Positions 1 through 64,000 of a stretch of DNA of 64,000 bases are shown in pieces. The notes below the pieces were generated by a model that was not told where the DNA came from, searched no databases, and saw only the letters and a list, made by a program, of their open reading frames with translations. Location of the stretch: IMG/VR virus record IMGVR_UViG_3300046787_000408, positions 235,984 to 299,983 of that record; one strand, written 5' to 3'. The translations under genes and the position numbers were made by a program. Each line of letters begins with the position of its first letter. The stretch's first letter is position 1.

Positions 1-16
1 TAGCAAACTGGATCGA

Positions 17-640
17 TTGCAAAAATTTGGACTAACTGGTACTGGAAACTCAGCAGAAGTTATGAGCACAGTGGTTGACATTATGCGAGCGTTCCTGGAA
101 AAGTACAAAGACAAGATACAAGTGTTGTCGTTCAGCGCCAAAGAAGATTCACGCCAGGGCCTATATGCTAGAATGGTCAAACGACTGTTACCTGACTGGA
201 CCATGAAACAATCTGGTGAGCACTTTGTTCTTGTGGCTCCCAGACAAGATGTTACAGAAACCTGGGGAATTGAAAAATACGCCATTCCCTTGCCCATTGG
301 TGACTATCTTGATCATGACGAACACGATTTTGCTCCCCCGGGCAATTACAAAGATGTCGGCATCCTGCACGACGAAGTGTTTGACTTGATTGATACTGGG
401 GCAGAGCCAGACGTTGTGCCTGCTGACGCCAAACAGTTGCTGGCCACTCAAGACTGGCTGACCAATGCTGGTGGTGACGGACCGTTGTTTGACGAGTACC
501 CGGACAAGCCTGTGGTATATGAAAAAGCTGGTAAGTACTACATTCTCGACGGGCATCACAGAACCACACGAGCTTGGAAAATGGGCAGACCCATCTCAAT
601 ATACCTGTTTAGGGACGAACAATTAAAGGAATTTACATGA
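17..640 (+). CDS. 5'-truncated protein with C-terminal ParB/Srx-like domain
   Basis: YYILDGHHR motif; frame is open upstream to the window edge. Confidence 0.6.
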   Translation: MQKFGLTGTGNSAEVMSTVVDIMRAFLEKYKDKIQVLSFSAKEDSRQGLYARMVKRLLPDWTMKQSGEHFVLVAPRQDVTETWGIEKYAIPLPIGDYLDHDEHDFAPPGNYKDVGILHDEVFDLIDTGAEPDVVPADAKQLLATQDWLTNAGGDGPLFDEYPDKPVVYEKAGKYYILDGHHRTTRAWKMGRPISIYLFRDEQLKEFT

Positions 641-1308
641 ATCCAAATTTTGACAACGAAGAATACGATGACGAAGCCGGCATGGCTGACAACAATCTTG
701 AAACATTAAAACGTGCAGTTGAAGGCATTGATGATGTAATCAATGCAGGCGATAACTTGCCCGAATGGTGCCAAGAAAAGATTGCTGTGGCCAAGTCAAT
801 GCTGGTTGCAGTATGGGACTACATGCGAAGCGAAGAACAGCGTGGTGACGATTCTGATTCAGGACCTGACGAGTTAACTCGTGTGTTAGAACTTAGTGGT
901 ATTGGAATTACAGAAGATCTCAATGCTGATCGACAATTTGATATCATTGAAGAAATGGTTGAGCAACTGGCACTAGAGCACGGAGTTGATGCTGAACAAA
1001 TCTGGGAAGACTTTGAATCAGTAGACGACCATGAACTGTACGAAACTGCTGCATGGAGACGCAAAGAAGGCAAGAGCAAGAGTGGCGGCCTCAATGCCAA
1101 AGGTGTTGCTAGCTATCGTAGAGAGAACCCTGGTTCAAAACTGCAAACTGCTGTGACTACCAAGCCAAGCAAACTCAAGCCAGGATCAAAAGCAGCCAAG
1201 CGCCGCAAATCATTCTGTGCTAGAATGGGCGGAGTCAAAGGTCCAATGAAGAAGCCCAATGGCAAACCTACACGTAAAGCTCTAGCTCTACGTAAATGGA
1301 ACTGCTGA
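637..1308 (+). CDS. Phage protein with acidic N-terminus and basic DUF6321-like C-terminal domain
   Basis: C-terminus AAWRRKEGK...GGLNAKGVASYRRENPGSKL...RRKSFCARM...ALRKWNC; ATGA overlap with previous gene. Confidence 0.6.
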   Translation: MNPNFDNEEYDDEAGMADNNLETLKRAVEGIDDVINAGDNLPEWCQEKIAVAKSMLVAVWDYMRSEEQRGDDSDSGPDELTRVLELSGIGITEDLNADRQFDIIEEMVEQLALEHGVDAEQIWEDFESVDDHELYETAAWRRKEGKSKSGGLNAKGVASYRRENPGSKLQTAVTTKPSKLKPGSKAAKRRKSFCARMGGVKGPMKKPNGKPTRKALALRKWNC

Positions 1309-1309
1309 T

Positions 1310-1516
1310 ATGCGAGCAAGTGAATTTGTAACTGAAAACTTTGCTGATGGCAAAGTAAAGGGCAAAAGTAGGCCTGGACGTGTGAAACGTTCGGGCGCTA
1401 GCTGTTCAGGAAGTGTTACAGATCTACGTGCAAGAGCCAAAAATGCATCAGGCGAAAAAGCCCGGATGTATCATTGGTGTGCAAACATGAAATCAGGTCG
1501 CAACAAAAATAAATAA
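1310..1516 (+). CDS. Small basic phage protein, putative capsid-internal protein
   Basis: N-terminus MRASEFVTE resembles the T4 capsid-targeting sequence. Confidence 0.6.
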   Translation: MRASEFVTENFADGKVKGKSRPGRVKRSGASCSGSVTDLRARAKNASGEKARMYHWCANMKSGRNKNK

Positions 1517-1520
1517 CACT

Positions 1521-1721
1521 ATGCGAGCACAAGAATTTATTGCTGAATCGGTTGCCCCAGGGTTCAATGTGTACTCAGCTCGAGTACGAGTCAAGAATCC
1601 CATGTACAACACCAGCATTGATGTGGCTGTGTTTGCAAAGAGCCCACAGATGGCTCGTGTATTGTTACAAGCTCAGTATGGCAAGGACAGTACAGTATCT
1701 GATGTGACCAAGATTGCTTGA
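1521..1721 (+). CDS. Small phage protein, putative capsid-internal protein
   Basis: N-terminus MRAQEFIAE; TAAATA just upstream. Confidence 0.6.
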   Translation: MRAQEFIAESVAPGFNVYSARVRVKNPMYNTSIDVAVFAKSPQMARVLLQAQYGKDSTVSDVTKIA

Positions 1722-1961
1722 TTAAAAATTCTTGCAAACTGGTGTTGCTGCGGGTGTACGATGCGCTTGTATAACTTGTAACGCAACTATCTTGGCAGTT
1801 TCATTACCTGATTTAGCAATTTCTTGAAGTGCGTTCCACTTTGCAATTTCTGCCATAGAACTAGAATGTGCAATAGTCTTGGCAGTGTCAGCACATAGTT
1901 GTTGATTGGCACAACCTGACAAAATTGCTGTAAAAATCAATAAAAGTAATGTCTTTTTCAT
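1722..1961 (-). CDS. Small lipoprotein
   Basis: MKK, hydrophobic stretch, lipobox LSGC. Confidence 0.65.
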   Translation of the reverse strand: MKKTLLLLIFTAILSGCANQQLCADTAKTIAHSSSMAEIAKWNALQEIAKSGNETAKIVALQVIQAHRTPAATPVCKNF

Positions 1962-2042
1962 GCAAATACTTATTGCAAACTAAAGGCAAAGTTGACCAAA
2001 ATGATCAATTGTGATCATTTTGGATACCCTGTATACTACAAC

Positions 2043-2495
2043 AAGCGAGACACAAGGTTAGCAGGCCGGGATATAATACTGCTGGTGAATCCGTTCTGAT
2101 GTGTGACGGCAACCAATTCTTTTCCTCCGCAAAAGACTTCTATGCACTACCTCAAGCCACGGCTTGAGATGCCTTGAAATGTTGCCCCGCTGGGTTTTAC
2201 GTTTGCATAGTCGTACAGGTTGAGTGCAGCGCGAGCTGACTTAGATGCAATATGTCCATGAGAACAAATGACACCGAAGTTCTCTTAAAAATCGTAGTAG
2301 GTGGGGTAAGGTACAGAGCCCAGAGACATGCAATCCAAATACCTACGGTCAAGAAGCGAAAGCAACTCAGATGAAAATCTCAATGACGCCTTGAGTGGGT
2401 GTCATTGTCGCTCTGCAATCTAGATGAATTAAAAACCCGTAAGGATTTAAACAGCTCTGAGTGCAACGAAAGAGCAGATGTAGCGCAGCTACATC
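2043..2495 (+). ncRNA. Candidate ~450-nt structured non-coding RNA (unassigned)
   Basis: No credible ORF; promoter TTGTGA-17-TATACT (2009-2037); several hairpins, e.g. CTCAAGCC/GGCTTGAG, CAATGACGCC/GGTGTCATTG, GATGTAGC/GCTACATC. Confidence 0.4.
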
Positions 2496-3198
2496 AAGTC
2501 CTGATGACTACTAGGTTGCAGGATTTAAGCAATTTTACATACATCCAACCAATATCAAATTCCCATGTTTTGATGCTTAGTTTAGGACTTGCTGGGCTTA
2601 GGTGGTGATTGTTGTGCAGTTCTTCTCCGCCTATAATGATTCCCCACGGCGTGATGTTTCGACTGTGATCCTTGCTATCACCATTTCGATATCCCCACCA
2701 GTGTCCTAGACCATTAACTACCCCTGCGGCCCAGAATGGTATCCAGGCCATTTGTATCAGCCAAATAACAATACCTGCCCAGCCAAACGCTGCTAGGTTG
2801 AACAAAAAGAGAATGCCAATGCCAAGTCTACTGTGACGAGTGTATACGTTGTGCTCCATCCAATCAGCAGGAGTACCGCGACCGTATGAATCAACCATGA
2901 CTTTGTCTTTTGATGCTGCATGATATAATGCTGCTCCTTTGAATAACACACGCCAAAAACCATACACATGAGGACTGTGTGGATCACCTGCAACATCCGT
3001 ACTGCGATGATGTTTGCGATGTATTGCTACCCACTGCTTGGTTACCATGCCTGTAGTAAGCCATAGCCAAGCTCGCATAAAGTGTTCTACTACAGGATGA
3101 AATGTCAAGGATTTGTGTGCTTGAGCACGGTGCAAAAACAAAGTCACGCACACTATGGTAATGTGCGTGACTATCAAGGTGTAAATCAAATAAGTCAT
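2494..3198 (-). CDS. Membrane fatty-acid (acyl-CoA) desaturase
   Basis: Three His boxes HRAQAH, HRKHH, HNNHH; transmembrane segments; start overlaps the upstream stop (TAATG). Confidence 0.9.
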   Translation of the reverse strand: MTYLIYTLIVTHITIVCVTLFLHRAQAHKSLTFHPVVEHFMRAWLWLTTGMVTKQWVAIHRKHHRSTDVAGDPHSPHVYGFWRVLFKGAALYHAASKDKVMVDSYGRGTPADWMEHNVYTRHSRLGIGILFLFNLAAFGWAGIVIWLIQMAWIPFWAAGVVNGLGHWWGYRNGDSKDHSRNITPWGIIIGGEELHNNHHLSPASPKLSIKTWEFDIGWMYVKLLKSCNLVVIRT

Positions 3199-3746
3199 TA
3201 CATACTTAGTGGTGCCCAGAGCCATATGCCCTGAGTCATTAACAGTAATCCCACTGCACCAACACCCAACGACCCCCAATACATGCGCATGTTCACAGCA
3301 AGAATACTAGCTGAAAGCAATACGATAGCAAGTTGAAACAACATGCCAGAGAACGTGAGCCATGGGCTGTGCAATCTAGCTTCGTCTCTTGCAGCTTCTT
3401 GTGCTCGGGCCTTGGCTAGTAGTTCTTTCTTGCCTTCGCCTGTTTCAGGTTCACTCTCGTAACGATCAATCTTGGCTTGTAGTTTTGCAGCACGTTCCCG
3501 GTTGCCGGCTATCTTGGCTTCTTCCAGTTGTCCTTCTGCTAGTGTTTGCTTGATACTCTTGCTTTGATAAAAGCCATAAGTGTTTGAGGCTTTTAGCAGA
3601 TTGGTCTGTGCTGCACTGCTAAAGTTGTTGGCAATATAAGTGTTTGCTGCCAAGAACAAGGCCATTACAACAATAACCAAACCGGCTTTGTCTTTGATCT
3701 GTGCTTCACGTTCAGAACGTGTGAGTGTTTTCTTTTCTTCTGTCAT
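3198..3746 (-). CDS. DUF4337-like membrane protein
   Basis: N- and C-terminal TM helices; ASNTYGFYQSKSIK motif. Confidence 0.6.
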   Translation of the reverse strand: MTEEKKTLTRSEREAQIKDKAGLVIVVMALFLAANTYIANNFSSAAQTNLLKASNTYGFYQSKSIKQTLAEGQLEEAKIAGNRERAAKLQAKIDRYESEPETGEGKKELLAKARAQEAARDEARLHSPWLTFSGMLFQLAIVLLSASILAVNMRMYWGSLGVGAVGLLLMTQGIWLWAPLSM

Positions 3747-3761
3747 GTTGGTTCCTTTGAA

Positions 3762-4349
3762 TTATTTATTGGCCAAGGGGTTATCAATAGCCTTCTGGAT
3801 TTTGCCGTCAACTTCGCGTTTGAGCTGTTCTACTTCACGGCTAATTTCCCTACGTGCATCTGCCATTTCCTTGCGGATAGAGTTGACTTCGCCACGTGCT
3901 TTGTCAAGATCTTCACGAACATCTTTACGGGCCTGTCGCATTTCTTGTTCAGTTTCACGTTGTGCTTGTTTAACACTGCGTTCCACTTGCTCAGTTACTG
4001 ACTCGTTACGACGAATATCGTTTTTCAAGTCAGTTTTGATGTCACGAGTGTAGTCTGCACCCTTTTGACTGTTTTCTTCAATCACAGCCAAGCGCTTGTC
4101 AAACTCACTCAAGTCTGGGGCTGAATACTCGGCAATCTTTTTCTTCATGCTTTGATAGTCTTTGTACACTTCAAAAGCACCATACAAGCCGCCTAGTGTT
4201 GAACTCACAATGGTAGCTGCTACCATGAGTTTGGCCGGAGTAAATTCGTAGCCGCCAATACTGATAACAGTATCCTTGCTGGCATACTTTTTCATGGCTG
4301 CTTCTGCTTCGTCAATCTTGGCGTTTACATTTTTGATTGGTTCTGTCAT
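3762..4349 (-). CDS. Membrane-anchored coiled-coil protein
   Basis: One TM segment followed by a charged heptad-rich region. Confidence 0.7.
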   Translation of the reverse strand: MTEPIKNVNAKIDEAEAAMKKYASKDTVISIGGYEFTPAKLMVAATIVSSTLGGLYGAFEVYKDYQSMKKKIAEYSAPDLSEFDKRLAVIEENSQKGADYTRDIKTDLKNDIRRNESVTEQVERSVKQAQRETEQEMRQARKDVREDLDKARGEVNSIRKEMADARREISREVEQLKREVDGKIQKAIDNPLANK

Positions 4350-4359
4350 TTTAGTTTCC

Positions 4360-6636
4360 TTATTTGTATTGTAGGTTTACCAGATCTTGATGTAATCTAT
4401 CGCTGGCTCCCTGGAGCAATCGCTGTGCTCTTGCATTGTCAACAGTGCGTTGATTCTTGTAAATTTCTCGAGGTGCATAAAATGCCACATCTGGCATGGT
4501 AGCAGAGTATGTTTGATACCCTTGTGGTTGTGTAGCCATACTGGCAATATTAACTCCAGCTGCTAATTCATTAGATTGCACATTGCGATTTACAGTGTCT
4601 GTGCGTGACTCTTGTGTGCTAGATTGCACTATAGGACGTTGTTCCATTGCGTCATTTAGGGCGGAACGACTGCCAATTTTGATGCCTTCCATCTGTGGTA
4701 CTTCAGGCTCAGATTGTGTAGCATTGCGTCCTTGCGGTGCTTGCAAGCTGTACATATCAATTTGTCCCTGTGTCATACCTGACGGCAAAGCTGATCCTGG
4801 GTCTGCAATTACACTAGCACCAGGTGCTCGTAATCCACCAATATTGACCACGGAAGTTTGAGTAACGTTGGTTACGTTTACTGCTGCAATCTGTGATTGA
4901 CTGGTATTTGCCAGCGACACTGTAGAAGTAGCTGATGTTTGTGTCATGCTGGATGTGATACTTTGTGCAGTTAATGCACCAGCAACTGTTTCTGCTTGTT
5001 GTTGAGCCGATGTTGCTGCTTGCGTGGCCGATGATTCTGCGGCTTGTACCACTGACTTGGCTTCGTTGCCTATTCTAGCCTGGTTAGAGCTGATCATGCT
5101 CATAACTGATCCCAAGCTAGGTCCAGACGATGAACTGGATTTGCTGGTATCGCTTGCAGTTTTGACTTCACCAGCTCGGGGCTGCTGAGTGCTGCCACCT
5201 TGTGGGGGAGGTTGATTGGCAGGTGTTGTGCCGCCAGCTGCTGGTTGTCCAGGTGGCGGAGGTGGAGGTGGCGCACCTGGGGGAGGTTCTGTTCCAGGTG
5301 GAGGTGGTGGAGGAGATCCTGGCGGTGGTGGTGGGGGCTGTGTTGGATCAAGTACCGGTGTGCCTGTGGTAGAGTCCAGCGTTGTTGATTGTGATCCGTC
5401 GTTGTAAGTAACAGTCGAAGCTGTGGTTGCAGAAGCTTGCAATTGTCTAGCCATTGCTTCGCCATACTTTTTGCAATCTGGACTGTATAAAGGATTAGCC
5501 ACACAAGGATCAGCAGTGTAAATCAGTGTTGCCCAGGCACCTTCAATGGAAGAACCTGTGCCTCCAGCTGATCCTGTTATTCTACCAGTACCTAACATTG
5601 ATTGATTCAAGCTGGTTGGTAACAAAAACTTGTCACTGACTGATCCACTAGTACCGTCGCTCGAGAAACTGTAATTTTTTGAGTACAACAAACTTGGCTT
5701 ACCACTGTTGTTAGTAAGTGATACAGTAGCATTAGCATACGCAGGTATGTTCATGGTCCACGAACATGAACCGTCTTGATTCCAAGCAGTGCAACCAGAA
5801 AAACTTTGTCCAACTCTCCAGTTAAACCCGTAGTTGAATCCATGCACCATAGCACCTACTCCTGCATTCTGCAATGCGGTGTTAACAGCAAAGGCCTGAT
5901 TTAGGCTAGTTCCGCCCTGAGTTGAATCCAACAAGTTGTTTGTATTAAGTATACCGCTAAATCCAGCACATGTAGCACTATACGCAGGATTGGTTGCACA
6001 CGGATCTACTTTGTATTTTAGATCAAAGCTAACATTAATAATTTCTGGTCCATAGTTGCCAGCCCAGAAGTTATTGTCCCTACCTACAAACCCCACTTGT
6101 GCTGTGCTTAGTGATGATGCTACATAAGGTGTTGCAAAAGTCTCACTAAATTTAAAGTTAGTCCAGTTGTATAGTTGATTAGTTGATGATGAGTAATCGT
6201 AATTTGCAATTTCATTACCACCTGAACCGTACAACTTCACATACGCTGCCAAGTAGTCTTGTTGGCCACCATCCCAACCGTTGCCGTTCTTGGCGGTAAA
6301 TCCAAAGTTGAATCCACTTAATTGTACCCCAGTCCCACCAGCTGCTAGTGCTCGGTTGATGTTGACCACTTGATTAAGATCTGTTAGTCCATAACTGAAG
6401 TTGATACTACCACCGTTACCGATACTAGGGTTAGGGCCGCAGTTACCTGGTTCGCCGGCATAAAAGCACAGTTGGTTAACATAAACACCGTTGTTCCAAG
6501 TACTAGTTGTATCCGTAGGTGTAGTACCGGTATTGATTAAATTACCGGTAGTGGGATCTACTGTTTGACTATTAGAATAACTTGTGGACAAGCACGCCAA
6601 GAATAGCGCCAATGCCAATTTTCTTATAATTGTCAT
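4360..6636 (-). CDS. Large secreted protein with duplicated beta-rich domain and Pro-rich linker
   Basis: Signal peptide; repeated DPC..NP.YS..C and N.AL..AG.G....GFN.GF motifs; poly-Pro tract. Confidence 0.75.
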   Translation of the reverse strand: MTIIRKLALALFLACLSTSYSNSQTVDPTTGNLINTGTTPTDTTSTWNNGVYVNQLCFYAGEPGNCGPNPSIGNGGSINFSYGLTDLNQVVNINRALAAGGTGVQLSGFNFGFTAKNGNGWDGGQQDYLAAYVKLYGSGGNEIANYDYSSSTNQLYNWTNFKFSETFATPYVASSLSTAQVGFVGRDNNFWAGNYGPEIINVSFDLKYKVDPCATNPAYSATCAGFSGILNTNNLLDSTQGGTSLNQAFAVNTALQNAGVGAMVHGFNYGFNWRVGQSFSGCTAWNQDGSCSWTMNIPAYANATVSLTNNSGKPSLLYSKNYSFSSDGTSGSVSDKFLLPTSLNQSMLGTGRITGSAGGTGSSIEGAWATLIYTADPCVANPLYSPDCKKYGEAMARQLQASATTASTVTYNDGSQSTTLDSTTGTPVLDPTQPPPPPPGSPPPPPPGTEPPPGAPPPPPPPGQPAAGGTTPANQPPPQGGSTQQPRAGEVKTASDTSKSSSSSGPSLGSVMSMISSNQARIGNEAKSVVQAAESSATQAATSAQQQAETVAGALTAQSITSSMTQTSATSTVSLANTSQSQIAAVNVTNVTQTSVVNIGGLRAPGASVIADPGSALPSGMTQGQIDMYSLQAPQGRNATQSEPEVPQMEGIKIGSRSALNDAMEQRPIVQSSTQESRTDTVNRNVQSNELAAGVNIASMATQPQGYQTYSATMPDVAFYAPREIYKNQRTVDNARAQRLLQGASDRLHQDLVNLQYK

Positions 6637-7699
6637 CTAGTTTTGCCTCATCTGGTTTTGGTAGCTTCTCTGGATTAGCTTCCCATGATGCTTTAGCCTG
6701 CTCGCCAATCTTGCCTTCGTATGGGCAAGGTGTACCTGCTGCTAGCATAGCATCAAACACTCTACGGTCCTGACACATAGTTGCCACAGCAGCTACTTTC
6801 ATTCCCATGTCGTACAAAGTCTTGCTTAACTTCAAGCGTTCACAATTCATATCACGTACTGTTCCGCCTGAACTTACGCCAAACACTTGTGTTTGTACGC
6901 TACCGGAACTGCCTGTTGAACATAGATCAGCATTACCACCACTTAACATAGCAGGTGCTACAGCAGTTGGTGGAGGTTGAATTACTCGCTGAGTAATAGT
7001 GCTTTCGTTAATGTTACGGTTGGTCATGTCACCAGTCTGCACGTTTTGATTCACTGCGGTACTGGTGTTAACGTTGTTGTTAACGTTGTTACTGGTTGAC
7101 GTAGACGTGTTGATATTACGGTTGGTCATGTCACCTGTGTTGACGTTGTTGTTGGTAGCCGTACTGGTGCTTACGTTGTTATTGTTGTTAGTAGCAGTGC
7201 TGACATTGTTGTTGTTGTAGGTCATTGTGCCACTATTGATATTGTGGTTGGTATTGGTGTTGTTGCTGGTACTAGAACTAACGTTGTTGTTGTTGTAGGT
7301 CATTGTGCCAGAGTTGACATTGTTGTTGTTGTAGGTCATTGTGCCAGAGTTGACATTGTTGTTGTTGACCGTGCTGGTACCCGAGTTGATATTGTTGTTG
7401 GTGTTAACACTGGTACTGGTATTAGTATTGGTGTTAGCACTGGTGCTATTGACCTGGGCAGTACTGTTGCTGTTTGACGTGCTGTTGGTGTTGCTGTTTG
7501 ACGTCACAGTGCTGGTACTGTTGCTGGTACTGTTGGTATCAACCAAGGTTGATGAATCGTAGGTCCCTTGATTGATCAACTGAGTGTTGTTGGTAGTAGT
7601 GCCGCCTGTGCTAGTGGCAGTACTGGTGTTGGTGGTTTGTGCGCCGACGGCTGCTACAAACACCAGGCTGGCTAGGCCCATGGCAATTTTTCTTTTCAT
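6572..7699 (-). CDS. Secreted Asn/Thr-repeat protein with Cys-containing C-terminal domain
   Basis: Signal peptide; repeated NSGTMTYNNNNV and TGDMTNRNIN units; C-terminal CERLKLSK..YDMGMKVAAVATMCQD. Confidence 0.75.
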   Translation of the reverse strand: MKRKIAMGLASLVFVAAVGAQTTNTSTATSTGGTTTNNTQLINQGTYDSSTLVDTNSTSNSTSTVTSNSNTNSTSNSNSTAQVNSTSANTNTNTSTSVNTNNNINSGTSTVNNNNVNSGTMTYNNNNVNSGTMTYNNNNVSSSTSNNTNTNHNINSGTMTYNNNNVSTATNNNNNVSTSTATNNNVNTGDMTNRNINTSTSTSNNVNNNVNTSTAVNQNVQTGDMTNRNINESTITQRVIQPPPTAVAPAMLSGGNADLCSTGSSGSVQTQVFGVSSGGTVRDMNCERLKLSKTLYDMGMKVAAVATMCQDRRVFDAMLAAGTPCPYEGKIGEQAKASWEANPEKLPKPDEAKLDDNYKKIGIGAILGVLVHKLF

Positions 7700-7827
7700 T
7701 TTGCTCACCTTATGGTTATTATTATGTTGATATTTATTGCCCTAGAGCAAACAAATAGTGAGTACTGAATGTACAAAAGTACAGATTCAATAGCAGCGGT
7801 TAATCAAAATATCCCGCTAAATACCAC

Positions 7828-8118
7828 ATGAAGTTGCACAATATTCAAATACAATACGATGTTCACTGTGATTGGACAGACACTGCTCCAGTGTATCGTT
7901 TGTATGTCAACAATGAGTTGTTTACAGAACGCACTTATATTTGGCATGACCAGTATCTTGAAGAAGTTGTGGCTATTGATGCCGAACCTGGTGACTATAC
8001 CATACGTTACGAACTTGTAGGGGCAGGTTCCTTGACTGCTAGTAACCCCCGAGTCAATCATGGTGCTGCACACTTTGTAGACAACTACACTCTAAGGATA
8101 ATCAATGAAAATGCGTGA
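7828..8118 (+). CDS. Hypothetical protein
   Basis: ORF directly after TAAATA (7818-7823). Confidence 0.6.
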   Translation: MKLHNIQIQYDVHCDWTDTAPVYRLYVNNELFTERTYIWHDQYLEEVVAIDAEPGDYTIRYELVGAGSLTASNPRVNHGAAHFVDNYTLRIINENA

Positions 8119-8311
8119 TATAATGGAAACCACAACTGCTGGTTCAGTAGCCACTGTGAGCATGCCTTTAGGCGGAGTGAAAACAAGAAATGGTGGATCA
8201 ATGTTAACAGGTAAATATGTAACGGATTCGGACCCAACTCCAAATACGCCTAAAGAATACAAGAGGAATAAAAATGTTAGCGGACGCTTTAAAAACACTC
8301 CTGGCAACTGA
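8105..8311 (+). CDS. Small hypothetical protein, possible capsid-internal protein
   Basis: MKMRDIMET N-terminus; overlaps neighbours in operon. Confidence 0.5.
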   Translation: MKMRDIMETTTAGSVATVSMPLGGVKTRNGGSMLTGKYVTDSDPTPNTPKEYKRNKNVSGRFKNTPGN

Positions 8312-8714
8312 GTACGCTTTTGTCACAAAAGCACAACAGTTCCACTGGAATGTGGAAGGACCAGACTTTGGCCAACTGCACAAGTTCTTTAACATGATCT
8401 ACGATGATGTGTATGGTGCAATTGATCCCACAGCTGAATACATTCGTGCGCTGAACGAATATGCTCCTGGTAGTTTTGAGCGTTTTGCAGAGTTATCTCG
8501 TATTTCTGGACAAACAAAAATTCCACGTGCTCGACTCATGCTTGAAGAATTGCTGGCCAACAATGGTCAAATGATAGAACTATTAAATGAATGCTTTGGG
8601 GAAGCTGAACAAGAAAACCAACAAGGCATCATGGACTTTTTGGCCTCGCGTATTGACGCTCATCAAAAGCATGGCTGGATGTTGAGAAGTTATTTGAAAG
8701 ACCAACGAGCATGA
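8274..8714 (+). CDS. dps: Dps/ferritin-like DNA protection protein
   Basis: FHWNVEGPDFGQLHKFF, AEYIRAL, HQKHGWMLRS motifs. Confidence 0.9.
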   Translation: MLADALKTLLATEYAFVTKAQQFHWNVEGPDFGQLHKFFNMIYDDVYGAIDPTAEYIRALNEYAPGSFERFAELSRISGQTKIPRARLMLEELLANNGQMIELLNECFGEAEQENQQGIMDFLASRIDAHQKHGWMLRSYLKDQRA

Positions 8715-9442
8715 ATCACGACATACGATCAATTCTAGATCGACTAGCCACAGTGGAGAGTCGTACTACTCCAGTTAATGTCAAGTCTGGGCTGAATGCA
8801 CAACAAAAAAGTGTACCACAATTACCAGCTTTGTTTCAGCCACGCAACATCAGCACAGTGCTCAAAAGTAAAAAAGACCCTGCTCATCCCATGAAGGGCG
8901 AATTTGTGGGAGACTCAGTTGAGCCACAAGCACCAAGTTTGGCAGAAACCATGCAGGCTGTGGAAGAAGACATGCTGGGCAAAGTCAAACGTGACTTTGT
9001 AGACTACCTAGAACGTCTAGAAGACAAAAACAAAATTGACAAGGCCTTGGTACACAAAGCCAAGCAAGAACTTGACATAGAAGATCCCATTGAAGAAGAT
9101 CCCACACAAGCTGAACCAGCTGGCATAGCCCCACCTGCTCCAGCACAAGATCCTGTGTTGCCCGAAAGCGACTTTGAGGATTCAGAACTAGCACATGACA
9201 TTGACCAAACTGCTGCAAGTCAAGCAGTAGCAGCGGAACAACCAGTCAAAACAGTGGCCATGGAAGATGGCGCTGTGTTAGAAATCTACGGCGACCAAGG
9301 TCGCGGGTTTGAAGTACGACACGGTGGCCGTAGTTTGCCCACACGCTTTCCCAATATTGATCACGCTGACATGGCAGTGAAGATTTTCCAAAAACGCAGA
9401 AAAAACGCTGACTTGGACCAAGATTACCTGGAAGAAAAATAA
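8711..9442 (+). CDS. Hypothetical acidic phage protein
   Basis: 243-aa ORF with ATGA overlap. Confidence 0.7.
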   Translation: MNHDIRSILDRLATVESRTTPVNVKSGLNAQQKSVPQLPALFQPRNISTVLKSKKDPAHPMKGEFVGDSVEPQAPSLAETMQAVEEDMLGKVKRDFVDYLERLEDKNKIDKALVHKAKQELDIEDPIEEDPTQAEPAGIAPPAPAQDPVLPESDFEDSELAHDIDQTAASQAVAAEQPVKTVAMEDGAVLEIYGDQGRGFEVRHGGRSLPTRFPNIDHADMAVKIFQKRRKNADLDQDYLEEK

Positions 9443-9443
9443 A

Positions 9444-11471
9444 ATGTTTGTAGATGACCTCTTTGACCAAAAAACACTAACTGAAGCCCAAGGCGGCGGC
9501 AGTCCTTGGCACTCAGAACCTGAGCAACAGACCATTGACGCTACTCGTCAGGCACGGTTGAATCGCGAGCGTGAACCTGCTGGCAGTGATGCTATTGATG
9601 CTAGACTACGAGCACAAAATGATCAGTTGGCACAGTATGCACAAACAGGCAACTTTTGGATCAAGCGCAAAGACACACAAGAACACATTAGTGATGCCAT
9701 GGTAGGCAAGGCTGCTGCTGTGGCTGCTGCACAGGACATGTTGAAACAACAACCTGACTTGCGTGGCAACATTGTGATCACAGCATATGGTCCGGGTGAA
9801 ACTCAAGGTGTGGCGGAAGGCGCCGGGATACCAACCGATTGGATGGGAGTCCCTACTAGATTGTCCAAGAACGACAAGAAGCCAATCAAGAGACCATCCG
9901 GGTATGATGAATATATCAAGCGCGGCGCCAAACAAGGATTCCAAGATGATCCTACTAATCCTTTGCGTAAAAAAGTCAAAGAGCAAGGTGTGGCGGAAGG
10001 CATGATGGATAATCCTGGTGAACAAGACTCGCCAGTAGCACAAGCTATCATTCGCAGAATTCTAATGCAGCGTACAGACCTGTTGGCCAAACACGGCCCA
10101 GAAAAAGTTGGACAGGCAGTAGACGAAGTTGCTGACTTTGTGGGCGATGTAGATGAAATTGGATCTAGCGATGTGTCAGGTTGGGTTCGTCATGTTGAGC
10201 AAATGCTGGGCAACATGGGCGAAGGTCTAGCAGAAGGCCAATTAGACGAACTTAGTTTCAAAGACATTCAAAAAAGCGCCAATAAGTTTGCCAAGGGCGC
10301 AAACAAGTTTACAAAAAACGTAGCAGACACCGGTGCTGCCGTAGGCAATGCAGCTGGAGCATTAGGTGGTGCAATCAAACAAGTAGGCAAAACAGCTATT
10401 GCTGATCCAGTAGCTGCAACATACAATGCTACCAAGTCAGGCCTAGGTAAAGCATCCAATGTTGCTGCCAACACATACGGTGACCTAAAAAAAGGTGTAC
10501 AAGCTGTTGGCAAAGCTGGGCAAACCGTTGGCACAGATATTGGAGCAGCAGGCACAGCCGTTGGTAAAGGCATACAAAGTGTAGGTCGTGGAGTTGCCAA
10601 TGTTGCAGGCGGTACTGCTGGAGCATTAGGATCAGTTGCTGGTGGTGCTACTACTGGACTTGGTCGTGCAGCAGCTCGCGGATTCAATACCGGAGTACAA
10701 AATGTAGGCGGCGATGCCATTGACAAAATGCAAACCAACATAATGACTCCCAAAGCTGCTGACATACAGAAACAAATTGCTACCAAGCAAGATGAAATCA
10801 AAGCTTTGCAAGCAACACTGGCTGGTGAACAATCTGCTGCTGCAACGGAACCCAAAGCTGGTATACAAACTGGTGCCACTGCATTAATTGATCCTGACAC
10901 TAAGCGGCCTTACGAAAAAGACAAGCTGGCATCCATGTACGGATACAAAGAACCTGAAGCAGCCGATGCTGATAAAACTCCAGCAGCACCTGCTGCTCAG
11001 CCGCAAGGATTTAGTGCAGCCAATGTGATGAATTTGCCAGGCATGGCAAAGACTGCTGCTAAACCAGCAGCGCCTGCTAAAACAGCCAACTTTGCTGGCC
11101 CTGGCGGATACGGAGCAACTACAACTGGCATCAAGGCTCCGGCTGCACCTAGCTCACCAGCGCTGGCAGCTCCTAAACTACCTGGTGCGCCTCGAGTTAC
11201 TGCTGGTGGACCAACGCCAGCTGAAAAAGCCAATCTTGACAAGCGTATAGCAGCGGCAGCTCCGGCTGTGGCTGAAGCTTTGGCACAAGTTGAACGCATG
11301 TTGGAAAGTGTCAACAGCAAGAAAAGTGCGGAAATGGTCAAGGCTTATGTGGATCAGAGGTTTACAGAACTAGGCCTACGCAACACTACTGAATGCCGTA
11401 GCATCATGGCACGTGTGGTACAAGAATCAGCTATTCGTCGCAGACAATATGCGAAGAGTCTAGCAAAATAA
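9444..11471 (+). CDS. Large Ala/Gly-rich putative virion-internal protein
   Basis: 675 aa; repeated QGVAEG/GLAEG/LDE motifs resembling prohead-protease sites. Confidence 0.7.
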   Translation: MFVDDLFDQKTLTEAQGGGSPWHSEPEQQTIDATRQARLNREREPAGSDAIDARLRAQNDQLAQYAQTGNFWIKRKDTQEHISDAMVGKAAAVAAAQDMLKQQPDLRGNIVITAYGPGETQGVAEGAGIPTDWMGVPTRLSKNDKKPIKRPSGYDEYIKRGAKQGFQDDPTNPLRKKVKEQGVAEGMMDNPGEQDSPVAQAIIRRILMQRTDLLAKHGPEKVGQAVDEVADFVGDVDEIGSSDVSGWVRHVEQMLGNMGEGLAEGQLDELSFKDIQKSANKFAKGANKFTKNVADTGAAVGNAAGALGGAIKQVGKTAIADPVAATYNATKSGLGKASNVAANTYGDLKKGVQAVGKAGQTVGTDIGAAGTAVGKGIQSVGRGVANVAGGTAGALGSVAGGATTGLGRAAARGFNTGVQNVGGDAIDKMQTNIMTPKAADIQKQIATKQDEIKALQATLAGEQSAAATEPKAGIQTGATALIDPDTKRPYEKDKLASMYGYKEPEAADADKTPAAPAAQPQGFSAANVMNLPGMAKTAAKPAAPAKTANFAGPGGYGATTTGIKAPAAPSSPALAAPKLPGAPRVTAGGPTPAEKANLDKRIAAAAPAVAEALAQVERMLESVNSKKSAEMVKAYVDQRFTELGLRNTTECRSIMARVVQESAIRRRQYAKSLAK

Positions 11472-11560
11472 TCACCTTAGGACCGGTACTTGTTACCGCG
11501 GTGAGCCCGGCTGCTGGGCAGAGTAATCCGATTCGCTACCGGAACCTTTAAAGTGAGCAC
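11472..11560 (+). promoter_or_regulatory. Structured intergenic RNA element (three hairpins plus possible pseudoknot)
   Basis: TCACC/GGTGA, CGGTA/TACCG, GCCCGG/CTGGGC, TCCG/CGGA; loop TTCGCT complementary to AGTGAG. Confidence 0.45.
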
Positions 11561-11584
11561 TATCAACTCTTAGATAAATTCATT

Positions 11585-12451
11585 ATGATATTGGAATTTG
11601 TCTTTCCCACAAACCGTATTGAAGTGCAAGTTGACTTGTTGGAAAACCCAGGAGTGCAAGTCTGGACCAACAAGTTTCTAAATAACAATTACACCACCTC
11701 CGTGCTAGCACATGACCACTTGTGGGTTCCCGAAATGGATACTACAAAGTTCAATCATGCTGTAGCTGAGTGTAGCCGCTTGATTGGTCAACTAGTGCAG
11801 TACGGCATAATATATTCAGGACCTGATATCAGCACTGTTGACCACAACACACTTAATCGTGTGCATAGATTTTTTACCCACAACCAGCAACGATGCAATG
11901 TTAGAGATTTTGGCAGCAACTTTGACTATGACTCAGTAATGAGCATGTTGGATAGAGTAAACACTCATGTGCATGAACTAGAAAGTTTTTTGCCACGTGG
12001 ACCAGCTGATATTCCAGTTACACAAATTGAAGAAATAAAACTATATCATCCTACTCAGTATGGTACTTCTGATTGGATTGATTTGACTGGCTATCGTCAG
12101 TATCATAGTAGCCAACACCATGACATAATACTCAGTTCAGAAGTACTGGGCAAGACTCTATTACAAAGCTACCTGGACCAAGACGATCCAACTGACTGGG
12201 ATACCTCGGGACACTATGTGTCTGCTGGTGGATTACAAATTGCTTACTTGCCAACCCGACAGCAAATCTATCAAAGCAACAGTTTCAAGCAATGGCTTGC
12301 CCAATACAATGCTGACCCAGTTGATCTAATGTATGATTTTCCTATTGGTAACATACAGGATCGGGACACGGGTCCATTCCAGCAAGTACTAGCTGAACTG
12401 GATCATTGCAAATTTAGCGATGTGACAGTGAATTACAGAAAGAAAACATGA
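11585..12451 (+). CDS. Hypothetical protein
   Basis: 288-aa ORF. Confidence 0.7.
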   Translation: MILEFVFPTNRIEVQVDLLENPGVQVWTNKFLNNNYTTSVLAHDHLWVPEMDTTKFNHAVAECSRLIGQLVQYGIIYSGPDISTVDHNTLNRVHRFFTHNQQRCNVRDFGSNFDYDSVMSMLDRVNTHVHELESFLPRGPADIPVTQIEEIKLYHPTQYGTSDWIDLTGYRQYHSSQHHDIILSSEVLGKTLLQSYLDQDDPTDWDTSGHYVSAGGLQIAYLPTRQQIYQSNSFKQWLAQYNADPVDLMYDFPIGNIQDRDTGPFQQVLAELDHCKFSDVTVNYRKKT

Positions 12452-13536
12452 AATACTACTGCTCAGACCAGTTCAAGACCATGCATATACGCAGCACCAA
12501 CTCAGGGCAAGTGCTTGTGAGTCCGTGTTGTGCAGCACAAACTGACCCAGTGGTGGCTGACAAATTTGATTTTGCTACCAACGAGTTTTTGCAGCAGACA
12601 AGACAACATGCTGTTGATGATACTCCTGCGCCTGCTTGCAGCAACTGCTGGCGCCAAGAAGCACAAAATCCGCCTAGCCGTAGATTTTTCAGCAATCAAA
12701 ACAAAAGCCAAGACATTCGTGTTGAACTCAATCGCATTGATGTGACCACGCAAAATGTATGCAATTTGGCTTGCATTATGTGCAGTAGCTACAGCAGCAG
12801 CACGTGGGCACGTGAAGAAGGCTTAACTGATCAAGACTACAGCTTTGAAGACAAGCTACAACTGTTTCGTAGACTGGACTTTTCTCATGTGTACCAAATG
12901 CATTTCACTGGTGGCGAACCGCTAATGAGCACTGAGCATTTGAAAATGCTAGGCATCTATGCAGAATCTTCGCCACTAAGTCAACTGCACATCAGCTACA
13001 ACACCAATGGTACATTCTTTCCTGATCAACGTGTGTTGGATACATGGAGTCAGGTTAAAGCCATAGATCTTGTGATCAGTTTAGACGCAACTGGTGCCGC
13101 ATGCGAACTTATACGCTGGCCAGCTAAGTGGGAACAAATTGCTGCCAACATTGCTCAATTCTTTGAATTACGAACCCAAATGCCACACTTGAAAATTGGG
13201 TTCATTAGTTGTGCCAGTAACTACAATCTATTTGAGTTAGCAAATGTAATAGACTTTGTACACAGTCATGATCCTGATCTCACTGTGCATTTTCAAGTCA
13301 ACCACAAGCCGTACTTTGCGCCAGCCTTGATTCCGCCCGAAATGGTGGAGCCAGTAATAGCTCGATTGGCGGCATATCCAGAATTAGCAAACTTGCTGCC
13401 CACAGCTCAGACTCAGTTGGATCATGCTCGTTATCAAAGAGAAATTACAACCTACCATCGATTAATGGCCGAAATGGAAACCAGACGTGGCACAGATTGG
13501 AGATCAGTGTTGCAAATTGGCAAGTACATGAGTTGA
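12448..13536 (+). CDS. Radical SAM protein with extra N-terminal Cys motifs
   Basis: CNLACIMC; FTGGEP; YNTNGT. Confidence 0.85.
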   Translation: MKYYCSDQFKTMHIRSTNSGQVLVSPCCAAQTDPVVADKFDFATNEFLQQTRQHAVDDTPAPACSNCWRQEAQNPPSRRFFSNQNKSQDIRVELNRIDVTTQNVCNLACIMCSSYSSSTWAREEGLTDQDYSFEDKLQLFRRLDFSHVYQMHFTGGEPLMSTEHLKMLGIYAESSPLSQLHISYNTNGTFFPDQRVLDTWSQVKAIDLVISLDATGAACELIRWPAKWEQIAANIAQFFELRTQMPHLKIGFISCASNYNLFELANVIDFVHSHDPDLTVHFQVNHKPYFAPALIPPEMVEPVIARLAAYPELANLLPTAQTQLDHARYQREITTYHRLMAEMETRRGTDWRSVLQIGKYMS

Positions 13537-13583
13537 TTTTGTTTAGCAATGATGCTACAATAGCAACTCACAAGGAGTATTCT

Positions 13584-13844
13584 ATGGAAGCAAAAACATT
13601 CAACGGTGATCAAAAGATCAAACTGATTCAAATCATCAACGAGGGTATGCAAGTGACTCAAGAAATTGAAACACTCACAGGCGGACTCAATGATACAATC
13701 AAAGCAGTAGCAGAAGAACTGGAAATCAAACCAGGTGTTTTGAAAAAGGCTATCAAGCTGGCACACAAGGCTGAATTTGGTAAAGCCAAGCAAGACCATG
13801 AGCTGCTGGAAACAATTTTGGAAACCGTTGGCAAAACACTATAA
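13584..13844 (+). CDS. Small dsDNA-binding protein (T4 DsbA/GapR-like)
   Basis: 86-aa helical protein; SD AAGGAG; directly upstream of DNA polymerase. Confidence 0.55.
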   Translation: MEAKTFNGDQKIKLIQIINEGMQVTQEIETLTGGLNDTIKAVAEELEIKPGVLKKAIKLAHKAEFGKAKQDHELLETILETVGKTL

Positions 13845-13916
13845 GTACTGTTTTACACAGCGAGTCGCTCACGTTACGAGCATGAATCACGGCTTACCGG
13901 CCATAAACGGAGAACA

Positions 13917-16580
13917 ATGAGTTATATTGACGCACTATATGATCGTGAGCACGATCGCATCCACACAGTAGAACGCCGAGAAGGCAAGCGAGTGTATCGC
14001 GAATTCCCGGCCAACTATATCTTTTATTACGACGACCCGCGTGGCAAGTTCCGCAGTATCTATGACACTCCGGTGTCACGATTTAGCACACGCAACAACA
14101 AGGAATTTCGCAAAGAAGTTCGCATGCACTCGGGCAAGCAGTTGTATGAGTCGGATATCAATCCCATCTTTAGATGCTTGGAAGAAAATTACAAAGACCA
14201 AGATGCTCCTGAACTGCATACAGCGTTTTTCGACATTGAAGTAGATTTTCACAAGGACAAGGGTTTCTCACCAGTGGAGGATCCGTTCAACCCAATCACT
14301 GCTATATCAGTTTACTTGAACTGGATGGACCAATTGGTTACCTTGGCTGTTCCTCCTCGACACATGAGTATGGAGACTGCCCAAGAACTAGTAGCTGAGT
14401 TTGAAAACACATTCTTGTTTGAGAAAGAAGAGGACATGCTTAAAATGTTCTTGGACTTGATTGATGATGCAGATGTGCTCAGTGGCTGGAACTCAGAAGG
14501 CTATGATATTCCTTACACAGTGAATCGTATCACTAGGGTGCTCAGCAAGGATGATACTCGCAAGTTTTGTTTGTGGGGGCAGATACCTAAAAAGCGTATG
14601 TTTGAACGTTTTGGTGCAGAACAAGAAACATATGACCTGGTAGGCCGTGTGCATATGGACTATATGCAACTGTACCGCAAATACACTTACGAAGAACGTC
14701 ATAGCTATAGCTTGGATGCTATTGCTGAATACGAACTAGGCGATCGAAAAACACAGTTTGAAGGTACCTTGGATCAGTTGTACAACCAACACTTTAAAAA
14801 GTTTATTGAGTACAACCGTCAAGATACTGCACTGTTGGACAAGCTGGACAAGAAGTTACGCTTTCTTGAACTTGCAAGTGAACTGGCACACGCTAACACT
14901 GTGCTGTTGCAAACCACTATGGGTGCTGTGGCTGTGACCGAGCAGGCCATTATCAATGAAGCACATGAACGTGGTATGGTGGTGCCAAACCGTCAGCAAC
15001 GAAATGACAGTGCAGACAATCAGGCCGCTGGTGCTTATGTGGCTTATCCACGCAAGGGTCTACATGAGTGGGTAGGATCGGTAGACATTAACTCACTATA
15101 CCCATCAGCAATTCGCGCCATGAACATGGGCCCAGAAACAGTGGTTGGACAGTTGCGTCCTGTAATGACTGATCAGTATATCAAGACTCAGTTGTCCAAG
15201 AACGGTGGCAAGTTTGCTGAAGCCTGGGAAGGCTTGTTTGGTAGCCTTGAGTACACCGCTGTGATGAACACAGAAATTGGTACAGAGATTATTATTGACT
15301 GGCAGGATGGTACAGAAAGCACTCACTCAGCCGCTGAAATCTGGAAGATCATATTTGATAGTCACCAGCCTTGGATTCTCACTGCCAACGGAACTATTCT
15401 TACCTATGAGAAGAAAGGTATCATCCCGGGCTTGCTGGAACGTTGGTACTCAGAGCGTAAGGAAATGCAAGCCAAGAAGAAGCAAGCAACAGACCCCAAG
15501 GACATTGCGTTCTGGGACAAGCGGCAGCTGGTCAAGAAGATTAACTTGAACAGTTTGTACGGTGCTATTCTAAACCCTGGTTGTAGATTCTTCGACAAAC
15601 GTATTGGACAGTCAACTACGCTGACTGGTCGTGCAATTGCAAAACATATGGATGCACACATCAATGAGTGTATTACTGGAAAGTATGACCATGTGGGCGA
15701 AGCAGTGATCTATGGTGATACTGACTCTTGCTATTTTTCAGCGTGGCCTGTGTTAAAAGCTGAAGTGGAACAAGGTCGTATGGAGTGGAGTAAGGAAACT
15801 TGCATCGCACTGTATGATTCAATTGCCGATCAAGTCAACGACAGCTTTCCGGGCTTTATGGAACAAGCGTTTCATTGCCCCAGAGAAATGGGCGAGCTGA
15901 TCAAGTGTGGTCGAGAAACTGTGGCTGATCGTGGATTGTTTATTACCAAGAAACGATACGCTGTCAACGCTATTGATATTGAGAACAAGCGATTGGACGT
16001 GGATGGCAAAATTGGCAAGACCAAAGCCACTGGACTTGATCTCAAGAGGTCTGACACTCCCAAGGTTATTCAGGAATTCTTGCTAGAAGTTTTGAACAAG
16101 CTGTTGGCCGGAGCTCAACGTGACGAACTGATTGAACACATTCGTGCTTTCAAATACGAGTTTGCAGAGCGCCCAGGTTGGGAGAAAGGTTCGCCCAAGC
16201 GTGTTAATAACTTGACCAAGTATGCTGCTGAAGAAACTAGACTGGGCAAAGCCAACATGCCTGGACATGTGCGAGCTGCTATCAACTGGAACAACATGCG
16301 CAGAATGAACGGTGACAACTACTCAATGCAGATCGTTGACGGTATGAAGACCATTGTGTGCAAGTTGAAGTCTAATGCACTGGGATGGACCAGCATTGGT
16401 TACCCCACAGACGAGCAGAGACTACCAACTTGGTTTACTGAGTTGCCGTTTGACAATGCTCTAATGGAGGCCACTGTTGTGGACCAAAAGGTTGACAACT
16501 TGCTGGGCGTGTTGGCATGGGACTTGGCTTCTGCTACCAATACAGAAAACACCTTTACTAGTTTGTTTGATTTTGAATGA
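13917..16580 (+). CDS. Family B DNA polymerase
   Basis: Exonuclease motifs FDIE and GWNSEGYD; polymerase motifs DINSLYPS, KINLNSLYG, YGDTDS. Confidence 0.97.
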   Translation: MSYIDALYDREHDRIHTVERREGKRVYREFPANYIFYYDDPRGKFRSIYDTPVSRFSTRNNKEFRKEVRMHSGKQLYESDINPIFRCLEENYKDQDAPELHTAFFDIEVDFHKDKGFSPVEDPFNPITAISVYLNWMDQLVTLAVPPRHMSMETAQELVAEFENTFLFEKEEDMLKMFLDLIDDADVLSGWNSEGYDIPYTVNRITRVLSKDDTRKFCLWGQIPKKRMFERFGAEQETYDLVGRVHMDYMQLYRKYTYEERHSYSLDAIAEYELGDRKTQFEGTLDQLYNQHFKKFIEYNRQDTALLDKLDKKLRFLELASELAHANTVLLQTTMGAVAVTEQAIINEAHERGMVVPNRQQRNDSADNQAAGAYVAYPRKGLHEWVGSVDINSLYPSAIRAMNMGPETVVGQLRPVMTDQYIKTQLSKNGGKFAEAWEGLFGSLEYTAVMNTEIGTEIIIDWQDGTESTHSAAEIWKIIFDSHQPWILTANGTILTYEKKGIIPGLLERWYSERKEMQAKKKQATDPKDIAFWDKRQLVKKINLNSLYGAILNPGCRFFDKRIGQSTTLTGRAIAKHMDAHINECITGKYDHVGEAVIYGDTDSCYFSAWPVLKAEVEQGRMEWSKETCIALYDSIADQVNDSFPGFMEQAFHCPREMGELIKCGRETVADRGLFITKKRYAVNAIDIENKRLDVDGKIGKTKATGLDLKRSDTPKVIQEFLLEVLNKLLAGAQRDELIEHIRAFKYEFAERPGWEKGSPKRVNNLTKYAAEETRLGKANMPGHVRAAINWNNMRRMNGDNYSMQIVDGMKTIVCKLKSNALGWTSIGYPTDEQRLPTWFTELPFDNALMEATVVDQKVDNLLGVLAWDLASATNTENTFTSLFDFE

Positions 16581-17518
16581 AACTCAGTAGCATTGTACAT
16601 TATCGCAATCAACTGGACACTATGAGCGTAAAGCTCATATGTGCCCAAGCTGAGCATGAGCTGTCGGCTGTTGATCACTTGGTGTCCAGTCAAGAACACG
16701 ACATTGGATTTTACAAAGCTCGTATTGCCAAACGGTTAAGTGTGGTAAACGAATCCTTTGAACAGTTTGCCAAAGTGTATGACGGATTGAAAGCAGAGCT
16801 AGAAGCAGCAATACAAAAACAACAAGCGGCATACTTTCAAGAAAGCACAAAGCTGTATCATCACAGCATACGCCATGAACCCACAGACAATACTCTAAAT
16901 CGTCGCTTGTCCATTGACGATGACAGTAATTTGTTGTTGCGTACTAGACTTCGTAACTACACTGATTGGCGCATTCCAGGCATGATTATTCGTCCAGGCC
17001 TTGAAACATTCATTGAAGATCTGGTGCCCTTGGATCCGCTGTATGTGGTAGACCATGCTCAGGACCTGATTGATCCTGCCGTTATGGGATTCAACGAAAC
17101 ATATCGTGCTCGGCTGAGACAGTATGTGATCAACGAAGACAACGATAAAATTCTAGGCGATATGCCTGACAACCAGTTTGGATTGATATTTGCTTACAAC
17201 TATTTCAATTACAAACCCATGGAACTGATTGAAAGGTACCTTGCTGAATCGTATGAAAAATTACGAACTGGTGGCACCTTGGTCATGACCTACAACAACT
17301 GCGATCGAGCACACGGAGTTAAACTAGCAGAACGAAAATTCATGTGTTACACTCCGGAATCGCAAATTATAAAAATTGCCGAAACTATTGGATTTGATGT
17401 GATTTTTCAGCACACTGGATCTGGAGATTTGGCTTGGTTAGAACTGCGAAGGCCTGGCGAGATTGTTTCATTGCGCGGTGGACAAACTTTAGCCAAAGTT
17501 GTTGCACGATCTAAATAA
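16577..17518 (+). CDS. Coiled-coil plus methyltransferase-like fold protein
   Basis: C-terminal FGLIFAYNYFNY...LRTGGTLV resembles class I SAM-MTase motifs. Confidence 0.5.
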   Translation: MKLSSIVHYRNQLDTMSVKLICAQAEHELSAVDHLVSSQEHDIGFYKARIAKRLSVVNESFEQFAKVYDGLKAELEAAIQKQQAAYFQESTKLYHHSIRHEPTDNTLNRRLSIDDDSNLLLRTRLRNYTDWRIPGMIIRPGLETFIEDLVPLDPLYVVDHAQDLIDPAVMGFNETYRARLRQYVINEDNDKILGDMPDNQFGLIFAYNYFNYKPMELIERYLAESYEKLRTGGTLVMTYNNCDRAHGVKLAERKFMCYTPESQIIKIAETIGFDVIFQHTGSGDLAWLELRRPGEIVSLRGGQTLAKVVARSK

Positions 17519-17549
17519 ACCCTGTATACTTAAACATTAGGAGAAACTT

Positions 17550-18272
17550 ATGAGAGACTGTCTTTTAGACTTGGTAGAGCACACTTTTGACCTTGGTTGT
17601 ATTGACCTTGTGAAGATTGTTGGCGACGACAAAACTACTCAAATCAGCGGCTTGGCCGAAGACTTGAGCGTGGTAGTGCAAGGCAACTACCACAACCCTG
17701 TAGCCGACTTTGTGGGCACATTTGGTATGCCCAACCTCAACAAGCTCAAGACCTTGTTGAACTTGCAGGAATATCGTGAGGACGCTAAATTGGCAATTAC
17801 TCATCGTAATCCCGGAGAGCCGGACGGTATCAACTTTGAAAACAAGCACGGCGATTTCAAGAACAACTATCGTTTTATGACGTCTAGTGTGGTAAGTGAA
17901 AAACTTAAAACTGCCAAGATGAAACCAGTGAACTGGCATATTGAGTTTGAACCCACAAACGCCAGCATTCAGCGACTGAAGTGGCAAATGAGTGCCAACG
18001 TTGAAGAACCAACTTTTCAAGTCAAGACTGAAGGCACTGACCTTAAGTTTTACTTTGGTGATCACTCAACGCATGCTGGTAACTTTGTGTTCCAAGCTGG
18101 GGTCACAGGTCAACTCAAACGTGCTTGGAGCTACCCAGCCAAGCAGTTTGCTAGCATCATGGATCTCAACGGTGACAAAGTGGTACGTATCAGTGACGAC
18201 GGTGCTGCTCAGATCACAGTAGATTCTGGTATTGCAGTGTACAACTACATCCTCCCAGCACAAAGCAAGTAA
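17550..18272 (+). CDS. Putative sliding clamp (gp45-like)
   Basis: 240 aa, beta-rich two-domain pattern, replication context; strong SD AGGAG. Confidence 0.5.
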   Translation: MRDCLLDLVEHTFDLGCIDLVKIVGDDKTTQISGLAEDLSVVVQGNYHNPVADFVGTFGMPNLNKLKTLLNLQEYREDAKLAITHRNPGEPDGINFENKHGDFKNNYRFMTSSVVSEKLKTAKMKPVNWHIEFEPTNASIQRLKWQMSANVEEPTFQVKTEGTDLKFYFGDHSTHAGNFVFQAGVTGQLKRAWSYPAKQFASIMDLNGDKVVRISDDGAAQITVDSGIAVYNYILPAQSK

Positions 18273-19912
18273 TGGCACAAGACAACCTAACGGCTAAACA
18301 AACAGGTACTGATGGCAGAAGTCAGTACGCTGTATTCTTGCCAGCTATTAGTGGTTTTTATGCTACATTTGTGGGCCGTCAAAGAAACGAACAGTATGTA
18401 GATCCTGCTCGTTTCCCCAAGGGTCTTACAGACATGGAACAGATGAATTGGCTTGATAGTCAAAAAGCTTTGTTTCCGTATCGTTGGAGTTTGTACTCAG
18501 GTGGTCATGCCAACTTGGATTTGGCCAAGCAAGACTGGAGTGAGGACATGGTTCGTAATCGCGAACCTGGCACCTTTATCTTGGGCGACTCTGGAGGATT
18601 CCAGATTGCCAAGGGCTTGTGGGAAGGCGACTGGAAAGCCAACTCAGGATGCCCCAAAGCACAAAAAAAGCGTGATGGTGTACTCAAGTGGTTGGATAAC
18701 ATTGCTGACTACGGCATGATCCTTGATATTCCTACCTGGGTTATTCACAGCAAAGAAGCCAGCAAAGCCTGCGGTATTACTACGCTACAAGAAGCAGTTG
18801 ATGCTACCAAGTTCAACAACGAGTACTTTATGAAACACCGTCGTGGTGTCAAGAATGGTGGTGCAAGATTCTTGAACGTGCTACAAGGCGACAATCATAC
18901 CAGTGCAGAAGATTGGTACCAGCTCATGAAGGACTACTGCGACCCTGTCAAGTATCCTGACACGCACTTTGACGGTTGGAGTATGGGTGGCCAGAACATG
19001 TGTGATGTTCACTTGGTACTAAAGCGCTTGGTAGCATTGCGTTACGACAACTTGTTACAAGAAGGCAAGCATGATTGGATGCACTTCTTGGGCACAAGTA
19101 AACTGGAGTGGGCAGTTCTACTCACAGTTATTCAGCGAGCTGTGAGAAAATATGTTAACCCTGCTTTTACTATCTCTTTTGATTGTGCTAGTCCATTCCT
19201 TGCAACGGCGAACGGGCAAGTCTATTTTGAAAACGTCTTTGAGAACGATTCTAAGTGGAGCTACAGAATGGCGCCGTCGGCAGACGACAAAAAGTACTCA
19301 ACAGACACCCGCAAGTGGTCGGACGGAGTAGTTCAAGACGGAATTTATCCACGCTGGGAAGACAGCCCTATTAGCGATATGCTAACAATGAAGGACATCT
19401 GTATCTACAAAGCTGGTACTCCCAAGCCAGGCGTTGTTATTACAGAAGAAAACTTCCGCGATCCCGAACTGTATGATGTGCTGCCAGATCAAAACAAAAA
19501 CGGTAAGTGGGGCAAAACATCATGGGACAGTTTCAGTTATGCATTGCTCATGGGCCACAACGTTTGGATGCATTTGACTGCGGTACAAGAAGCCAATCGT
19601 CGATTTGACGCAGGAGAGCGTCCGGCCATGATGCAGCGTGACGGTGGCGACTATGACAAGTTTGAAGACATTGTAGAAGCTATTTTTGCAGCACCAGATC
19701 GCGAAAGTGCAGAAGCCATAATTGAGCATTACGATTCATACTGGATGGAAATTGTGGGCACTCGTGGGTTCAAAGGTAAAAAAGCCAAGAATGCACGTAC
19801 TCAGTTTAATGCGTTATTTGATTTTGAAGAACCTGAGGTTGAACAATTAGTTGATGATAGTGTACAATTAGACAACAACAAACTTGATCAACTTGAGCAG
19901 GATCAGCAATGA
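18272..19912 (+). CDS. TGT-superfamily transglycosylase (DpdA-like)
   Basis: GDSGGFQ, NVLQG, MHFLG, ISFD motifs; clustered with folE/queD/queE. Confidence 0.75.
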   Translation: MAQDNLTAKQTGTDGRSQYAVFLPAISGFYATFVGRQRNEQYVDPARFPKGLTDMEQMNWLDSQKALFPYRWSLYSGGHANLDLAKQDWSEDMVRNREPGTFILGDSGGFQIAKGLWEGDWKANSGCPKAQKKRDGVLKWLDNIADYGMILDIPTWVIHSKEASKACGITTLQEAVDATKFNNEYFMKHRRGVKNGGARFLNVLQGDNHTSAEDWYQLMKDYCDPVKYPDTHFDGWSMGGQNMCDVHLVLKRLVALRYDNLLQEGKHDWMHFLGTSKLEWAVLLTVIQRAVRKYVNPAFTISFDCASPFLATANGQVYFENVFENDSKWSYRMAPSADDKKYSTDTRKWSDGVVQDGIYPRWEDSPISDMLTMKDICIYKAGTPKPGVVITEENFRDPELYDVLPDQNKNGKWGKTSWDSFSYALLMGHNVWMHLTAVQEANRRFDAGERPAMMQRDGGDYDKFEDIVEAIFAAPDRESAEAIIEHYDSYWMEIVGTRGFKGKKAKNARTQFNALFDFEEPEVEQLVDDSVQLDNNKLDQLEQDQQ

Positions 19913-20424
19913 ACAGAGAAGGCCACAGCAATGTTCAGTTCTTTACTGGAACTGAAGTAGAACGTACTCCAGCATTTGGAAAACAAACACTATTTGTGGT
20001 TGGCGTTCAACCAGTTGATGAAATTGCACATCACTTTGACATGAACCCTCGCGGGATTGAGCACATCTTTTTTGGTGCCAATCACAGCTTCTGTCCTGAT
20101 CCTGATGATCATACGGAGTGGCAGCGTTGGGAAAGAATGATCACGCACTTTCTTGAAAAAGGTTACATGTGCAGTCTGGACATTCCGGTCAAGTGCGTGG
20201 AAACATTCAATGAGACTGGCCTGTGCGAGTATCGCAACTTCATCCCACAAATTCGTGTAAGTATTCCTTACATACAACTGTGGAACTACAACACCATGAT
20301 CAAGCTGGACGACAGTGATTTTGACGCTACCAATCCTGGCGTTTGGACTCACAGTCTGCACAGCTTGATGTCAAGACGAACATTCACTGACTGGGATCAG
20401 TACAACGAGGACTCAACATTATGA
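19909..20424 (+). CDS. Hypothetical protein coupled to the TGT-like gene
   Basis: ATGA overlaps on both sides. Confidence 0.7.
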   Translation: MNREGHSNVQFFTGTEVERTPAFGKQTLFVVGVQPVDEIAHHFDMNPRGIEHIFFGANHSFCPDPDDHTEWQRWERMITHFLEKGYMCSLDIPVKCVETFNETGLCEYRNFIPQIRVSIPYIQLWNYNTMIKLDDSDFDATNPGVWTHSLHSLMSRRTFTDWDQYNEDSTL

Positions 20425-20870
20425 GCATGACTATAGTACAACGAGAAGACATGGAACGAATTATGGCCGCAGCAGAACGCAAAATCTGGGTCACGTTTCG
20501 CAAAGAAGGCATCCACTGCTACCCTGCAGCAGCTACTGATCCGGCACTGGCCACAGGTGACGAATACGATGTAAGCTTTCTTGGCACACCACATCGTCAT
20601 ATCTTTCACTTTCGTGTATGGATTGATGTGATCCACAACGATCGAGACATTGAGTTTATCCAGTTCAAGCGTTGGCTGGAGAATCTCTACAGAGACAGCA
20701 TTTTACAACTGGACTACAAAAGTTGCGAAATGATGGCAGATGATCTGTATCTACAGATTGCTGCAAAGTATCCAGACCGTGCGGTTTGGATTGAGGTAGC
20801 CGAAGATGGTGAAAACGGCGCTCTTATCAAATATGAAACTCACCGCCCCCAACTTAGTGTTAATATTTAA
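20421..20870 (+). CDS. QueD-like T-fold paralog (possible DpdL-type CDG decarboxylase)
   Basis: LGTPHRHIF replaces CxxxHGH; DRDIEF and SCEMMA motifs. Confidence 0.6.
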   Translation: MSMTIVQREDMERIMAAAERKIWVTFRKEGIHCYPAAATDPALATGDEYDVSFLGTPHRHIFHFRVWIDVIHNDRDIEFIQFKRWLENLYRDSILQLDYKSCEMMADDLYLQIAAKYPDRAVWIEVAEDGENGALIKYETHRPQLSVNI

Positions 20871-20879
20871 GGAAGTACC

Positions 20880-21107
20880 ATGGCAAAGCCAACATTCAAA
20901 TCCAATGCCCGTGTAAACGAGATCTTTGAAGACCTGGAAAAACTCTATGAGTTTTGCCAAGACTATGGATATCGCTACAACGAAAGCGATCTCTACAACT
21001 TCAAGAGCTATGCGTGGCAGCAGTTCAACAAGTACTCACAAGGCAAAAACGCCAAGAACATGTGGGACGAAGACACTCGACGCTTTGCAGGATATCGTCC
21101 ACAATGA
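20880..21107 (+). CDS. Hypothetical protein
   Basis: SD AAGGA; operonic. Confidence 0.65.
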   Translation: MAKPTFKSNARVNEIFEDLEKLYEFCQDYGYRYNESDLYNFKSYAWQQFNKYSQGKNAKNMWDEDTRRFAGYRPQ

Positions 21108-21520
21108 GTGCCGCTCGAGAAAAAGACCAAGCAGATTTTGATCTCGAGCGATTTGTGGACATGTTCGACGAAGCGCTGACCAGTAAAGATCCGCGTGTGG
21201 TAAATGCACTACGCAGTCTCATGATGATGGTCACGCTAACTAGACCCGAGTCGCGTGATTCAGGATTGCATGATCGCAACGCAGGTCCGTTGCGTAGACT
21301 GCATGAAGACATGAACCACTTGCACAGAAGGATTGAGCGCATGGAAGAACAGCTTAGTCGAGCAGAACGTAGTCAACGTCCAGAACAGATTGATCCTTAC
21401 AACTATCCCTACGAAAAATACACAATGGCAGCAGCACAAAAAATGTCTCAAGCTATTGATCAAGATGTGCTGAATAAACTCAAGGCCACGTACCGCGGCA
21501 AAATACAAGGACTTAAATGA
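21104..21520 (+). CDS. Hypothetical protein
   Basis: MSAAREKDQ start with ATGA overlap. Confidence 0.65.
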   Translation: MSAAREKDQADFDLERFVDMFDEALTSKDPRVVNALRSLMMMVTLTRPESRDSGLHDRNAGPLRRLHEDMNHLHRRIERMEEQLSRAERSQRPEQIDPYNYPYEKYTMAAAQKMSQAIDQDVLNKLKATYRGKIQGLK

Positions 21521-22731
21521 GAAAACTATTTTACATGGGCTTGGAAAGTTACGAAGCCCGATACACACTACAGCTTACTGAGTGGAATCGTCGTGTGTTT
21601 GATCGTCGTGGCTTGGATGTGGTTTATGTGCCTGGTACCACCATTGACAACACACAGGCTATCTCAGTGGGTCAAGTTCTGGACGCACATGGTCGCAGTT
21701 TCTTTGCCATGAGCCAAATGATGAACTTGGTTCAAATGATGAAGAACGGCGAAGTTACTGAGTCTGACGTTATCTACTTTGAAGACATGTTCCAGCCAGG
21801 CTTTGAAAGTCTTGGTTACATTTTGAACCAGATCCCGCCAGGCCATTGTCCTCGCATCTTTGTACGTTGTTTGGCACAGGCCATTGATCCTGATGACTTT
21901 GTACATGTTTGGGGACTGAACAAGTGGATGGATTTGTATGAAAAGATGGTTAACGAAATTGTCACGTTCAGTGGCGGCGGCGTCTTGGCTACCAACGAAG
22001 AAATGGTCGCGCACATGCGCATTGCTGGATGGACTGCTCCGATCTACAACATTTCAGGGTTGGCATTTGGAAAAGAGGAAGTTCTTGAGCGCATCGGAGG
22101 TAGTTCCCAAATCACACCGTTTGGTGACCGTCCAAGACGGGTGGGTTTCGCGGCTCGTTTTGATCAAGAAAAGCAGCCCGGCTTCTTTATGGACCTTATT
22201 GAAATGTATGGCGAGCTTACGACCGAACCCTGTGAGTTTGCGATATACTCGGGAGGCCCATTGCGCAGCAACAATCCGGCTTATATCGAGCGGGCTCGAC
22301 GCATGGAGAAAGAGGGCAAGCTCAAGATCTACGAAAATCTAAAGAAAGATGACTACTACGCCTTACTTAATGATACTCGTGTTTTGTTTAATTGCGCTCT
22401 TCAAGACTGGGTATCTAACACTGTATCCGAAGCCGACACTGTGGGGTGTAATGTTCTTTATCCTGCATATCGTAGTTTCCCTGAAACTTTTGCAAATGAC
22501 CCTAACCGCCTATATGTCCCTTGGAGCATAGATGACGCTTATCACAAGATGCAAAACTTATTGCGTGAACCACATCACAACATGGGACTTATTTCTGACT
22601 GGAACAATGGCACTGTTGACCGTGTTGTTGATATTGTTACCGGACAAGGTGAGCAGTGGAATCGTGCGGGCAACCGATATCGTGACCATGTTGCTCACGA
22701 AAAGTATCAAGTTGTAAAGATCGAAGAATAA
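21517..22731 (+). CDS. GT-B fold glycosyltransferase
   Basis: FAARFDQEKQP and LQDWVSNTVSEA, similar to the GT4 EX7E region. Confidence 0.75.
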   Translation: MRKLFYMGLESYEARYTLQLTEWNRRVFDRRGLDVVYVPGTTIDNTQAISVGQVLDAHGRSFFAMSQMMNLVQMMKNGEVTESDVIYFEDMFQPGFESLGYILNQIPPGHCPRIFVRCLAQAIDPDDFVHVWGLNKWMDLYEKMVNEIVTFSGGGVLATNEEMVAHMRIAGWTAPIYNISGLAFGKEEVLERIGGSSQITPFGDRPRRVGFAARFDQEKQPGFFMDLIEMYGELTTEPCEFAIYSGGPLRSNNPAYIERARRMEKEGKLKIYENLKKDDYYALLNDTRVLFNCALQDWVSNTVSEADTVGCNVLYPAYRSFPETFANDPNRLYVPWSIDDAYHKMQNLLREPHHNMGLISDWNNGTVDRVVDIVTGQGEQWNRAGNRYRDHVAHEKYQVVKIEE

Positions 22732-23579
22732 TGCAAGTCGAAGGCATCAAGTGGGCGCACATAGAAGCAAGTTCTAGATGCAACGCATGGTGCCCTGCAT
22801 GTCCAAGGAACAACAACGGATATGGCTTGGCCGACGGTGTAGTCGAACAAGACTTGTCTCCGGACAAGTTTGAAGAAATCATCAGTGGCCTGCCCAACTT
22901 GTACGGTGTTCAATTCTGCGGCAACTTTGGAGATCCTCTTGCTTCTGTTCACATTGACCAGTTGATAGATATCGCAAAAAAGTACGCTAAAAAAATACAA
23001 ATACATACCAACGGTAGCCTACGAAACGTTGACTGGTGGACTGGTCTAGCTCAGACTCTAGTAGATGTTGATCATGATGTTTGGTTTGGGATTGATGGGT
23101 TAGCAGGCGTACATGAGATATATCGTCAAGGTACTAGCTTTGAAAAGATTATTAAAAATGCGCAGGCATTTATTTCTGCTGGCGGATATGCAACTTGGCA
23201 GTTTATACCGTACAAGCACAACGAACACCAAGTGTCCCAGTGCTTAAAACTAAGCCAACAGATGAAGTTTAAAAAATTTCATCTAGCAAAATTGTACCGA
23301 CGCAAAACACTAGCAAGGCACTACAAAACAGGTCAAGAATTTGACTTGTTGCCCACTGACTCGATGAGATTGCTAATCAACATTGATCGTGTTAAACTAG
23401 CAGTTGAAGATAAAAATTGTATGCATTTGTCTATGCCAAGTGTGTATGTGTCGGCGGCAGGGAACATCAGCAGATGTTGCTACTTGTCCGATCAAGAACA
23501 GTTTGGTAGTGTAAGCCAGTTATTAGAAAATGTTAGCACTGATCTAACGGATAAAATATGTATTAGGAGTTGTGGATAA
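22731..23579 (+). CDS. Radical SAM protein
   Basis: CNAWCPAC; HTNGS; C-terminal Cys motifs. Confidence 0.85.
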   Translation: MQVEGIKWAHIEASSRCNAWCPACPRNNNGYGLADGVVEQDLSPDKFEEIISGLPNLYGVQFCGNFGDPLASVHIDQLIDIAKKYAKKIQIHTNGSLRNVDWWTGLAQTLVDVDHDVWFGIDGLAGVHEIYRQGTSFEKIIKNAQAFISAGGYATWQFIPYKHNEHQVSQCLKLSQQMKFKKFHLAKLYRRKTLARHYKTGQEFDLLPTDSMRLLINIDRVKLAVEDKNCMHLSMPSVYVSAAGNISRCCYLSDQEQFGSVSQLLENVSTDLTDKICIRSCG

Positions 23580-23580
23580 A

Positions 23581-24519
23581 ATGAATATAGTAGTTACAGG
23601 AGCCGCTGGATACATTGGCGGCCAAATTGCATTACAGTTACGAGACGCCGGATATTCAGTAACCGGCATTGATAGTAGACCTTTGCCTGCTCATCTTGAA
23701 GGTGTTATGAATTTCTTGCAAGCAGACTTTGCTAGTGATGAATCATTTCGTCGTCTTCTTGATTTGCGCCCTGAAGCTATTGTGCATTGTGCCGGCACTA
23801 GCTTGGTTGGGCCCAGCATCAAAAACCCCAGCGATTACTACAACAACAATGTGGTCAAGACCATACAACTGTTGGACATTGTGATTTCTGCTATGCCTCG
23901 AACTAGAATAATTTTTAGTTCCAGTGCCGCAGTGTACGGCGTTCCCTTTATGAATCCATGTCATGAAGTTGACCCAAAAGAGCCCATTAGTCCATACGGC
24001 GAAAGCAAGCTTATGGTAGAACAAGTGCTGGAAAGCTATCATCGTGCATACGGCCTGGATTATGTGGCCTTTCGTTACTTCAACGCCTGCGGTGCTGACT
24101 CACAAGGACGACACGGTCAAGAGCCCGGAGCCACACATATTATTGCTAGAGTTCTTGAAAGCATTCGGGACAATCAAGAGTTTGTGCTCAACGGCATTGA
24201 CTACCCTACTCCTGATGGTACCTGTATACGCGACTATGTGCATGTGGAAGATATTGCTCGAGCACATGTTATGGCTCTGAGCTCTGCTGTGGAAACAGGA
24301 GTTTACAATCTTGCATCCAGCACAGGAACCAGCAACCGAGAAGTTATTGACATTGCACAACAAGTTACTGGTAGTGCAGTAATTATTCGTGCAGGTGAAA
24401 AGCGAGCAGGTGATCCGCCAATGCTTACTGCCAGCGCAGACAAGTTTAACAAGCTGGGAGAGTGGCAACGCTACAAGTTGTCTGACATGATTCAACACGC
24501 ATGGAACTGGTATGTTTGA
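23581..24519 (+). CDS. galE: UDP-glucose 4-epimerase-like SDR
   Basis: VTGAAGYIG, FSSSAAVYG, YGESK, RYFNACG, DGTCIRDYVHV. Confidence 0.9.
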   Translation: MNIVVTGAAGYIGGQIALQLRDAGYSVTGIDSRPLPAHLEGVMNFLQADFASDESFRRLLDLRPEAIVHCAGTSLVGPSIKNPSDYYNNNVVKTIQLLDIVISAMPRTRIIFSSSAAVYGVPFMNPCHEVDPKEPISPYGESKLMVEQVLESYHRAYGLDYVAFRYFNACGADSQGRHGQEPGATHIIARVLESIRDNQEFVLNGIDYPTPDGTCIRDYVHVEDIARAHVMALSSAVETGVYNLASSTGTSNREVIDIAQQVTGSAVIIRAGEKRAGDPPMLTASADKFNKLGEWQRYKLSDMIQHAWNWYV

Positions 24520-25099
24520 TAAAATTCTAAAGTTTGAACAGGCCCTAGCAGAGTTTACAGGTGCGCCATATGCAATCATGACTGATTGCTGTACCCACGC
24601 TATTGAACTGTGCTTGAGGCACGACCGTGTGCGCGAAGTTGTGATGACTCCTTACACCTACTTGAGTATTCCTATGACCATGCACAAGTTAGGCATCAAG
24701 TACTACTATCGTGAAGAAGACTGGACCGGCGAATACCAGTTCCATGGTACTAGAATCTGGGACAGTGCCCGACGTCTTGAAAAGAACATGTATCGTTCTG
24801 GACAGATGCAGTGCCTGAGTTTTGGGCACACCAAACCCTTGCATATTGGGCGCGGTGGCGCTATCTTGTTGGATGACTCACGAGCATACGACACCATGAT
24901 TCGTCAACGATATGATGGTCGCGACCTAAATATATCACCATGGCAAGAACAGCACACATTCCAAATTGGGTATCACTACAAGCCCACACTGGAAGAAGCC
25001 GTGCAAGGGCTTGCCTTGCTAGAAGGTATCAAGGAAACCAATCCTGTACCCATACATGTACAGTATCCAGATTTACGCAAGATAACCATTACTGCTTGA
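24512..25099 (+). CDS. Short DegT/DnrJ-family PLP aminotransferase-like protein
   Basis: CCTHAIEL, WDSAR, SFGHTKPLHIGRGG. Confidence 0.7.
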   Translation: MFDKILKFEQALAEFTGAPYAIMTDCCTHAIELCLRHDRVREVVMTPYTYLSIPMTMHKLGIKYYYREEDWTGEYQFHGTRIWDSARRLEKNMYRSGQMQCLSFGHTKPLHIGRGGAILLDDSRAYDTMIRQRYDGRDLNISPWQEQHTFQIGYHYKPTLEEAVQGLALLEGIKETNPVPIHVQYPDLRKITITA

Positions 25100-25166
25100 C
25101 TTTGCGATCTAAATACATTACAATTAACAAAAAAGCAATCCACTGCTTCAACATCGGAGAACCATA

Positions 25167-25985
25167 TTGACAAAAGAATTCGTACCAGATAAAATTTTGC
25201 ACGCCAGCGCAGAATTTGTCCCAGATCCAGTTATAACCCAAGCACAACCAGCCCCAGGAAAAAAATTGACACAGTTACATTATAGAGAAGAAGACGGTAG
25301 ACCACTTAGCCAAGTTATCCGTGATAGACTCAAACAAGACAACAAACGTTTTTGGGCTGGCGACAACATTAGCGAATACATTAGCGATGTTGAAAAAGAT
25401 ACCTTGATTGGCGAAGCTACAGCAGCATTTGAAAAAGTCTTGGACACCCTACTGATTGACAGAGAAAATGATCCCAATAGCAAGGGCACGGCGCGGCGAC
25501 TGGCCAAGATGTACTACAATGAAATCATGTCTGGTCGATATGAGGCGAGCCCTAATGCTACGGCTTTCCCGAACGACACAGATGGAGCGTACGACGGCAT
25601 GTTGGTTGTACGCTCTGAGCTTAAGAGCATGTGCTCGCATCATCACCAGCCTGTTACGGGTGTTGCTTATATTGGAATCATTGCTGGGCCTAAACTCATT
25701 GGTCTTAGCAAGTACACTCGCATCGCGCAGTGGTGTGCCCGTCGGGGTACTCTCCAGGAAGAGCTATGTATGGATATTGCTAGGGAAATCGAATTTGCTA
25801 CCGGCTCAAGGGATGTGGCTGTTTATATCCAAGCTACCCACGGATGCTGTGAGAATCGCGGTATTATGGCACACTCTAGTCTCACGCAAACTACAGTGCT
25901 AAGAGGCGCTTTCAAAGAAGATCAAAGTGTCAAGAAAGAATTCTTTGACAACATCAAACTGCAACAGGACTTTGCACCACGATGA
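25167..25985 (+). CDS. folE: GTP cyclohydrolase I
   Basis: SMCSHHHQP, IGLSKYTRI, LQEEL, HGCCENRG. Confidence 0.93.
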   Translation: MTKEFVPDKILHASAEFVPDPVITQAQPAPGKKLTQLHYREEDGRPLSQVIRDRLKQDNKRFWAGDNISEYISDVEKDTLIGEATAAFEKVLDTLLIDRENDPNSKGTARRLAKMYYNEIMSGRYEASPNATAFPNDTDGAYDGMLVVRSELKSMCSHHHQPVTGVAYIGIIAGPKLIGLSKYTRIAQWCARRGTLQEELCMDIAREIEFATGSRDVAVYIQATHGCCENRGIMAHSSLTQTTVLRGAFKEDQSVKKEFFDNIKLQQDFAPR

Positions 25986-26377
25986 ACGATCTAGAACAAG
26001 CATATCATGACAAAGTTGCTCCTTGGGATTTAAAGGTTGATGACCTTAGTGATTTTCATGTGACTGTGTTCCAAGATCGATTTCCTGTTGCAGTAGGGCA
26101 CTTGTTGTTTGTGCCTAATTTTAATACCCGCACAGTGATAGTTGATGCTTTTGAATCTGCACTAGCACATGGTAATCGCCTAGTAGCCGCAGGAGAATGT
26201 GATGCCTTCAACGTTGGTATCAACATGGGTGCTGCTGCTGGTCAAACTGTGATGTACCCACATGTGCATTTGATCCCAAGAAAACACGGCGACTGTGCGG
26301 ATCCCGTAGGTGGAGTGCGTGGAGTAATTTTTGGGCAAGCCAACTACAAGAAATCTGGCTATCAACAGCCAGTATAA
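25982..26377 (+). CDS. HIT family hydrolase
   Basis: AGQTVMYPHVHLIPR. Confidence 0.88.
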   Translation: MNDLEQAYHDKVAPWDLKVDDLSDFHVTVFQDRFPVAVGHLLFVPNFNTRTVIVDAFESALAHGNRLVAAGECDAFNVGINMGAAAGQTVMYPHVHLIPRKHGDCADPVGGVRGVIFGQANYKKSGYQQPV

Positions 26378-26462
26378 GTAATATTCTCAGCGGCCTTTAC
26401 GGCATTCATCCCGCTATACAAATTCTGCAAGCCTATGCTATAATCTAACATAGGAGAACACC

Positions 26463-26987
26463 ATGGCAAAATATCTATCAACAAAAACATACGGTAACGA
26501 TCGAGGTCTAAGCTGTTGCTTTAGACAGTGGCGCAGTAAGCACAGCCACTGCTCGTTGCTACACGGATACAGTATCGGTATCAAACTTGTATTTGAATCA
26601 GAAACACTAGACGACCGTAACTGGGTCATGGACTTTGGTGGCCTCAAGGCATTCAAAGAGTGGAGCGAATGGCAGTTTGATCATACCACTGTGATTGGAT
26701 CTGATGATCCACATCTGGCAAAGTTTAAAGAACTAGCCAAGTTGGGCAAACAAGCAGAGGGTGGTGTTCTGGATCTGCGTATTGTAGAAGCTGTGGGCTG
26801 TGAGAAGTTTGCCGAACTGGCATATCGCACCATGCAAGAAATTCTAGAAGCCTATCAACAAGGTCGAGGTTGGACACACCCTGATGGACGTGTGTTTGAA
26901 GCTCGTTATCCTGTGGGCGCTGGCGTTAGATTGCGTAGTGTGGAAGTATTTGAACACGCTGGAAACTCAGCTACTTACGAAGGATAA
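26463..26987 (+). CDS. queD: 6-carboxy-tetrahydropterin synthase
   Basis: CSLLHGY, VMDFG, FDH, GCEKFA. Confidence 0.85.
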   Translation: MAKYLSTKTYGNDRGLSCCFRQWRSKHSHCSLLHGYSIGIKLVFESETLDDRNWVMDFGGLKAFKEWSEWQFDHTTVIGSDDPHLAKFKELAKLGKQAEGGVLDLRIVEAVGCEKFAELAYRTMQEILEAYQQGRGWTHPDGRVFEARYPVGAGVRLRSVEVFEHAGNSATYEG

Positions 26988-26990
26988 TGA

Positions 26991-27845
26991 ATGAGCGAAA
27001 CTACTACACCTGAATTTGACATTGCTATCTTGTTGCCCACTCGCGGGCGATCAGATTCACTTGAACGCAGTATCAAAAGCGTTATTGAACTAGCATCTGA
27101 TGCTAGTCGTGTGCAGTTGATGTTTGGGTTTGACAACGATGACCCAGTGGGTATTACTCACTTTGTACAAGAACTGCAACCCTGGCTGGATCAGCAAAAT
27201 GTTAACTACACTGCTATCAAGTTTCCGCCTTTGGGTTACATTCGACTCAACGAATATGTTAACGAACTAGCTCGCAAGAGCGATGCACGTTGGTTGGTAT
27301 TCTGGAACGACGATGCTGTAATGGAGACTCAAGGCTGGGACTCCAAGATCATGGAGTGGGAAGGCAAGTTCAAGTTGCTGGCCTTTCATACTCACAACGA
27401 TCATCCGTATAGTATTTTCCCTATTGTGCCTCGCAAGTGGTTGGATCTGTTGGGGTACTTGAGTCCGCATCAAATCTCTGACGCTTGGCTGAGTCAGCAG
27501 GCGTATATGCTAAACATTTGGCAGCGTATTGAAGTTGATGTATTGCACGATCGGCATGACCTTACTGGCAACAACAATGACGAAACATTCCAAAATCGTC
27601 CCATGTTGGAAGGAAATCCTGCCAACCCCAAGGACTTTCACAGCATGACACAGATGGACATTCGTCACCGAGACTGTCATAAAATTGCCGAGTATTTGAG
27701 AACACAAGGTATTGACTTGACATTTTTTGATCAAGTGTTCCGCGGTGAACAAGATCCCTGGGAACACCTTGCCAAGAATGATGTAAACCGTCAAATGATG
27801 CAGTTTAAAAATCCGCATACACATTTCCAAACAGGTGCCAAATGA
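26991..27845 (+). CDS. GT-A (GT2-like) glycosyltransferase
   Basis: ILLPTRGR; FWNDD. Confidence 0.75.
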   Translation: MSETTTPEFDIAILLPTRGRSDSLERSIKSVIELASDASRVQLMFGFDNDDPVGITHFVQELQPWLDQQNVNYTAIKFPPLGYIRLNEYVNELARKSDARWLVFWNDDAVMETQGWDSKIMEWEGKFKLLAFHTHNDHPYSIFPIVPRKWLDLLGYLSPHQISDAWLSQQAYMLNIWQRIEVDVLHDRHDLTGNNNDETFQNRPMLEGNPANPKDFHSMTQMDIRHRDCHKIAEYLRTQGIDLTFFDQVFRGEQDPWEHLAKNDVNRQMMQFKNPHTHFQTGAK

Positions 27846-28630
27846 CACACATGACTCTTGAAGAACGTATCAAAAAATACTGGAATACACAACCATGTAA
27901 CATCAAGCACGGTCAAAGTGATATTGGCACAACAGAGTTCTTTCGCGAAGTAAGTGAACGCAGATATCGTGTTGAGCCGCACATTGCTGAGTTTGCTGGT
28001 TTCCATTTGTGGGCTGGTAAACGTGTGCTGGAAATTGGTTGCGGCATTGGTAGTGATGCTGAAGAGTTTGCCAAACACGGTGCTGAATATGTGGGTATTG
28101 ATCTGTCAGATCAGAGTATCGCACTAAGTCAGCAAAGGTTTGAAACACTAGGGCTTGAAGGTGAGTTTCATAATGTTGATGCAACAGATGCTGCCGCTCT
28201 AGCCAAACTAGGCGAGTTTGACCTTGTGTACAGTTATGGTGTTATCCATCACTTTCCTGGCATTGACAAAATCATCAGCAATGTGCAAGCAGTTATCAAA
28301 CCAGGTGGCGAGTTCCGTTATATGGTGTATGCCAAGAACTCTTGGAAGTATGCTATGATCCAAAAGGGTCTGGACCAATTTGAAGCACAAGCTGGTTGTC
28401 CGTATGCACAAGCGTTCTCCAAAGATGAAATACATCAACTGATGAACGAGCAAAACGGTTGGCACATTGAGAGGTTGCGTCAGGACCACTGTTTCATGTA
28501 TAATGTAGACTCGTACAAGGCAGGACGCTATGAGTTAGAACCGTGGTTTGAGGCCATGAGTGAATCACATCGTCAAGCTGTTAGAGAATATCTAGGTTGG
28601 CATCTTTTAGTTAAAGCAAAGAAATTATGA
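27842..28630 (+). CDS. Class I SAM-dependent methyltransferase
   Basis: VLEIGCGIG, FDLVYSYGVIHH, IKPGG. Confidence 0.9.
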   Translation: MTHMTLEERIKKYWNTQPCNIKHGQSDIGTTEFFREVSERRYRVEPHIAEFAGFHLWAGKRVLEIGCGIGSDAEEFAKHGAEYVGIDLSDQSIALSQQRFETLGLEGEFHNVDATDAAALAKLGEFDLVYSYGVIHHFPGIDKIISNVQAVIKPGGEFRYMVYAKNSWKYAMIQKGLDQFEAQAGCPYAQAFSKDEIHQLMNEQNGWHIERLRQDHCFMYNVDSYKAGRYELEPWFEAMSESHRQAVREYLGWHLLVKAKKL

Positions 28631-29472
28631 AATTCAAAGTATCAGAACTGTTCTACTCAGCACAAGGCGAAGGCCGTTATGTAGGCGTTCCTAGTGTGTT
28701 CCTTCGCATGTTTGGCTGTAACTTTACCTGCTCTGGGTTTGGCTGCAAGCCTGGTGAAAAAAGCACAGGAGCAGATGAAGTAGCCAAGACTGTGGAACTG
28801 TACAAAACGTTTGAAGAATTGCCATTGGTGAGCACAGGATGTGACAGCTATGCAAGTTGGCATCCAGCCTTCAAACACTTGAGCCCAAGCTATACTGCTG
28901 AACAACTAGTGGACAAAATGGCTGCATTACTGCCACACGGTAACTGGTTGCAACCTAATGGGAACCCAGTACACTTGGTTATCACAGGCGGCGAACCACT
29001 ACTGGGCTGGCAACGAGCATATCCTGAACTGCTGGACTTGTTGCATGCACGTGGCTTACGACACATCACATTTGAGACCAACGGTACTCAGGAACTGTCA
29101 AGAGAGTTTAGAACATATCTAGACGACTGGCATGGTGAAATTACATTTAGTGTCAGTCCCAAGTTAAGTGTCAGTGGCGAAAAACGTGAAGACGCTATTC
29201 GTCCAGAAATTGTGTTTGACTATGAAACACATGGTATCACATATCTAAAGTTTGTGGTAGACAAGATTGCAGACTTTGACGAATTGGATCAAGCAGTAGA
29301 TGAATATCGACTGGCTGGATTTGCTGGTCCTGTGTTTGTGATGCCAGTAGGCGGTGTGGTTAGTGTGTATGATGGTAACAGAATTCATGTTGCAGACGAA
29401 GCACTCAAGCGCGGTTACTGGTATACTCCAAGATTGCATGTGGATCTTTGGGGTAATGGCTGGGGGAAATAA
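28627..29472 (+). CDS. queE: 7-carboxy-7-deazaguanine synthase
   Basis: SAQGEG, FLRMFGCNFTC, CDS, ITGGEP, FETNGT, SVSPK, PRLH. Confidence 0.88.
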   Translation: MKFKVSELFYSAQGEGRYVGVPSVFLRMFGCNFTCSGFGCKPGEKSTGADEVAKTVELYKTFEELPLVSTGCDSYASWHPAFKHLSPSYTAEQLVDKMAALLPHGNWLQPNGNPVHLVITGGEPLLGWQRAYPELLDLLHARGLRHITFETNGTQELSREFRTYLDDWHGEITFSVSPKLSVSGEKREDAIRPEIVFDYETHGITYLKFVVDKIADFDELDQAVDEYRLAGFAGPVFVMPVGGVVSVYDGNRIHVADEALKRGYWYTPRLHVDLWGNGWGK

Positions 29473-29895
29473 ATGTTTGATCGAATCAAAAGTTTGTTTG
29501 GCAAAAATGCCAATGTGAATCCACCTCCCACACAATCAAGGCCTGTACCACCGCCTCCACCACCACCAAAGCCAAGGCCCAAGGCTCCTGAAAAGTCAGC
29601 CAAAGAACTAGCTACCGAACGTGGCGAGCCTTATGTAGCAGTACTCAGCATGGACGTGGATCCGGATAATCTGCACCAAGGGGCATTTGAGCTGGACTGG
29701 AACGAAAAGTTCGTGGCCAACTTGATTAGAGCTGGATACCAAGGTAAAACAGACAATGACGTGGTGGACCAGTGGTTCCAGAACGTGTGCAGGCACGTGG
29801 TAATGGAAACATGGGAGCAGGAGCAAGCTATCAAGAATTCCGGCATTTATGTACAGAGTCGCAACATTGGCGACGGAAGAAGCGAAGTATCATGA
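29473..29895 (+). CDS. Hypothetical phage protein
   Basis: Pro-rich N-terminus; FELDWN motif. Confidence 0.7.
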   Translation: MFDRIKSLFGKNANVNPPPTQSRPVPPPPPPPKPRPKAPEKSAKELATERGEPYVAVLSMDVDPDNLHQGAFELDWNEKFVANLIRAGYQGKTDNDVVDQWFQNVCRHVVMETWEQEQAIKNSGIYVQSRNIGDGRSEVS

Positions 29896-30383
29896 TTTTC
29901 AATCACATCAAAGAACTCAAAGCCCAAGGCAAACGTATTGGCATCACATTCAGTCAATTTGACATGCTGCATGCTGGGCACATTGCCATGTTGGCCGAAG
30001 CCAAGAACCACTGCGATTATCTTATTGCAGGTTTACAAACTGACGCCAGCATTGACCGTCCAGGTGTTAAAAATGCTCCTGTGCAAAGCATTGTGGAGCG
30101 ACAGATACAACTCAGTGCCTGCAGATTTGTAGACGAGATTGTGGTGTACACCACAGAGCGAGACTTGGTTGACTTGATTTTAACCTTGCCCATTGATGTA
30201 CGCATCCTGGGCCAAGAGTACGAAGACACCAACTTTACCGGACGCAACGAAGGCTCTGGACTGGGTATAGAGCATGTGTTCAACAGCAGAGATCATTCGT
30301 TCTCCAGCAGTAGTTTGCGTAAACGTGCGGCGGCTGCTGAAGCTGAAAAGGAACAGTTGAATGGAATCACTAAAGCCTCCTAA
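29892..30383 (+). CDS. Cytidylyltransferase (TagD-like)
   Basis: FDMLHAGH, CDYLIAGL, SSSSLR. Confidence 0.85.
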   Translation: MIFNHIKELKAQGKRIGITFSQFDMLHAGHIAMLAEAKNHCDYLIAGLQTDASIDRPGVKNAPVQSIVERQIQLSACRFVDEIVVYTTERDLVDLILTLPIDVRILGQEYEDTNFTGRNEGSGLGIEHVFNSRDHSFSSSSLRKRAAAAEAEKEQLNGITKAS

Positions 30384-30603
30384 GACTTTCAAAGTCTATT
30401 CACTAATCAGACAGACTGGTCTGTTGCTGAACTATGTGTACGTGGCTGGTACCGGAGCGGTTCAATTTGGTCCAGGTTTTTATGCCACCCGGGACGAGGC
30501 CGAACACAGTAGAACACTGGAACTGCTCAAAGAAACTTCAGAAACTAGATCACACTTTCATGTGTTTGAGTTAGAAATTCCCAATCCTGCATATCGAGAA
30601 TAA
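30361..30603 (+). CDS. Hypothetical protein
   Basis: Operonic ORF with SD AAGGA. Confidence 0.55.
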   Translation: MESLKPPKTFKVYSLIRQTGLLLNYVYVAGTGAVQFGPGFYATRDEAEHSRTLELLKETSETRSHFHVFELEIPNPAYRE

Positions 30604-31275
30604 ATGAACATACTTTTCAACGGCGACTCCAACATGAGTGGAGAAGAATTAGACAATCGTGATCAATGCATGGCTGGTGTTATAGCCAGCCACTTTGGTG
30701 CTACTGCTACAAACATTGCAGTGAGTGGAGCCAGCAATGACTTGATATACAACAGCACCTTGGATTACATACACAATAATCCTGCGCCGGATCTTGTGGT
30801 AATTGGGTGGACTGAACATGGTCGTGAGCAATGGTACTTTGACGGTGAGTTTCACGAGATCAATCAACTGGACGTAGGACAACGTATTCCTGAGCAGTTT
30901 CGTCGCAGATATCAGTTCTGGAAAAATCACATTCAGAAAGAAGGCGAGTGGCACCGTGTGATGGGTTACTACTGGCACAACAAGATCTACAACTTGCACT
31001 TGATGCTGCAAGAGAAACAGATACCACACTTGTTTTTCAATGCGTTCAATGCATTTCAAGTCGAGAACCCAGCTGAATGGTTGCCTTGGCAGGATTGTTT
31101 TTTCCGTCCTTACCATCAAAACCTTTGTTATGTGAACTGGTGTAGCGAACGTGGCTTCAACGAAATCACTCCCGGGTGGCAACACTATGATGAAGCAGCC
31201 CATGCCGCATGGGGCAATACCATGATTGATTACATGAACAACCATCCTGCTTATGATACTATATGTAAACGGTGA
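30604..31275 (+). CDS. SGNH-hydrolase-like protein
   Basis: FNGDS, AVSGASN, C-terminal H..E.AH. Confidence 0.6.
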   Translation: MNILFNGDSNMSGEELDNRDQCMAGVIASHFGATATNIAVSGASNDLIYNSTLDYIHNNPAPDLVVIGWTEHGREQWYFDGEFHEINQLDVGQRIPEQFRRRYQFWKNHIQKEGEWHRVMGYYWHNKIYNLHLMLQEKQIPHLFFNAFNAFQVENPAEWLPWQDCFFRPYHQNLCYVNWCSERGFNEITPGWQHYDEAAHAAWGNTMIDYMNNHPAYDTICKR

Positions 31276-31981
31276 TAGTCACGCGGCTGCGGCTGAAGCA
31301 GTAAACCCTCATGGTTGGGCACAAGATGATGGTATGTTTTGGGGGCTAGGTAAACTACCACATCCTGACAACGAACGTGCAAGCTTTGGATGCGAGTTGG
31401 CCAACTGGTTACGAGCGATCCTGTACCTGGATGCACAAGCTGGCGGAAGCAATCGTCGTATTATACGTACCACTCGTGAGTGGTTGCTGACCCAAGAAGA
31501 TGTTAAAGATCTGTTTGTGGTATTGCAATGGTCAACTTGGGAACGAGAAGAGTGGTTTGATGGCAGCGATGATTGGGTGCAAGTAAACGCCAGCGGAGCT
31601 GATGAAGTTCCGGACCACTTCAAACAACGTTACAAAGAATACATTGCAGACATTGATTGGAAAAAATGTACCGAAAAAGCACATGAAACAATTTGGCAAT
31701 TCCATCAAGAGCTCAAGGCACAGGGAATTCGGCATGTGATGTTTAACGGAAACAATCATTTTGGTGATGCCCAAAACCGCTATGATTGGGAAAACTGCTA
31801 TATCAACCCGTACGATCCTGCTTACACATACAATAGTATACTTCGAGCAAAAGGGTTTAATACGGTCAATCCAAATAGTTGGCATTTTGGGCCAGATGCC
31901 CATTGCTTTTGGGGCGAATATCTGTTACAATACATCAAGACTAATCAACTACTTGAGCCACATGAAATACCTACTTATTGA
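31253..31981 (+). CDS. SGNH-hydrolase-like protein (paralog of the previous gene)
   Basis: VNGDSH, AQAGGSN, WHFGPDAH. Confidence 0.6.
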   Translation: MILYVNGDSHAAAAEAVNPHGWAQDDGMFWGLGKLPHPDNERASFGCELANWLRAILYLDAQAGGSNRRIIRTTREWLLTQEDVKDLFVVLQWSTWEREEWFDGSDDWVQVNASGADEVPDHFKQRYKEYIADIDWKKCTEKAHETIWQFHQELKAQGIRHVMFNGNNHFGDAQNRYDWENCYINPYDPAYTYNSILRAKGFNTVNPNSWHFGPDAHCFWGEYLLQYIKTNQLLEPHEIPTY

Positions 31982-33005
31982 CACTAGCAACATGTTTTTT
32001 CGTGCTCGACACCAGGCACACCGAGCAGCAGACACATGGACCAAGCTAGGGTTTGCGTTACACTTGACTATCATGAGTGCTAACAAAGTGGCACGTGATT
32101 TGGGTGCAGATCACGTGGTGTTCGCACTGGAAGGACGCAGCTGGCGCAAGGACTTTTACAAGCCCTACAAAGCCAACCGTGCTGTGGCACGTGGTGCAAT
32201 GACAGAAACTGAAGCAGAAGAAGACACGCTGTTCTGGGAAACCTACGATGCGCTGACTAAATACTTGTCTACGAAAACCAATTGCAGTGTGATCCGTTGC
32301 GCAACAGCCGAAGCGGATGACGTCATTGCACGTTGGATTGCATTACACCCCCAAGACGACCACACAATTGTAAGCACAGACTCAGATTTTGTGCAACTCG
32401 TGGCACCCAACGTGCGATTGTACAACGGTGTTAACGATCACTTGTTTAGTGTTGATGGTGTCAAAGACGGCAAGGGCAAGAATCTAAGTTTTACAATTGA
32501 AAGCAATTCAAAGATCAAAGTGGGCAAATCAGATCCTTACTTTATTGCACCTGTGGATTACCAAAAGTGGGTGTTGTTTTTGAAATGTGTACGTGGCGAT
32601 CCCGGTGACAATGTGTTCTCAGCATATCCAGGTGCCCCGGTAAAAGGTACAAAGAATCGTGTGGGCATTACAGAAGCATTTGAAGATCGTGGCAAAAAAG
32701 GCTATGCGTGGAACAACATGATGTTGCAACGTTGGACTGACCATGAGCAAGTAGAACACAAGGTGTTAGAAGATTACGAGCGTAACGTGGCTCTGATTGA
32801 CCTTACTGCACAACCGCAGGACATCAAAGATGTTGTAGACACAGCCATTCGCGAACAGGTAAGTCACAGAGACGTGGGCATGGTGGGTGCGCACTTTCTA
32901 AAGTTCTGTGGCAAGTACGAGTTAAACAAGCTCAGCGACCATGCAGATGCAGTGGGACGCTGGATGAACAATACATACAAAGGAGTATTAGATGATACAC
33001 GCTAA
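31962..33005 (+). CDS. 5'-3' exonuclease / T4 RNase H-like flap nuclease
   Basis: LIDTSN, YKANR, EADD, STDSDF, GDPGDN. Confidence 0.9.
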   Translation: MKYLLIDTSNMFFRARHQAHRAADTWTKLGFALHLTIMSANKVARDLGADHVVFALEGRSWRKDFYKPYKANRAVARGAMTETEAEEDTLFWETYDALTKYLSTKTNCSVIRCATAEADDVIARWIALHPQDDHTIVSTDSDFVQLVAPNVRLYNGVNDHLFSVDGVKDGKGKNLSFTIESNSKIKVGKSDPYFIAPVDYQKWVLFLKCVRGDPGDNVFSAYPGAPVKGTKNRVGITEAFEDRGKKGYAWNNMMLQRWTDHEQVEHKVLEDYERNVALIDLTAQPQDIKDVVDTAIREQVSHRDVGMVGAHFLKFCGKYELNKLSDHADAVGRWMNNTYKGVLDDTR

Positions 33006-33447
33006 ACCAGTGGTAGCCAATCAGTATTGGATCCTGAAGCAGGACGATCAAAAAGTAGGCAATATCCAGGCTGTAGATGATGGTTATCAAATTACTATTC
33101 GTAATAAAACTGCCAGCTACAAAACCATTCCCATGTTGAGAAATCGTGAGAATGTTGAATTTGAACCTGTTACAAAGAAACCCAAAGAACTTGGACATCA
33201 AGTTCACGGCTATGACACTGGATGTCGTGTGTACAATCCCATCTGGGATGTCAAACACAAATTACCATTGTTTACTACCAGCAACAAAAGCAAATCATGG
33301 TTTGCCGCAGGTTGGTACATGATCAAACAGCATCGTAACTGGCGTGCTGTGCAAAACCCCAAACTCATTGTACTTGAACGCTACAAGTATCAAGGTCCTT
33401 TTCACTCTAAAGAAGAAGCAAATGCAAATCAAAGTCAAGTCTCTTGA
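32992..33447 (+). CDS. Hypothetical protein
   Basis: SD AGGAG; operonic. Confidence 0.7.
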   Translation: MIHAKPVVANQYWILKQDDQKVGNIQAVDDGYQITIRNKTASYKTIPMLRNRENVEFEPVTKKPKELGHQVHGYDTGCRVYNPIWDVKHKLPLFTTSNKSKSWFAAGWYMIKQHRNWRAVQNPKLIVLERYKYQGPFHSKEEANANQSQVS

Positions 33448-33856
33448 TCCCCGGGCACAACTGCCCGTTTACGCCACCACAGGTGCTGCCTGTTTTGATA
33501 TCTGTACTATTTCAGACAACACTGATATCCTAACCGGAGACAGTGCAGTGTTCAAAACTGGCCTGAGCTTTGAGATTCCTGAAGGCCATGTCATGATGGT
33601 GTACAGCCGCAGTGGACACGGTTTCAAACAAGGCCTTCGTCTCAGCAACACCACTGGCATTATCGACTCAGACTATCGTGGCGAACTCATGGTCAAGTTG
33701 CACAACGACGGCGTCAAGACAGCGCACATTGCCGCAGGCGAGCGTATTGCACAAGGCATGATTGTTCCAGTACAGCAGGTGCAGTTTGCCTTGGTTGACG
33801 AATTGTCTGACACTGATCGCGGCACAGGCGGCCTGGGTAGTACAGGACGAGTATGA
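33422..33856 (+). CDS. dut: dUTPase
   Basis: AACFD, SRSG, GIIDSDYRGE, RIAQ, RGTGGLGSTG. Confidence 0.95.
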   Translation: MQIKVKSLDPRAQLPVYATTGAACFDICTISDNTDILTGDSAVFKTGLSFEIPEGHVMMVYSRSGHGFKQGLRLSNTTGIIDSDYRGELMVKLHNDGVKTAHIAAGERIAQGMIVPVQQVQFALVDELSDTDRGTGGLGSTGRV

Positions 33857-34149
33857 CCAACGCTGAACAGTTAAAACAGATCAAGGCATACTCAGACGAG
33901 TTGCTCAATGATCCAGTGAGACTCAAAGCGTTCATGCGCAAAGTAATGGGACCGCCTAGGCGTACACTAGAGGGTGCAGAACGTGAGCAAGTGCTGACCA
34001 TGTTGGCCTTGATTGGTCCTTCTGTGACTACCAACAACCAGCACTCGTGGTCAGAAGATTATGTACAAGGTGGTCAGCACTGGTGTGTAACTTACTTTCC
34101 CAATGAAGAACCTGTAGTAGAGGAGATTGAGCGTGACCTTGATCAATGA
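33853..34149 (+). CDS. Hypothetical protein
   Basis: ATGA overlap. Confidence 0.6.
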   Translation: MTNAEQLKQIKAYSDELLNDPVRLKAFMRKVMGPPRRTLEGAEREQVLTMLALIGPSVTTNNQHSWSEDYVQGGQHWCVTYFPNEEPVVEEIERDLDQ

Positions 34150-34273
34150 CGAATACAACGACTGTTGGGTCTGGGTTGAAGACAACAATCATGACCTAGA
34201 GCTTAGTCCGCACTTTGACTACGAAGAAGACGCTATTCAATGGCGTGATCGTTTGAAAGACATGTTGAAATGA
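34133..34273 (+). CDS. Small hypothetical protein (46 aa, GTG start)
   Basis: SD GGAG; fills the gap and ends in an ATGA overlap. Confidence 0.5.
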   Translation: MTLINDEYNDCWVWVEDNNHDLELSPHFDYEEDAIQWRDRLKDMLK

Positions 34274-34614
34274 GTACACAAGTCAATATTGAGTTTGACG
34301 CTGATCCTGATTACAACAAAGTGATCACGGTGCATAGAGGTGAGTTTACCATGGAAGACTGGGTGGCCACTCTTGATCAACAAGAACAACAAGAGTGGCG
34401 TCGGCAGCACGACATCCATGAAGCTGCTGTACATGCCGCAGTAGCCGCAGGTGACGCAGAAGTACACACGCCTGATCCAAAAAATGCCACCATCAAGTGG
34501 CGAAATCAAGAGATTCACTTGAAGTGGATGAACACCATCAGCGCTGAAGACAATGCCAGTTACCATAGCTTTTGGGCTAGATACCACGCCGCAATGGCTG
34601 AAAGAAACACATGA
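34270..34614 (+). CDS. Hypothetical protein
   Basis: Operonic ORF. Confidence 0.6.
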   Translation: MSTQVNIEFDADPDYNKVITVHRGEFTMEDWVATLDQQEQQEWRRQHDIHEAAVHAAVAAGDAEVHTPDPKNATIKWRNQEIHLKWMNTISAEDNASYHSFWARYHAAMAERNT

Positions 34615-34817
34615 GTCTACATATCAACCGATTTATTGATCTAATCAAAGCGCAGGAAAGTCGCGGCGGTCGCGACATCAATATGAGTCTCAAAGATGCT
34701 AAAGATCTACATGCTGATATTACCAAACTGCTACTAGTACTAGAATCCTTGAGAAGTCAGCACAATACTCCACGCGACGAAGTTATCAAAGTAGAACTTA
34801 CTGGTGGTACATTTTAA
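34611..34817 (+). CDS. Hypothetical protein
   Basis: ATGA overlap. Confidence 0.6.
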   Translation: MSLHINRFIDLIKAQESRGGRDINMSLKDAKDLHADITKLLLVLESLRSQHNTPRDEVIKVELTGGTF

Positions 34818-34855
34818 AACGGCGTAGTTTTTGGCTAAATAAAACTAGGAGTTTA

Positions 34856-35155
34856 ATGATGTCAAGACCAAAACCCAGTGTGCTAATTGAGCATACACAC
34901 AAACAAACCTACAAGACTGAGCAAGTGCTGGCGTCTGAAGGAGTATGGGCGGTGTTCTACGATACCAAGCCTATCAACCTAAAGACCAGCAATTTGCTGA
35001 CTCAGTACCCTGGCCCCAAGTACAAAAAAGTATCGTTTAGCAATCCAGGGCATGCTATTAATCTAGCTCGCAAACTCAACACACAGTTCAAGACTGACAA
35101 ATTTAGTGTGGTGTTATTGACTCACGGGGCTCAGGTATTCCCCAATGTTCAGTAA
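34856..35155 (+). CDS. Hypothetical phage protein
   Basis: TAAATA and SD AGGAG upstream. Confidence 0.7.
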   Translation: MMSRPKPSVLIEHTHKQTYKTEQVLASEGVWAVFYDTKPINLKTSNLLTQYPGPKYKKVSFSNPGHAINLARKLNTQFKTDKFSVVLLTHGAQVFPNVQ

Positions 35156-35507
35156 ACAGCAAATTACTCAAGCTGTGCTGGGGTTGGTCACTGGAGACTT
35201 TAGGCCAACCCTAGATCAAGCACTACAACAATGGTGGAAGGATCCACGGGACGATACGGGTCTTAGGCTCAGTGCTGAAGGACTGTTTGTTTTTGGGCTA
35301 ACTGAAATTGTTTACCACAAATTTCCAGTACCACCTGGCATTCATGCCAAAGCTGCTACCTTGTTGACGCTGGATCGCAAAATGACCTGTCCTTACTATC
35401 TCACACAAGGCAAATCACCAGAGATCTATATCTATGGTGGTAAAGAAGCCACCATGTTTGCTCTGTACGGAGATGTAGAAAAGTTCTTACGGGGTATAGC
35501 TGGGTAA
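35145..35507 (+). CDS. Hypothetical protein
   Basis: Operonic ORF. Confidence 0.65.
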   Translation: MFSKQQITQAVLGLVTGDFRPTLDQALQQWWKDPRDDTGLRLSAEGLFVFGLTEIVYHKFPVPPGIHAKAATLLTLDRKMTCPYYLTQGKSPEIYIYGGKEATMFALYGDVEKFLRGIAG

Positions 35508-36473
35508 CAGCTGATCAGCTAGTGCATGAGCTTGCACTACAAATTCTCTTTCCATTCGATCAGGCAGACCCCATAATGCCCATTCTCGGTTGCGTTCCAG
35601 TCTGCGTCGATAAGGCGTTAAATCAATTCGCCCTTGAATAAGATCGCGATTCAAGATCAGCGCTTGTTCAGCTCGTTCTAGTCCTAGATCATTGCTAATG
35701 GTGTCATAGCTGGTGTCAACTAGATCATCAAACATGTCAAACCCCATGCGGCGGCAATGCTCCACAATACCGGGATGGCCAATCACTATAGGTATCTGTT
35801 CCGCAGCAAATGCCATTAAAGTTTTTTCTGTCACAATACCAGTAGGATCAAAGTACTGAGTCTCGGTTACTATGTTAACAGCTGAACTACTGTACACATA
35901 GGACAGGGCCAAAAAGTTTGGATAATTTTCGCAGCCAAAGTAATTGCTGTAGTCAAATTCAGGCAAGGGTATTTCTGTGCCAAGACTCAGCCAGTTATTA
36001 TCGCCGCCCCAACTTTTTAATGTATATGCAACCCTGCTGCGATTCACACAGATTCTGCCATTTAGACACTGCCATGCATGGGTACGTGGTTGTGTCAACA
36101 TGTGGCGCCACTCGTCAAAGCCTGCAGCCAGGGCGTTGCAAAGGTCATAGTTGTGGTTGCTGAACTTGATAAGATTGATAGGACCAGAATAAAATTTGTC
36201 CAGATCAGCAGTCCAGTACGTGACTAGAACTTGCTTGGAATGTTCGCCGTAAAAACGTTCTATGGTTTCTAGCTCTAGCCATTTTCCGTCCCTAAAAGTA
36301 ATAAAATCAGTAAAGTGCAATACTACTAGAGTATTGGGAGTAAACTCAGCAACTGGCAAATTCAACGGCCATCCTGTGTTGTAATCGTAATCACCGCAGG
36401 TGACCTGATACCGAGTCACTAGGTCAAAGCCCATTGGTCCCAGTGTTTGATTGATAAAGTGTGCAAAATTCAT
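35487..36473 (-). CDS. Hypothetical protein, possibly glycosyltransferase-like
   Basis: NIVTET...TEKT...GFDMFDDLVDTSYD shared with 37134-38219; TAAATA upstream on minus strand. Confidence 0.65.
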   Translation of the reverse strand: MNFAHFINQTLGPMGFDLVTRYQVTCGDYDYNTGWPLNLPVAEFTPNTLVVLHFTDFITFRDGKWLELETIERFYGEHSKQVLVTYWTADLDKFYSGPINLIKFSNHNYDLCNALAAGFDEWRHMLTQPRTHAWQCLNGRICVNRSRVAYTLKSWGGDNNWLSLGTEIPLPEFDYSNYFGCENYPNFLALSYVYSSSAVNIVTETQYFDPTGIVTEKTLMAFAAEQIPIVIGHPGIVEHCRRMGFDMFDDLVDTSYDTISNDLGLERAEQALILNRDLIQGRIDLTPYRRRLERNREWALWGLPDRMEREFVVQAHALADQLLPSYTP

Positions 36474-36501
36474 GTTGTGGTATTTACTCTGTAAATACTA
36501 C

Positions 36502-37146
36502 ATGCAACTCACAATTGAACAAGCTCTGGGCGCAGAATATCTTATGTTTTATCATGCAGCATGGCCAGTGGATCTATTGCAGCCAGTATGTACATTGCCC
36601 CAATGTGTTGCTGCTGTGAACCATGACATGGCCACAAAAGGCAAAGATCTACAGCAATGGAACAGTGTTCAGCAAGATGCAGTAGCAAGACTAATGTGGG
36701 TGAACTGGATCTATCAACGACTGGGCGCGGAGCCCATACGCAAGCCTGTACTCACACACTGGCACCTTGGGCAACACATAGTGGACTGTGGGGACACACG
36801 ATTGATGGCCTTGAATCTATTGTTGGACCCAGGAACTGTAGGAGTTGCAGTCACAGTGCCCGTGGAACATGCTGATCAATTTGGTGACTGGGATCCAATA
36901 CGCACCAATCAAGACTTGATTCAAGTTACTGGGTTTGGTAATACTGCTCAAGTCTTGCTTCGTTCTGGAACTGAGCAGGCCATTGAGTGGTTGGAGATTG
37001 GTGATCACACCACTGCTCATCACTTGCATTCTGTTGATCAGCGTGTGGGCATGATGCAGAATTACTTGAACCAGCAGTCTGCAGATTTTGAATTCTCAGT
37101 AGACTGGGCCCGCAGCTATATCAACTGGACAAATTATGCCAGTTGA
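36502..37146 (+). CDS. Hypothetical protein
   Basis: Divergent TAAATA just upstream of ATG. Confidence 0.6.
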   Translation: MQLTIEQALGAEYLMFYHAAWPVDLLQPVCTLPQCVAAVNHDMATKGKDLQQWNSVQQDAVARLMWVNWIYQRLGAEPIRKPVLTHWHLGQHIVDCGDTRLMALNLLLDPGTVGVAVTVPVEHADQFGDWDPIRTNQDLIQVTGFGNTAQVLLRSGTEQAIEWLEIGDHTTAHHLHSVDQRVGMMQNYLNQQSADFEFSVDWARSYINWTNYAS

Positions 37147-38219
37147 TTCATGTGTTGCTGCTGCCATGTGTCAAAGTCTCGTGGCCATTGTTGTTTAAAC
37201 GAAGCCAGTAATGCCTGATTGTGTGCAGCCGCCTGACTGCATCTCTGAGCAATTGTTGCAGGATCAGCAGTACGCATGTCGTTGACCACTCGCATGCTTT
37301 TCCAAACAAAAATGTTGTTTTTGTTTTCTACTTCCTTGAGACGGTCATAATGATTGTGATCAATAATGTCTCGCATGCAATCAAACCCCAGGCTTTCAAG
37401 ATAAGCCACACCGTATCGTCCCATGTATGCAGTCCATGGACTAGGCGAAACCAGCAAGCGAAATATCTTTTCGCTAAGTGCTACTGAGTTGTCACTGCTG
37501 TAGGTTTCACATTCAATGTTGGTGTAACTGCGAGTGTATATTTCGTCGTGTTCTAGTTCATGATTGCGCAGGGGAATTTGTGGCGCAACCAGTTTGAAAC
37601 TGGCTGACCAAAATTCTCGATCTTCCACAGACAAGTTTTCCCAAAAATCTGCAAAGTTCACTGCTAGTTGTTCAGGCGCTTCTAGTTCTCGACGCCCAAT
37701 GGTTCGTTGTGCATTGAAGTTTACATGGCCCTTGTGCAAGTGAGCTCGCTTGGCTATTTCCAGCATGAGTTTGAATCTACGTGTGTCTATACGATTCACA
37801 CTGAAAGTAAAATGTCGTTCAGGTTGCCATACTCGTGGTTGCGGAGCATAACTGTAGATTCCGTAGAAGCTGGCCGGCAAACGCCACACACGATATTGAG
37901 TAGGGCAAGTGATATAGTTGTCAGTGATCACTGTGGTGTTCTTGTCCCACAAGTAAGGCAGGTCCACATGATAGTCACTACTGCAACTGCGAATGTCGTC
38001 TACCAAACATACCACAACTTGTTGATCTCCACGACGCCAAACTCTGCGATCCACACCTTGACTCTGAGCTGAATTGTCAATGGGTTCGTAACCCAGGTTG
38101 GAGAGAGCATTGGTAAAATAAGTGGCTGTGGCTTCTTCTTGCTGAAGGCACTGACTGTGTTGCCATATCTCATCGTCGTATATGAATTTTTTGGTGTGCG
38201 GATCAAGGTTTGTGGTCAT
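37134..38219 (-). CDS. Hypothetical protein, paralog of 35487-36473
   Basis: NIECET...SEKI...GFDCMRDIIDHNHYD. Confidence 0.65.
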   Translation of the reverse strand: MTTNLDPHTKKFIYDDEIWQHSQCLQQEEATATYFTNALSNLGYEPIDNSAQSQGVDRRVWRRGDQQVVVCLVDDIRSCSSDYHVDLPYLWDKNTTVITDNYITCPTQYRVWRLPASFYGIYSYAPQPRVWQPERHFTFSVNRIDTRRFKLMLEIAKRAHLHKGHVNFNAQRTIGRRELEAPEQLAVNFADFWENLSVEDREFWSASFKLVAPQIPLRNHELEHDEIYTRSYTNIECETYSSDNSVALSEKIFRLLVSPSPWTAYMGRYGVAYLESLGFDCMRDIIDHNHYDRLKEVENKNNIFVWKSMRVVNDMRTADPATIAQRCSQAAAHNQALLASFKQQWPRDFDTWQQQHMNQLA

Positions 38220-38316
38220 TCAAATACTTACCGGTTGATGTTTTGGTTGACCAAATAATCCAGATCGCTTATACTGTAATTGTAGTAGTTGATAACCCAG
38301 GCGAAAGGAGCTCAAA

Positions 38317-38511
38317 ATGGCAGAAGTCAAACTTTCCGGACTGTATAAAGTCACAGTAACTGAATATGAGCGGGGTTGGGGACAACGTGTTGACCCCAAT
38401 GATACCCGGTTCTTTACTACACTGCCCGAAGCTGAAGCTTACAAAGCTCGTTGGGAAACAGGCGGTAACCCTGATTATTACTGGCGTGCTGAAATCCAAA
38501 AAGTAAGCTAA
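38317..38511 (+). CDS. Small early protein
   Basis: sigma70-like promoter (TTGACC...TATACT) and SD AGGAG upstream. Confidence 0.65.
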   Translation: MAEVKLSGLYKVTVTEYERGWGQRVDPNDTRFFTTLPEAEAYKARWETGGNPDYYWRAEIQKVS

Positions 38512-38563
38512 AGTATACACCAGGTAGTACTACAAAAGTACTACCTTTTTCATGTGCAAAAAC

Positions 38564-38602
38564 GGTTGACCAAAAATGCCCAATTTGCTATAATATACAC
38601 AT
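38564..38602 (+). repeat. Early sigma70 promoter module, copy 1
   Basis: GGTTGACCAAAAATGCCCAATTTGCTATAATATACACAT, 35/39 identical to 42121-42159; preceded by a GTAGTAC/GTACTAC hairpin with T-tract. Confidence 0.8.
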
Positions 38603-38939
38603 GAACACAAAAACAGTAACCCGTAAAAAGCGCTCAGATCGTACTCACATCATTTACATGATTGAGTCGGGCTCTGACTTCTATATTGGTGTTACTGCTA
38701 AAACTGCATCAACTGTGAAACTGAGTGTTATGACTCGTTGCCGCAAGCACCTGTATCGTTCACGTAGCGAAGACAAGAGCTGGATGCTGTACGAAACCAT
38801 GCGTGAGCGTGGTGTTGGTGAGTTCACTGTGCGTGTTTTGGATGTGGTGCGCGGCAAGACTCAAGCCCACAACCTGGAGCGTGGCTTGATCCGTGAGATG
38901 AAGCCAAATTTGAACACAGACGTGCGTGGTGTTGCATAA
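38601..38939 (+). CDS. GIY-YIG-like nuclease-domain protein (probably leaderless mRNA)
   Basis: IIYMIESGSDFYIGVT; E...I....P.LN. Confidence 0.6.
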   Translation: MNTKTVTRKKRSDRTHIIYMIESGSDFYIGVTAKTASTVKLSVMTRCRKHLYRSRSEDKSWMLYETMRERGVGEFTVRVLDVVRGKTQAHNLERGLIREMKPNLNTDVRGVA

Positions 38940-38951
38940 GGAACAATCAAA

Positions 38952-39179
38952 ATGAGAACACAATTACAAGCCGAAATGAAACGCATTCGTGACCTGTTGC
39001 CCACAGAGTTGTTTGAAGGCAGCAAGGACTGGCGCGAAGGCAATACAGTTGAACGCATTGAATGGCTGCTTTCCATGTACGAAAGTTCAAAGCAAGAAGT
39101 TGAGCGTTTGGAAAAGTTGGTCGACGATATTGAAGATGATCTTGCTACCGAAAGGCAGTTTAACTTTGATCGGACTTGA
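38952..39179 (+). CDS. Hypothetical coiled-coil protein
   Basis: SD AAGGA. Confidence 0.6.
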   Translation: MRTQLQAEMKRIRDLLPTELFEGSKDWREGNTVERIEWLLSMYESSKQEVERLEKLVDDIEDDLATERQFNFDRT

Positions 39180-39263
39180 CAAATAATACTAAAGGTGTTA
39201 TACTAAGACTAAATACAAAGCAACGAGATAGACTCCGAGCACATTTATACAAAGGATTTTTGT

Positions 39264-39620
39264 ATGCCAAAAGCAACTACATTCACCATCAAAAAAGCCT
39301 ATGCACTGAGTGCAATAGACAAAGCAGGCAAGCGTGTCTATTACGACACTGACTCACACAGCGGCGGCTATCCATACTGGAGCCCGTACTTCAACCAACA
39401 CAAGACTTGGGAATCGCTGGGCAAGATTCCAACATTCTCCAGCACAGACTACATGCGTCGAGATGTTACAGTCATCGAAGCACTTGAAGTTAAAATTCAA
39501 GCCAAGGTAGTTTCTACTACTGAAATCGTTTCAGAAGCACGAGCAAAGGCCATGGCAGAGATTGCCAAAATTGAACAAGAACTGCGCCGCAAAGTCGCCA
39601 TGTTGGAAGGTACAAAATGA
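39264..39620 (+). CDS. Hypothetical protein
   Basis: sigma70 promoter TTGACA-17-TATACT upstream; ATGA overlap with nadM. Confidence 0.65.
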   Translation: MPKATTFTIKKAYALSAIDKAGKRVYYDTDSHSGGYPYWSPYFNQHKTWESLGKIPTFSSTDYMRRDVTVIEALEVKIQAKVVSTTEIVSEARAKAMAEIAKIEQELRRKVAMLEGTK

Positions 39621-40633
39621 AAAAATACGATACCTTGGTCCTTATTGGACGCTTTCAACCTTTTCATAACGCTCACTTGGAGATTGTCAAGCGTGCCACC
39701 GCACTTTGCGATCGGCTGATTATTGTTGTTGGTAGTTCGCGCCAACCACGCACTTACAAGAATCCATTTACGTTCGAAGAACGTGCGCGAATGATTCGCG
39801 AAGCTACCATGGGCCTTAGCTTGCAGATTGCCATTGAACCCAACACTGATACTATCTATAACGATCAAGCCTGGGCAGTTCGTGTACAGCAAATTGTGGC
39901 ACAACACACCAAGTCCGGCGAACGTGTGGGTATCATTGGTCACAAAAAAGACGACAGCAGTTTCTACCTTGACATGTTCCCACAGTGGGGTTACGAAGAT
40001 GTCGAGCTGGTAGAATTCCTTAGTGCCGTTGATGTACGTGACTTGTATTTCAAATGGACTTTTAACAGCAACTTTATCAAGAACGTTGTTCCTGAATCAG
40101 CTTATGATTTCTTAATGGCCTTTCGCCAAACTGAAGAGTTTGCACAGACCATTCGTGAACGCGAGTTCATTGCAGAACACAATAAACAGTATGCAGGCCT
40201 CAAGTATCCTCCAATTTTTTCGACTGCTGATGCAGTTGTGATTTGTTCAGGTCATGTGTTGATGATCAAACGCCGTGCCGAGCCAGGTCGAGGTTTATGG
40301 GCACTGCCCGGTGGCTATGTCAATGCTCGAACTGACAAGTCGGTAGAAGATGCGGCTATCCGTGAACTACGCGAAGAAACTATGATCAAAGTACCAGCTC
40401 CAGTTTTGCGTGGTAGCATTCAACGCAGTAAGGTGTTCGATGCTATCGACCGTAGCCCAAGAGGACGTATTATTACTCATGCGTTTCACATTCAATTACC
40501 CGACGGCGAACTGCCTAAGGTAAAAGGAAGCGATGACGCTGAAAAGGCACGGTGGGTGCCTATTGCAGAAGTCCGGTCGGAGGACTGCTTTGAAGACCAC
40601 TACGAAATCCTGCAACATTTTGTAGGTGCCTAA
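39617..40633 (+). CDS. nadM: Bifunctional NMN adenylyltransferase / NUDIX ADP-ribose pyrophosphatase
   Basis: GRFQPFHNAH, KNPFTFEER; Nudix box WALPGG...AAIRELREET; GSDDA. Confidence 0.93.
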   Translation: MKKYDTLVLIGRFQPFHNAHLEIVKRATALCDRLIIVVGSSRQPRTYKNPFTFEERARMIREATMGLSLQIAIEPNTDTIYNDQAWAVRVQQIVAQHTKSGERVGIIGHKKDDSSFYLDMFPQWGYEDVELVEFLSAVDVRDLYFKWTFNSNFIKNVVPESAYDFLMAFRQTEEFAQTIREREFIAEHNKQYAGLKYPPIFSTADAVVICSGHVLMIKRRAEPGRGLWALPGGYVNARTDKSVEDAAIRELREETMIKVPAPVLRGSIQRSKVFDAIDRSPRGRIITHAFHIQLPDGELPKVKGSDDAEKARWVPIAEVRSEDCFEDHYEILQHFVGA

Positions 40634-40674
40634 GCGATAGACGCAAAGGCTTTTAACTTTAAAGGAACTTTAAA

Positions 40675-42072
40675 ATGAAACTCGCAAAAAATCTTATCCT
40701 CAACACTGACAGCTACAAAGTCAGTATGTTCAAACAATATCCAGCAGGAACCACAGGTGTATACTCGTATATTGAGTCGCGGGGCGGACGTTACAATCGA
40801 ACAGTTATGTTCGGACTCCAGGCCTTTATCAAAGAGTACTTGCTCGAACCAATCACTCAAGCAGATATCGATATCGCTGATGAAATCCTTACCGCACACG
40901 GTGAGCCTTTCAACCGAGCAGGATGGCAGTACATTCTTGACAAGCGCGACGGATACCTCCCAGTTGTTATTCGATCCGTCCCTGAAGGAACAGTGGTACC
41001 TGTGTCCAACGTCTTGGCAACAATTGAAAACACTGATCCAGAGTGCTTCTGGTTGACCACTTGGTTGGAAACAGCCCTGCTTCGTGCAGTGTGGTATGGT
41101 ACTACTGTGGCAACACAAAGTTATACAATTAAACAAGTGATTCTTGACTACTTGGAGAAGACAGGTGAACCTAGTACTATTGATTTTAAGTTACACGATT
41201 TTGGTGCTCGTGGTGTTAGTAGCATGGAGAGCGCAGGAATTGGTGGGGCGGCACACTTGGTTAATTTTATGGGTACGGATACTATTACTGGCGTGCTTTT
41301 TGCTAGGGAGTATTACAATGCTGGCGTCGCTGGGTTCTCCATCCCAGCCGCTGAACACAGCACAATCACCAGTTGGGGTCGTGACGGAGAAGTTGACGCC
41401 TACCGAAACATGCTCAACCAGTTTGCCCGTGCAGGCAGTGTCCTCGCCGTTGTTTCTGACAGCTATGATATCTACAATGCTGCCAGCAAGCTCTGGGGAG
41501 AAGAACTGCGTCAACAAGTAATTGACAGCGGCGCTACTGTTGTTATTCGTCCTGACAGCGGTGATCCTGTTGAAGTTAACCGTAAGCTGGTTGAGATCCT
41601 GGGAGAGAAGTTTGGGTACACAGTAAACGCTAAAGGCTTCAAAGTGTTGAACAATGTACGTCTTATTCAAGGTGATGGCATCAACGAGCTTACAGTTCGT
41701 AGTATTCTTGGTGCGTTCATGGCCATGGGCTGGAGTGCCGACAACATTGCTTTTGGTATGGGTGGCGCTCTACTTCAAATTGTAGATCGTGACACACAGC
41801 GTTTTGCAATGAAATGCAGTGCTATGCAAATGAACGGTGAGTGGGTTGATGTTGTCAAAGACCCTGTCACTGATCCTGGCAAGAAGAGCAAGGCAGGTCG
41901 TGTAACACTTTGGAAGTCAGGCGTTGAATTTGCATCAACTGTTGGACAGCCACTGAATTGGACAGACCAAGGCATTGGTCCTTGGACAGAGGCTTTGGAA
42001 GAAGTCTATCGCGATGGAAAGTTGATCAAAGAAATTGACTTTGCTACTGTGCGAGCCAACGCTAAAAAGTAA
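40675..42072 (+). CDS. nadV: Nicotinamide phosphoribosyltransferase
   Basis: TDSYK, LHDFGARG, SIPAAEHS, VSDSYD, IRPDSGDP, IQGDG. Confidence 0.93.
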   Translation: MKLAKNLILNTDSYKVSMFKQYPAGTTGVYSYIESRGGRYNRTVMFGLQAFIKEYLLEPITQADIDIADEILTAHGEPFNRAGWQYILDKRDGYLPVVIRSVPEGTVVPVSNVLATIENTDPECFWLTTWLETALLRAVWYGTTVATQSYTIKQVILDYLEKTGEPSTIDFKLHDFGARGVSSMESAGIGGAAHLVNFMGTDTITGVLFAREYYNAGVAGFSIPAAEHSTITSWGRDGEVDAYRNMLNQFARAGSVLAVVSDSYDIYNAASKLWGEELRQQVIDSGATVVIRPDSGDPVEVNRKLVEILGEKFGYTVNAKGFKVLNNVRLIQGDGINELTVRSILGAFMAMGWSADNIAFGMGGALLQIVDRDTQRFAMKCSAMQMNGEWVDVVKDPVTDPGKKSKAGRVTLWKSGVEFASTVGQPLNWTDQGIGPWTEALEEVYRDGKLIKEIDFATVRANAKK

Positions 42073-42120
42073 TACTTTAGCGCACCTAAAAAGTAGTACT
42101 TGTGTACTACTTTTTTTTTT

Positions 42121-42159
42121 GGTTGACTCAAAATGCTCAATTTGTTATAATATACACAT
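42121..42159 (+). repeat. Early sigma70 promoter module, copy 2
   Basis: TTGACT-17-TATAAT; near-identical to 38564-38602; upstream hairpin plus poly-T terminator. Confidence 0.8.
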
Positions 42160-42182
42160 AGCAAAGCAAAAAAGAGCACACA

Positions 42183-42347
42183 ATGGCAATTCTAACCCGT
42201 GAACAAAAGTCCCAGAAGATTATGGAACTTGAGATTGAAGCCAGCAAGATCGTCCAGCAAGCAAGTGGTAGCATTTATAGTTCTAATCTGTTTCCAAAGT
42301 ATCTGAAACTGGTTCGTAAAATTCAAAAACTGAGGGATTCGCTATGA
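42183..42347 (+). CDS. Small early protein (54 aa)
   Basis: MAILTREQK...; ATGA overlap with next gene. Confidence 0.55.
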   Translation: MAILTREQKSQKIMELEIEASKIVQQASGSIYSSNLFPKYLKLVRKIQKLRDSL

Positions 42348-42553
42348 CAAAATTCGTACACATCGTTCAAGTCCATCCCGTAGAGAATGGTGAGCCTAAC
42401 CTGTACAAGGTCAAGGCAGAGCGTGAGTTTGCGACTAAAGAACAAGCCGATGCGTGGATCATAGATCACAACAGACTGCATGATCCATACGAATGGAATT
42501 ATGAAGCAGTCTACTACGGCTGTGTCAACGATGAAACCGGAGAACTGGTATGA
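42344..42553 (+). CDS. Hypothetical protein
   Basis: Chain of overlapping small ORFs. Confidence 0.6.
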   Translation: MTKFVHIVQVHPVENGEPNLYKVKAEREFATKEQADAWIIDHNRLHDPYEWNYEAVYYGCVNDETGELV

Positions 42554-42804
42554 ACATCCAAACCGTAGCAGTCAATCTGCGTAACACAATTGCCGGCAAG
42601 GAAAATATGTTGCTGGCTGTTCAACAAGAGCGAACCTTTGTTGGTTTGCGTGATGGCGAAGATATCGCACTTAAAACAACTGCCCAGTTCCTTACTATCA
42701 ACATCGGCGAACTCAAGCGTATCTTGCAGGATGTGGAACAGTGTATTCCTAAGAGTGAATATTCCCTCGATGGCCCAATGATTAAAATGTTCCGAGAGGA
42801 CTAA
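42550..42804 (+). CDS. Hypothetical protein
   Basis: ATGA overlap; SD GGAG. Confidence 0.6.
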   Translation: MNIQTVAVNLRNTIAGKENMLLAVQQERTFVGLRDGEDIALKTTAQFLTINIGELKRILQDVEQCIPKSEYSLDGPMIKMFRED

Positions 42805-42805
42805 A

Positions 42806-43534
42806 ATGAGCATTATCACAGCATACAAATCAGACGCAGACGGCAAGATCTTTGAAGACAAGTCAAAGTATCAAGCCCACCTGCGAACACTGGCCCGACA
42901 TCGCAATGCTCAACGCAAACTGCAAATTGCCGAAGCAGCCAAAGATGCTGCCTGGGCTGAACTGTACGAGCGTGAGCAAAGCATTGACGACTGGATGCAA
43001 ATGGTTATTGACAACCAGCACCTGTTCTGGGCCGAAGCTGCCGAGGGCGATCCTTACGACTGGGAATGTGTTGGCAAAAAAGTTAGTCGACGCAAAGATG
43101 CTCAAGTTGTGCCGGTGCCGCGGCTGTTGCAGATCACTCACAGCCTGCGCTGGAACGACATGGTTAGTAATAGCCACTCATGTCCTGTAGGTGGTGTTCA
43201 ATGCTGGAGCAGCCACGAAGCCAAGGACGGTCGCCCACGTGGCTACCCAGGTTGGCAAGGACGTATTGACTGGCTGGTTGAATGGCCTAAAGAGTTTGAC
43301 GGTATCTATCTTGGCAGCGACTTGTTCTCTAAAGGTACTTTCCGCAGTGGTCGTCAACGTGCTCACACTGGTACAGGCGGTGGTGGTGGCGGGTACTTTG
43401 ACAAAGAGTTCAATACCTGGTGCCAGCGTCCTGGCTACAGTTTCAGCATCTTTGCCAGTGACTGGCCGGGCATGGCTCGTTACCATGAGAAGCGTAAAAT
43501 GTGGAAAACACTCAGCACCAAGGAGTTTGCATGA
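42806..43534 (+). CDS. Hypothetical phage protein
   Basis: 242 aa; SNSHSCP, GYPGWQGRI, HTGTGGG motifs. Confidence 0.7.
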   Translation: MSIITAYKSDADGKIFEDKSKYQAHLRTLARHRNAQRKLQIAEAAKDAAWAELYEREQSIDDWMQMVIDNQHLFWAEAAEGDPYDWECVGKKVSRRKDAQVVPVPRLLQITHSLRWNDMVSNSHSCPVGGVQCWSSHEAKDGRPRGYPGWQGRIDWLVEWPKEFDGIYLGSDLFSKGTFRSGRQRAHTGTGGGGGGYFDKEFNTWCQRPGYSFSIFASDWPGMARYHEKRKMWKTLSTKEFA

Positions 43535-43806
43535 ACGAACGAATTAAAGAACTTGCCCGCAAAGCTGGCATCAGCATCCTGTACGAATACGATGGGTACG
43601 ATGGTCATGCTGGTGTTTTAAACTTTGACGACATTGAAAAGTTTACCCAACTGCTGGTAAGCGATGTGCTTCGCGAAGTCGACACCCGTGCATACGTTTC
43701 GGGTGACCGTGCCTGGAGCGATGACCTGGATCGTCCCTGGATCGAACTGGAGTACGGCTTTGGCAAATTAGCTGATGCACAACGTCAAGCAGGAAAGAGA
43801 AAATAA
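43531..43806 (+). CDS. Hypothetical protein
   Basis: MNERIKELA start; SD AAGGAG. Confidence 0.6.
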   Translation: MNERIKELARKAGISILYEYDGYDGHAGVLNFDDIEKFTQLLVSDVLREVDTRAYVSGDRAWSDDLDRPWIELEYGFGKLADAQRQAGKRK

Positions 43807-44021
43807 TGGGATACATTTACATCTTGATGATCTGGACTGTAGTTGGTGTAGGTGACGCCAAGGGTTCTCGCACAGTGGTCAAATACGATTGGCGACCTCT
43901 AGGTGAGTTTCATATGGAAGAAGGCCGGACGAACATGAAGTCTGCCCTGCAAATGTGCGAAGATGCTGCAAAGCAACTTGGATTGAAGTATGAAAACTAC
44001 CGTTGCGTGAGGAGCAAATGA
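43806..44021 (+). CDS. Hypothetical protein
   Basis: TAATG overlap. Confidence 0.55.
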   Translation: MGYIYILMIWTVVGVGDAKGSRTVVKYDWRPLGEFHMEEGRTNMKSALQMCEDAAKQLGLKYENYRCVRSK

Positions 44022-44131
44022 CCTATATTACCAACTACAACAACACCATTCAGTTGCCTTGGGAGCCAGGGCTGTTGGAATGGTTGCAAGCAAAATATCC
44101 ACATTCTCGTTATAGGATTGTAACACGATGA
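44018..44131 (+). CDS. Small hypothetical protein (37 aa)
   Basis: ATGA overlaps at both ends; SD GAGGAG. Confidence 0.5.
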   Translation: MTYITNYNNTIQLPWEPGLLEWLQAKYPHSRYRIVTR

Positions 44132-44295
44132 TTCCGCACACTGAATGGGAACGCCTTGACCTGCTCAAAGAAATTGAGTGTGGCGATAAAATTGTTATTC
44201 CTGTGAGTTATGAACATGCAGTGAACATGTTGAACGTTGCTAGCAGGTACATCCAAGAACAACATCAACAAATGTGGAAAGCACTGCAACAATGA
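44128..44295 (+). CDS. Small hypothetical protein (55 aa)
   Basis: ATGA overlaps at both ends. Confidence 0.5.
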   Translation: MIPHTEWERLDLLKEIECGDKIVIPVSYEHAVNMLNVASRYIQEQHQQMWKALQQ

Positions 44296-44564
44296 TCTAC
44301 TACAAAATTCGCAAGCTGTCAGATCCTACCGAGTTTGTAAAGGGTACACCTGTGTACTTGAGTTACGACAAGACTGGTCGCATCTTTCAGTCACTGGGCA
44401 GCTTGAGGACATTCTTGACCGGCGTGATGAATGCTGACAAACGAAGCGGCTGGAACCGTATAGCAGACTGGGAAATAGTTGAACTTGAAATGGTGATCAA
44501 AGAAGTCAAACAACCGTTTGACGTTATTGACCCTAAAAAAGTATGGAACATGTTGAAGAAATGA
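44292..44564 (+). CDS. Hypothetical protein
   Basis: ATGA overlaps. Confidence 0.6.
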   Translation: MIYYKIRKLSDPTEFVKGTPVYLSYDKTGRIFQSLGSLRTFLTGVMNADKRSGWNRIADWEIVELEMVIKEVKQPFDVIDPKKVWNMLKK

Positions 44565-44872
44565 AATACAAATACATTGGATGGTGCAAAGACGAGAAGA
44601 CCAACGCCGACAAGGTCTGGGGCGCAATTTGTTTGCGAGAACCTACTGCATCTTACCGTAGTGATGGCAAGTACGTAACCTTTTGGGGGCGCCGTGGCAA
44701 AAAGCTACAAACCAAATTGGTCGAAGGTAGTCTCTGGGATGTGCATCATCCTTTCCTTAAAAAGCTAGACAAAGGCTACAAGGAAATTCAAGAAAATCAA
44801 TTGGATGAAGTGTACCCTGAGTTTCAACAAGACTTGGAAAAGACTGCCTTCTGGGCTGCACTGCAATCATGA
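44561..44872 (+). CDS. WGR-domain-like protein
   Basis: ADKVW...VTFWGRRG...KKLDKGY. Confidence 0.6.
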   Translation: MKYKYIGWCKDEKTNADKVWGAICLREPTASYRSDGKYVTFWGRRGKKLQTKLVEGSLWDVHHPFLKKLDKGYKEIQENQLDEVYPEFQQDLEKTAFWAALQS

Positions 44873-45105
44873 GTGTATATGCAGACGGAGTACGGTATCA
44901 AACAATGCACTTGCCCTGTGGCGGTGTTGCAAAGTTTGATCACTCAAGCGGTATTAGTTATCGTTGCCTAGATTGCATGGCTGTGGTAGGATCTGTAGGT
45001 ATGCCCAGAGCCTGCCAGAGTGAAATTGCCAAGTACGATGTGCTCAAACAACTTGGCGGCAACGTCAAGTGGGACTATAATAAGGGCTGTGAGGTAACTG
45101 AATGA
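44869..45105 (+). CDS. Small Cys-rich protein
   Basis: PCGG...YRCLDC zinc-ribbon-like motif. Confidence 0.55.
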   Translation: MSVYADGVRYQTMHLPCGGVAKFDHSSGISYRCLDCMAVVGSVGMPRACQSEIAKYDVLKQLGGNVKWDYNKGCEVTE

Positions 45106-45293
45106 CTCAAGATCAAATTTTAGGCTACGCCGAACAGCCTGATGGTAGCTGGGAACCAATCCTGCCTGCTCAACGTGGCTACATTTATACCCAGGCTTTT
45201 ATACTTTGTCGGGAGTGCCAAACTGCCATTCGCCCACAAGGTGGTCCCAACCGTAACGCACTTTGCCCCACTTGCTATGAACAAAACACCTAA
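45102..45293 (+). CDS. Small zinc-finger protein
   Basis: CREC...CPTC. Confidence 0.55.
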   Translation: MTQDQILGYAEQPDGSWEPILPAQRGYIYTQAFILCRECQTAIRPQGGPNRNALCPTCYEQNT

Positions 45294-45597
45294 TCGATTC
45301 CGCCCTAGCTCTAGCATGGACACTAAGAGTATCATGCGTGAACGCCGAAAGTATGGCGCTTTGCACGGTAGCTACAATTGGCAAAGCCGAATTAAGTGGT
45401 ATCCTGCAGGTTACAAACTCAACAAGAAAACTATCTTTCGACAGTTTGGTAATCTTCATTATCTTGCTTGTCACAGTCCCGAGCCAATCTCAAAGAAGTG
45501 GCAGAAAGCCTACAACAACTATTACAAAAAGCACTTTGGGTCGTTCGGTGCAAGTGTACGTTATCTCAACAAGTGGTCATGCCACTCTTGGTTATGA
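45277..45597 (+). CDS. Basic hypothetical protein
   Basis: Overlapping chain. Confidence 0.5.
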   Translation: MNKTPNRFRPSSSMDTKSIMRERRKYGALHGSYNWQSRIKWYPAGYKLNKKTIFRQFGNLHYLACHSPEPISKKWQKAYNNYYKKHFGSFGASVRYLNKWSCHSWL

Positions 45598-45791
45598 ACG
45601 AAAAACTCAACACATTTAGAACACTGCAAGACTTGCCGCCGGCTGTGACTAGTTTTTGGTGCCGATTCAACTGGCATACTTGGACCAAGTGGAGTGCGGT
45701 AGAACACAATGGTCATTCAATCTGGGCACGGCAAAATCGCTATTGTGTACACTGTCATGCCTTGGATCAAAAGAAATGGCAAGTGGCATGA
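45594..45791 (+). CDS. Small hypothetical protein
   Basis: WCRFNWHTWTKW...CVHC; ATGA overlaps. Confidence 0.55.
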   Translation: MNEKLNTFRTLQDLPPAVTSFWCRFNWHTWTKWSAVEHNGHSIWARQNRYCVHCHALDQKKWQVA

Positions 45792-46039
45792 AAACAACAA
45801 AACCACCTATTGAACATCAAGACCTGTTTGGACAGGCCCTGGAGGTTGGCGACTGTGTGGTGTATCCACGTAGCAACAGCATGACAGTGGGCACAGTGGC
45901 CAAGCTCAATCCCAAGATGGTCGGCGTTAAAAGTGTCGGCCATAGCTGGGGCAACTGCAACAAGTATCCACAGGAGCTGGTGAAAGTTTCGGGTTCAGAA
46001 GTCACAATGTATTTGCTGAAAAAGATGTCCAAGGCTTGA
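45788..46039 (+). CDS. Small SH3/KOW-like hypothetical protein
   Basis: DLFGQALEVGDCVVY. Confidence 0.55.
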   Translation: MKTTKPPIEHQDLFGQALEVGDCVVYPRSNSMTVGTVAKLNPKMVGVKSVGHSWGNCNKYPQELVKVSGSEVTMYLLKKMSKA

Positions 46040-46073
46040 CACTAAATAAAAACCCTGTTACAATAGTTTTTTA

Positions 46074-46148
46074 GGGCCAATAGCTTAATGGTAAAGCAGT
46101 CGACTCATAATCGATTGAGTCTAAGTTCAATTCTTAGTTGGCCCACCA
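46074..46148 (+). tRNA. tRNA-CAT (probably Ile2, or Met)
   Basis: Cloverleaf; loop CTCATAA; CCA; own sigma70 promoter. Confidence 0.9.
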
Positions 46149-46153
46149 AACAT

Positions 46154-46228
46154 CTGGCGTTCGTATAATGGATAATACACGGGTCTTCTAAGCCCTTTAT
46201 ATAGGTTCGATTCCTGTACGCCGGACCA
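46154..46228 (+). tRNA. tRNA-Arg(TCT)
   Basis: Cloverleaf; loop CTTCTAA; CCA. Confidence 0.85.
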
Positions 46229-46235
46229 CTATAGT

Positions 46236-46272
46236 ATAAATTATTTCAATTACAGCAATAGAAATAATTTCA
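46236..46272 (+). promoter_or_regulatory. OxyR-box-like operator upstream of ahpC
   Basis: ATAA-N7-CAAT-N7-ATAG-N7-TTCA spacing. Confidence 0.4.
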
Positions 46273-46373
46273 GACAAAAACAATGAATCTGCTTGATTTC
46301 ATTGCTATATACTATTACAATAAACACTCAGTATAAACACTGAGACTCAACATTTTAACACAAGGAAATCAAA

Positions 46374-46943
46374 ATGAAAACAGTTGGCGATAAATTGGCC
46401 CCATTCGCAGTCACCGGCGTTCGTCCCGGTCAACCTGAAGATGCGTTTTATACCATCACAGACACCAGCTTTGAAGGCAAGTGGAAAGTAATCGTTTACT
46501 ACCCCAAGGACTTTACATTCGTATGCCCCACAGAAATTGTAGCTTACGACAAGTTGGCACAGGACTTTGCTGATCGTGACGCAGTGTTGCTCACAGGTTC
46601 AACAGACAATGAGTTCTGCAAAGTGGCTTGGCAAAATGCACACGCTGATTTGAAGAAGATCACACACCACCAGTTTGCTGACACACAACGTGCCACCTAC
46701 GATGCTGCAACCAACACAGTAAAGAACCTGAGCTTGATTGAACAATTGGGTGTGTTCTATGCTCCAGCTGGTGCCGCACTTCGTGCCACATTCATTGTTG
46801 ATCCCAACAATGAGATCCAACACGTTACAGTCAACAACTTGAACGTGGGTCGCAGTCCAGAAGAAACACTTCGTGTGTTGGATGCATTGCAAACAGGTGA
46901 ACTGTGTGCTTGCAACCGTACAGTTGGCGGCGAGACACTGTAA
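46374..46943 (+). CDS. ahpC: Peroxiredoxin AhpC
   Basis: YPKDFTFVCPTE; RATFIVDP; GELCAC. Confidence 0.93.
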   Translation: MKTVGDKLAPFAVTGVRPGQPEDAFYTITDTSFEGKWKVIVYYPKDFTFVCPTEIVAYDKLAQDFADRDAVLLTGSTDNEFCKVAWQNAHADLKKITHHQFADTQRATYDAATNTVKNLSLIEQLGVFYAPAGAALRATFIVDPNNEIQHVTVNNLNVGRSPEETLRVLDALQTGELCACNRTVGGETL

Positions 46944-47566
46944 TGTTAGAAACTATATGCGACACATTAGTCGAAGCATATAGCCGCAACTGGATTACCA
47001 GTCGTGATGGCAATGTAAGTATTCGTCATCACGACCGTGATCACTTTTATATCACGCCTAGTGGTGTGCGTAAGCAAACGCTACAGCCTGATCAATTTAA
47101 AAAGATTAGAATTGTAAGTAGTCTTATGTGGACAGAAGAATTCTACACAGACATTAGTGCTAATTTAAAGCCCAGCGGAGAGATTCCCTTGCACTTTGGG
47201 TTACAAAAGAATATGGGTCAGCATAGCAATGATGTTAGGGTAGTAGTTCACTTGCATCCTACATATTGTGTAGCGGCTATGCATCGTGGTATTGAGTTAA
47301 GCAGCCTTGCTGATAGCTTTCCAGAACTCAGTCGTTATACAAGTGTGGCGCCTAACGTAGGAGATGTAGCACCTATCAGTCAAGAACTTGCTGATCGTTG
47401 CCATGAGAACTTGCAGTTAGATAACTACGGAAATATTGCTTATGACATTGTTGGGATCAAAGGTCATGGAGTAGTGGCTATTGACACTAGTCCGTGGCGT
47501 GCGTTTGAGCACATTGAACGATTAGAACATATTTGCCAAATTGTGTTGGCATCAGGAAAATATTAA
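46943..47566 (+). CDS. Class II aldolase/adducin family protein
   Basis: DGNVS, ITPSG, PSGEIPLH, VVHLHP, KGHG. Confidence 0.85.
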   Translation: MLETICDTLVEAYSRNWITSRDGNVSIRHHDRDHFYITPSGVRKQTLQPDQFKKIRIVSSLMWTEEFYTDISANLKPSGEIPLHFGLQKNMGQHSNDVRVVVHLHPTYCVAAMHRGIELSSLADSFPELSRYTSVAPNVGDVAPISQELADRCHENLQLDNYGNIAYDIVGIKGHGVVAIDTSPWRAFEHIERLEHICQIVLASGKY

Positions 47567-47567
47567 C

Positions 47568-47966
47568 ATGTTGGATTGTTTGATCATTGGGGATAGTATT
47601 GCAGTGGGCACACACCAAGCAAGACCCGAGTGTGTGGCCTATGCCAAAGGCGGCTGGAATACCTGGCAATGGAATCGCGAATACTTGAACAAAGATTTGT
47701 CTGCCCGGACAGTTATTATCAGCTTGGGCAGTAACGACCACAAGGGCGTACGAACCCGAGCAGAGTTACAACGTATTCGTGAGAAAGTTGGAACAACTGC
47801 TAGAGTATTTTGGATCTTGCCTGCAATCAATCCAGACATTCAAGCAACAATCAAAAGCATGGCGGCAGAGTACGGAGATTCTGTACTGCCAATGACTCGT
47901 TTACAAAAGGATGGCGTACATCCTAGCTGGGCGGGTTATAAAGAATTAGCGGAGAAAACAAAATGA
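47568..47966 (+). CDS. Small SGNH/GDSL hydrolase
   Basis: IGDS, SLGSND, DGVHP. Confidence 0.75.
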   Translation: MLDCLIIGDSIAVGTHQARPECVAYAKGGWNTWQWNREYLNKDLSARTVIISLGSNDHKGVRTRAELQRIREKVGTTARVFWILPAINPDIQATIKSMAAEYGDSVLPMTRLQKDGVHPSWAGYKELAEKTK

Positions 47967-48478
47967 CAACATGGGTAGATCAACTCAAAGAAACCATCCC
48001 TGACTATGCCAAGGATACTCGACTCAACATTGACGCTGTGATCAAACGTTCGAGCTTGGCTCCTGAATTAGCTGAAGCTATTGCTCTAGCGGCAGCATTT
48101 GCCACAGGCAACACCAAGCTGTGGACCTGGATTCACAGTGTGTTGGCAGACCGCAAAGAAGCTGATGCAGCACTGACCGCTGCCTCAATCATGGCTCAAA
48201 ACAACGTTTGGTATCCATTCGTTGAAATGGCAGATGATCCTGCTTTAGCCGGGTTGCCTGCACAGTTGCGCATGAATGCTATTGCAAGTCATGGTGGAAC
48301 AACCAAGGCCAACTTTGAAGCTTACAGCTTGGCCGCAAGTATTGTGGGCAAGTGCCATTTCTGTGTAAAAGCTCACTATGAGACTTTGAAAGCAGAAGGT
48401 TACACTGTGGAACAACTTCGCGACATTGGACGTATTGCCGCAGTAGTTACCAGCACTGCCCGAGTGTTAGCCAACTAA
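47963..48478 (+). CDS. ahpD: Alkyl hydroperoxide reductase AhpD
   Basis: PDYAKD, MAQNNVWY, CHFCVKAH. Confidence 0.9.
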   Translation: MTTWVDQLKETIPDYAKDTRLNIDAVIKRSSLAPELAEAIALAAAFATGNTKLWTWIHSVLADRKEADAALTAASIMAQNNVWYPFVEMADDPALAGLPAQLRMNAIASHGGTTKANFEAYSLAASIVGKCHFCVKAHYETLKAEGYTVEQLRDIGRIAAVVTSTARVLAN

Positions 48479-48492
48479 AATTAGTAGCTGTC

Positions 48493-49047
48493 ATGATTAG
48501 TTCTAGTCCAGACCGTGGCTGTTTCCAAATTGAGTGCGAACTCAAGCGAGTTGCTGAAGGCGACAAAACTGCTGAAGAAGCAAACGACATGATTGAGTTT
48601 TACCAGTCACATCGAGCACAAATTCGCGAAAAAGAAGCTGACCCTGAATGGCAGAAAAACAACATGGAGTTTGATCTCCGTGCCACAGACTGGATTGTGG
48701 CCAAAGTACGTGCATCTGAAGCTTACGCACAGAATCTGTATGCTGCCATGTGCAATCAGAACTTTCAGAAAAACGAAGTATGGTCTGTGTTGAAAAATCA
48801 AACCTGGGGTGCCAGCTGGCGCTATGCTGGAGGTATTGTTGCTGACATGCGTGGCGAAGGTGACTACATGGACTGGTACTGCTCGGGCATCCAAGGTGAC
48901 GCAGACATCGAAACCATGACTCCTGAGCAGCTGGAACGGCATCAATGGTACAAGGCCAACTTTGTGGGCGAAAGTGTAGTCACCAACGAGATCCGAGAAG
49001 ATCTAAAAAAATTAGGATGGTGGGTGGTAGAAGATGCTGTTGAATAA
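48493..49047 (+). CDS. Hypothetical phage protein
   Basis: YAQNLYAAMCN, SWRYAGG, DYMDWYCSG. Confidence 0.7.
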   Translation: MISSSPDRGCFQIECELKRVAEGDKTAEEANDMIEFYQSHRAQIREKEADPEWQKNNMEFDLRATDWIVAKVRASEAYAQNLYAAMCNQNFQKNEVWSVLKNQTWGASWRYAGGIVADMRGEGDYMDWYCSGIQGDADIETMTPEQLERHQWYKANFVGESVVTNEIREDLKKLGWWVVEDAVE

Positions 49048-50179
49048 TCGTTGTACCTACAACGCTGACAAGTTTGGATTCTACCAGTCTGGTGATATCA
49101 AAACCTACAGCAAAATAGAAGCTATTGAAGCCCAGAAACGAACTGGGCATTTTCCTGAATGGAATTTCAATAGGCCAGTGTTTGACAACATGAATTGGAA
49201 AGTTGAACCTCCTGGACAGTTGTGGGACTATTACAAGGCTCGTGCTAGACAAATACGCGAAAGTTATGACTATTGTGTGTTGTTTTATTCTGGCGGCAGT
49301 GATAGTCATAATATCCTTAACGCATGGCTAGAAGAAGGGTGTCAAATTGACGAAGTAGCAAGTTTTTGTTATTTTGATGCGGCTGGCACCCAATCTTTTA
49401 TGAACAGCGAAGTTGATCAAGTGGCAATTCCCATCATGAAAGAATTGGCCAAGTTTCAAAATATCAAATTCAGACTGATTGATTTTAGCAAGGATATAGT
49501 TGATGCAGTTGATCAGTTCTCCGATGAGTGGAAATATCTAAGCAACTTTCATTGGACGCCAAATTCCAAAACCATCTTGATGTGGCGCAAGCGCATTGAA
49601 GAGTATCGACGCATGATTGACGCTGGTAAAAAAGTTTGTTTTGTTTGGGGATCAGACAAGCCTAAGGTTTTTTACGATGGGAAGTTGTACTTTCAATTTG
49701 TTGATATTATTGACAATTGCATTAGTCCAAAAATGCAACAAGAATACAACAACGGGTTCTTTGATGAATTGTTTTACTGGACTCCTGACATGCCCGAAAT
49801 TGTGGTAAAGCAGGCACACGTGGTAAAACGTTTTGTTGAAACAGTGCATGATCCAGTGTTTTACGAACCAGCTGGTTCTAAAGATGCACACGGTTCCGGG
49901 TATAACAAGGTGTTAAAAACTCATTTGTCGCAGTGGGGACTCAAACAAGTAATATATCCTCGATGGGATCCTACCACGTTTGTTGATGGCAAAAGCCCTA
50001 GTCGTGTGTATAGCATACGCGATACTTGGTTTATCAACGGAAACTTGGACCAGAGCCAGAAGTTCCGAGACTTATCACAAGGATTTTTCTCATCTGTAGA
50101 TCAATACTGGCTGAGTGATACTAGCAATTTTTTAAAAGGAATCAAGGGCAGTGTTTCACCCAAGTACTACCTAGAGTAA
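49034..50179 (+). CDS. PP-loop (adenine nucleotide alpha-hydrolase-like) protein
   Basis: LFYSGGSDS. Confidence 0.6.
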   Translation: MLLNNRCTYNADKFGFYQSGDIKTYSKIEAIEAQKRTGHFPEWNFNRPVFDNMNWKVEPPGQLWDYYKARARQIRESYDYCVLFYSGGSDSHNILNAWLEEGCQIDEVASFCYFDAAGTQSFMNSEVDQVAIPIMKELAKFQNIKFRLIDFSKDIVDAVDQFSDEWKYLSNFHWTPNSKTILMWRKRIEEYRRMIDAGKKVCFVWGSDKPKVFYDGKLYFQFVDIIDNCISPKMQQEYNNGFFDELFYWTPDMPEIVVKQAHVVKRFVETVHDPVFYEPAGSKDAHGSGYNKVLKTHLSQWGLKQVIYPRWDPTTFVDGKSPSRVYSIRDTWFINGNLDQSQKFRDLSQGFFSSVDQYWLSDTSNFLKGIKGSVSPKYYLE

Positions 50180-50196
50180 GAATAATAAATACCAAC

Positions 50197-50376
50197 ATGA
50201 TTATCAACATCCATTTACAAAATACATTGTGGCAAACTCAAACCATACCAGGCCCTGGCTACAACGTCACAGAAATTCTGGACAGCATTGAAAGTGCTCG
50301 TGAGGCTGGTGAGCTGAATTGGTTGTTGTGGGATCAACCCTTACGGCTTGACATACAAGTCGTAGAGCCGCTATAA
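50197..50376 (+). CDS. Small hypothetical protein (59 aa)
   Basis: TAAATA immediately upstream of ATG. Confidence 0.45.
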   Translation: MIINIHLQNTLWQTQTIPGPGYNVTEILDSIESAREAGELNWLLWDQPLRLDIQVVEPL

Positions 50377-50383
50377 TACAAGT

Positions 50384-50878
50384 TATTGCTGTATGAAGCA
50401 AAGAGAAAAGGATTCAAGACGCGGGGGCAGTGCCCGCCAGGTCCACCATAAGGAAGTTTGATGAGTCGTAGTAGTCCATGGTTAAGTAAAGATAGTCCAA
50501 AAACTCTCAAGGAGTTTTATATTGAACTACACCCAGATTGGGTAGAGATTGATGGTCAGTACTTAACTGAGGATAGATGGAACGACATCGAACCAGAGAT
50601 ACTGGTTGCCATGAAGCGAGAATATGTTAAGTGTTCTGAACTTCTTGGTTGGCAAGTTTCTTTATGATGGGCCTGACACAGGATCGATTGGGTCAAGAGT
50701 AACAGAGTGGACAGCACGGCATGCAATCACCGACACAAGATTCTGAATCAAGGCTAGTCTTTGGTAGTAGGAACGACTTGGAAAACGAAGTAAACAAATT
50801 AAACGCAAACGACTCACAGTTCGCATTGGCCGCCTAAACGTAGCCTAGGGTAAGACATACCTCGTAACAGAAACTCAA
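50384..50878 (+). ncRNA. ssrA: Circularly permuted (two-piece) tmRNA: acceptor piece ~50384-50448, coding piece ~50669-50878, tag (A)ANDSQFALAA at 50805-50837
   Basis: CAGGTCC-A-CCA precedes GGGCCTG (7-bp acceptor with G3:U70); GAC plus T-arm; TTGGGTC/GATTCAA and ACAGCA/TGCTGT helix 2; promoter TTGACA-18-TATAAT. Confidence 0.92.
50458..50667 (+). CDS. 69-aa ORF inside the tmRNA intervening segment
   Basis: SD TAAGGA right after the CCA; stop TGA ends one base before GGGCCTG. Confidence 0.55.
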   Translation: MMSRSSPWLSKDSPKTLKEFYIELHPDWVEIDGQYLTEDRWNDIEPEILVAMKREYVKCSELLGWQVSL

Positions 50879-50899
50879 GGGCCCACTTCGGTGGGTTTC
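50879..50899 (+). terminator. Hairpin after tmRNA
   Basis: GCCCAC-TTCG-GTGGGT followed by a short T tract. Confidence 0.55.
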
Positions 50900-50916
50900 C
50901 TACTGAAAGGACTACT

Positions 50917-51537
50917 ATGAAAAAACTACTATTCATTACCGCGTTGTTGGCATCTGCAGTCAACGCACAAACTATCGATAACTGGACTGCATCTGGCGCT
51001 CCAGTAAAAAACAGCACCAACTTGTGCTGGCGCGATGCTAACTGGACTCCGGCTACTGCCCATCCTGATTGCGACGGAGCACTCAAGCCTGCACCGGTCA
51101 AGGCAGTTGCACCTGTTGCAGTACCAGTAACTGTAACTCCAGCAACACCAGCACCTAGGGCGGCTGAAGCTCCCAGGCCCTTGGTAATCAAACACTCGTA
51201 TGCCGCTGACGCATTCTTTGACTTTGATCGTGCTGTGATCCGACCAGAAGGCAAGGCCAAGTTGGACGCCTTGGTTGCACAGATCAGCAAGATCACTTTG
51301 GAAGTCGTGATTGCTGTGGGACACACTGACAGCGTTGGTACAGATGCTTACAATCAAAAGCTAGGCGATCGTAGAGCACAAGCAGTCAAGGCCTACTTGA
51401 TCAGCCGAGGTGTTGAGCGCAATCGTGTGTACACTGAAAGCCGTGGCGAGAAGCAACCTGTAGCAGACAACAAGACTTCTGTGGGCAGGGCCAAGAATCG
51501 CAGGGTGGAAATTGAAGTAATTGGTACTACCAAATAA
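50917..51537 (+). CDS. ompA: OmpA-family protein
   Basis: Signal peptide; FFDFD, GHTDSVG, YNQKLGDRRA, NRRVEI; N-terminal CWRDANWTPATA..CDG. Confidence 0.9.
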   Translation: MKKLLFITALLASAVNAQTIDNWTASGAPVKNSTNLCWRDANWTPATAHPDCDGALKPAPVKAVAPVAVPVTVTPATPAPRAAEAPRPLVIKHSYAADAFFDFDRAVIRPEGKAKLDALVAQISKITLEVVIAVGHTDSVGTDAYNQKLGDRRAQAVKAYLISRGVERNRVYTESRGEKQPVADNKTSVGRAKNRRVEIEVIGTTK

Positions 51538-51544
51538 CACTAAC

Positions 51545-51571
51545 AAAAGCGCCCAAGGGCGCTTTTGTTTT
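51545..51571 (+). terminator. Intrinsic terminator
   Basis: AAAAGCGCCC-AA-GGGCGCTTTT-GTTTT. Confidence 0.8.
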
Positions 51572-51692
51572 GGGCAAAGTCTCAAACTTTCGTGTCAAAC
51601 ATGTGCGCACACGCACATGTTTTGTTAGATAACCACTGTATAATAGCAACATAAACAATCAGTTTATAAATCATTTTTAAAAGGAAAAAATA

Positions 51693-52592
51693 ATGACTAC
51701 AACAATCACCATCAAAGACAAAGCAGTAAACACCACATACCAAAACGTTACTGGATTAACAGGCGGCGCAGGCGTTGATGCAGTATTTGATGTAACCAAA
51801 ACCAACGGAACATATTCTGTTGTGCTCGACAGCTTGGCAGCAAGTGCTGGTACAGGCTATGTGGCTGGCGACACAATCACTCTTGCTGGCACAGCCCTGG
51901 GTGGTACAGTTGCCAACAACTTGATCGTTACAGTTGCCACAGTTGGTGCCGCAGGTAAAATTGCCACATTTGGTGTGGTAGGTACAGGTCGTGTTGGCGA
52001 CGGTACAGTTGACGTTGCGGTTGATGTTACTGGTACCGAAGGCGTTGACACCTACACATTTGGGGGCTCCAGCACAGAATTCACTGTGACCAAGGCCGCA
52101 GACAAGATCACAGCAGCCAGCACCCTGGCTACCAATGTTTCATACACTCTTGAAGATCACGAGCGTGTGGTGTTCACAGACAAGGCCATTGCTTATGATG
52201 CTGACGGTCGTGCAGGTGATGTATATGCATTGTTAGCTGCCGCTTTGGGCACAGCAGATGTTACTGATGCGTATACTGGAATTGGTATCCATCTTGCTGA
52301 CGCTGGTTGGACCAACAAGCAATTGGCAGAAGCCTTGTTGGCCACAGACACTTACAAAACTGATGCTGGCGGCGTAAGCACAGAAACTTTCATCAAGCAC
52401 GTTTACAAAAACGTCACAGGTACTGACGCTACATTAGCTGATGTTACCGAACTTACCAATTGGATGAACGGTAACCAGTACAGCCAAGCTGATGTGTTGG
52501 TGATTGCTAGCGAGTTGGCCAGCTTTGAAACTGCTATTGGCTTGACTGGTCTTGCCACTACAGGCATTGACTACACGCCATTTGTTGCCTAA
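51693..52592 (+). CDS. Thr/Gly/Ala-rich protein with C-terminal DUF4214/S-layer-like domain
   Basis: LAEALL...STETFIKHVYKNVTG; SD AAGGA. Confidence 0.6.
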   Translation: MTTTITIKDKAVNTTYQNVTGLTGGAGVDAVFDVTKTNGTYSVVLDSLAASAGTGYVAGDTITLAGTALGGTVANNLIVTVATVGAAGKIATFGVVGTGRVGDGTVDVAVDVTGTEGVDTYTFGGSSTEFTVTKAADKITAASTLATNVSYTLEDHERVVFTDKAIAYDADGRAGDVYALLAAALGTADVTDAYTGIGIHLADAGWTNKQLAEALLATDTYKTDAGGVSTETFIKHVYKNVTGTDATLADVTELTNWMNGNQYSQADVLVIASELASFETAIGLTGLATTGIDYTPFVA

Positions 52593-52651
52593 ATTGACAA
52601 AAAGAGCAACAAAATATTTGACTTTTGTTGCTCTGTCATATATACTACACT

Positions 52652-52750
52652 ATGATGACAGCAATCGCAATCACGTTTAAAAACATACCTGCCAATTATG
52701 AGCAGGCCTATGAGCGCGATTGTATCTCGGGGCTTTGTCGTTGTAGTTAA
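52652..52750 (+). CDS. Leader peptide 1 (MMTAIAITFKNIPANYEQAYERDCISGLCRCS)
   Basis: ATG at the predicted +1 of TTGACT-17-TATACT (52618-52646); stop lies in the loop of the antiterminator hairpin. Confidence 0.6.
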   Translation: MMTAIAITFKNIPANYEQAYERDCISGLCRCS

Positions 52751-52800
52751 CAAAAGTACTACATTCTACAAAGACCCGCACATGATGCGGGTTTTTCTTT
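52728..52800 (+). terminator. Attenuator 1 (antiterminator/terminator)
   Basis: CGGGGCTTTGT/ACAAAGACCCG and TGTAGT/ACTACA versus ACCCGCA-CATGA-TGCGGGT-TTTTCTTT. Confidence 0.7.
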
Positions 52801-52806
52801 ATGTAC

Positions 52807-53029
52807 TAGACCAATAATTGAAAGAGTGTTACAATAGAAACAAGTTAGAGATACAGCGAAGTTTGCAAAGACCCTACAGTGATGCGGGGCTTTTGCAAAA
52901 CAAGTTGACCAGTATTGCACATCGTGTTATACTAGAGGCTAGTTAGGAAGAACAACAACTGCTCCGGAAACGGTAGCACTGCTAGAAGACACAGAAGCAG
53001 TTGACAAATATTCCCAACAGTGTTATAAT
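52807..53029 (+). promoter_or_regulatory. Three tandem sigma70-like promoters
   Basis: TAGACC-17-TACAAT, TTGACC-17-TATACT, TTGACA-17-TATAAT. Confidence 0.75.
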
Positions 53030-53380
53030 AAACACTTAGCAACAAACGATCGAGTAGTTGCGTAGAATTCCTTAAAAATTTACATGTATGATTACCCGGC
53101 AAGACAACACTTGACACGATTTTGATGTTCGGTGATAACAGTCCGTAATGCTGTGAAGCAAAACGTAGCCGGGGATCATATAAAAATGCACATTAGTTAG
53201 AAAGTCCAGCTAAGTTGAGCGTCCCCTGTAAAACGGGGAAAGAGCTAGAATTGCAGGTTAGTATTGCTTTTGTGTGTTTTTATATGATTTTTGATGCACT
53301 ACTTGCCTGAGCGAAAAACTCGTGGTAAACTACAAGAGACAGAGGGTTCGAATCCCTGGGACTGGTAGTGTGTCTTTTAT

Positions 53381-53455
53381 ACTGGGTTCGTCTATCGGTT
53401 AGGACATCAGGTTTTCAACCTGAGAAGACGGGTTCGACTCCCGTACCCAGTACCA
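53381..53455 (+). tRNA. tRNA-Glu(TTC)
   Basis: Cloverleaf; loop TTTTCAA; CCA. Confidence 0.9.
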
Positions 53456-53519
53456 AGTTTATGAGTTCGTCTAGAAACCGGTAAATTGTAGTTTAGTCTA
53501 CAAGCTCGTAATTGATCAT

Positions 53520-53594
53520 GGTGCGTTCATATAATGGTCATTATCCTGGATTGTCTATCCAGAGACGGGAGTTCGATTCTCCCACGCATCGCCA
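53520..53594 (+). tRNA. tRNA-Asp(GTC)
   Basis: Cloverleaf; loop TTGTCTA; GCCA. Confidence 0.9.
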
Positions 53595-53601
53595 AGTTAC
53601 T

Positions 53602-53690
53602 GGATCTTGTTCCCCATTGCCGGCTGTAACCCGGTAGGCATTGTCAAGTGGGGTGGTTGCCAAGTAGTTCGATTCTATCAAGATCCACCA
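53602..53690 (+). ncRNA. Non-canonical tRNA-Tyr(GTA)-like RNA
   Basis: 8-bp acceptor GGATCTTG/CAAGATCC, 4-bp T stem, ACCA; GCCGG-CTGTAAC-CCGGT arm; no normal D arm. Confidence 0.55.
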
Positions 53691-53766
53691 GTTTTATAGG
53701 AGAGTCGCTGCGAAGCGAATTCTTAAACGACCCGTAGAACTCCCGGGCGTCCTGTAGTTAGTATAT

Positions 53767-53851
53767 GGAGAATCCGCCGCAATGGTGTGGCAGGGGACTG
53801 TAAATCCTCCGACTTAGGTCATGACTGGTTCGATCCCAGTATTCTCCACCA
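53767..53851 (+). tRNA. tRNA-Tyr(GTA)
   Basis: Cloverleaf with variable arm; loop CTGTAAA. Confidence 0.9.
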
Positions 53852-53857
53852 ATTTTT

Positions 53858-53997
53858 GTGGTAAGTTTGGTTGACAGGCTATTTGACTGTATGCGTAGCA
53901 GGATTGCAAACCCGAGGGGCATATGGCGATGGGAAGTGATATCACCCGTTTGTAAAAACAGATAGCTAGGCAGGTTCGAATCCTGTTTACTACACCA
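53858..53997 (+). ncRNA. Expanded (140 nt) tRNA-like RNA with Cys(GCA)-like loop
   Basis: GTGGTAA/TTACTAC acceptor, GCAGG-TTCGAAT-CCTGT T arm, ACCA; internal TTGCAAA loop. Confidence 0.5.
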
Positions 53998-54099
53998 AGT
54001 TTATGTCTGGGTCTGACATGGTGTTTCTGATGCGATTGATCACGCAAAGGAGAATGTGGCTCGATACCACGCCCGGCGCCAAATACTAAGGCAATAACA

Positions 54100-54282
54100 A
54101 GTACTAGAGTAGATGGAAACCGACCCATGCGAGACTGCGTGGGCTTCACACTTAGAATGTGACGATGCGAAAGTAAGTCGGTCCAGTAGGGTAAGGAAAA
54201 GTGTTGCTGGCGGAAAAAGCTGCTACCAGACAGAAGTTAAGCGGGCCTAGGCTGACAGTTTAACGCCGTGTACTCTGGAACT
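54100..54282 (+). ncRNA. Orphan structured RNA
   Basis: Closing stem CTAGAGTA/TACTCTGG; internal ACCGAC/GTCGGT and CCCATGC/GCGTGGG. Confidence 0.4.
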
Positions 54283-54351
54283 AATTTATGCTCTATTAGC
54301 TCAATTGGGAGAGGAAAGTAGAGCACGGACTAAATATAGTAGAGGTCTACT

Positions 54352-54741
54352 ATGTTAAAAATTTTTAAATGTCTTTACTGTCAAAAAGAAAATCCGTGCA
54401 AAAAGAATCACATGCACAAGTACTGCAATAATATGTGTCAGAGATTGCACAGCATTACCGAAGCGATGAATGGTGATTCTCCCACTAAAGGAGTTGCACA
54501 AAACTATATGCGGAAATTTGTTGAATACAAATGTGTACATTGTGGAATAGGTTCTGAGTACAACGATAAACCTATAACATTGCAAATTGATCATATTAAT
54601 GGAGTTCGGACTGATCACAGAAAAGTAAATCTGCGATGGTTATGCCCGAATTGTCATTCCCAAACTGAGACTTGGGGATATAAGAATGTTTCAGATGAAG
54701 GTAAACGCAAAATACAACTTGCGTTAAACGGTAAGAAATAG
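54352..54741 (+). CDS. HNH endonuclease (free-standing, homing-type)
   Basis: CVHC...LQIDHING...NLRWLCPNCHSQT; AT-rich; inside the tRNA array. Confidence 0.9.
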   Translation: MLKIFKCLYCQKENPCKKNHMHKYCNNMCQRLHSITEAMNGDSPTKGVAQNYMRKFVEYKCVHCGIGSEYNDKPITLQIDHINGVRTDHRKVNLRWLCPNCHSQTETWGYKNVSDEGKRKIQLALNGKK

Positions 54742-54815
54742 GTCTCAAAGTGTTCATGGACGCACACAACACTGTCACTGTTGAAGAAGGGGATCGTTAC
54801 CCCTTGAGACCGCCA
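54741..54815 (+). tRNA. tRNA-Asp(GTC), second copy
   Basis: Loop CTGTCAC; atypical T loop ATCGTTA. Confidence 0.85.
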
Positions 54816-54822
54816 AGTTAAT

Positions 54823-54900
54823 GGGCGATGACTGTTGTAAAGGATAACAGGCGGCAGTAACTCTGCCGTGACAGTGGTTCGATTCCACTATCGTCCACCA
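54823..54900 (+). ncRNA. tRNA-like RNA with Ala-type acceptor (G3:U70, A73)
   Basis: GGGCGAT/ATCGTCC-A-CCA; T arm AGTGG-TTCGATT-CCACT; 7-bp arm with 5-nt loop instead of a normal anticodon arm. Confidence 0.6.
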
Positions 54901-54907
54901 TGAATAT

Positions 54908-55016
54908 GGGTTGTCAAGGAAGGTCACATGCACGGTGAGTAGCCGTAGGAGCATTATCGAGTGTGCGCCACCGCACTCTTGGTCAGACATGGGTTCAAGT
55001 CCCATACAATCCACCA
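54908..55016 (+). ncRNA. 109-nt tRNA-like RNA with Ala-type acceptor
   Basis: GGGTTGT/ACAATCC-A-CCA; GAC plus ATGGG-TTCAAGT-CCCAT. Confidence 0.55.
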
Positions 55017-55020
55017 AGTT

Positions 55021-55242
55021 TTGTTGTAGTGTTAGCAAGTGAAGTCACGCTAGCGAGGTTTCTTCGAAGGACCGAGTCAGTAGAAGGTTGCGGGTTCGAT
55101 GCCCGACTGGTCGCTTGAGTGGGACTGGTATACATGATGGCGTATCAACTGGATGAATCTCAAGTAACGTACCGAGTCCTAGCCCGGGCTATATGCAAAT
55201 AGGTGAATGGTGTCAATAACGATGGTGACACTACTGCAACAA
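55021..55242 (+). ncRNA. Orphan structured RNA
   Basis: Closing stem GTAGTGTTA/TGACACTAC; internal T-loop hairpin CGGG-TTCGATG-CCCG. Confidence 0.4.
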
Positions 55243-55251
55243 ATTCAACAT

Positions 55252-55326
55252 GTCGCATTAGACTTCTGGTGAGGTCATCACCCTTTCAAGGTGACCAGAC
55301 GGGATCGTAACCCGTATGCGACTCCA
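55252..55326 (+). tRNA. tRNA-Glu(TTC), second copy
   Basis: Loop CTTTCAA; T loop ATCGTAA. Confidence 0.85.
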
Positions 55327-55421
55327 TTGATAAACACACTTACAGATCCGCCCGAGTAGTAAGGGAGACAGCGACTAACCGTTGAAGGACTGTTTAAAAG
55401 TGTGTTTTTCAATGGAACAAT

Positions 55422-55513
55422 GCCCCTATAGTTTAATGGTAAAACGGCGGATTTATATCCCGTAAGCAACAGATAATTGGTTCATCTGGGTTCAATTCCC
55501 GGTGGGGGTACCA
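55422..55513 (+). tRNA. tRNA-Ile(TAT) with long variable region
   Basis: Loop TTTATAT; ~22-nt variable region; ACCA. Confidence 0.7.
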
Positions 55514-55520
55514 AAAAGTT

Positions 55521-55708
55521 AAGCTGGCCTGCCTGCGTCTAAAACTCAATGACGATGGGCCCAACTACCAGGGACTCCAGTTGATCCACTGCCTCTGGGG
55601 ATTAAGTTGCCATGACTGCTAGTCACAGTCGAACCATGTTGGTGGAAGGAAGGGAGTGCAGTGATGTATTCCGTACCTTTAAACGCAGGGTAGTAGGCGG
55701 ATCAGTTT
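55521..55708 (+). ncRNA. Orphan ~190-nt rod-like RNA (6S-like size and shape, unverified)
   Basis: CCTGCGTCTAAA/TTTAAACGCAGG closing helix. Confidence 0.35.
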
Positions 55709-55783
55709 ATCCAATTTGTGTTGACAAGCAATGTTGTTTGTCATACAATAGATACTTAGACAGTAACAAAAGTCTTTAAACAC

Positions 55784-55876
55784 ATGCACATCAAGGCGCC
55801 GTACACGCCGATGATATGTGGTATTCAGCACTGCCACTGGCAGTGTGAGGCAGGTTCGAATCCTGTATAGTGTGCA
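55784..55876 (+). ncRNA. tRNA-like RNA without CCA, with its own promoter
   Basis: TGCACAT/GTGTGCA stem; GCAGG-TTCGAAT-CCTGT; promoter TTGACA-17-TACAAT (55721-55749). Confidence 0.4.
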
Positions 55877-55939
55877 GTTGTTTACAGATTTGGTAAAATT
55901 AGTTGTTGACAAGTTCAACAATTGATGTTACAATAAGAT

Positions 55940-56828
55940 TCCGGGGCAGTTTAATGTCCTACTAGGTAGCTTGCTATCTAGTGAAGAATAAGCTGAGTGA
56001 TCAGCCCAAAGGAGGTATGCCTACATAACTCCGCCAGCAATGGTTCGTTTAGACAAGCCTGCTCAGACTCGCGAGAGTCCCTTTACTGATAAGACCGGTG
56101 GAGGTAACAATGACGCTGGATGTTGTGGAAAGAACGTTTGCTTACCGGCCCGCAAGGGTAACCGGAGCAGATGGAAAGTAACAGGTGGTGCTGACTTCAC
56201 AACTAAACCAGTCCAGTTAATTGGTATGAGAAAGGGTAGTGTATTTGTCCGAGGTGTTGCAACCAAGGGCTCGTATGCAGTTTGAGTGGTTGGTGGATTG
56301 GCAGCAATGTCAAGACGCAGATCGCAAAAGACGACTGAGTAGTTCGCAAGACGAAAGGTACGTGGTGTGTTGTATTGTGTATTCCAAAAGAGTATGCAGC
56401 AACTGAGTCAGCACATCGCAGTAGGTTGTTATAAGCTAATGGTAAGCTAACTCCCTGTTAAGGAGTCGACTGCGGGTTCAACTCCCGCTAACGATTAAAA
56501 TGCAAAGACTGACTCGGTCGTATGTGAAAAGCATCTAATACTTGAGGCGCAAGCTAATCAAGTCAGACGTAACTCGCAAGGTGAAATCTGTTTATGCTGG
56601 AAGTTTCGTAAGGTGTTAGCGCACTTGAATGGCTCGCAAGGTCAACGGGATAGATGGCGTAGAATAGCATACGGCGACAAGACTACTGCCTGTCTTTAAA
56701 AACGGCGATGCTGATAGCAGACATGGATACCTGGCAACAGGGCTGTGTGGAAGTCGAGAGAAAGCTGGCTCGCAAGGCTGGTAATAATGCTCGAGGTGCT
56801 ATTGGGAGAGATGTATTCTCAGTCCTCC
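55940..56828 (+). ncRNA. GOLLD-like large ornate RNA
   Basis: ~890 nt without a credible ORF; promoter TTGACA-17-TACAAT (55906-55934); at least six CGCAAG-capped hairpins; lies in a phage tRNA array; contains an embedded tRNA. Confidence 0.75.
56425..56495 (+). tRNA. tRNA-Asn(GTT)-like domain embedded in the large RNA (no CCA)
   Basis: GTTGTTA/TAACGAT; AGCT-AATGGTA-AGCT; ACTCC-CTGTTAA-GGAGT; GCGGG-TTCAACT-CCCGC. Confidence 0.75.
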
Positions 56829-56933
56829 ACTATTCTAAAACACATTACATGCACAATGGGTAGACATGGTAGTATTGCTTGTGATACAGCAGTATAACGC
56901 TGTGGTAGTGTATTTCAGAATGGTAAATAATTG

Positions 56934-57007
56934 CGCGGGTAGGGTGGTCACCACACCGGTCTCATAAGCCAGGTGCATCGGCAGTTCAAATCTGTCACCC
57001 GCATCCA
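56934..57007 (+). tRNA. tRNA-fMet-like (CAT), degenerate D arm
   Basis: C1:A72 mismatch; loop CTCATAA; CCA. Confidence 0.65.
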
Positions 57008-57139
57008 AATTCGTAGTTTTTCAGCATGTGGTATAAATACAACACTGAAAAACATTTAGTGGTTGACAACAATCACTAAGTAAAGTATAATTAACACTTG
57101 AACAGCAACAAAGCTGTTTGAGTAACCCAAGGAAACAAA

Positions 57140-57271
57140 ATGACTTCTATTACTTGTTCACTGTTAACCAAACAAATGCTCCAGGCGACACAAACCTGGT
57201 CGCACGCCTTTGGTCGCGTGAATAGTATTCCGGGAGTCTCAGGGTCTTGTGAAGGTGGTGGTTACGCATAA
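57140..57271 (+). CDS. Leader peptide 2 (MTSITCSLLTKQMLQATQTWSHAFGRVNSIPGVSGSCEGGGYA)
   Basis: Promoter TTGACA-17-TATAAT (57063-57091); SD AAGGA; stop in the antiterminator loop. Confidence 0.7.
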   Translation: MTSITCSLLTKQMLQATQTWSHAFGRVNSIPGVSGSCEGGGYA

Positions 57272-57329
57272 TAGCAGTAACTAACAAACTCAAAAGACCC
57301 TGGAACTAAAAACTCCAGGGTTTTTCTTT
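57240..57329 (+). terminator. Attenuator 2 (antiterminator/terminator)
   Basis: CAGGGTCTT/AAGACCCTG and GGTTAC/GTAACT versus CCCTGGA/TCCAGGG-TTTTTCTTT. Confidence 0.75.
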
Positions 57330-57511
57330 ATGTGTAATGAGTAACGAGGACTCAGCCAGCACACTAAACTAGGCAAACGGGCGGACAGGACACATGAACG
57401 TGTGGTGAGAACACACTAGTAAGACTCCTGGTCGGGGTATCAACCCCGTCATGTGGTGTAGCAATACACTGCATTCTAAAACACACTTGCTGAGTATGTT
57501 TTAGAATGTAT

Positions 57512-57586
57512 GGGCTGTTAGTGATAGTGGTAGCACAGTGGCTTTGCAAGCCTCGGGCAGGAGTTCGATTCTCCTACGGTCCACCA
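57512..57586 (+). tRNA. tRNA-Ala(TGC)
   Basis: G3:U70; loop TTTGCAA. Confidence 0.88.
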
Positions 57587-57595
57587 TATGTTAAT

Positions 57596-57670
57596 GTATC
57601 TCTGGTGTAATGGCAGCATCGCGGATTCCAAATCCGTTAGGTCAGGGTTCGAGTCCTTGGGGGTACGCCA
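57596..57670 (+). tRNA. tRNA-Trp(CCA)
   Basis: Loop TTCCAAA; G73. Confidence 0.9.
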
Positions 57671-57678
57671 ATTTTTGT

Positions 57679-57752
57679 TCGGGAATGGTGTAGAGGTAAC
57701 ACAACAGACTTTGACTCTGTCGTCCCTGGTTCGATCCCAGGTTCCCGTGCCA
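57679..57752 (+). tRNA. tRNA-Gln(TTG)
   Basis: Loop CTTTGAC. Confidence 0.9.
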
Positions 57753-57760
57753 GTTTTTGT

Positions 57761-57836
57761 GGGGGTATAGCTCATCTGGTAGAGCAGGTGCTTTGCAAGC
57801 ATCAGGTGGCAGGTTCGAGTCCTGTTGCCTCCACCA
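57761..57836 (+). tRNA. tRNA-Ala(TGC), second copy
   Basis: Canonical cloverleaf. Confidence 0.93.
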
Positions 57837-57837
57837 T

Positions 57838-57912
57838 AGCCGTGTAGCTCAGAGGAAGAGCGCTGTCTTGATAAGGCATAGGTCGACATTTCGAAATTGT
57901 CCATGGCTACCA
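57838..57912 (+). tRNA. tRNA-Ile(GAT)
   Basis: Loop TTGATAA. Confidence 0.85.
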
Positions 57913-57920
57913 ATTTTTAT

Positions 57921-57999
57921 TCCGAGAAACTCGAGCAAGGTGCATGAGCTTGACTGTTAATCAATGGTTAGGTGGGTTCGATTCCCACACTCGGAGCCA
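57921..57999 (+). tRNA. tRNA-Asn(GTT)
   Basis: Loop CTGTTAA; atypical D arm. Confidence 0.8.
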
Positions 58000-58041
58000 A
58001 TTTTTTTGTAGTAGGCGAGAGTGCCTACTAAGTAGTTTACT

Positions 58042-58131
58042 GGTGCGGTCCTATAATGGTATTAGAGCAGATTGCTAATCTGTCGCTCGGCGTAATCCGG
58101 GTTCTGAGTTCGAGTCTCAGTCGCACCGCCA
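58042..58131 (+). tRNA. tRNA-Ser(GCT)
   Basis: Loop TTGCTAA; long variable arm. Confidence 0.9.
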
Positions 58132-58139
58132 GACAACAT

Positions 58140-58215
<76 letters not shown>

Positions 58216-58222
58216 TGTTTGT

Positions 58223-58297
58223 TCCTCGATAGCTCAGTGGTAGAGTGCCGGACTGTTAATCCGTTGGTCCCTGGTTCGAGCCCAGGTCGAGGAGCCA
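58223..58297 (+). tRNA. tRNA-Asn(GTT), second copy
   Basis: Canonical cloverleaf. Confidence 0.92.
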
Positions 58298-58304
58298 TAA
58301 TTTA

Positions 58305-58379
58305 GCCCTTGTATCCTTAGTGGTAGAGGTCCTGTTTTGTAAGCAGGGTGTGGTGGTTCGATTCCATCCTGGGGCACCA
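58305..58379 (+). tRNA. tRNA-Thr(TGT)
   Basis: Loop TTTGTAA. Confidence 0.85.
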
Positions 58380-58434
58380 CAAACATAGTCAATACTCTCC
58401 CTTGACGAGCTAGGTCACTAGACTATTTTCTTTC

Positions 58435-58508
58435 GCCCTATTAGTATAATGGTATTACACCTGTTTTGTAATCAGGTTACGGCAGTTCGATTCTGTCATG
58501 GGGCACCA
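58435..58508 (+). tRNA. tRNA-Thr(TGT), second copy
   Basis: Loop TTTGTAA. Confidence 0.88.
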
Positions 58509-58559
58509 CTTTCAAGCCTATACTCAATCCTGCCGTGACGACTGTCCCTGGGCTTTTAT

Positions 58560-58636
58560 CTTTGTATGGCGCAGCCTGGTAGCGCACTAGTCTGGGGGAC
58601 TAGGGGTCGCAGGTTCGAACCCTGCTACAAAGACCA
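58560..58636 (+). tRNA. tRNA-Pro(GGG)
   Basis: Loop CTGGGGG. Confidence 0.9.
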
Positions 58637-58645
58637 ACTTTCAAT

Positions 58646-58723
58646 CTCTGTGTAATGTCAATCTGGTAGACGGCCTGATCTGGAGTCAGGAGGCTGTACG
58701 TTCGAATCGTACCATGGAGACCA
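58646..58723 (+). tRNA. tRNA-Pro(TGG), atypical C33/A37
   Basis: CCTGA-TCTGGAG-TCAGG. Confidence 0.8.
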
Positions 58724-58730
58724 ATTCAAC

Positions 58731-58806
58731 GCCGCGGTAGCTCATCAGGTAGAGCAGCAGACTGAAAATCTGTGTGTGGCTGGTTCGAGTCCAGCTCGTG
58801 GCACCA
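58731..58806 (+). tRNA. tRNA-Phe(GAA)
   Basis: Loop CTGAAAA. Confidence 0.92.
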
Positions 58807-58899
58807 TTTTATCCTTGAGTTAAGCGGGGCCGTATACACCCTTGCCAATAGAGTTAGTAATGTGTTCTGCAACAGACACCTCAGGGGCCAATTTACGAT

Positions 58900-58977
58900 G
58901 CGTCTCTAGTTCAACTGGATAGAACACCGGCCTACGAAGCCGTGAGGTTGGGGATTCGAATTCCTCGGGACGCACCA
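58900..58977 (+). tRNA. tRNA-Arg(ACG)
   Basis: Loop CTACGAA. Confidence 0.9.
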
Positions 58978-59041
58978 AAAAACAGTTGACAACATTCTGT
59001 AATTGTTGTATAATTAGAACTTAAACAAAAGAGGTAACACT

Positions 59042-59065
59042 ATGAAACGTTCAGGTAAACGATAG
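59042..59065 (+). CDS. Mini leader ORF MKRSGKR
   Basis: Promoter TTGACA-17-TATAAT (58986-59014); SD AAGAGG; stop abuts hairpin 59065-59101. Confidence 0.5.
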   Translation: MKRSGKR

Positions 59066-59127
59066 TGTCATCCTAGACCCCCGTATGGTCCTGGATGGCA
59101 CGTAAAAGACAATTCTTTACGATCCAT

Positions 59128-59204
59128 CCCTTCAAGATGTTACTGGTTAGCATACCGGACTCTTAATCCGAGAAGTCTGAGTTCGAATCTCAGTGGAGGG
59201 ACCA
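59128..59204 (+). tRNA. tRNA-Lys(CTT)
   Basis: Loop CTCTTAA. Confidence 0.82.
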
Positions 59205-59207
59205 TAT

Positions 59208-59285
59208 GGGGGTATAGTGTTAACGGTTTAGCACAGCGGACTTTTAATCCGCCAGGTCAGGGTTCGAATCCCTGTGCCCCTACCA
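59208..59285 (+). tRNA. tRNA-Lys(TTT)
   Basis: Loop CTTTTAA. Confidence 0.9.
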
Positions 59286-59411
59286 TATGCAAACACATTA
59301 ACCTGCGAAAAAGAATTCCGATGCATAATCGGCCAGTGTATAGTGTGTTTACATATGGTATTAATCTATCGACGGGTAGACACCATGCTGGGGAGTAATT
59401 AACCTCAGGAA

Positions 59412-59484
59412 CTCGCGGTCTTCTAAGTGGTAAGAAAGCCCCGTTATGGGGGTGAATGCAGGTTCGAACCCTGCCCGCAATGAG
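59412..59484 (+). pseudogene. Degenerate tRNA
   Basis: Intact D and T arms; 6-nt anticodon loop; broken acceptor stem; no CCA. Confidence 0.5.
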
Positions 59485-59503
59485 TTTGCTAGACTTCTTT
59501 GGT

Positions 59504-59578
59504 GTGGCTATGTTGTAACGGTTAGCAACAGAGATTGTGATTCTCTTAGTCTGGGTTCGATTCCCAGTAGTCACCCCA
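59504..59578 (+). tRNA. tRNA-His(GTG)
   Basis: Loop TTGTGAT; C73; no encoded G-1. Confidence 0.88.
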
Positions 59579-59588
59579 AAGAGGTTTT

Positions 59589-59663
59589 GGTTGTATGGCG
59601 TAGACGGATGCGCACGGGCTTCATAAGCCCAGGAGGTTGGATCGATACCAACTACAACCACCA
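59589..59663 (+). tRNA. tRNA-Met(CAT)
   Basis: Loop TTCATAA; T loop ATCGATA. Confidence 0.82.
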
Positions 59664-59664
59664 C

Positions 59665-59739
59665 GGGTCTTTAGTTCAACGGATAGAATGCCATGCTTCG
59701 AACTTGGCGATGTGGGTTCGATTCCTGCAGGACCCGCCA
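59665..59739 (+). tRNA. tRNA-Arg(TCG)
   Basis: Loop CTTCGAA. Confidence 0.88.
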
Positions 59740-59747
59740 AACAACAG

Positions 59748-59794
59748 TTGACAAATAAACATGCTTGCGTTATAATACAAGCTGTTCTTTAAAA
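59748..59794 (+). promoter_or_regulatory. sigma70 promoter plus boxA-like element
   Basis: TTGACA-17-TATAAT followed by TGTTCTTTAAAA. Confidence 0.7.
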
Positions 59795-59814
59795 ACTTAA
59801 TTCAAGATTAAAGT

Positions 59815-59888
59815 GCCTGGGTAGTTAAATGGTATAACAAGCGGCTGATAACCGCTAATCACAAGTTCAATTCTTGTCCTAGGTACCA
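59815..59888 (+). tRNA. tRNA-Ile(GAT), second copy
   Basis: Loop CTGATAA. Confidence 0.88.
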
Positions 59889-59889
59889 A

Positions 59890-60060
59890 TTAAAACTTTT
59901 CAATGAAATTCATGGCGTCTTCCATGCTGGTAAAATATCGCATGGTCAGGCGTTCGTTGTAAATATCATTGACAAAGATGTAACACACAGAACCTGTGTC
60001 GTTGACGCTCAAGTGTATTTGTACACTGCCGTTAGCTGCAATAAAGTTTCTTGTTCGCAT
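59890..60060 (-). CDS. Small antisense-oriented protein within the tRNA array (56 aa)
   Basis: MRTRNFIAANG...; TAAATA upstream on minus strand; fits exactly between two tRNAs. Confidence 0.55.
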   Translation of the reverse strand: MRTRNFIAANGSVQIHLSVNDTGSVCYIFVNDIYNERLTMRYFTSMEDAMNFIEKF

Positions 60061-60072
60061 CGTGTATTTAAC

Positions 60073-60146
60073 GCGGGGTTGGTATAGTGGCTGTGCTCTA
60101 GCCTTCCAAGCTAGTGAGACGAGTTCGATCCTCGTACCCCGCTCCA
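60073..60146 (+). tRNA. tRNA-Gly(TCC)
   Basis: Loop CTTCCAA. Confidence 0.9.
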
Positions 60147-60153
60147 TATTTTT

Positions 60154-60229
60154 GCCTGGTTGCGCAGAGAGGTTATGCATCTCCTTTACACGGAGAACGA
60201 TGTCAGTTCGAGTCTGACACCAGGTACCA
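60154..60229 (+). tRNA. tRNA-Val(TAC)
   Basis: Loop TTTACAC. Confidence 0.88.
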
Positions 60230-60238
60230 GTTAGTTTT

Positions 60239-60312
60239 CTCGGTATGGTGAAATGGTATCACTGAACGTTTGGGACGTTCGAGCGTAGGTTCGATTCCTG
60301 CTACCGAGACCA
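60239..60312 (+). tRNA. tRNA-Pro(TGG), second copy
   Basis: Loop TTTGGGA. Confidence 0.9.
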
Positions 60313-60457
60313 AGAGCAGCGTATGAGTTACATCATTCAGTATGAGTCACAAGGTACCGCGGTAAATCCTTGGGCAAGCAATAGTACGTACATCAATGTA
60401 ACAGGTGGTAGTGATCTACTAACGGGCCAGCCTCAAAAATTGTGTCCACCAATCTAT

Positions 60458-60535
60458 GCACAGGTGGCGGAGAGGCCCAACGCAAGGGATTGCAAATCCC
60501 TAAAACCGTGAGTTCAAATCTCACCCTGTGCTCCA
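60458..60535 (+). tRNA. tRNA-Cys(GCA)
   Basis: Loop TTGCAAA; U73. Confidence 0.9.
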
Positions 60536-60541
60536 AACAAC

Positions 60542-60633
60542 GGAAAGTAATGCAGCGGGGATGGTCCTGCGACTGGCCTTGAAAACCAGGTTCTCTTAAC
60601 AGGGATGGGGTTCGACTCCTCTGCTTTCCGCCA
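60542..60633 (+). tRNA. tRNA-Ser(TGA) with 8/4 fold
   Basis: 8-bp acceptor GGAAAGTA/TGCTTTCC; 4-bp T stem; loop CTTGAAA; long variable arm; G73. Confidence 0.8.
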
Positions 60634-60658
60634 ATAAGTAAGTGCAAAGGATTTAGTG

Positions 60659-60832
60659 ATGGAAAACAAAACACAACTATTTGAAAACAAGATCACTCTT
60701 GAGCGCTACATTTGCGACAATGTTCGCATGGTTCGCACACTTGAAGGACAAGAGTTCCTGAGTGTACGTCGAGAAGGCGAAACTCGCAAATTTTTAATTC
60801 GTCGAGACAGTTTGCGTCAAGTAAACAGTTAA
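60659..60832 (+). CDS. Small protein within the tRNA array (57 aa)
   Basis: SD AAGGA; MENKTQLFENK...; stop abuts the next tRNA. Confidence 0.6.
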   Translation: MENKTQLFENKITLERYICDNVRMVRTLEGQEFLSVRREGETRKFLIRRDSLRQVNS

Positions 60833-60907
60833 GTCTCTATAGTTCAATGGATAGAACAAGTTCCTCCTAAGAATTAGATACAGGTTCGATTCCTGTTGGA
60901 GACACCA
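60833..60907 (+). tRNA. tRNA-Arg(CCT)
   Basis: Loop CTCCTAA. Confidence 0.9.
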
Positions 60908-60914
60908 AACAAAT

Positions 60915-60999
60915 GCGTTAGTGGTGGAATGGTATACACGTTGGTCTTAGAAGCCAATGCCCTAGTGGATTGAGAGTTCGAGTCTCTCCTGACGCACCA
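60915..60999 (+). tRNA. tRNA-Leu(TAG)
   Basis: Loop CTTAGAA; variable arm. Confidence 0.9.
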
Positions 61000-61050
61000 T
61001 GAACTCGCTTTTGCTGACAGCGTATAATAGGACAAGTAGTCAGCACACTT

Positions 61051-61124
61051 AGGTCATTAGCTCAAAGGTAGAGCGCTTGGTCGACATCCAAGATACAGCG
61101 GATCGATACCGTTATGACCTACCA
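61051..61124 (+). tRNA. tRNA-Val(GAC)
   Basis: Loop TCGACAT (C33); T loop ATCGATA. Confidence 0.8.
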
Positions 61125-61131
61125 AACACAT

Positions 61132-61208
61132 GCCCCGGTGGTGGAATTGGTAGACACGCAACGTTGAGGTCGTTGTATCTGTGGGTTCGAGTCCCATCTG
61201 GGGTACCA
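61132..61208 (+). tRNA. tRNA-Leu(GAG) with short variable loop
   Basis: Leu-type D arm; loop TTGAGGT; 5-nt variable region. Confidence 0.85.
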
Positions 61209-61214
61209 AACAAC

Positions 61215-61298
61215 GCGACTGTGGTGGAATGGTATACACAGCAGACTTAAAATCTGCCGCTTAATTGATTGAGGGTTCAAGTCCCTCCAGTCGCACCA
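61215..61298 (+). tRNA. tRNA-Leu(TAA)
   Basis: Loop CTTAAAA. Confidence 0.92.
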
Positions 61299-61302
61299 TT
61301 AT

Positions 61303-61373
61303 GGGCCTACTCTGGCTGATCTTGTGAGGTCCAAACTCACAAGTCGAAGGTTCAATTCCTGAAGGGCCTGCCA
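61303..61373 (+). ncRNA. D-armless tRNA-Trp(CCA)-like RNA
   Basis: CTTGTGAG-GTCCAAA-CTCACAAG arm; AGG-TTCAATT-CCT; ends GCCA. Confidence 0.55.
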
Positions 61374-61378
61374 TTTTT

Positions 61379-61585
61379 GCAAACAATGATTCGTGCGGGG
61401 GTAATACCCCTTGGAGCTCTGTGCAGGGATGTAGCATCTCCTATGGACCAGTTGTACAGGTGAGAGGCCTGTAAACGTTCCCGGTGTCAAGAGTTATCTA
61501 TTGCAGGAGGCCGCGAAAGCCCTAGAGTGCCGACCCTGTGTCGATAGTTCACGTCCACACGCCCCGGCGAAACCGGATTGTTTGC
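61379..61585 (+). ncRNA. Orphan structured RNA at the end of the array
   Basis: GCAAACAAT/ATTGTTTGC closing stem; GGGG-GTAATA-CCCC, TACAGG/CCTGTA and CCGG/CCGG hairpins; followed by a T tract. Confidence 0.45.
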
Positions 61586-61624
61586 GTTTTTATTTTTAGA
61601 ACTCAGCGGTATATAAATATTTGA

Positions 61625-63109
61625 ATGTTAATAAAAAATGTAGATGTGGTACTTCTTTGCCATTCGTTGATATCTTTTAAAAAAGCTGGTCCATATAGAA
61701 TTGCTACCGAGCTTCGATCAAATGGGTACTCATGTCAAATTATTGATGCCGCCTGGTATTTTGATCAAAATGAACTCAAAACAATACTAGATTTTTGCAT
61801 AGGTCCAGATACAAAAATTGTTGCATGGAGCAGTCCATATGCTGACATGCACGAAAAAGAACAATGGGGTGTGGGATTTAGAGAACACCTGACTGTTGAG
61901 TTTCATGAGGAATTCATTATTGACTATGCAAAAACCATCAACAACAAGATCAAATTTGTAGTAGGTGGGCCTACTGCTTACAAAAGGCAATCTGACCCGG
62001 GAATCAACACTGTATTTTATGGCATGAGTGATGCTGCCATTGTTGCTTATCTCAAGTTCCTAGAAGGAAAAAATCCGTTTTTTCAGTACACAGTTCAAGA
62101 TGGTACCATGATAGTAGATGGTAATTCTTACAATCTGTCATGGGAGTTCAACCAAAGCTTGATAGAGTACCAGCCAGAAGACAATATACTACATGGCGAT
62201 GCAACCATGATTGAGATTGCTAGAGGTTGTATTTTCAAATGCGATTTTTGTAGTTACCCATTAAACGGTAAAAAGAGCAATGAATATATCAAGTACAAAG
62301 ATACCTTGTACAACGAATTTTTGCACAACTACACACATTTTGGAATTAAAAAATACATTGTGTCCGATGACACATTTAACGACAATCTGCAAAAGTTACA
62401 AATGATGGCCGAGATTGCACAGTCTCTTCCGTTTAAACTTGAACTAGCTTGCTATATCAGGATTGACCTAATACGGGCACATCCTGAACAGTATCAATTG
62501 CTCAAAGACATTGGTCTTGCTGGAGCATTTTTTGGTATAGAAAGCTTGAATCACCAATCGCTCAAGTCTATAGGTAAAGGATTGCATCCTGACAAAGTGG
62601 TTGCAGAACTGTATCAATTTAGAGATCAACTGCCCAATTGCGGCACTATGGGTAGTTTTATTGCAGGACTTCCTTATGAGACCAAACATAGTCTAGAGAA
62701 CACAGTGTCGCTGACCATGGATCACGATTTCCCTATTGACATATTGCGCATGGAACCATTGACTATAAACTCAATGAGAAAGCACAATTCAAGTGAGTTT
62801 GAGAAAAATTCTTCAAAATATTTTTCTATTGATCCAAGCAAACGCAACTATCTTGGACATGAATTTTGGCACAATGGAGATTTTGATCTAGCATATGCCA
62901 AGGATTTTTGTCAAGATTTCATGAAAAAATTAAGCAGTACTGGTAGAAATCGAATTGGCGGATTCCAAGTAATGGCCTTGCACAACTACTATCCGGATGT
63001 ACCGGCGGCCCATGTGTCCCCAAGTCAACTGCCAGTAACATTGGAAATGCAACAAGCAAAACTTGATAGGTACAAGAGCATGGTATTTGACAACAAAATC
63101 AAAACATAG
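61625..63109 (+). CDS. B12-binding-type radical SAM protein
   Basis: EIARGCIFKCDFC, SDDTFN, FFGIES, FIAGLPYET. Confidence 0.85.
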   Translation: MLIKNVDVVLLCHSLISFKKAGPYRIATELRSNGYSCQIIDAAWYFDQNELKTILDFCIGPDTKIVAWSSPYADMHEKEQWGVGFREHLTVEFHEEFIIDYAKTINNKIKFVVGGPTAYKRQSDPGINTVFYGMSDAAIVAYLKFLEGKNPFFQYTVQDGTMIVDGNSYNLSWEFNQSLIEYQPEDNILHGDATMIEIARGCIFKCDFCSYPLNGKKSNEYIKYKDTLYNEFLHNYTHFGIKKYIVSDDTFNDNLQKLQMMAEIAQSLPFKLELACYIRIDLIRAHPEQYQLLKDIGLAGAFFGIESLNHQSLKSIGKGLHPDKVVAELYQFRDQLPNCGTMGSFIAGLPYETKHSLENTVSLTMDHDFPIDILRMEPLTINSMRKHNSSEFEKNSSKYFSIDPSKRNYLGHEFWHNGDFDLAYAKDFCQDFMKKLSSTGRNRIGGFQVMALHNYYPDVPAAHVSPSQLPVTLEMQQAKLDRYKSMVFDNKIKT

Positions 63110-63121
63110 TATAATCGAAAC

Positions 63122-63355
63122 ATGTATAAATTAATAAACAAAGCAGGAACAGAGTTAGATGGGTTCAACACCCTAGACTCTGCTATGCAAGCGGCAAAAG
63201 CAGTGGGATTCTTTGTAACAATCAAAGGACCCGACTTTGAAGTTTGTGGTATTTTTGGTGTGGACACAATTGCAAACGGCTTGTGTCCTGATGGTGTTAA
63301 ATACGATTGGAACAAAGCCAGTCGCATAGGTGCGGCCAAACGAGTTCGAGCATAA
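63122..63355 (+). CDS. Hypothetical protein
   Basis: Promoter TTGACA-17-TATAAT immediately upstream (leaderless). Confidence 0.6.
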
Positions 63356-63756
63356 TGATACACGAATTGTTTGAAGGATTAGACGTAAAGACGAAAACTT
63401 GCGGGATGTGTTTAAAAGACCTCCCTGTGGGCATGTTCGGAACAGACGGTGGTGCAAAGTATCTAAGATACGAGTGTAAACCGTGTGCAAAGAAACAATC
63501 AGCTTTGCTAAAGAAGATCAAACTATCCGCACCAGTTAGGCCCACAGATTATCGATGCCCTATTTGTGATAAAAACGAAGAGGAAGCTAAAGGACACAAT
63601 CCTAATAAAAAAGGAGTATGGTGTGCAGACCATGATCATGCCACTGGAAAATTTAGAGGTTGGTTGTGTCATAAATGCAATTTAGGATTAGGTAATTTTA
63701 ATGATGACATTGACAGATTATCTAGAGCAAAAGCATATTTAAAGGAGCGAGTATGA
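63355..63756 (+). CDS. Endonuclease VII-like HNH protein
   Basis: CPIC...[22 protein letters not shown]. Confidence 0.85.
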
Positions 63757-64000
63757 AACGAGTAATAGAGGTTAGAGCTGCCGAAGGTGGCGAGGATTCA
63801 AAACTGTTTGTGAAAGATCTAGCACAAGCCTATATCAAATTTGCACAAAGCAAGGGCTGAGCTACCCGCTTGATAAATGAGTATCAAGGCGAACTTCACT
63901 TGGAAGTACAGGGTACTGATTTATCTGGCTTACTAAACGAAGCCGGTGGACACCGAATACAGCGTGTTCCGCCAACTGAGCGCAAAGGTCGCGTTCATAC
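63753..64000 (+). CDS. RF1-like peptide chain release factor lacking domain 1, with in-frame TGA at codon 36; 3'-truncated by the window
   Basis: SD AAGGAG; [15 protein letters not shown]...[11 protein letters not shown]...[20 protein letters not shown], same frame on both sides of the TGA (63858-63860). Confidence 0.85.

What the first reader, a model, noticed from the sequence alone, without database searches (positions are those of the whole stretch)
18272..29472. 7-deazaguanine DNA-modification pathway with no QueC in view but a second QueD-like protein and a linked glycosyltransferase
Seen: TGT-like, FolE, QueD, QueE and a T-fold paralog with LxxxHRHxF next to the DNA polymerase. Established: FolE-QueD-QueE make CDG, and QueC is needed for preQ0. 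From memory, DpdL-type QueD paralogs are proposed to decarboxylate CDG. Inference: the DNA carries CDG or unsubstituted 7-deazaguanine, possibly further modified by the GT-B enzyme at 21517. The 546-aa TGT-like protein is long and may be a distinct subfamily.
Basis: partly seen in the sequence, partly recalled or inferred. Interest (0 to 1): 0.6.

Follow-up and report, generated by a model that had tools for sequence, protein, structure and literature searches.

The report
QueC-less 7-deazaguanine DNA-modification cluster with sugar genes
A freshwater jumbo phage carries, next to its DNA polymerase, the genes to make a 7-deazaguanine base without the nitrile-forming enzyme QueC and to swap it into its DNA, plus a glycosyltransferase found only alongside this pathway in seven phage lineages, which hints at an undescribed sugar-bearing guanine replacement.

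Summary
On the + strand, right after a family-B DNA polymerase, lie:
- a 546-aa protein with a TGT/DpdA fold (18272-19912)
- a DpdL-family T-fold protein with the exact LxxxHRHxF motif (20421-20870)
- a GT4-like GT-B glycosyltransferase (21517-22731)
- FolE, QueD and QueE

No QueC, QueF or canonical TGT was found in the 300-kb record. A 95%-complete relative also lacks QueC.

The gene set matches the published dDG route of Cellulophaga phage phiST (FolE-QueD-QueE-DpdL-DpdA, no QueC).

Three things are new:
- **Transglycosylase family.** The 546-aa enzyme belongs to a large unclassified ~540-aa family (907 clusters; PA5oct, Phosso, Vibrio 2.275.O). Its nearest known relative is DpdA2, not DpdA3.
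- **Glycosyltransferase link.** The GT occurs only in DpdL-positive phages (seven lineages). It is absent from the four DpdL-negative deazaguanine phages tested.
- **Sugar genes.** All are interleaved with the que genes, and all but the last two hold the same order across the relatives.

Best reading: post-replicative replacement of G by 7-deazaguanine, probably then glycosylated. The chemistry is untested, and a tRNA role is not excluded because the window carries 38 tRNA genes.

The parts
13917..16580 (+). Family-B DNA polymerase. Context only: the module starts two genes downstream.
   Evidence: Pfam DNA_pol_B 4e-36 and DNA_pol_B_exo1 2e-20. About 50% identical to the PA5oct and Phosso polymerases.
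18272..19912 (+). Long (546 aa) DpdA-like guanine transglycosylase, the predicted DNA base-exchange enzyme.
   Evidence: AF2 pLDDT 91. Foldseek to TGT, E 4.5e-7. VIA Z 15.3-16.9 to ArcTGT, QTRT2, TGT and DpdA. Invariant D106 (DSGGFQ) and D304 (FDC, equivalent to the Z. mobilis D280 nucleophile), near-invariant D152. No conserved CxCxxC Zn site. 907 clusters at 50% identity.
19909..20424 (+). 171-aa accessory protein of unknown function. Weakly QueE-like fold, but no radical-SAM cysteine motif.
   Evidence: Found in 76 of the 80 relatives' loci. Homologue directly upstream of the ACP17 dpdA (tblastn 8e-12; hhalign 98.5%). AF2 pLDDT 78. Best fold matches are weak: PDB QueE Z 5.2-6.1, Atlas QueE clusters TM 0.57. 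No Foldseek match.
20421..20870 (+). DpdL-family T-fold protein (QueD paralog), the proposed CDG decarboxylase.
   Evidence: Motif L54-GTP-H58-R-H60-I-F. tblastn to ACP17 DpdL 56%, 7e-38, and to phiST DpdL 34%, 3e-9. Aligns with DpdLs and apart from QueDs. Family defined in PMC10516641.
21517..22731 (+). GT4-like GT-B glycosyltransferase co-inherited with DpdL.
   Evidence: Weak Pfam Glyco_trans_1_2 hit. Atlas neighbours carry Glycos_transf_1. Profile to PDB GT4 enzymes, 4e-4. Homologues near DpdL in PA5oct (1e-15), ACP17 (9e-12), Phosso (1e-7), BUCT-ZZ01 (65% identity), BUDD and BCSR5.
22731..23579 (+). Radical-SAM protein (SPASM/twitch-maturase-like). A variable accessory gene.
   Evidence: Pfam Radical_SAM 6.7e-6. 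phrog_21308 2.9e-26. Matched in only 13 of 80 relatives' loci; where placed, only L051 has it at this position, the others upstream on the opposite strand.
23572..24519 (+). GalE, UDP-glucose 4-epimerase.
   Evidence: NCBIfam TIGR01179 galE 293 bits, above the 262 cut-off. PDB UDP-glucose 4-epimerases down to 3e-73. Lies directly or closely downstream of the GT in most of the relatives mapped.
24512..25099 (+). Compact (195 aa) DegT/DnrJ/EryC1-like PLP enzyme, not a pseudogene.
   Evidence: Pfam DegT 8.5e-17. The SFGHTK lysine motif is kept. Full-length coverage in 46 relatives' loci. Homologues of the same size lie in glycosylation islands of Synechococcus phage S-SCSM2R and Flavobacterium phage immuto_2-6A.
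25167..25985 (+). FolE, GTP cyclohydrolase I, with an ~85-aa N-terminal extension.
   Evidence: Pfam GTP_cyclohydroI 1.1e-39, 136 bits. NCBIfam FolE models 4e-40.
25982..26377 (+). HIT-family protein. The histidine motif reads HVHLI.
   Evidence: Pfam HIT 6.4e-9. NCBIfam HinT and ATP adenylyltransferase, weak. Sequence.
26463..26987 (+). QueD / 6-carboxytetrahydropterin synthase of the phage type (CxxxHGY).
   Evidence: Pfam PTPS 1e-13. 42% and 37% identical by tblastn to the QueDs of BUCT-ZZ01 and phiST. All share CxxxHGY in place of CxxxHGH.
26991..27845 (+). GT-A-like glycosyltransferase (second GT).
   Evidence: phrog_14945 glycosyltransferase 2.7e-13. The IxLPTRGR and WNDD motifs in the sequence were compared with GT-A signatures from memory only. 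Only isolate homologue is a GT of Pelagibacter phage HTVC008M.
27842..28630 (+). Class-I SAM methyltransferase. By fold family it is not DpdM.
   Evidence: Pfam Methyltransf_12/23/25, about 1e-19. phrog_22502 4e-60.
28627..29472 (+). QueE, 7-carboxy-7-deazaguanine synthase (radical SAM).
   Evidence: phrog_2076 QueE-like 6e-54. Five NCBIfam QueE models at 1e-11 to 4e-14, all below their cut-offs. 44% identical to the BUCT-ZZ01 QueE.
29772..30383 (+). Sugar-phosphate nucleotidyltransferase-like protein (RfaE domain II type). Membership in the module is uncertain.
   Evidence: Pfam CTP_transf_like 1.7e-9. TIGR02199 1.3e-21, below cut-off. phrog_7878 1e-27.

Best explanation
This is a phage DNA guanine-replacement module of the QueC-less (dDG) type with an added sugar branch.

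Proposed steps:
1. FolE, QueD and QueE convert GTP to 7-carboxy-7-deazaguanine (CDG). This follows from homology to established enzymes.
2. The DpdL paralog removes the carboxyl group to give 7-deazaguanine. This role is proposed in the literature and has not been shown biochemically.
3. The 546-aa TGT-fold enzyme exchanges genomic G for this base after replication. This is inferred from its fold, its catalytic aspartates, its position beside the polymerase, and the behaviour of related phages.
4. The GT4-like GT-B then attaches a sugar to the inserted base, or to its free precursor. GalE just downstream suggests the donor is UDP-Gal or a related sugar.
5. In this clade the short DegT-like PLP enzyme, the HIT protein, the GT-A and the methyltransferase tailor or extend that sugar.

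Steps 4 and 5 rest on co-occurrence only. Rough odds: core steps 1-3, about 0.75-0.8; sugar on the deazaguanine, about 0.3-0.35.
For: - Gene identities.
- The TGT/DpdA fold stands clearly apart from other TIM barrels. The residues matching Z. mobilis D102, D156, Q203, the GG pair and D280 are conserved across 83 diverse family members.
- DpdL identity.
- No QueC, QueF, Pfam TGT or ThyA-type hydroxymethylase in the record. No QueC in a 95%-complete relative.
- phiST has the same core set and carries dDG in place of all G (PMC10516641).
- PA5oct has the same long enzyme, GT and DpdL. Its DNA resists G-containing restriction enzymes and is attacked by nucleases that sense modified G (PMC12191111).
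- All 12 isolate records with a tblastn GT hit are DpdL-positive. A profile search adds ACP17, Phosso and BCSR5, which are also DpdL-positive. The GT is absent from nt-1, 9g, CP220 and 2.275.O, which use QueC.
- The order DpdA-like, P0002, DpdL, GT, GalE, DegT-like, FolE, HIT, QueD, GT-A is kept in the relatives whose loci span it, down to 79% DpdA-like identity; the MTase is seen in only 7 loci.
Against: - There are no chemical data for this phage or any close relative.
- DpdL activity has never been demonstrated. ACP17 DpdL plus DpdA gave no dDG in E. coli.
- Plain 7-deazaguanine offers no obvious hydroxyl or amine for O- or N-glycosylation in the major groove, so the acceptor atom is unknown.
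- The short DegT-like gene, radical-SAM genes and GTs also occur in phage glycosylation islands with no known link to DNA.
- The record is 81% complete.
- An uncharacterised PP-loop ATPase lies at 49034-50179.
- The window carries its own GUN-anticodon tRNAs, so tRNA is a conceivable substrate.
Confidence: 0.6

Rival explanations
1. The DNA ends at plain dDG (or dCDG). The GT-B and the other sugar genes glycosylate something else, such as virion proteins or a host surface polymer, and are only co-located with early replication genes.
For: Homologues of the short DegT-like protein lie beside radical-SAM, GT-A, methyltransferase or epimerase genes in glycosylation islands of S-SCSM2R and immuto_2-6A, with no que genes in the windows fetched. 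phiST reaches 100% dDG without any GT. The radical-SAM gene is variable among relatives and the MTase was seen in few loci.
Against: The GT-B itself, unlike the tailoring genes, lies beside DpdL or a DpdA-like gene in seven otherwise unrelated lineages. It was never found in a DpdL-negative phage. No ThyA-type hydroxymethylase is present to provide another DNA acceptor.
Confidence: 0.3
2. The TGT-like enzyme acts on tRNA, either the phage's own GUN-anticodon tRNAs or the host's, inserting a 7-deazaguanine at position 34. DNA is not modified.
For: The window encodes 38 tRNAs, including Asp-GTC (x2), Tyr-GTA, Asn-GTT (x2) and His-GTG, the queuosine-family substrates. Structurally the enzyme is as close to tRNA TGTs as to DpdA: Z 16.6-16.9 against 15.3.
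Against: The three-cysteine Zn motif of tRNA TGTs is not conserved. The gene sits among replication genes. PA5oct, with the orthologous enzyme, has restriction-resistant DNA. phiST and other DpdL/DpdA phages carry the base in DNA. nt-1 DpdA2, the nearest characterised subfamily, inserts preQ0 into DNA in E. coli. Bacterial tRNA TGT uses preQ1, which this phage cannot make.
Confidence: 0.07
3. QueC chemistry is supplied after all, by the host QueC, by the unsequenced ~19% of the genome, or by the unclassified PP-loop ATPase at 49034-50179. The inserted base would then be preQ0, ADG or a derivative.
For: The record is 81% complete. The 381-aa ORF has an SGGSDS PP-loop and no assignable family. 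VH7D DpdA2 accepts several 7-deazaguanines. Vibrio phage 2.275.O pairs the same long enzyme family with QueC and QueF.
Against: A 95%-complete relative has no QueC. No DpdL-positive isolate searched has a full QueC: D479 has only a partial hit and BUDD a sub-threshold one. The PP-loop ORF scores nothing against the QueC model (no hit at E <= 1, none listed at E <= 1). It lies inside the tRNA gene region and has a faint ThiI-like match, which fits a tRNA-modifying role. It has no homologue in any isolate phage.
Confidence: 0.1

Closest known systems
dDG pathway of Cellulophaga phage phiST (FolE, QueD, QueE, DpdL, DpdA3; Cui, Hutinet et al., NAR 2023, PMC10516641)
   Same: Same logic and the same core genes: no QueC; a QueD paralog with LxxxHRHxF; a QueD of the CxxxHGY type; and a divergent TGT-like enzyme beside replication genes.
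   Different: The transglycosylase here is 546 aa against 259 aa, and related only at hhalign 86.7% over 82 columns. phiST has no GT-B, GalE or other sugar genes. It has a P-loop ATPase and a MazG instead.
PA5oct-like Pseudomonas jumbo phages (Arenbergviridae) and Sinorhizobium phage Phosso
   Same: Orthologous long DpdA-like enzyme (32% and 29% identity, full length), GT-B, DpdL, QueE, PolB and RNase H. PA5oct keeps them all in the same order; in Phosso the long enzyme lies elsewhere in the genome. PA5oct DNA behaves as G-modified.
   Different: PA5oct lacks GalE, the DegT-like gene, HIT, the GT-A and the MTase in the module. It has a short SDR-like protein and a phosphoribosyltransferase there instead. 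Its DpdL reads HFH, not HRH. The modification is chemically unidentified in both.
DpdA2 transglycosylases (Vibrio phage nt-1 and VH7D; also the enzymes of ACP17, BUCT-ZZ01 and Xanthomonas BUDD)
   Same: Nearest characterised subfamily by profile and by structure: hhalign 94.5-97% over the catalytic core; BFVD nt-1 3e-8. nt-1 and VH7D DpdA2 insert 7-deazaguanines into DNA in E. coli.
   Different: No BLAST-level similarity. Roughly 90-130 residues longer than these enzymes. The ACP17, BUCT-ZZ01 and BUDD enzymes are 34-39% identical to nt-1 DpdA2, whereas the long family forms its own group with PA5oct, Phosso and 2.275.O.
Bacterial tRNA-guanine transglycosylase (Z. mobilis TGT) and bacterial DpdA (PDB 7ui4)
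   Same: TIM-barrel fold. The DSGGFQ, LDxP, LQG, GW(A/S)xGG and FDC motifs align with the TGT active site.
   Different: Below the Pfam TGT threshold. The CxCxxC part of the Zn site is lost and only the His (H429) is kept. There are large insertions and an acidic, disordered C-terminal tail.
T4 alpha- and beta-glucosyltransferases (sugar on 5-hydroxymethylcytosine in DNA)
   Same: From general knowledge, these are GT-B-fold phage enzymes that decorate an already modified DNA base using a UDP-sugar. This is the working analogy for the GT here.
   Different: No sequence relationship was detected. Here the partner base would be a purine analogue, no ThyA-type hydroxymethylase is present, and the acceptor atom is unknown.

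Membership tests
TGT/DpdA superfamily | TGT-type (beta/alpha)8 barrel | tested here: met
   AF2 pLDDT 91. Foldseek top 49 rows are all TGT, E ~5e-7 to 3e-6, prob 1.0. VIA Z 14.8-16.9 for ArcTGT, QTRT2, TGT, DpdA and Cap10, against <= 11.8 for other barrels.
TGT/DpdA superfamily | Catalytic aspartates and the guanine-pocket motifs (Z. mobilis D102, D156, Q203, G229/G230, D280) | tested here: met
   D106 and D304 are invariant; D152 99%, Q205 83%, G235 96% in 83 sequences. The Z. mobilis numbering comes from general knowledge.
TGT/DpdA superfamily | Zn site CxCxxC...H | tested here: not met
   No conserved cysteine cluster. Only H429 (87%) aligns with the TGT His ligand region.
TGT/DpdA superfamily | Score above the Pfam PF01702 gathering threshold | tested here: not met
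   No hit for the protein. 2 of 83 family members hit, at a best E of 0.043. No hit in the genome.
DpdA (DNA-acting) | Exchanges G in DNA for a 7-deazaguanine | not testable with these tools
   Indirect only: position beside PolB, and the restriction resistance of PA5oct DNA.
DpdA2 subfamily | Clear sequence kinship with nt-1/VH7D DpdA2 | tested here: inconclusive
   hhalign 94.5%, E 8e-8 over 173 columns, with no BLAST hit. By contrast the ACP17, BUCT-ZZ01 and BUDD enzymes hit nt-1 at 1e-41 to 1e-49. The HMM of the long family hits the nt-1 gene at 1.9e-5.
DpdA3 subfamily | Kinship with phiST CGPG_00065 / CP220 DpdA3 | tested here: not met
   hhalign 86.7% over 82 columns only. The family HMM finds nothing in phiST or CP220. 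BFVD phiST 4.7e-3.
DpdA4 subfamily | Kinship with HVTV-1 gp69 (DUF6610) | not tested
   The accession I fetched turned out to be HGTV-1, not HVTV-1. No family member hit DUF6610 in the Pfam scan.
DpdL | QueD-like T-fold with LxxxHRHxF in place of CxxxHGH | tested here: met
   L54 GTP H58 R H60 I F62. Aligned with six other DpdLs.
DpdL | Homology to the named DpdLs of phiST and ACP17 | tested here: met
   tblastn 7e-38 (ACP17) and 3e-9 (phiST).
DpdL | Found with DpdA, FolE, QueD and QueE but without QueC | tested here: met
DpdL | CDG decarboxylase activity | not testable with these tools
   Also unproven for the family itself.
QueD (CPH4 synthase) | PTPS fold family above threshold; signature CxxxHGH | tested here: inconclusive
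   Pfam PTPS 51.7 bits against 22.4. TIGR03367 is below its cut-off. The signature reads CxxxHGY, as in the QueDs of phiST, ACP17 and BUCT-ZZ01.
QueE (CDG synthase) | Radical-SAM QueE family; cluster-binding cysteines | tested here: inconclusive
   phrog_2076 6e-54 over the full length. NCBIfam QueE equivalogs score 42-53 bits, all below their cut-offs. The cysteines read C31xxxC35, then C40 and C72, which is not a plain CxxxCxxC.
GalE | Score above the TIGR01179 equivalog cut-off | tested here: met
   293.1 bits against 262.3. PDB epimerases at 3e-73.
GT-B / GT4-like glycosyltransferase | Glycos_transf_1-type C-terminal domain | tested here: inconclusive
   Pfam 19 bits against 25. The profile of six homologues hits PDB group-1 GTs at 4e-4. 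Atlas neighbours carry PF00534.
QueC | Any ORF above the PF06508 threshold in the genome | tested here: not met
   The best hit is NadE at 15.7 bits against 22. The PP-loop ORF at 49034-50179 does not match QueC.

The most novel reading that the evidence does not exclude
In this freshwater jumbo-phage clade, and in PA5oct-like, ACP17, Phosso, BUCT-ZZ01, Xanthomonas X1/BUDD and Burkholderia BCSR5 phages, the DpdL product is only an intermediate. The conserved GT-B would attach a sugar to the 7-deazaguanine, for example by C-glycosylation at the electron-rich C7 or at N2. In this clade the sugar would be galactose-derived and further aminated, methylated or extended. As far as I know from memory and from my literature searches, no sugar-bearing purine replacement in DNA has been described. 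A newly recognised long DpdA subfamily would insert the base.
Probability: 0.3. Interest if true: 0.85.

Novelty: new variant of a known kind. Interest (0 to 1): 0.62.

Why it matters
7-Deazaguanine replacement is a major way for phages to escape restriction. It also affects sequencing and phage-therapy design.

- **Abundance.** The QueC-less branch is much more widespread than the few isolates suggest. More than 7,300 close homologues of the transglycosylase were found, many on contigs of up to ~360 kb, and the runs that hold this sequence are lake and other freshwater metagenomes.
- **Enzyme family.** This branch uses a transglycosylase family that current Pfam and PHROG models miss.
- **Failed reconstitution.** The strict GT-DpdL linkage offers a concrete reason why DpdL plus DpdA alone did not yield dDG in E. 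coli: partner genes (the GT, and the P0002/ASD50402 protein) were left out.
- **Testability.** The linkage predicts a new class of DNA base, and this can be checked directly in culturable phages (PA5oct, ACP17, BUCT-ZZ01).

Tried and rejected
- **Nucleotide search.** Megablast of the region against isolate phages found nothing.
- **Direct family and PDB-sequence searches for the 546-aa protein** found nothing. A profile against PDB gave only E ~1.4 to TGT, so the fold had to be modelled.
- **P0002.** No Pfam, PHROG or NCBIfam hit and no Atlas feature hit. The PDB profile hits to designed 'Cake' propellers are repeat artefacts. Foldseek found nothing and VIA gave Z <= 6.2. It is unrelated to the PRTase, SDR or other small neighbours in the other phages. 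It is not homologous to the gene between DpdA and DpdL in PA5oct or ACP17; that gene turned out to be the GT.
- **Weak QueC-profile hits.** These are NadE, or ~400-aa PP-loop proteins of relatives. The one homologue in the window (49034-50179) is not QueC-like.
- **DegT-like 195-aa ORF as a pseudogene.** Rejected: it is full length and conserved in 46 loci, and it keeps the PLP lysine.
- **ThyA-type hydroxymethylase as an alternative GT acceptor route.** Absent.
- **Phosphoribosyltransferase in this genome,** as seen in PA5oct and BUCT-ZZ01: absent.
- **Sequencing runs.** Only Logan contigs from freshwater metagenomes were on offer, with no raw or nanopore reads and no RNA holder. Read laying was therefore not used, and neither expression nor modification signal could be assessed.
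- **Paper supplements.** The supplementary tables of PMC10516641 are not held. I could not check whether PA5oct-type enzymes were already listed under a DpdA subfamily there.
- **DpdA4.** Not compared, because the accession fetched was the wrong virus.
- **Complex prediction.** Not used: no binding claim is made.

Full report
**Where the window lies**

The window is the last 64 kb of a 299,983-bp IMG/VR virus record that CheckV rates 81% complete. GC content is even at about 45%. Nearly all large ORFs between 13.9 and 33 kb are on the + strand and abut or overlap. The two public runs that hold most of the sequence are freshwater metagenomes; the others, mostly lake, freshwater or aquatic, hold only small shares of it. 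The polymerase, clamp-like protein, RNase H and the 546-aa protein are most similar to those of the Pseudomonas jumbo phage PA5oct and the 469-kb Sinorhizobium phage Phosso.

**Check of the observation**

- FolE, 25167-25985: Pfam 1.1e-39.
- PTPS/QueD protein, 26463-26987: 1e-13.
- Family-B polymerase, 13917-16580.
- QueE, 28627-29472: matches the phage QueE family phrog_2076 at 6e-54 over its whole length. It stays under the NCBIfam equivalog cut-offs.
- The 149-aa protein at 20421-20870 carries L-GTP-HRH-I-F. This is the LxxxHRHxF signature that defines DpdL in Cui, Hutinet et al. (PMC10516641).
- That protein also hits the two DpdLs named in the paper: ACP17 at 56% and 7e-38, phiST at 34% and 3e-9. 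In a joint alignment it groups with DpdLs, apart from QueDs.

**The 546-aa protein**

- The word search found more than 7,300 homologues, all unnamed.
- The exhaustive search found 907 clusters at 50% identity.
- An AF2 model built on 83 diverse members has pLDDT 91.
- Foldseek ranks tRNA-guanine transglycosylases first, at E 4.5e-7 and prob 1.0.
- An independent aligner gives Z 16.9 (ArcTGT), 16.7 (QTRT2), 16.6 (Z. mobilis TGT), 15.3 (DpdA, 7ui4) and 14.8 (Cap10). There is a clear gap to unrelated TIM barrels, which reach at most 11.8.
- Invariant or near-invariant residues fall on the TGT active-site motifs: DSGGFQ (D106), LDxP (D152), LQG (Q205), GW(A/S)xGG, and FDC (D304, the position of the Z. 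mobilis nucleophile D280).
- The cysteine part of the TGT zinc site is not conserved. Only H429 remains.

**Which DpdA subfamily?**

- BLAST groups the window protein with PA5oct (32%), Phosso (29%) and Vibrio phage 2.275.O. It does not group with any named DpdA.
- Profile comparison gives 97% probability to the ACP17 enzyme, 95.9% to Xanthomonas BUDD, 94.8% to BUCT-ZZ01 and 94.5% to nt-1 DpdA2. Each covers only the catalytic core.
- To phiST DpdA3 it gives 86.7% over 82 columns.
- The ACP17, BUDD and BUCT-ZZ01 enzymes are ordinary DpdA2 relatives, 34-39% identical to nt-1.
- The family HMM finds nothing in 9g (DpdA1), CP220 or phiST (DpdA3). The BFVD ranking agrees.

I therefore treat the ~540-aa proteins as a separate branch whose nearest characterised relatives are DpdA2. 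I could not see the paper's supplementary lists, so I cannot say whether the branch was already counted under a published subfamily. In 2.275.O the same long enzyme sits with QueF, QueC, a YhhQ-like transporter and FolE. The family is therefore not tied to one substrate.

**Absence of QueC**

- The QueC model finds only a 15.7-bit hit in the record. That hit is a NadE NAD synthase: Pfam NAD_synthase 1e-51.
- A 331-kb relative rated 95% complete shows the same single NadE hit.
- QueF, Pfam TGT, ThyA-type enzymes and phosphoribosyltransferases are also absent from the record.
- In a whole-record search of 16 isolate phages, no DpdL-positive genome has a full QueC. D479 has only a partial hit and BUDD a sub-threshold one. 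2.275.O, nt-1, 9g and CP220 all have QueC.
- One caveat remains: a 381-aa PP-loop ATPase (SGGSDS) at 49034-50179. It does not match QueC, has only a faint ThiI-like score, has no isolate homologue, and lies inside the tRNA gene region. I read it as a probable tRNA-modifying enzyme.

**The glycosyltransferase**

The 404-aa protein at 21517-22731 is a GT4-like GT-B. Its link to DpdL is the main new result.
- It is homologous to the unnamed gene between the DpdA-like gene and DpdL in PA5oct (1e-15) and in ACP17 (9e-12).
- It is homologous to the GT next to DpdL in Phosso (1e-7).
- It is 65% identical to the gene adjacent to DpdL in the T4-like cyanophage BUCT-ZZ01.
- It matches the gene beside the DpdA and DpdL genes in Xanthomonas BUDD.
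- All 12 isolate records hit by tblastn are DpdL-positive.
- A six-sequence profile also finds it in Burkholderia BCSR5 (4e-76), beside a DpdA-like gene and about 2.7 kb from DpdL.
- It is absent from DpdL-positive phiST, RHph_I1_18, Bakedbeans, Ahp1, D479 and MA9V-3, and from all four DpdL-negative deazaguanine phages.
- It accompanies both the DpdA2-type and the long-type transglycosylases.

This pattern fits an optional step downstream of DpdL. The family shares a conserved N-terminal E..E.RYT motif and the usual GT4 C-terminal residues.

Between the GT and QueE lie, in order:
- A radical-SAM protein. It matched in 13 of 80 relatives' loci, and where placed it usually lies elsewhere.
- A genuine GalE: TIGR01179 at 293 bits against a cut-off of 262.
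- A 195-aa DegT-like protein. It keeps the PLP lysine and is full length in 46 relatives' loci, so it is not a fragment.
- FolE.
- A HIT protein.
- QueD.
- A GT-A-like protein.
- A class-I methyltransferase.

A sugar-phosphate nucleotidyltransferase-like gene follows QueE. The order DpdA-like, P0002, DpdL, GT, GalE, DegT-like, FolE, HIT, QueD, GT-A is kept, with small variable insertions, in the relatives whose loci span it, down to 79% DpdA-like identity; the MTase is seen in only 7 loci.

The short DegT-like gene also occurs in glycosylation islands of Synechococcus phage S-SCSM2R and Flavobacterium phage immuto_2-6A, with no que genes in the windows fetched. For these tailoring genes, then, a role unrelated to DNA cannot be dismissed.

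**The 171-aa protein P0002 (19909-20424)**

It is present in 76 of the 80 relatives' loci. It has a homologue directly upstream of the ACP17 dpdA. Its model has pLDDT 78. The only recurring structural neighbours are QueE proteins, at weak scores: PDB Z 5.2-6.1 and Atlas TM 0.57. It has no radical-SAM cysteine motif. I record it as an unexplained accessory, possibly a deazapurine-binding domain.

**Mechanism**

Steps resting on homology to established enzymes: GTP goes to H2NTP (FolE), then CPH4 (QueD), then CDG (QueE).

Steps inferred:
- CDG goes to 7-deazaguanine through DpdL. The literature proposes this but has not shown it.
- The long DpdA-like enzyme exchanges the base into DNA after replication. 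Support comes from the fold, the catalytic residues, the position next to the polymerase, dDG in phiST, and the G-linked restriction resistance and END-nuclease sensitivity of PA5oct.

Step that is speculative but testable: a GT-mediated sugar on the base, with GalE supplying the donor and the other enzymes tailoring it.

The window also carries 38 tRNA genes, including all GUN-anticodon tRNAs. This keeps a tRNA target formally open, but I rate it low.

**Comparison and novelty**

The core is the known dDG-type pathway, so the finding is not categorically new. Three things differ from anything described in the papers I could search:
- the long transglycosylase family
- the strict GT-DpdL association across seven lineages
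- the embedded nucleotide-sugar genes

I rate it a new variant of a known kind.

Noticed in passing
window 46074-61298 (+): An array of 38 tRNA genes covering most amino acids. It includes Asp-GTC x2, Tyr-GTA, Asn-GTT x2 and His-GTG, the queuosine-family anticodons, plus three CAT tRNAs and an Ile-TAT.
   Followed up: partly
window 49034-50179 (+): A 381-aa PP-loop ATPase (SGGSDS) with no Pfam or PHROG family and no homologue in isolate phages. It has a 29%-identical relative in another contig of the clade. It sits inside the tRNA region and is possibly a TilS/ThiI-like tRNA modifier.
   Followed up: partly
G000:C1:189845-190672 (locus L001 1423-2250), outside the window: The phage encodes a NadE NAD synthase (Pfam 1e-51). 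It is conserved at 70-78% identity in relatives.
   Followed up: partly
window 21517-22731 vs Synechococcus phage BUCT-ZZ01 65689-66855: The GT is 65% identical to that of a T4-like freshwater cyanophage, while the neighbouring DpdL is only 38% identical. This suggests recent exchange of the GT between unrelated phage families.
   Followed up: no
L002 10190-10624 (PA5oct EST35_0321); L092 4093-4554 (BUCT-ZZ01): A small phosphoribosyltransferase sits next to QueE in two other DpdL-GT modules, but is absent from this genome. It hints that a nucleotide form of the base may matter in some lineages.
   Followed up: partly
window 26463-26987 and the QueDs of phiST, ACP17 and BUCT-ZZ01: The QueDs of DpdL phages share FRQ(W/P)...HCxxxHGY instead of the canonical CxxxHGH. 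One of the expected zinc histidines is therefore replaced by tyrosine.
   Followed up: no
L112 (Logan contig, 23.5 kb), 4705-11574: A 517-aa member of the long DpdA-like family lies in what looks like a bacterial integrative element: an integrase, a PTPS gene and a possible radical-SAM gene, next to GntR and oxidoreductase genes. The family is therefore not confined to lytic jumbo phages.
   Followed up: no
window 30604-31275 and 31253-31981 (+): Two adjacent paralog-like ORFs with weak DUF6071 matches lie between the module and the RNase H gene. Function unknown.
   Followed up: no
window 28627-29472 (QueE): The radical-SAM cysteines read C31xxxC35 followed by C40 and, 36 residues after C35, GC72DSY. 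This looks like a long insertion inside the cluster-binding motif.
   Followed up: no
L100 (Vibrio phage 2.275.O) 5899-12925: There the long DpdA-like enzyme (596 aa) is clustered with QueF, a YhhQ-like transporter, QueC, a glutamine amidotransferase-like protein and FolE. That is a complete preQ1-type route with the same transglycosylase family.
   Followed up: partly

What the first reader, a model, noticed from the sequence alone, without database searches (positions are those of the whole stretch)
50348..50899. Permuted two-piece tmRNA whose intervening segment carries a 69-aa ORF
Seen: the 3' acceptor piece (CCA at 50446-48) precedes the 5' coding piece (50669), with G3:U70 and tag ANDSQFALAA. 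The 220-nt intervening segment is closed by TAAGGAAGTTTG/CAAGTTTCTTTA and filled end to end by an ORF with its own SD. Established: permuted tmRNAs occur in alphaproteobacteria and some beta- and cyanobacteria, usually with short non-coding spacers. Inference: the excised spacer may be a stem-protected mini-mRNA produced in step with tmRNA.
Basis: partly seen in the sequence, partly recalled or inferred. Interest (0 to 1): 0.68.

Follow-up and report, generated by a model that had tools for sequence, protein, structure and literature searches.

The report
Protein gene nested inside phage tmRNA
A giant phage's two-piece ribosome-rescue RNA (tmRNA) gene carries a real 68-residue protein gene in the spacer that is cut out during RNA maturation, and in related phage tmRNA genes the same spacer holds at least 31 unrelated small proteins, so it works as a previously undescribed gene slot.

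Summary
Window 50348-50899 is one transcription unit. It has a 12/12 sigma-70 promoter, a permuted tmRNA (Rfam RF04321, 97.4 bits), encoded CCA at 50446-48, G1 at 50669, a G3:U70 pair, the tag ANDSQFALAA and a terminator hairpin.

The 220-nt intervening sequence (IVS) is filled by an ORF (ATG 50461 to TGA 50667). It is 68 aa long, not 69. The ORF is a real gene:
- 15 further metagenomic loci carry it in the same place.
- dN/dS is 0.08-0.3, and variable sites by codon position run 19/9/27.
- One indel is in frame.
- A 48%-identical homologue stands free, just upstream of another permuted tmRNA.

The main result goes beyond the finding. In 148 related phage tmRNA loci the IVS runs from 25 to 491 nt. 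Of 65 distinct IVSs of 120 nt or more, 59 hold one slot-filling ORF. The 61 distinct cargo ORFs fall into 31 unrelated families, including a thioredoxin and a DUF2061 protein. Near-identical tmRNA backbones carry different cargo or none. The closing stem covaries across these loci.

ORF68's biochemical function is unknown, with no sequence or fold relatives. Expression could not be tested. I found no prior description of this arrangement.

The parts
50348..50377 (+). Promoter: TTGACA, 18-nt spacer, TATAAT
   Evidence: 12 of 12 consensus positions. The tmRNA model starts 10 nt downstream at 50387.
50387..50448 (+). tmRNA acceptor (3') piece. Its 5' strand pairs with the coding piece. It holds the T-arm (50421-50437), the 3' acceptor strand (50438-50444), discriminator A (50445) and encoded CCA (50446-50448).
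   Evidence: Rfam alignments. The T-loop GGCAGUG matches the alphaproteobacterial tmRNA consensus GGCgGUA.
50449..50668 (+). Intervening sequence (IVS), 220 nt, removed when the two pieces mature
   Evidence: It lies between the encoded CCA and G1. Its ends are conserved in 148 related loci.
50449..50460 (+). 5' strand of the closing stem (TAAGGAAGTTTG), containing the Shine-Dalgarno sequence AAGGAAG (50450-50456)
   Evidence: It pairs with 50653-50664. Within the ORF68 loci 93% of cells pair. Across 117 IVSs there are 65 distinct 5' strands, and each pairs better with its own partner (10.9 of 12) than with others (8.7 of 12).
50461..50667 (+). ORF68: a 68-aa acidic protein of unknown function, and the cargo gene of the IVS
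   Evidence: Homologues at 78-100% identity sit at the same place in 15 further loci. dN/dS is 0.08-0.3 and variable sites by codon position are 19/9/27. One indel is in frame. A free-standing 48%-identical homologue is in L010. AlphaFold2 pLDDT is 82.7.
50653..50664 (+). 3' strand of the closing stem (CAAGTTTCTTTA). It doubles as the last four codons, Q-V-S-L.
   Evidence: Unrelated cargo ORFs end in VSL or VFL for the same reason.
50665..50668 (+). TGAT: the ORF's stop codon plus one base, lying opposite ACCA in the precursor helix just before the expected RNase P site
   Evidence: 42 of 61 distinct cargo ORFs stop at this TGA, 1 nt before G1. RNase P cleavage at this site is inferred from tRNA and tmRNA biology, not tested.
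50669..50879 (+). tmRNA coding (5') piece: 5' acceptor strand GGGCCTG (50669-50675), D-loop analogue, and the body with the tag frame
   Evidence: Rfam RF04321 and RF01849 alignments.
50805..50837 (+). Tag reading frame: GCA resume codon to TAA, encoding ANDSQFALAA
   Evidence: Direct reading and a script. It aligns to the tag region of the Rfam model.
50880..50899 (+). Terminator-like hairpin (CCCAC-TTCG-GTGGG followed by TTTCC)
   Evidence: Direct reading, and folded in the minimum-free-energy structure. Relatives have a GC hairpin followed by T-runs at the same place. The T-run here is too short for the scan to list it.

Best explanation
Window 50348-50899 is a phage-borne permuted (two-piece) tmRNA gene whose excised spacer serves as a slot for a small protein-coding gene. 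Here the cargo is ORF68, a 68-aa acidic protein of unknown function.

Shown:
- The tmRNA gene is intact.
- ORF68 is a protein-coding gene under purifying selection.
- The spacer is bounded by a covarying closing stem. Its 5' strand supplies the Shine-Dalgarno sequence. Its 3' strand supplies the last codons, with the UGA stop 1 nt before G1.
- In related phage tmRNA genes the same slot holds at least 31 unrelated cargo families, or only a short hairpin.
- Near-identical tmRNA backbones carry different cargo.

Inferred:
- One transcript starts from the consensus promoter.
- Ribosomes load on the SD just after the CCA and translate the cargo, on the nascent or unprocessed precursor and possibly on the excised 220-nt RNA.
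- RNase P at G1 and 3' trimming to CCA then release the two tmRNA pieces, which pair and use the host's SmpB.
- The spacer is a safe harbour, because it is discarded from the mature RNA.
- The strongly conserved tmRNA sequences on both sides let homologous recombination between co-infecting phages swap the cargo.
For: - tmRNA: RF04321 at 97.4 bits, with G3:U70, encoded CCA, tag ANDSQFALAA and a 12/12 promoter.
- ORF68 is coding. Five protein clusters of 68-69 aa share 78-96% identity. In every locus with enough DNA it lies inside a permuted tmRNA. Variable sites by codon position are 19/9/27, and dN/dS is 0.08-0.3 for diverged pairs. The 3-nt indel is in frame. The homologue P0006 (E 4e-15) stands outside any IVS with its own SD, 45 nt upstream of a permuted tmRNA whose IVS is 72 nt.
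- Slot: 148 loci and 117 distinct IVSs of 25-491 nt. 59 of 65 IVSs of 120 nt or more hold one filling ORF, against 0.9% of shuffles. The cargo falls into 31 blastp families.
- Cargo with curated Pfam hits: thioredoxin 75.4 bits, DUF2061 72.6 bits, CxxCxxCC 26.6 bits. Each lies inside an Rfam-confirmed tmRNA. ARAGORN also calls the tmRNA around the DUF2061 cargo.
- dN/dS is 0.05-0.33 in eight other cargo families.
- Swap: L007 (ORF68) and L306 (thioredoxin) are identical up to the start codon and about 96% identical from the last four codons onward. Three further backbone pairs at 94-97% identity differ in cargo or have none.
- Mosaicism: ORF68 nucleotide identity is 79-100% while tmRNA bodies fall to background. 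The window and L011 share 99% in the ORF but have different T-arm classes. The upstream protein of L009 is 33% identical to the window's, yet the tmRNA plus ORF is about 95% identical.
- Closing stem: 10.9 of 12 pairs with its own partner against 8.7 with others.
Against: - There is no transcript, ribosome-footprint or peptide evidence.
- Processing at CCA and G1 is assumed by analogy with bacterial two-piece tmRNA.
- The closing stem is weak, and the predicted SD accessibility is ambiguous: about 0.5 unpaired in the excised RNA and lower in a truncated nascent RNA. The timing of translation is therefore guesswork.
- Within the ORF68 loci alone the stem shows no double compensatory change.
- All loci come from metagenomes. 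No cultured phage in GenBank carries ORF68 or two of the other cargo-bearing tmRNA genes.
- The survey was seeded with this group's own acceptor stem and IVS 3' end, so its breadth outside the group is unknown.
- ORF68 has no recognisable function.
Confidence: 0.75

Rival explanations
1. ORF68 is a dedicated accessory factor of the phage tmRNA. It might modulate SmpB, release factors, tag-directed proteolysis or tmRNA stability, and it sits in the IVS so that it is made in a fixed ratio to the RNA.
For: The family is linked to permuted tmRNA in two different arrangements: inside the IVS in 16 loci, and immediately upstream in L010. In L010 the next gene is a truncated RF1-like protein with PxT and GGQ motifs. 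The phage itself and a complete 364-kb relative lack SmpB, so the tmRNA has to work with the host's SmpB.
Against: The same slot carries 30 other unrelated cargo families, including thioredoxin and membrane peptides, and one backbone carries either ORF68 or thioredoxin. Position in the slot therefore does not imply a tmRNA-related function. ORF68 is acidic (net charge about -5), unlike ArfA, BrfA or the SmpB tail, and matches no ribosome-rescue family. The single free-standing example lies in a region of small genes, and linkage there may be incidental.
Confidence: 0.12
2. The ORF is not translated. The 220-nt IVS is conserved as a structured RNA, for example a processing scaffold or a by-product sRNA, and the open frame is incidental.
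For: The IVS folds better than shuffles (z = -3.5). ORF68 DNA is unusually conserved, with low dS in many pairs. Its ends are RNA elements.
Against: Substitutions concentrate at third codon positions, and dN/dS is well below 1. The indel is in frame. A 48%-identical protein homologue exists outside any IVS with its own SD. Sister cargo includes bona fide thioredoxin and DUF2061 domains. 59 of 65 long IVSs keep a filling ORF, against 0.9% of shuffles.
Confidence: 0.05
3. The IVS-ORF unit is a selfish mobile element, homing-like, in the way endonuclease genes sit in group I introns of tRNA and tmRNA genes. On this view ORF68 promotes its own spread between tmRNA genes.
For: ORF68 is far more conserved than the tmRNA around it. 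It occurs with three T-arm classes, including alpha-type and beta-type tRNA-like domains. The exchange boundaries are sharp.
Against: The protein is 68 aa, has no nuclease motif and matches no family. The cargo is 31 unrelated families, among them thioredoxin and 26-40-aa membrane peptides that cannot all be homing enzymes. There is no intron signal in the window at E <= 0.001. Sharp boundaries are what ordinary homologous recombination produces when anchored on the conserved tmRNA flanks.
Confidence: 0.05
4. The arrangement is an assembly or binning artefact, with chimeric contigs joining halves of a tmRNA gene around an unrelated gene.
For: All the data are metagenomic.
Against: The same architecture recurs with base-level precision in independent assemblies from JGI, ENA, Logan and IMG/VR. 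These include a complete 364-kb genome with terminal repeats.
Confidence: 0.01

Closest known systems
Permuted (two-piece) tmRNA genes of Alphaproteobacteria, some Betaproteobacteria, cyanobacteria and marine/aquatic phages (Keiler, Shapiro and Williams 2000 and Sharkady and Williams 2004, cited from my own knowledge; PMC11915505; PMC9004378)
   Same: Acceptor piece before coding piece, an encoded CCA, a G:U third pair, a tag frame, and an IVS removed by tRNA-processing enzymes. Phage copies are already known: 53 of 133 phage tmRNA structures were two-piece in PMC9004378.
   Different: Described IVSs are short and non-coding. The database paper reports only a tRNA-Ala gene and a repetitive element as unusual IVS contents. 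Here the IVS holds a complete translatable gene, and across relatives it holds an interchangeable set of them.
Homing-endonuclease genes inside group I introns of tmRNA and tRNA genes
   Same: A protein gene is nested in a segment that is removed from a stable RNA, so the host RNA stays functional. This is known for the tmRNA T-loop (PMC11915505).
   Different: There is no intron here. Removal is by end-processing of a permuted gene, not splicing (no intron hit). The cargo is not endonucleases but diverse small proteins.
ORF-bearing intervening sequences of 23S rRNA (S23p / PF05635 proteins in Leptospira and Coxiella; from my own knowledge)
   Same: An excised spacer of a fragmented stable RNA carries a small ORF and is closed by a stem that is cut during maturation.
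   Different: The host RNA and the processing enzyme differ (RNase III there). That case involves one protein family. ORF68 has no PF05635 match.
PeSL cassettes of T4-type phages: promoter-early/stem-loop motifs flanking small shuffled ORFs (Arbiol, Comeau and Krisch 2010; from my own knowledge)
   Same: Small genes of unknown function are bracketed by conserved regulatory sequence. That sequence both drives expression and serves as homology for modular exchange between phages.
   Different: Here the bracketing sequence is the two halves of an essential-looking RNA gene, and the cargo sits inside that gene's transcript.
ArfA/BrfA: small rescue factors made from truncated mRNAs and controlled by tmRNA tagging (from my own knowledge)
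   Same: The product is a protein of about 70 aa. After processing, its message would end at or just past the stop codon, so tmRNA could compete with release factor.
   Different: No sequence similarity. ORF68 is acidic where those factors are basic. Any regulatory link is pure inference.

Membership tests
Permuted tmRNA (Rfam RF04321) | Covariance-model score above the curated cut-off over the whole tRNA-like domain | tested here: met
   97.4 bits against a cut-off of 47, model positions 1-213.
Permuted tmRNA (Rfam RF04321) | Gene order: acceptor (3') piece, then IVS, then coding (5') piece, on one strand | tested here: met
   CCA at 50446-48 lies upstream of G1 at 50669.
Permuted tmRNA (Rfam RF04321) | Seven-pair acceptor stem with G3:U70 (the alanine identity element) and a 3' CCA | tested here: met
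   GGGCCUG pairs with CAGGUCC. All seven pairs, including U:G, are invariant in 12 loci.
Permuted tmRNA (Rfam RF04321) | Tag reading frame that starts at an Ala resume codon and ends in a hydrophobic C-terminus plus a stop | tested here: met
   GCA 50805 to TAA 50837 encodes ANDSQFALAA.
Permuted tmRNA (Rfam RF04321) | Precursor is cleaved into two RNAs that stay paired | not testable with these tools
   No read data could be obtained. The minimum-free-energy fold pairs the expected strands.
Permuted tmRNA (Rfam RF04321) | An SmpB partner is available | tested here: inconclusive
   No PF01668 match in the 300 kb held (81% complete) or in the complete 364-kb relative. Host SmpB is presumed, and the host is unknown.
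Alphaproteobacterial-type tmRNA (RF01849) | Score above the cut-off; GGCRGUR T-loop and AGGAUCGA D-loop analogue | tested here: met
   55.9 bits against a cut-off of 50. T-loop GGCAGUG matches consensus GGCgGUA. The score is marginal, the tag looks betaproteobacterial, and sister loci score as beta_tmRNA.
Group I intron with homing-endonuclease gene | Intron catalytic core around the ORF; the ORF is a nuclease | tested here: not met
   No intron family at E <= 0.001 in the window. ORF68 has no Pfam, PHROG or NCBIfam hit.
23S rRNA IVS protein (PF05635) | Pfam PF05635 four-helix-bundle match | tested here: not met
   Not listed at E <= 0.1. The predicted fold is three helices plus a hairpin.
ArfA/BrfA-type alternative rescue factors | Sequence family match and a basic C-terminal tail that enters the mRNA channel | tested here: not met
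   No family match. By my count from the sequence there are 8 basic and 13 acidic residues.
DUF3658 (a lead from the protein-language-model search) | Pfam PF12395 match | tested here: not met
   Feature score 0.87 only. Not listed by hmmscan at E <= 0.1.

The most novel reading that the evidence does not exclude
The spacer of phage two-piece tmRNA genes may be a dedicated, exchangeable gene-cassette platform in which cargo expression is mechanically coupled to tmRNA maturation and activity. The SD lies in the closing stem. In 42 of 61 cargo ORFs the stop codon lies 1 nt from the RNase P site. The excised RNA would then be a near-non-stop message, and its product would be tagged by the very tmRNA it came from, giving ArfA-like feedback. 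A ribosome sitting on the stop codon would also delay formation of the acceptor stem.
Probability: 0.15. Interest if true: 0.9.

Novelty: new variant of a known kind. Interest (0 to 1): 0.78.

Why it matters
tmRNA genes are annotated as purely non-coding. Permuted ones are thought to discard a short, meaningless spacer. This locus and its relatives show that phages use that spacer as real coding space, with the RNA gene's own stem providing the ribosome-binding site and the stop codon.

That has three consequences:
- It adds a new way of nesting a protein gene inside a stable-RNA gene, beside intron-borne endonucleases and rRNA IVS ORFs.
- It gives a defined, easily searched address for dozens of unknown small phage proteins, which are hard to find and to believe in otherwise.
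- It offers a compact natural system, about 550 bp, for studying how translation and RNA processing compete on one transcript, and how conserved RNA genes anchor cargo exchange between phages.

It also warns annotators that a CDS call inside a tmRNA gene need not be a false positive.

Tried and rejected
- Function of ORF68 by sequence. Pfam, PHROGs and NCBIfam gave nothing significant. A word-index search found only close homologues. A full HMMER pass over 1.8 billion representatives added one 68-aa relative plus a probably spurious 2084-aa hit. That relative is a singleton.
- Function by fold. The AlphaFold2 model is good (pLDDT 82.7). Foldseek against the PDB found nothing at E <= 0.001. The VIA-align wide search gave a best Z of 3.7, with scattered HMG-box rows at Z 2.5-3.5 that I do not trust for an acidic protein. 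The ESM Atlas gave TM <= 0.51, and BFVD gave nothing. The language-model lead to DUF3658 (0.87) is not backed by hmmscan.
- Binding to SmpB. One complex-prediction job with Dechloromonas SmpB returned no verdict (score 0.00). This is not evidence either way. A first attempt failed because the reference name is not held.
- Bacterial origin. No relative of ORF68 was found in 185,579 species genomes. L009, which looked bacterial (TctC and porin neighbours), is a related phage: its upstream gene is a 33% homologue of the window's, and the window's phage has its own TctC gene.
- Host inference. A T-arm/acceptor pattern in bacterial genomes hit tRNA-like sequences in many phyla and was uninformative.
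- Cultured relatives. There are no blastn or tblastn matches in 50,697 GenBank phage records for the window's gene, ORF68 or two other cargo-bearing tmRNAs. The L010 tmRNA gave one short, irrelevant hit.
- Non-canonical T-loop. I first took it for an oddity. It is the normal alphaproteobacterial tmRNA T-loop.
- 'ARAGORN cannot see long IVSs'. Rejected: it calls the 220-nt-IVS gene in L147, although it misses the window's gene.
- SD sequestration as an on/off switch. The partition-function numbers are ambiguous.
- Two classic papers (PMC516066, PMC16621) are not held.
Full report
**Setting**

The window is the last 64 kb of a 299,983-bp IMG/VR virus record that is 81% complete. It is a jumbo phage. 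Between 46 and 61 kb it has 38 tRNA genes, and it has a GOLLD RNA at 56362-56825. The finding lies in this RNA-gene region. Upstream is a 381-aa protein with a PP-loop-like SGGSDS motif (49034-50179). Downstream is a secreted OmpA-domain protein (50917-51537; Pfam OmpA at 79.8 bits).

- Rfam's tmRNA_permuted model matches 50387-50837 at 97.4 bits (cut-off 47). The alphaproteobacterial model matches 50344-50879 at 55.9 bits (cut-off 50). ARAGORN did not call the gene.
- The acceptor piece ends in an encoded CCA at 50446-48, and the coding piece begins at G 50669.
- The acceptor stem is GGGCCUG/CAGGUCC, with G:U as its third pair.
- The tag frame 50805-50837 reads ANDSQFALAA.
- A perfect TTGACA-18-TATAAT promoter sits at 50348-50377.
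- A GC hairpin closes the unit at 50880-50899.
- The T-loop GGCAGUG looked aberrant but is the normal alphaproteobacterial tmRNA T-loop (consensus GGCgGUA).
- Neither this phage nor a complete 364-kb relative encodes SmpB, so the host's SmpB is presumably used.

The intervening sequence (IVS) is 50449-50668, 220 nt. Its first and last 12 nt pair with each other: 9 Watson-Crick and 3 G:U pairs. This helix is continuous with the acceptor stem across an ACCA/UGAU internal loop. The ORF runs from ATG 50461 to TGA 50667. AAGGAAG lies 4 nt upstream of the ATG, and the stop codon ends 1 nt before G1. The 69-aa reading starts at TTG 50458, which is TTA in several homologues. The conserved product is therefore 68 aa.

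**ORF68 is a gene**

- A search of 5.8 billion proteins found five clusters of 68-69 aa at 78-96% identity.
- IMG/VR and JGI metagenome scans added more.
- In every locus with enough flanking DNA (L002, L003, L005-L007, L009, L011-L014) the ORF lies inside a permuted tmRNA.
- Variable sites fall 19/9/27 on codon positions 1/2/3, and Nei-Gojobori dN/dS is 0.08-0.3 for the more diverged pairs.
- The only length change is an in-frame codon.
- A natural CAA-to-TAA change in L012 removes only the last four residues, which the closing stem dictates.
- A full HMMER pass over 1.8 billion representatives found one distant relative, P0006 (68 aa, E 4e-15, 48% identity).
- P0006 lies in L010 outside any IVS. 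It has its own SD, sits 45 nt upstream of a permuted tmRNA whose IVS is only 72 nt, and directly follows a 164-aa RF1-like gene with PxT and GGQ motifs.
- A protein family that exists both free-standing and nested cannot be an RNA-structure artefact.

**ORF68 is better conserved than the RNA gene around it**

- Across ten full loci the ORF is 79-100% identical in DNA. The tmRNA bodies fall to 46-70%, which is the level of unrelated flanks.
- The T-arms come in three classes: alpha-type, canonical beta-type and a UGCGAAU type. The tags also differ: ANDSQFALAA, ANDSVFALAA, ANDESFALAA, ANDEVYALAA, and long tags of 20-30 residues.
- The window and L011 share 99% of the ORF but have different T-arm, D-loop and body.
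- L013 and L014 are 99-100% identical upstream and through the ORF, and unrelated after the tRNA-like domain.
- L009 has the window's whole tmRNA gene at about 95% identity, yet its syntenic upstream protein is only 33% identical.
- The unit, and parts of it, are therefore exchanged between rather distant phages.

**The general pattern**

I searched IMG/VR for this group's acceptor strands separated by 205-235 nt. Scripts recovered 148 loci with both pieces, giving 117 distinct IVSs of 25-491 nt.

- The 52 IVSs shorter than 120 nt are simple hairpins. Two of them hold a 26-aa ORF.
- Of the 65 IVSs of 120 nt or more, 59 contain one ORF that starts 9-23 nt after the CCA and ends no more than 15 nt before G1. 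Four more contain two tandem membrane-peptide ORFs.
- Shuffling the interiors keeps such an ORF in 0.9% of trials.
- The 61 distinct cargo ORFs (26-151 aa) fall into 31 blastp families.
- Three cargoes pass curated Pfam thresholds: a CGPC thioredoxin (75.4 bits), DUF2061 (72.6 bits) and a CxxCxxCC metal-binding domain (26.6 bits). Each lies inside an Rfam-confirmed tmRNA. ARAGORN independently calls the permuted tmRNA around the DUF2061 cargo.
- Eight other families with at least two diverged members show dN/dS of 0.05-0.33.
- 42 of the 61 stop at the UGA 1 nt before G1. They read through the stem's 3' strand, which explains the recurrent VSL and VFL C-termini. Seventeen stop at a UAA or UAG that opens that strand.
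- The closing stem now shows covariation. There are 65 distinct 5' strands, and each pairs with its own 3' strand at 10.9 of 12 positions against 8.7 with others. On the variable positions the figures are 7.9 and 5.7 of 9.

**Direct cargo swaps**

L007 (ORF68) and L306 (thioredoxin) have tmRNA genes that are identical from the 5' end to the start codon and about 96% identical from the last four codons to the tag stop. Only the interior differs. Three further backbone pairs show the same thing:

| Backbone pair | Coding-piece identity | IVS contents |
|---|---|---|
| L257 / L276 | 96% | 38-aa cargo vs a 62-nt hairpin |
| L259 / L309 | 94% | 62-aa cargo vs a 68-nt hairpin |
| L264 / L284 | 97% | 38-aa cargo vs a 26-aa cargo |

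Single cargo families sit in up to four T-arm types, and a single T-arm type hosts up to 15 cargo families.

**Comparison with bacteria and with the literature**

In 151 alphaproteobacterial genomes, 148 have a match to the same model. Full-model matches are 181-343 nt long, against 451 nt here. One of those genomes, G042, is unpublished; nothing here depends on it. The eight longest have IVSs of 48-133 nt with no slot-filling ORF. I therefore say 'not found in those searched', not 'absent'.

Phage two-piece tmRNAs are known (PMC9004378). The 2025 tmRNA database paper lists a tRNA-Ala gene and a repeat element as unusual IVS contents, and endonuclease genes only in group I introns (PMC11915505). 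Full-text searches found no report of protein genes in permuted-tmRNA spacers. No GenBank phage matches.

**How it most likely works**

Shown: the parts and their conservation, as described above.

Inferred:
- The consensus promoter makes one precursor.
- The SD directly after the CCA recruits ribosomes, and the cargo is translated up to the UGA that abuts G1.
- RNase P and 3' trimming then free the two tmRNA pieces and a 220-nt by-product.

Whether translation happens mainly on the nascent precursor or on the excised RNA cannot be decided. The stem is weak (-6.5 kcal/mol as a duplex), and predicted SD accessibility is about 0.5 in the excised RNA.

The spacer is a safe harbour because it is discarded from the mature RNA. 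The conserved tmRNA halves give homology for exchange between phages.

ORF68's own role is unknown. It is acidic, is predicted as three helices plus a hairpin (pLDDT 82.7), and has no sequence or fold relatives. A tmRNA-related role is suggested only by the L010 linkage, and the diversity of sister cargo weakens that suggestion. An SmpB complex prediction gave no verdict.

**Limits**

- There are no expression data.
- All loci are metagenomic, and the host is unknown. The tags resemble betaproteobacterial ANDExxALAA tags (my own knowledge), and the phage carries TctC-like genes.

Noticed in passing
window 56362-56825 (+): A GOLLD RNA (Rfam RF02032, 192.6 bits) has a tRNA-Asn gene (56424-56497) embedded in its 5' part. 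It sits in the middle of the phage's tRNA array.
   Followed up: no
window 46074-61298 (+): There are 38 tRNA genes on one strand covering most anticodon families. Rfam calls one more at 59208-59282 that ARAGORN does not list. tRNA-Ile(tat) at 55422-55513 is 92 nt long, which suggests a long insert or an intron.
   Followed up: no
L010:2476-2970 (+): A 164-aa truncated RF1-like protein aligns to RF1 residues 171-333 and keeps the PxT and GGQ motifs but lacks domain 1. It lies directly upstream of the free-standing ORF68 homologue and a permuted tmRNA. The complete relative G002 also has one RF-1-domain ORF (187 aa) at 221 kb.
   Followed up: partly
L010:1443-1640 (+): A sub-threshold match to archaeal RNase P RNA (RF00373, 42.3 bits against a cut-off of 84, E 1e-9) lies about 1 kb upstream of the tmRNA on a phage-like contig. 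Nothing comparable occurs in the window at E <= 0.001.
   Followed up: partly
L151, L183, L228, L330 (IVS 214-256 nt): Some tmRNA spacers hold two tandem hydrophobic mini-ORFs (36 aa plus 25-35 aa) instead of one cargo. The 36-aa peptide recurs in contigs of 98-364 kb.
   Followed up: partly
L006, L007, L264, L276, L284 tag regions: Several of these phage tmRNAs encode unusually long tags of 23-31 residues, for example ANADTFDFSAMSFTGNTVRGAANESRFVLAA. Near-identical genomes (L013 vs L014, L006 vs L007) differ sharply in tag and tmRNA body.
   Followed up: partly
window 50438-50675 versus L003, L006, L011: The same acceptor stem and the same cargo are combined with alpha-type, beta-type and a third type of T-arm and D-loop. 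The tRNA-like domains of these phage tmRNAs are therefore themselves mosaic. The bacterial alpha and beta permuted lineages are thought to have arisen independently (my own knowledge).
   Followed up: partly
window 50197-50376 (+): A 59-aa ORF ends inside the tmRNA promoter (its stop overlaps the -10 hexamer). It has no family match and was not tested for conservation.
   Followed up: no
window 50917-51537 (+); G000:C1:209820-210689: The phage encodes a signal-peptide OmpA-domain protein right after the tmRNA terminator, and TctC-like solute-binding proteins elsewhere. Related contigs carry porin-like genes next to their tmRNA.
   Followed up: partly

What the first reader, a model, noticed from the sequence alone, without database searches (positions are those of the whole stretch)
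52618..52900. Attenuator 1: leaderless leader peptide with the same architecture but different sequence
Seen: ATG at the predicted +1 and a 32-codon ORF. Hairpin CGGGGCTTTGT-CGT-TGTAGT-[TAA loop]-ACTACA-TTCT-ACAAAGACCCG overlaps terminator ACCCGCA/TGCGGGT-TTTTCTTT. Both attenuators share AAAGACCC...GGGTTTTTCTTTATGT, which suggests common origin. A degenerate copy (CAAAGACCC...GATGCGGGGCTTTTG, 52866-52895) follows. An inverted repeat AGAGCAACAAAA/TTTTGTTGCTCT straddles the -35. Caveat: three more promoters lie downstream (52807-53029), so this switch may only modulate output.
Basis: partly seen in the sequence, partly recalled or inferred. Interest (0 to 1): 0.75.

Follow-up and report, generated by a model that had tools for sequence, protein, structure and literature searches.

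The report
Leaderless mini-ORF with switchable terminator
At the head of a giant freshwater phage's tRNA gene array sits a small promoter, 32-codon reading frame, hairpin and terminator cassette that belongs to a conserved family built like a ribosome-sensing transcription attenuator, but this copy's switch looks weak and three further promoters follow it.

Summary
That covers a sigma-70-type promoter (52618-52646), an ATGATG start 5 nt after the -10, a 32-codon ORF (52652-52750), a long hairpin (52728-52778) sharing 4-5 nt with the intrinsic terminator (52770-52796), a hairpin copy at 52865-52896, and three downstream promoters.

The window is the end of a 300-kb IMG/VR jumbo-phage contig. 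The element lies between a structural-type gene and a 36-tRNA array.

Homologous cassettes occur in at least 20 related freshwater phage contigs, always upstream of tRNA genes. The terminator and the long hairpin both show compensatory changes. The reading frame stays open while its N-terminal codons drift freely, so translation matters more than the peptide.

In several relatives, and in the window's second cassette (57063-57333), the ORF-end/terminator pairing out-competes the terminator in naked RNA. The terminator returns when the ORF end is masked, which is attenuator logic.

In this copy a G.A mismatch leaves the terminator core at 0.97 probability, no different from shuffles. Strong promoters also follow directly.

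Verdict: a real, conserved attenuator-type cassette. Here it probably works mostly as a self-terminating small transcription unit with at most modest read-through control. The link between Tyr/Glu/Asp codons and the downstream tRNAs is suggestive only.

The parts
52603..52634 (.). Perfect 12-bp inverted repeat with an 8-nt loop that contains the -35 of P1. It sits directly after the stop codon of the upstream CDS (51693-52592). It is probably the 3' hairpin of that gene's mRNA. It has no T-run on the + strand.
   Evidence: It is unique in the 300-kb genome. At this position relatives carry an ordinary terminator instead.
52618..52646 (+). Promoter P1, TTGACT-17-TATACT.
   Evidence: It is the same type as about 57 plus-strand promoters of this genome and is conserved in homologous cassettes.
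52652..52750 (+). Leaderless 32-codon ORF with ATGATG at the predicted +1. The conserved core is Y-x-x-A-Y-E-x-D (codons 16-23), with an invariant ATA codon at position 12.
   Evidence: There are no Pfam or PHROG matches. A profile search found only 4 true small homologues among 1.84 billion proteins.
52728..52778 (+). Long hairpin, the candidate anti-terminator. The outer stem is CGGGGCTTTGT paired with ACAAAGACCCG, with a G.A mismatch at 52732. The inner hairpin is 52742-52763, and the stop codon lies in its loop.
   Evidence: Across 12 homologues 93.8% of cells are paired, and the stop-codon TAA/TGA change is compensated by TTA/TCA.
52770..52800 (+). Intrinsic terminator t1: an A-tract, the stem ACCCGCA/TGCGGGT, and a T-run.
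   Evidence: 100% paired, 3 pairs with compensatory change, 0 of 500 shuffles as high. The same hairpin-plus-terminator follows the CDS directly in ORF-less relatives.
52807..52835 (+). Promoter P2, TAGACC-17-TACAAT. Relatives have a full TTGAC -35 here.
52865..52896 (+). Conserved stem-loop, a terminator-like copy without a T-run, immediately upstream of the -35 of P3.
   Evidence: 12 variants all fold, with compensatory changes (GCAAAG/CTTTTGC versus GTAAAG/CTTTTAC, and the inner stem also changes).
52905..52933 (+). Promoter P3, TTGACC-17-TATACT.
53001..53029 (+). Promoter P4, TTGACA-17-TATAAT, a full consensus match.
53381..53851 (+). The first tRNA genes downstream: Glu(ttc), Asp(gtc), Tyr(gta).
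   Evidence: Glu and Tyr head the cluster in every related cassette locus, after two Leu tRNAs in the L003 type. Asp is present in most, but is missing from the tRNAs listed for L083, L103 and L109/L110.
57063..57333 (+). Homologous second cassette. Promoter 57063-57091, Shine-Dalgarno-led 43-codon ORF 57140-57271, ORF arm 57240-57248 pairing with 57294-57302, terminator 57293-57325. No strong promoter lies before the next 13 tRNA genes.
   Evidence: (terminator probability 0.00 in naked RNA).

Best explanation
The element is a self-contained, translated mini transcription unit of a jumbo phage. Promoter P1 starts the RNA at or next to a 5'-terminal AUG (inferred). A 32-codon frame is read without a leader (inferred). 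The RNA ends at intrinsic terminator t1 (hairpin shown by covariation; actual termination inferred).

The cassette belongs to a family in which the last codons of the frame pair with the 5' half of the terminator. Under that design:
- a ribosome that reaches the stop codon melts this pairing and allows termination;
- an untranslated RNA, or one with a ribosome stalled upstream, keeps the pairing and reads through into the tRNA array.

This is ribosome-dependent attenuation. In this copy the pairing is weakened by a G.A mismatch and overlaps the terminator by only 4-5 nt. Three promoters also follow it. It therefore most likely terminates nearly constitutively. That yields a roughly 145-nt RNA and shields the tRNA promoters from upstream transcription, with at most a small translation-dependent read-through.
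For: - Leaderless start: the promoter and ATG spacing match 11 long leaderless genes of the same genome.
- Conservation: the cassette is conserved in different gene contexts and always lies upstream of tRNA clusters.
- Translation: the frame is open in every variant while the other two frames carry 2-3 stops. N-terminal codons vary equally at positions 1, 2 and 3 (7, 8 and 8 of 16). The homologous ORF is kept with a Shine-Dalgarno leader in the window's second cassette and as a leaderless ORF in L051/L069.
- Structures: terminator covariation and long-hairpin covariation.
- Switch in the family: in naked RNA the terminator core has probability 0.37 (L084), 0.47 (L003), 0.01 (L169), 0.00 (window cassette 2), 0.02 (L069) and 0.01 (L098), against 0.96-1.00 for shuffles. 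Masking the ORF arm restores a full terminator.
- Ribosome position: masking to mimic a ribosome at the stop codon frees the terminator 5' half. Masking at the Tyr codons keeps it paired.
- Weak switch here: terminator probability 0.97, and the minimum-energy fold keeps a 7-bp terminator.
- ORF-less relatives: they have the small hairpin and terminator without any overlap.
Against: - No transcript 5' or 3' ends are known. Public RNA runs gave only contigs of relatives.
- Nearly all A and B2 cassettes are followed within 3-40 nt by a strong promoter. That limits what read-through could regulate and fits a stand-alone unit.
- There is no run of identical regulatory codons.
- No upstream 'protector' hairpin was found, so naked RNA is predicted to read through in the strong-switch relatives. 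This differs from trp-type attenuators.
- The cognate versus non-cognate arm/terminator test was mixed: rank 1 in 6 of 13, and the window ranked 5th of 9.
- All energies are equilibrium predictions, not co-transcriptional kinetics.
Confidence: 0.5

Rival explanations
1. This is a fully working leader-peptide attenuator. Ribosome stalling at the Tyr, Glu, Asp or ATA codons, when the matching charged tRNAs are scarce, lets the long hairpin form and drives read-through into the Glu/Asp/Tyr/Ile(tat) tRNA genes.
For: - The conserved core is rich in Tyr, Glu and Asp: 5 of 8 codons here and 6 of 7 in the L003 type. Those three amino acids make up 14% of the phage proteome.
- The next tRNA genes are always Glu and Tyr, and usually Asp.
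- L003-type peptides are Leu-rich, and Leu tRNAs were added downstream in those phages.
- An ATA codon is invariant, and tRNA-Ile(tat) lies in the same cluster.
- Masking to mimic a ribosome at the Tyr codons keeps the terminator 5' half paired.
- A sub-threshold Trp_leader hit covers 52715-52800.
Against: - This copy's terminator is not antagonised (0.97; p = 0.35).
- Three promoters lie between it and the tRNAs.
- The peptide-wide codon/tRNA test shows no enrichment for the window (0.17 for its own set against 0.27-0.33 for others).
- The 'stall window' was chosen after seeing the data, and the homologues are not independent.
Confidence: 0.2
2. The cassette is a stand-alone gene for a 32-residue micro-protein. 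The hairpin and terminator serve only 3'-end formation and RNA stability.
For: - It has its own promoter and terminator, and the next promoter follows directly.
- A hydrophobic N-terminus and an acidic/aromatic middle recur across variants.
- Other small leaderless ORFs exist in these phages.
Against: - N-terminal codons show no third-position bias, so most of the peptide is not under purifying selection.
- The conserved C-terminal residues coincide with RNA arms.
- There is no match to any protein family.
- The ORF-end pairing that tracks each terminator is unexplained by this view.
Confidence: 0.12
3. The terminated RNA of about 145 nt is itself the product. It would be a small regulatory or dual-function RNA, as with the rnTrpL attenuator RNA of Sinorhizobium.
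For: - It is a discrete unit with a strong promoter and a stable 3' structure.
- The core is conserved at all three codon positions.
- There is precedent for attenuator RNAs acting in trans (PMC6614838).
Against: - No target is known.
- Conservation of the frame, of ATGATG at +1, and of the ORF under a different initiation mode in cassette 2 all point to translation.
Confidence: 0.13
4. The hairpin and terminator simply end the upstream CDS. The promoter-like site and ORF are chance.
For: - In L069, L070, L062, L051 and L046 the same small hairpin plus terminator follows the orthologous CDS directly, with no ORF.
- The inverted repeat after the CDS has no T-run.
Against: The promoter plus ORF is conserved behind unrelated upstream genes that have their own terminators (L084, L003, L004, L168, L169).
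Confidence: 0.05

Closest known systems
Leaderless trpL attenuator of Sinorhizobium meliloti (rnTrpL / peTrpL)
   Same: The transcript begins with the start codon of a short leader ORF. An intrinsic terminator lies behind the ORF, and a small terminated RNA is released (PMC6614838).
   Different: That system regulates a Trp biosynthesis operon that has no promoter of its own, and it uses consecutive Trp codons. This element sits in a phage, ahead of tRNA genes that have their own promoters. It has mixed codons and a weak anti-terminator in this copy.
Classical enterobacterial leader-peptide attenuators (trp, his, leu, thr, ilv; Rfam Trp_leader RF00513, Leu_leader RF00512)
   Same: A short ORF, a hairpin overlapping an intrinsic terminator, and a dependence on ribosome position predicted by masking.
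   Different: Rfam scores are far below the gathering thresholds: 20.8 against 41 bits and 17.4 against 50 bits. There is no 1:2 protector hairpin and no codon run. The ORF is leaderless. The downstream genes are tRNAs, not biosynthetic enzymes.
Polycysteine leaderless short ORFs of mycobacteria (Cys-responsive attenuation)
   Same: A leaderless sensory short ORF whose translation state controls downstream expression (bioRxiv 10.1101/834739).
   Different: That mechanism controls translation by unmasking a ribosome-binding site. This element has a transcription terminator and no downstream coding gene.
Ordinary terminator-promoter junctions of this phage genome
   Same: A small hairpin, then AAAACCCGC...GCGGGTTTTTT, then a TTGACC promoter also occurs at genome position 181441-181513 and after the orthologous CDS in relatives.
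   Different: Those junctions have no promoter/ORF in front, and their hairpin does not overlap the terminator.

Membership tests
Ribosome-mediated (leader-peptide) transcription attenuator | A promoter followed by a short translated ORF | tested here: inconclusive
   The promoter and a 32-codon ORF are conserved. The frame is open in all variants, and the spacing matches 11 leaderless genes. Neither transcription nor translation has been observed.
Ribosome-mediated (leader-peptide) transcription attenuator | An intrinsic terminator between the ORF and the regulated genes | tested here: met
   Hairpin plus T-run at 52770-52800. It is 100% paired with 3 compensatory pairs in 12 homologues.
Ribosome-mediated (leader-peptide) transcription attenuator | An anti-terminator mutually exclusive with the terminator | tested here: inconclusive
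   In this copy the overlap is 4-5 nt, the minimum-energy fold keeps a 7-bp terminator, and terminator probability is 0.97, equal to shuffles. The feature is met in relatives and in cassette 2 (terminator probability 0.00-0.47).
Ribosome-mediated (leader-peptide) transcription attenuator | Regulatory codons cognate to the regulated product | tested here: inconclusive
   The core Y-x-x-A-Y-E-x-D matches the downstream tRNA genes Glu, Asp and Tyr. There is no tandem run, and the peptide-wide test is negative for the window.
Ribosome-mediated (leader-peptide) transcription attenuator | Downstream genes depend on read-through, with no promoter of their own | tested here: not met
   Three promoter-like sites lie at 52807, 52905 and 53001, before the first tRNA. 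The feature is met for the window's cassette 2.
Rfam Trp_leader (RF00513) / Leu_leader (RF00512) | A score at or above the curated gathering threshold | tested here: not met
   Scores are 20.8 bits against 41, and 17.4 bits against 50.
Leaderless mRNA | The transcript 5' end coincides with the start codon | not testable with these tools
   Only spacing can be assessed. The ATG lies 5 nt after the -10, with a second ATG 3 nt later. The motif CACTATGATG is conserved in both cassette families.
Intrinsic (Rho-independent) terminator | A G+C-rich hairpin directly followed by a U-run | tested here: met
Known protein families (Pfam, PHROGs) | A significant profile match for the ORF product | tested here: not met
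   No hits. A profile search of 1.84 billion proteins found only 4 small homologues.

The most novel reading that the evidence does not exclude
Freshwater jumbo phages may gate transcription of their tRNA gene arrays with ribosome-sensing cassettes. The short frames would sample the very codons served by the tRNAs encoded downstream. Loss of host tRNAs or of translation capacity, for example through host anticodon nucleases, would then switch the terminators off and boost phage tRNA synthesis. The window's second cassette (57063-57333) would be the working example, and this copy a decayed one.
Probability: 0.17. Interest if true: 0.85.

Novelty: new variant of a known kind. Interest (0 to 1): 0.55.

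Why it matters
Phage tRNA arrays are now seen as counter-measures to host tRNA-cleaving defences, but how their expression is controlled is almost unknown. A conserved cassette that couples termination to ribosome progress, placed inside such arrays, would be the first sign of feedback control of phage tRNA synthesis. It would also extend leader-peptide attenuation to a new kind of target, RNA genes in a virus.

Library searches for attenuation linked to phage tRNA genes found no description of this.

The family offers natural strong and weak variants for testing. For annotation, the analysis also shows that leaderless expression is routine in this phage group.

Tried and rejected
- **Known phages.** A BLAST search of 51600-54000 against phage records matched only tRNA genes, so there is no annotated close relative.
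- **RNA runs.** Four RNA-type runs were laid on 52300-54000. They hold only assembler contigs, mostly of relatives. They give no 5' or 3' ends and no coverage of 52652-52800 in the two true metatranscriptomes.
- **Rfam.** At gathering thresholds nothing lies in 52593-53380. In E-value mode there are only sub-threshold leader-like hits.
- **Arm/terminator specificity.** The duplex matrix of cognate against non-cognate pairs was mixed, and the window ranked 5th of 9.
- **Sequestration of the terminator 5' half.** All 12 cassettes were above the shuffled mean. Individually only some were significant, and the window gave p = 0.35. An earlier version of this script timed out.
- **Peptide-wide codon/tRNA match.** Negative for the window and positive only for the L003 type.
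- **Inverted repeat as a repeated operator.** Rejected: there is no second copy in the genome.
- **RiPP precursor for the radical-SAM gene at 61625.** Considered and dropped: the cysteines are not conserved across variants.
- **Literature.** Searches found leaderless attenuators but nothing on phage tRNA arrays.

Full report
**Context**

The window is the last 64 kb of a 299,983-base IMG/VR virus record, estimated 81% complete. It carries:
- 38 tRNA genes, 36 of them in one array at 53381-61298;
- a GOLLD RNA at 56362-56825 and a permuted tmRNA at 50387-50837.

No annotated phage is close to it. Only tRNA genes match in the phage collection. More than 80 related contigs from freshwater metagenomes encode an 80-89% identical copy of the upstream gene 51693-52592. 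The finding lies in the 790-base gap between that gene and the first tRNA.

**Observation**

- Promoter P1 is TTGACT-17-TATACT at 52618-52646.
- ATGATG begins at 52652, 5 nt after the -10, and opens a 32-codon frame that ends with TAA at 52748-52750.
- The long hairpin has its 5' arm at 52728-52738, an inner hairpin at 52742-52763 and its 3' arm at 52768-52778.
- The terminator is at 52770-52796, followed by a T-run.
- The motif shared with the second site at 57293 is not expected by chance: 2 matches against 0 in 100 shuffles.
- The 'degenerate copy' is a hairpin at 52865-52896. Twelve sequence variants from relatives all fold, with compensatory changes.
- The 12-bp inverted repeat at 52603-52634 encloses the -35.
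- Three further promoter-like sites follow at 52807, 52905 and 53001.

**Is the leaderless start credible?**

The 300-kb genome has about 57 strong plus-strand promoters of this type, against 3 on the minus strand. Eleven of them are followed, 5-6 nt after the -10, by the ATG of a long ORF of 66-300 residues. Leaderless expression is therefore routine in this phage, and the 32-codon ORF has the same geometry. The motif CACTATGATG after the -10 is conserved in two different cassette families.

**A conserved family**

Pattern and profile searches recovered homologous cassettes in many contigs.
- Family A holds the window, L084, L083/L162, L168, L169 and about ten L003-type variants.
- Family B holds the window's second cassette at 57063-57333, L051/L069, and L085, L098, L102 and L147.
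- A DNA profile of family A detects family B, so the two 'attenuators' of the window are homologous.
- The cassettes sit behind unrelated upstream genes, each with its own terminator. They are always upstream of tRNA clusters in the same orientation.

In five relatives (L069, L070, L062, L051, L046) the orthologous upstream gene is followed directly by the small hairpin and terminator. There is no promoter or ORF, and the hairpin does not overlap the terminator. The terminator is therefore an older boundary element, and the promoter-ORF part is an addition.

**Structures**

In a 12-sequence alignment:
- The terminator stem is paired in 100% of cells, with three pairs changed on both sides; no shuffle of 500 does as well.
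- The long hairpin is paired in 93.8% of cells.
- The second base of the stop codon (TAA or TGA) covaries with its partner (TTA or TCA) in four sequences.
- The three outermost pairs, which compete for the variable part of the terminator stem, are unpaired in this register in 2-3 sequences. Other registers can pair there.

**Translation versus peptide**

- The frame is open in all variants, while the other two frames carry 2-3 stops each.
- Among L003-type variants, codons 3-18 vary equally at codon positions 1, 2 and 3 (7, 8 and 8 of 16). Codons 19-26 are almost invariant at all positions.
- The window's cassette 2 keeps the homologous ORF behind a Shine-Dalgarno leader, whereas L051/L069 keep it leaderless.
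- No protein family matches. A profile search of 1.84 billion proteins found only four small homologues.

This pattern fits an ORF whose translation matters but whose product mostly does not. It argues against a conventional micro-protein.

**Does the hairpin control the terminator?**

| Cassette | Terminator-core probability in naked RNA |
|---|---|
| L084 | 0.37 |
| L003 | 0.47 |
| L106 | 0.74 |
| L124 | 0.74 |
| L168 | 0.64 |
| L169 | 0.01 |
| Window cassette 2 | 0.00 |
| L069 | 0.02 |
| L098 | 0.01 |
| Upstream-shuffled controls for these nine cassettes | 0.96-1.00 |
| **This copy** | **0.97 (equal to its shuffles)** |
| L083, L085, L102 | 0.98-0.99, unaffected (shuffles 0.96-0.99) |
| L147 | 0.85 (its own shuffles also 0.85) |

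- Masking the ORF arm, as a ribosome would, restores a full terminator.
- Masking to mimic a ribosome at the stop codon frees the terminator 5' half. Masking to mimic a ribosome at the conserved Tyr codons keeps it paired.
- That is attenuator logic, with one difference from trp: no upstream protector hairpin was found, so untranslated RNA is predicted to read through.
- The cause of the weak switch here is visible. The arm reads CGGGGCTTTGT, with a G.A mismatch at 52732, where L084, L168 and L169 have GCG-A-GGTCTTTGT covering the whole 5' half of the terminator. The minimum-energy fold keeps a 7-bp terminator beside a shortened hairpin.
- Sequestration of the terminator 5' half before the 3' arm is made is not above chance for this copy (p = 0.35).

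**What could read-through regulate?**

In every A and B2 cassette a strong promoter starts 3-40 nt after the terminator. Here, three promoters follow it. Only the B1 cassettes, including the window's second one, have no strong promoter before the next tRNA genes: 13 tRNAs at 57512-58977. Cassette 2 is thus the convincing attenuator candidate. For this copy, read-through could only add to promoter output.

**Codons and tRNAs**

- The conserved core is Y-x-x-A-Y-E-x-D here and D-L-Y-A-Y-E-R-E-D in the L003 type.
- The next tRNA genes are Glu and Tyr in every cassette locus. Asp is present in most but is missing from those listed for L083, L103 and L109/L110. Two Leu tRNAs precede them in the L003 type.
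- Tyr, Glu and Asp together make up 14% of residues in this phage. My estimate from that figure, corrected for window position, is about 0.05 for 5 of 8 here and about 0.001 for 6 of 7 in the L003 type.
- An ATA codon is invariant, and tRNA-Ile(tat) lies in the same cluster.
- Against this: the window was chosen after seeing the data, the homologues are not independent, and a peptide-wide test shows no enrichment for the window. I treat the link as a lead only.

**Direct evidence**

Public RNA-type runs hold only short contigs of relatives and give no transcript ends.

**Comparison with known systems**

- Leaderless leader ORFs are known in the Sinorhizobium trpL attenuator, whose terminated RNA also acts in trans (PMC6614838).
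- They are also known in mycobacterial Cys-responsive short ORFs (bioRxiv 10.1101/834739).
- The Rfam leader models score far below threshold, so this is not a member of those families.
- Library searches found no report of attenuation in phage tRNA arrays.

**Verdict**

This copy most likely terminates nearly constitutively and has little to regulate. The family as a whole, and cassette 2 in particular, deserve experimental testing.

Noticed in passing
window 57063-57333: The second, homologous cassette is a much stronger attenuator candidate. Its ORF arm (57240-57248) pairs with the terminator 5' half (57294-57302) so well that the terminator has probability 0.00 in naked RNA. No strong promoter lies before the next 13 tRNA genes (57512-58977).
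   Followed up: partly
window 56362-56825: A GOLLD RNA (192.6 bits) with a tRNA-Asn gene (56424-56497) inside it, in the middle of the tRNA array. Two promoters (55721, 55906) lie upstream of it.
   Followed up: no
window 50387-50837: A phage-encoded permuted (two-piece) tmRNA. Relatives carry tags such as ANDSQFALAA and ANDEQFALAA.
   Followed up: no
window 53036-53385: The 350 nt between the consensus promoter P4 and the first tRNA fold unusually well (z = -3.6), with a 19-bp stem pairing about 53173-53191 with 53271-53289. A T-arm-like GGTTCGAATCC lies at about 53345. No Rfam family or tRNA was called. It may be an unknown structured RNA.
   Followed up: partly
whole genome G000: About 57 consensus-like sigma-70 promoters lie on the plus strand against 3 on the minus strand. 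Eleven long genes start 5-6 nt after the -10, so leaderless mRNAs appear to be a regular expression mode of this phage.
   Followed up: partly
window 54352-54741: An HNH endonuclease gene is inserted between tRNA-Tyr and tRNA-Asp inside the tRNA array.
   Followed up: no
window 55422-55513: A tRNA-Ile with anticodon TAT, 92 nt long, which is unusually long for an Ile tRNA. It is conserved in relatives (L084, L124, L085, L102).
   Followed up: no
L144, L146, L156, L157, L166, L167: The same promoter/ATGATG leaderless arrangement heads a conserved, very basic 46-residue ORF (MMNAKA...KHRNKEQ type) in other contigs. This looks like a genuine small protein rather than a leader.
   Followed up: no
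window 61625-63109: A 494-residue radical-SAM protein gene lies directly after the tRNA array.
   Followed up: no
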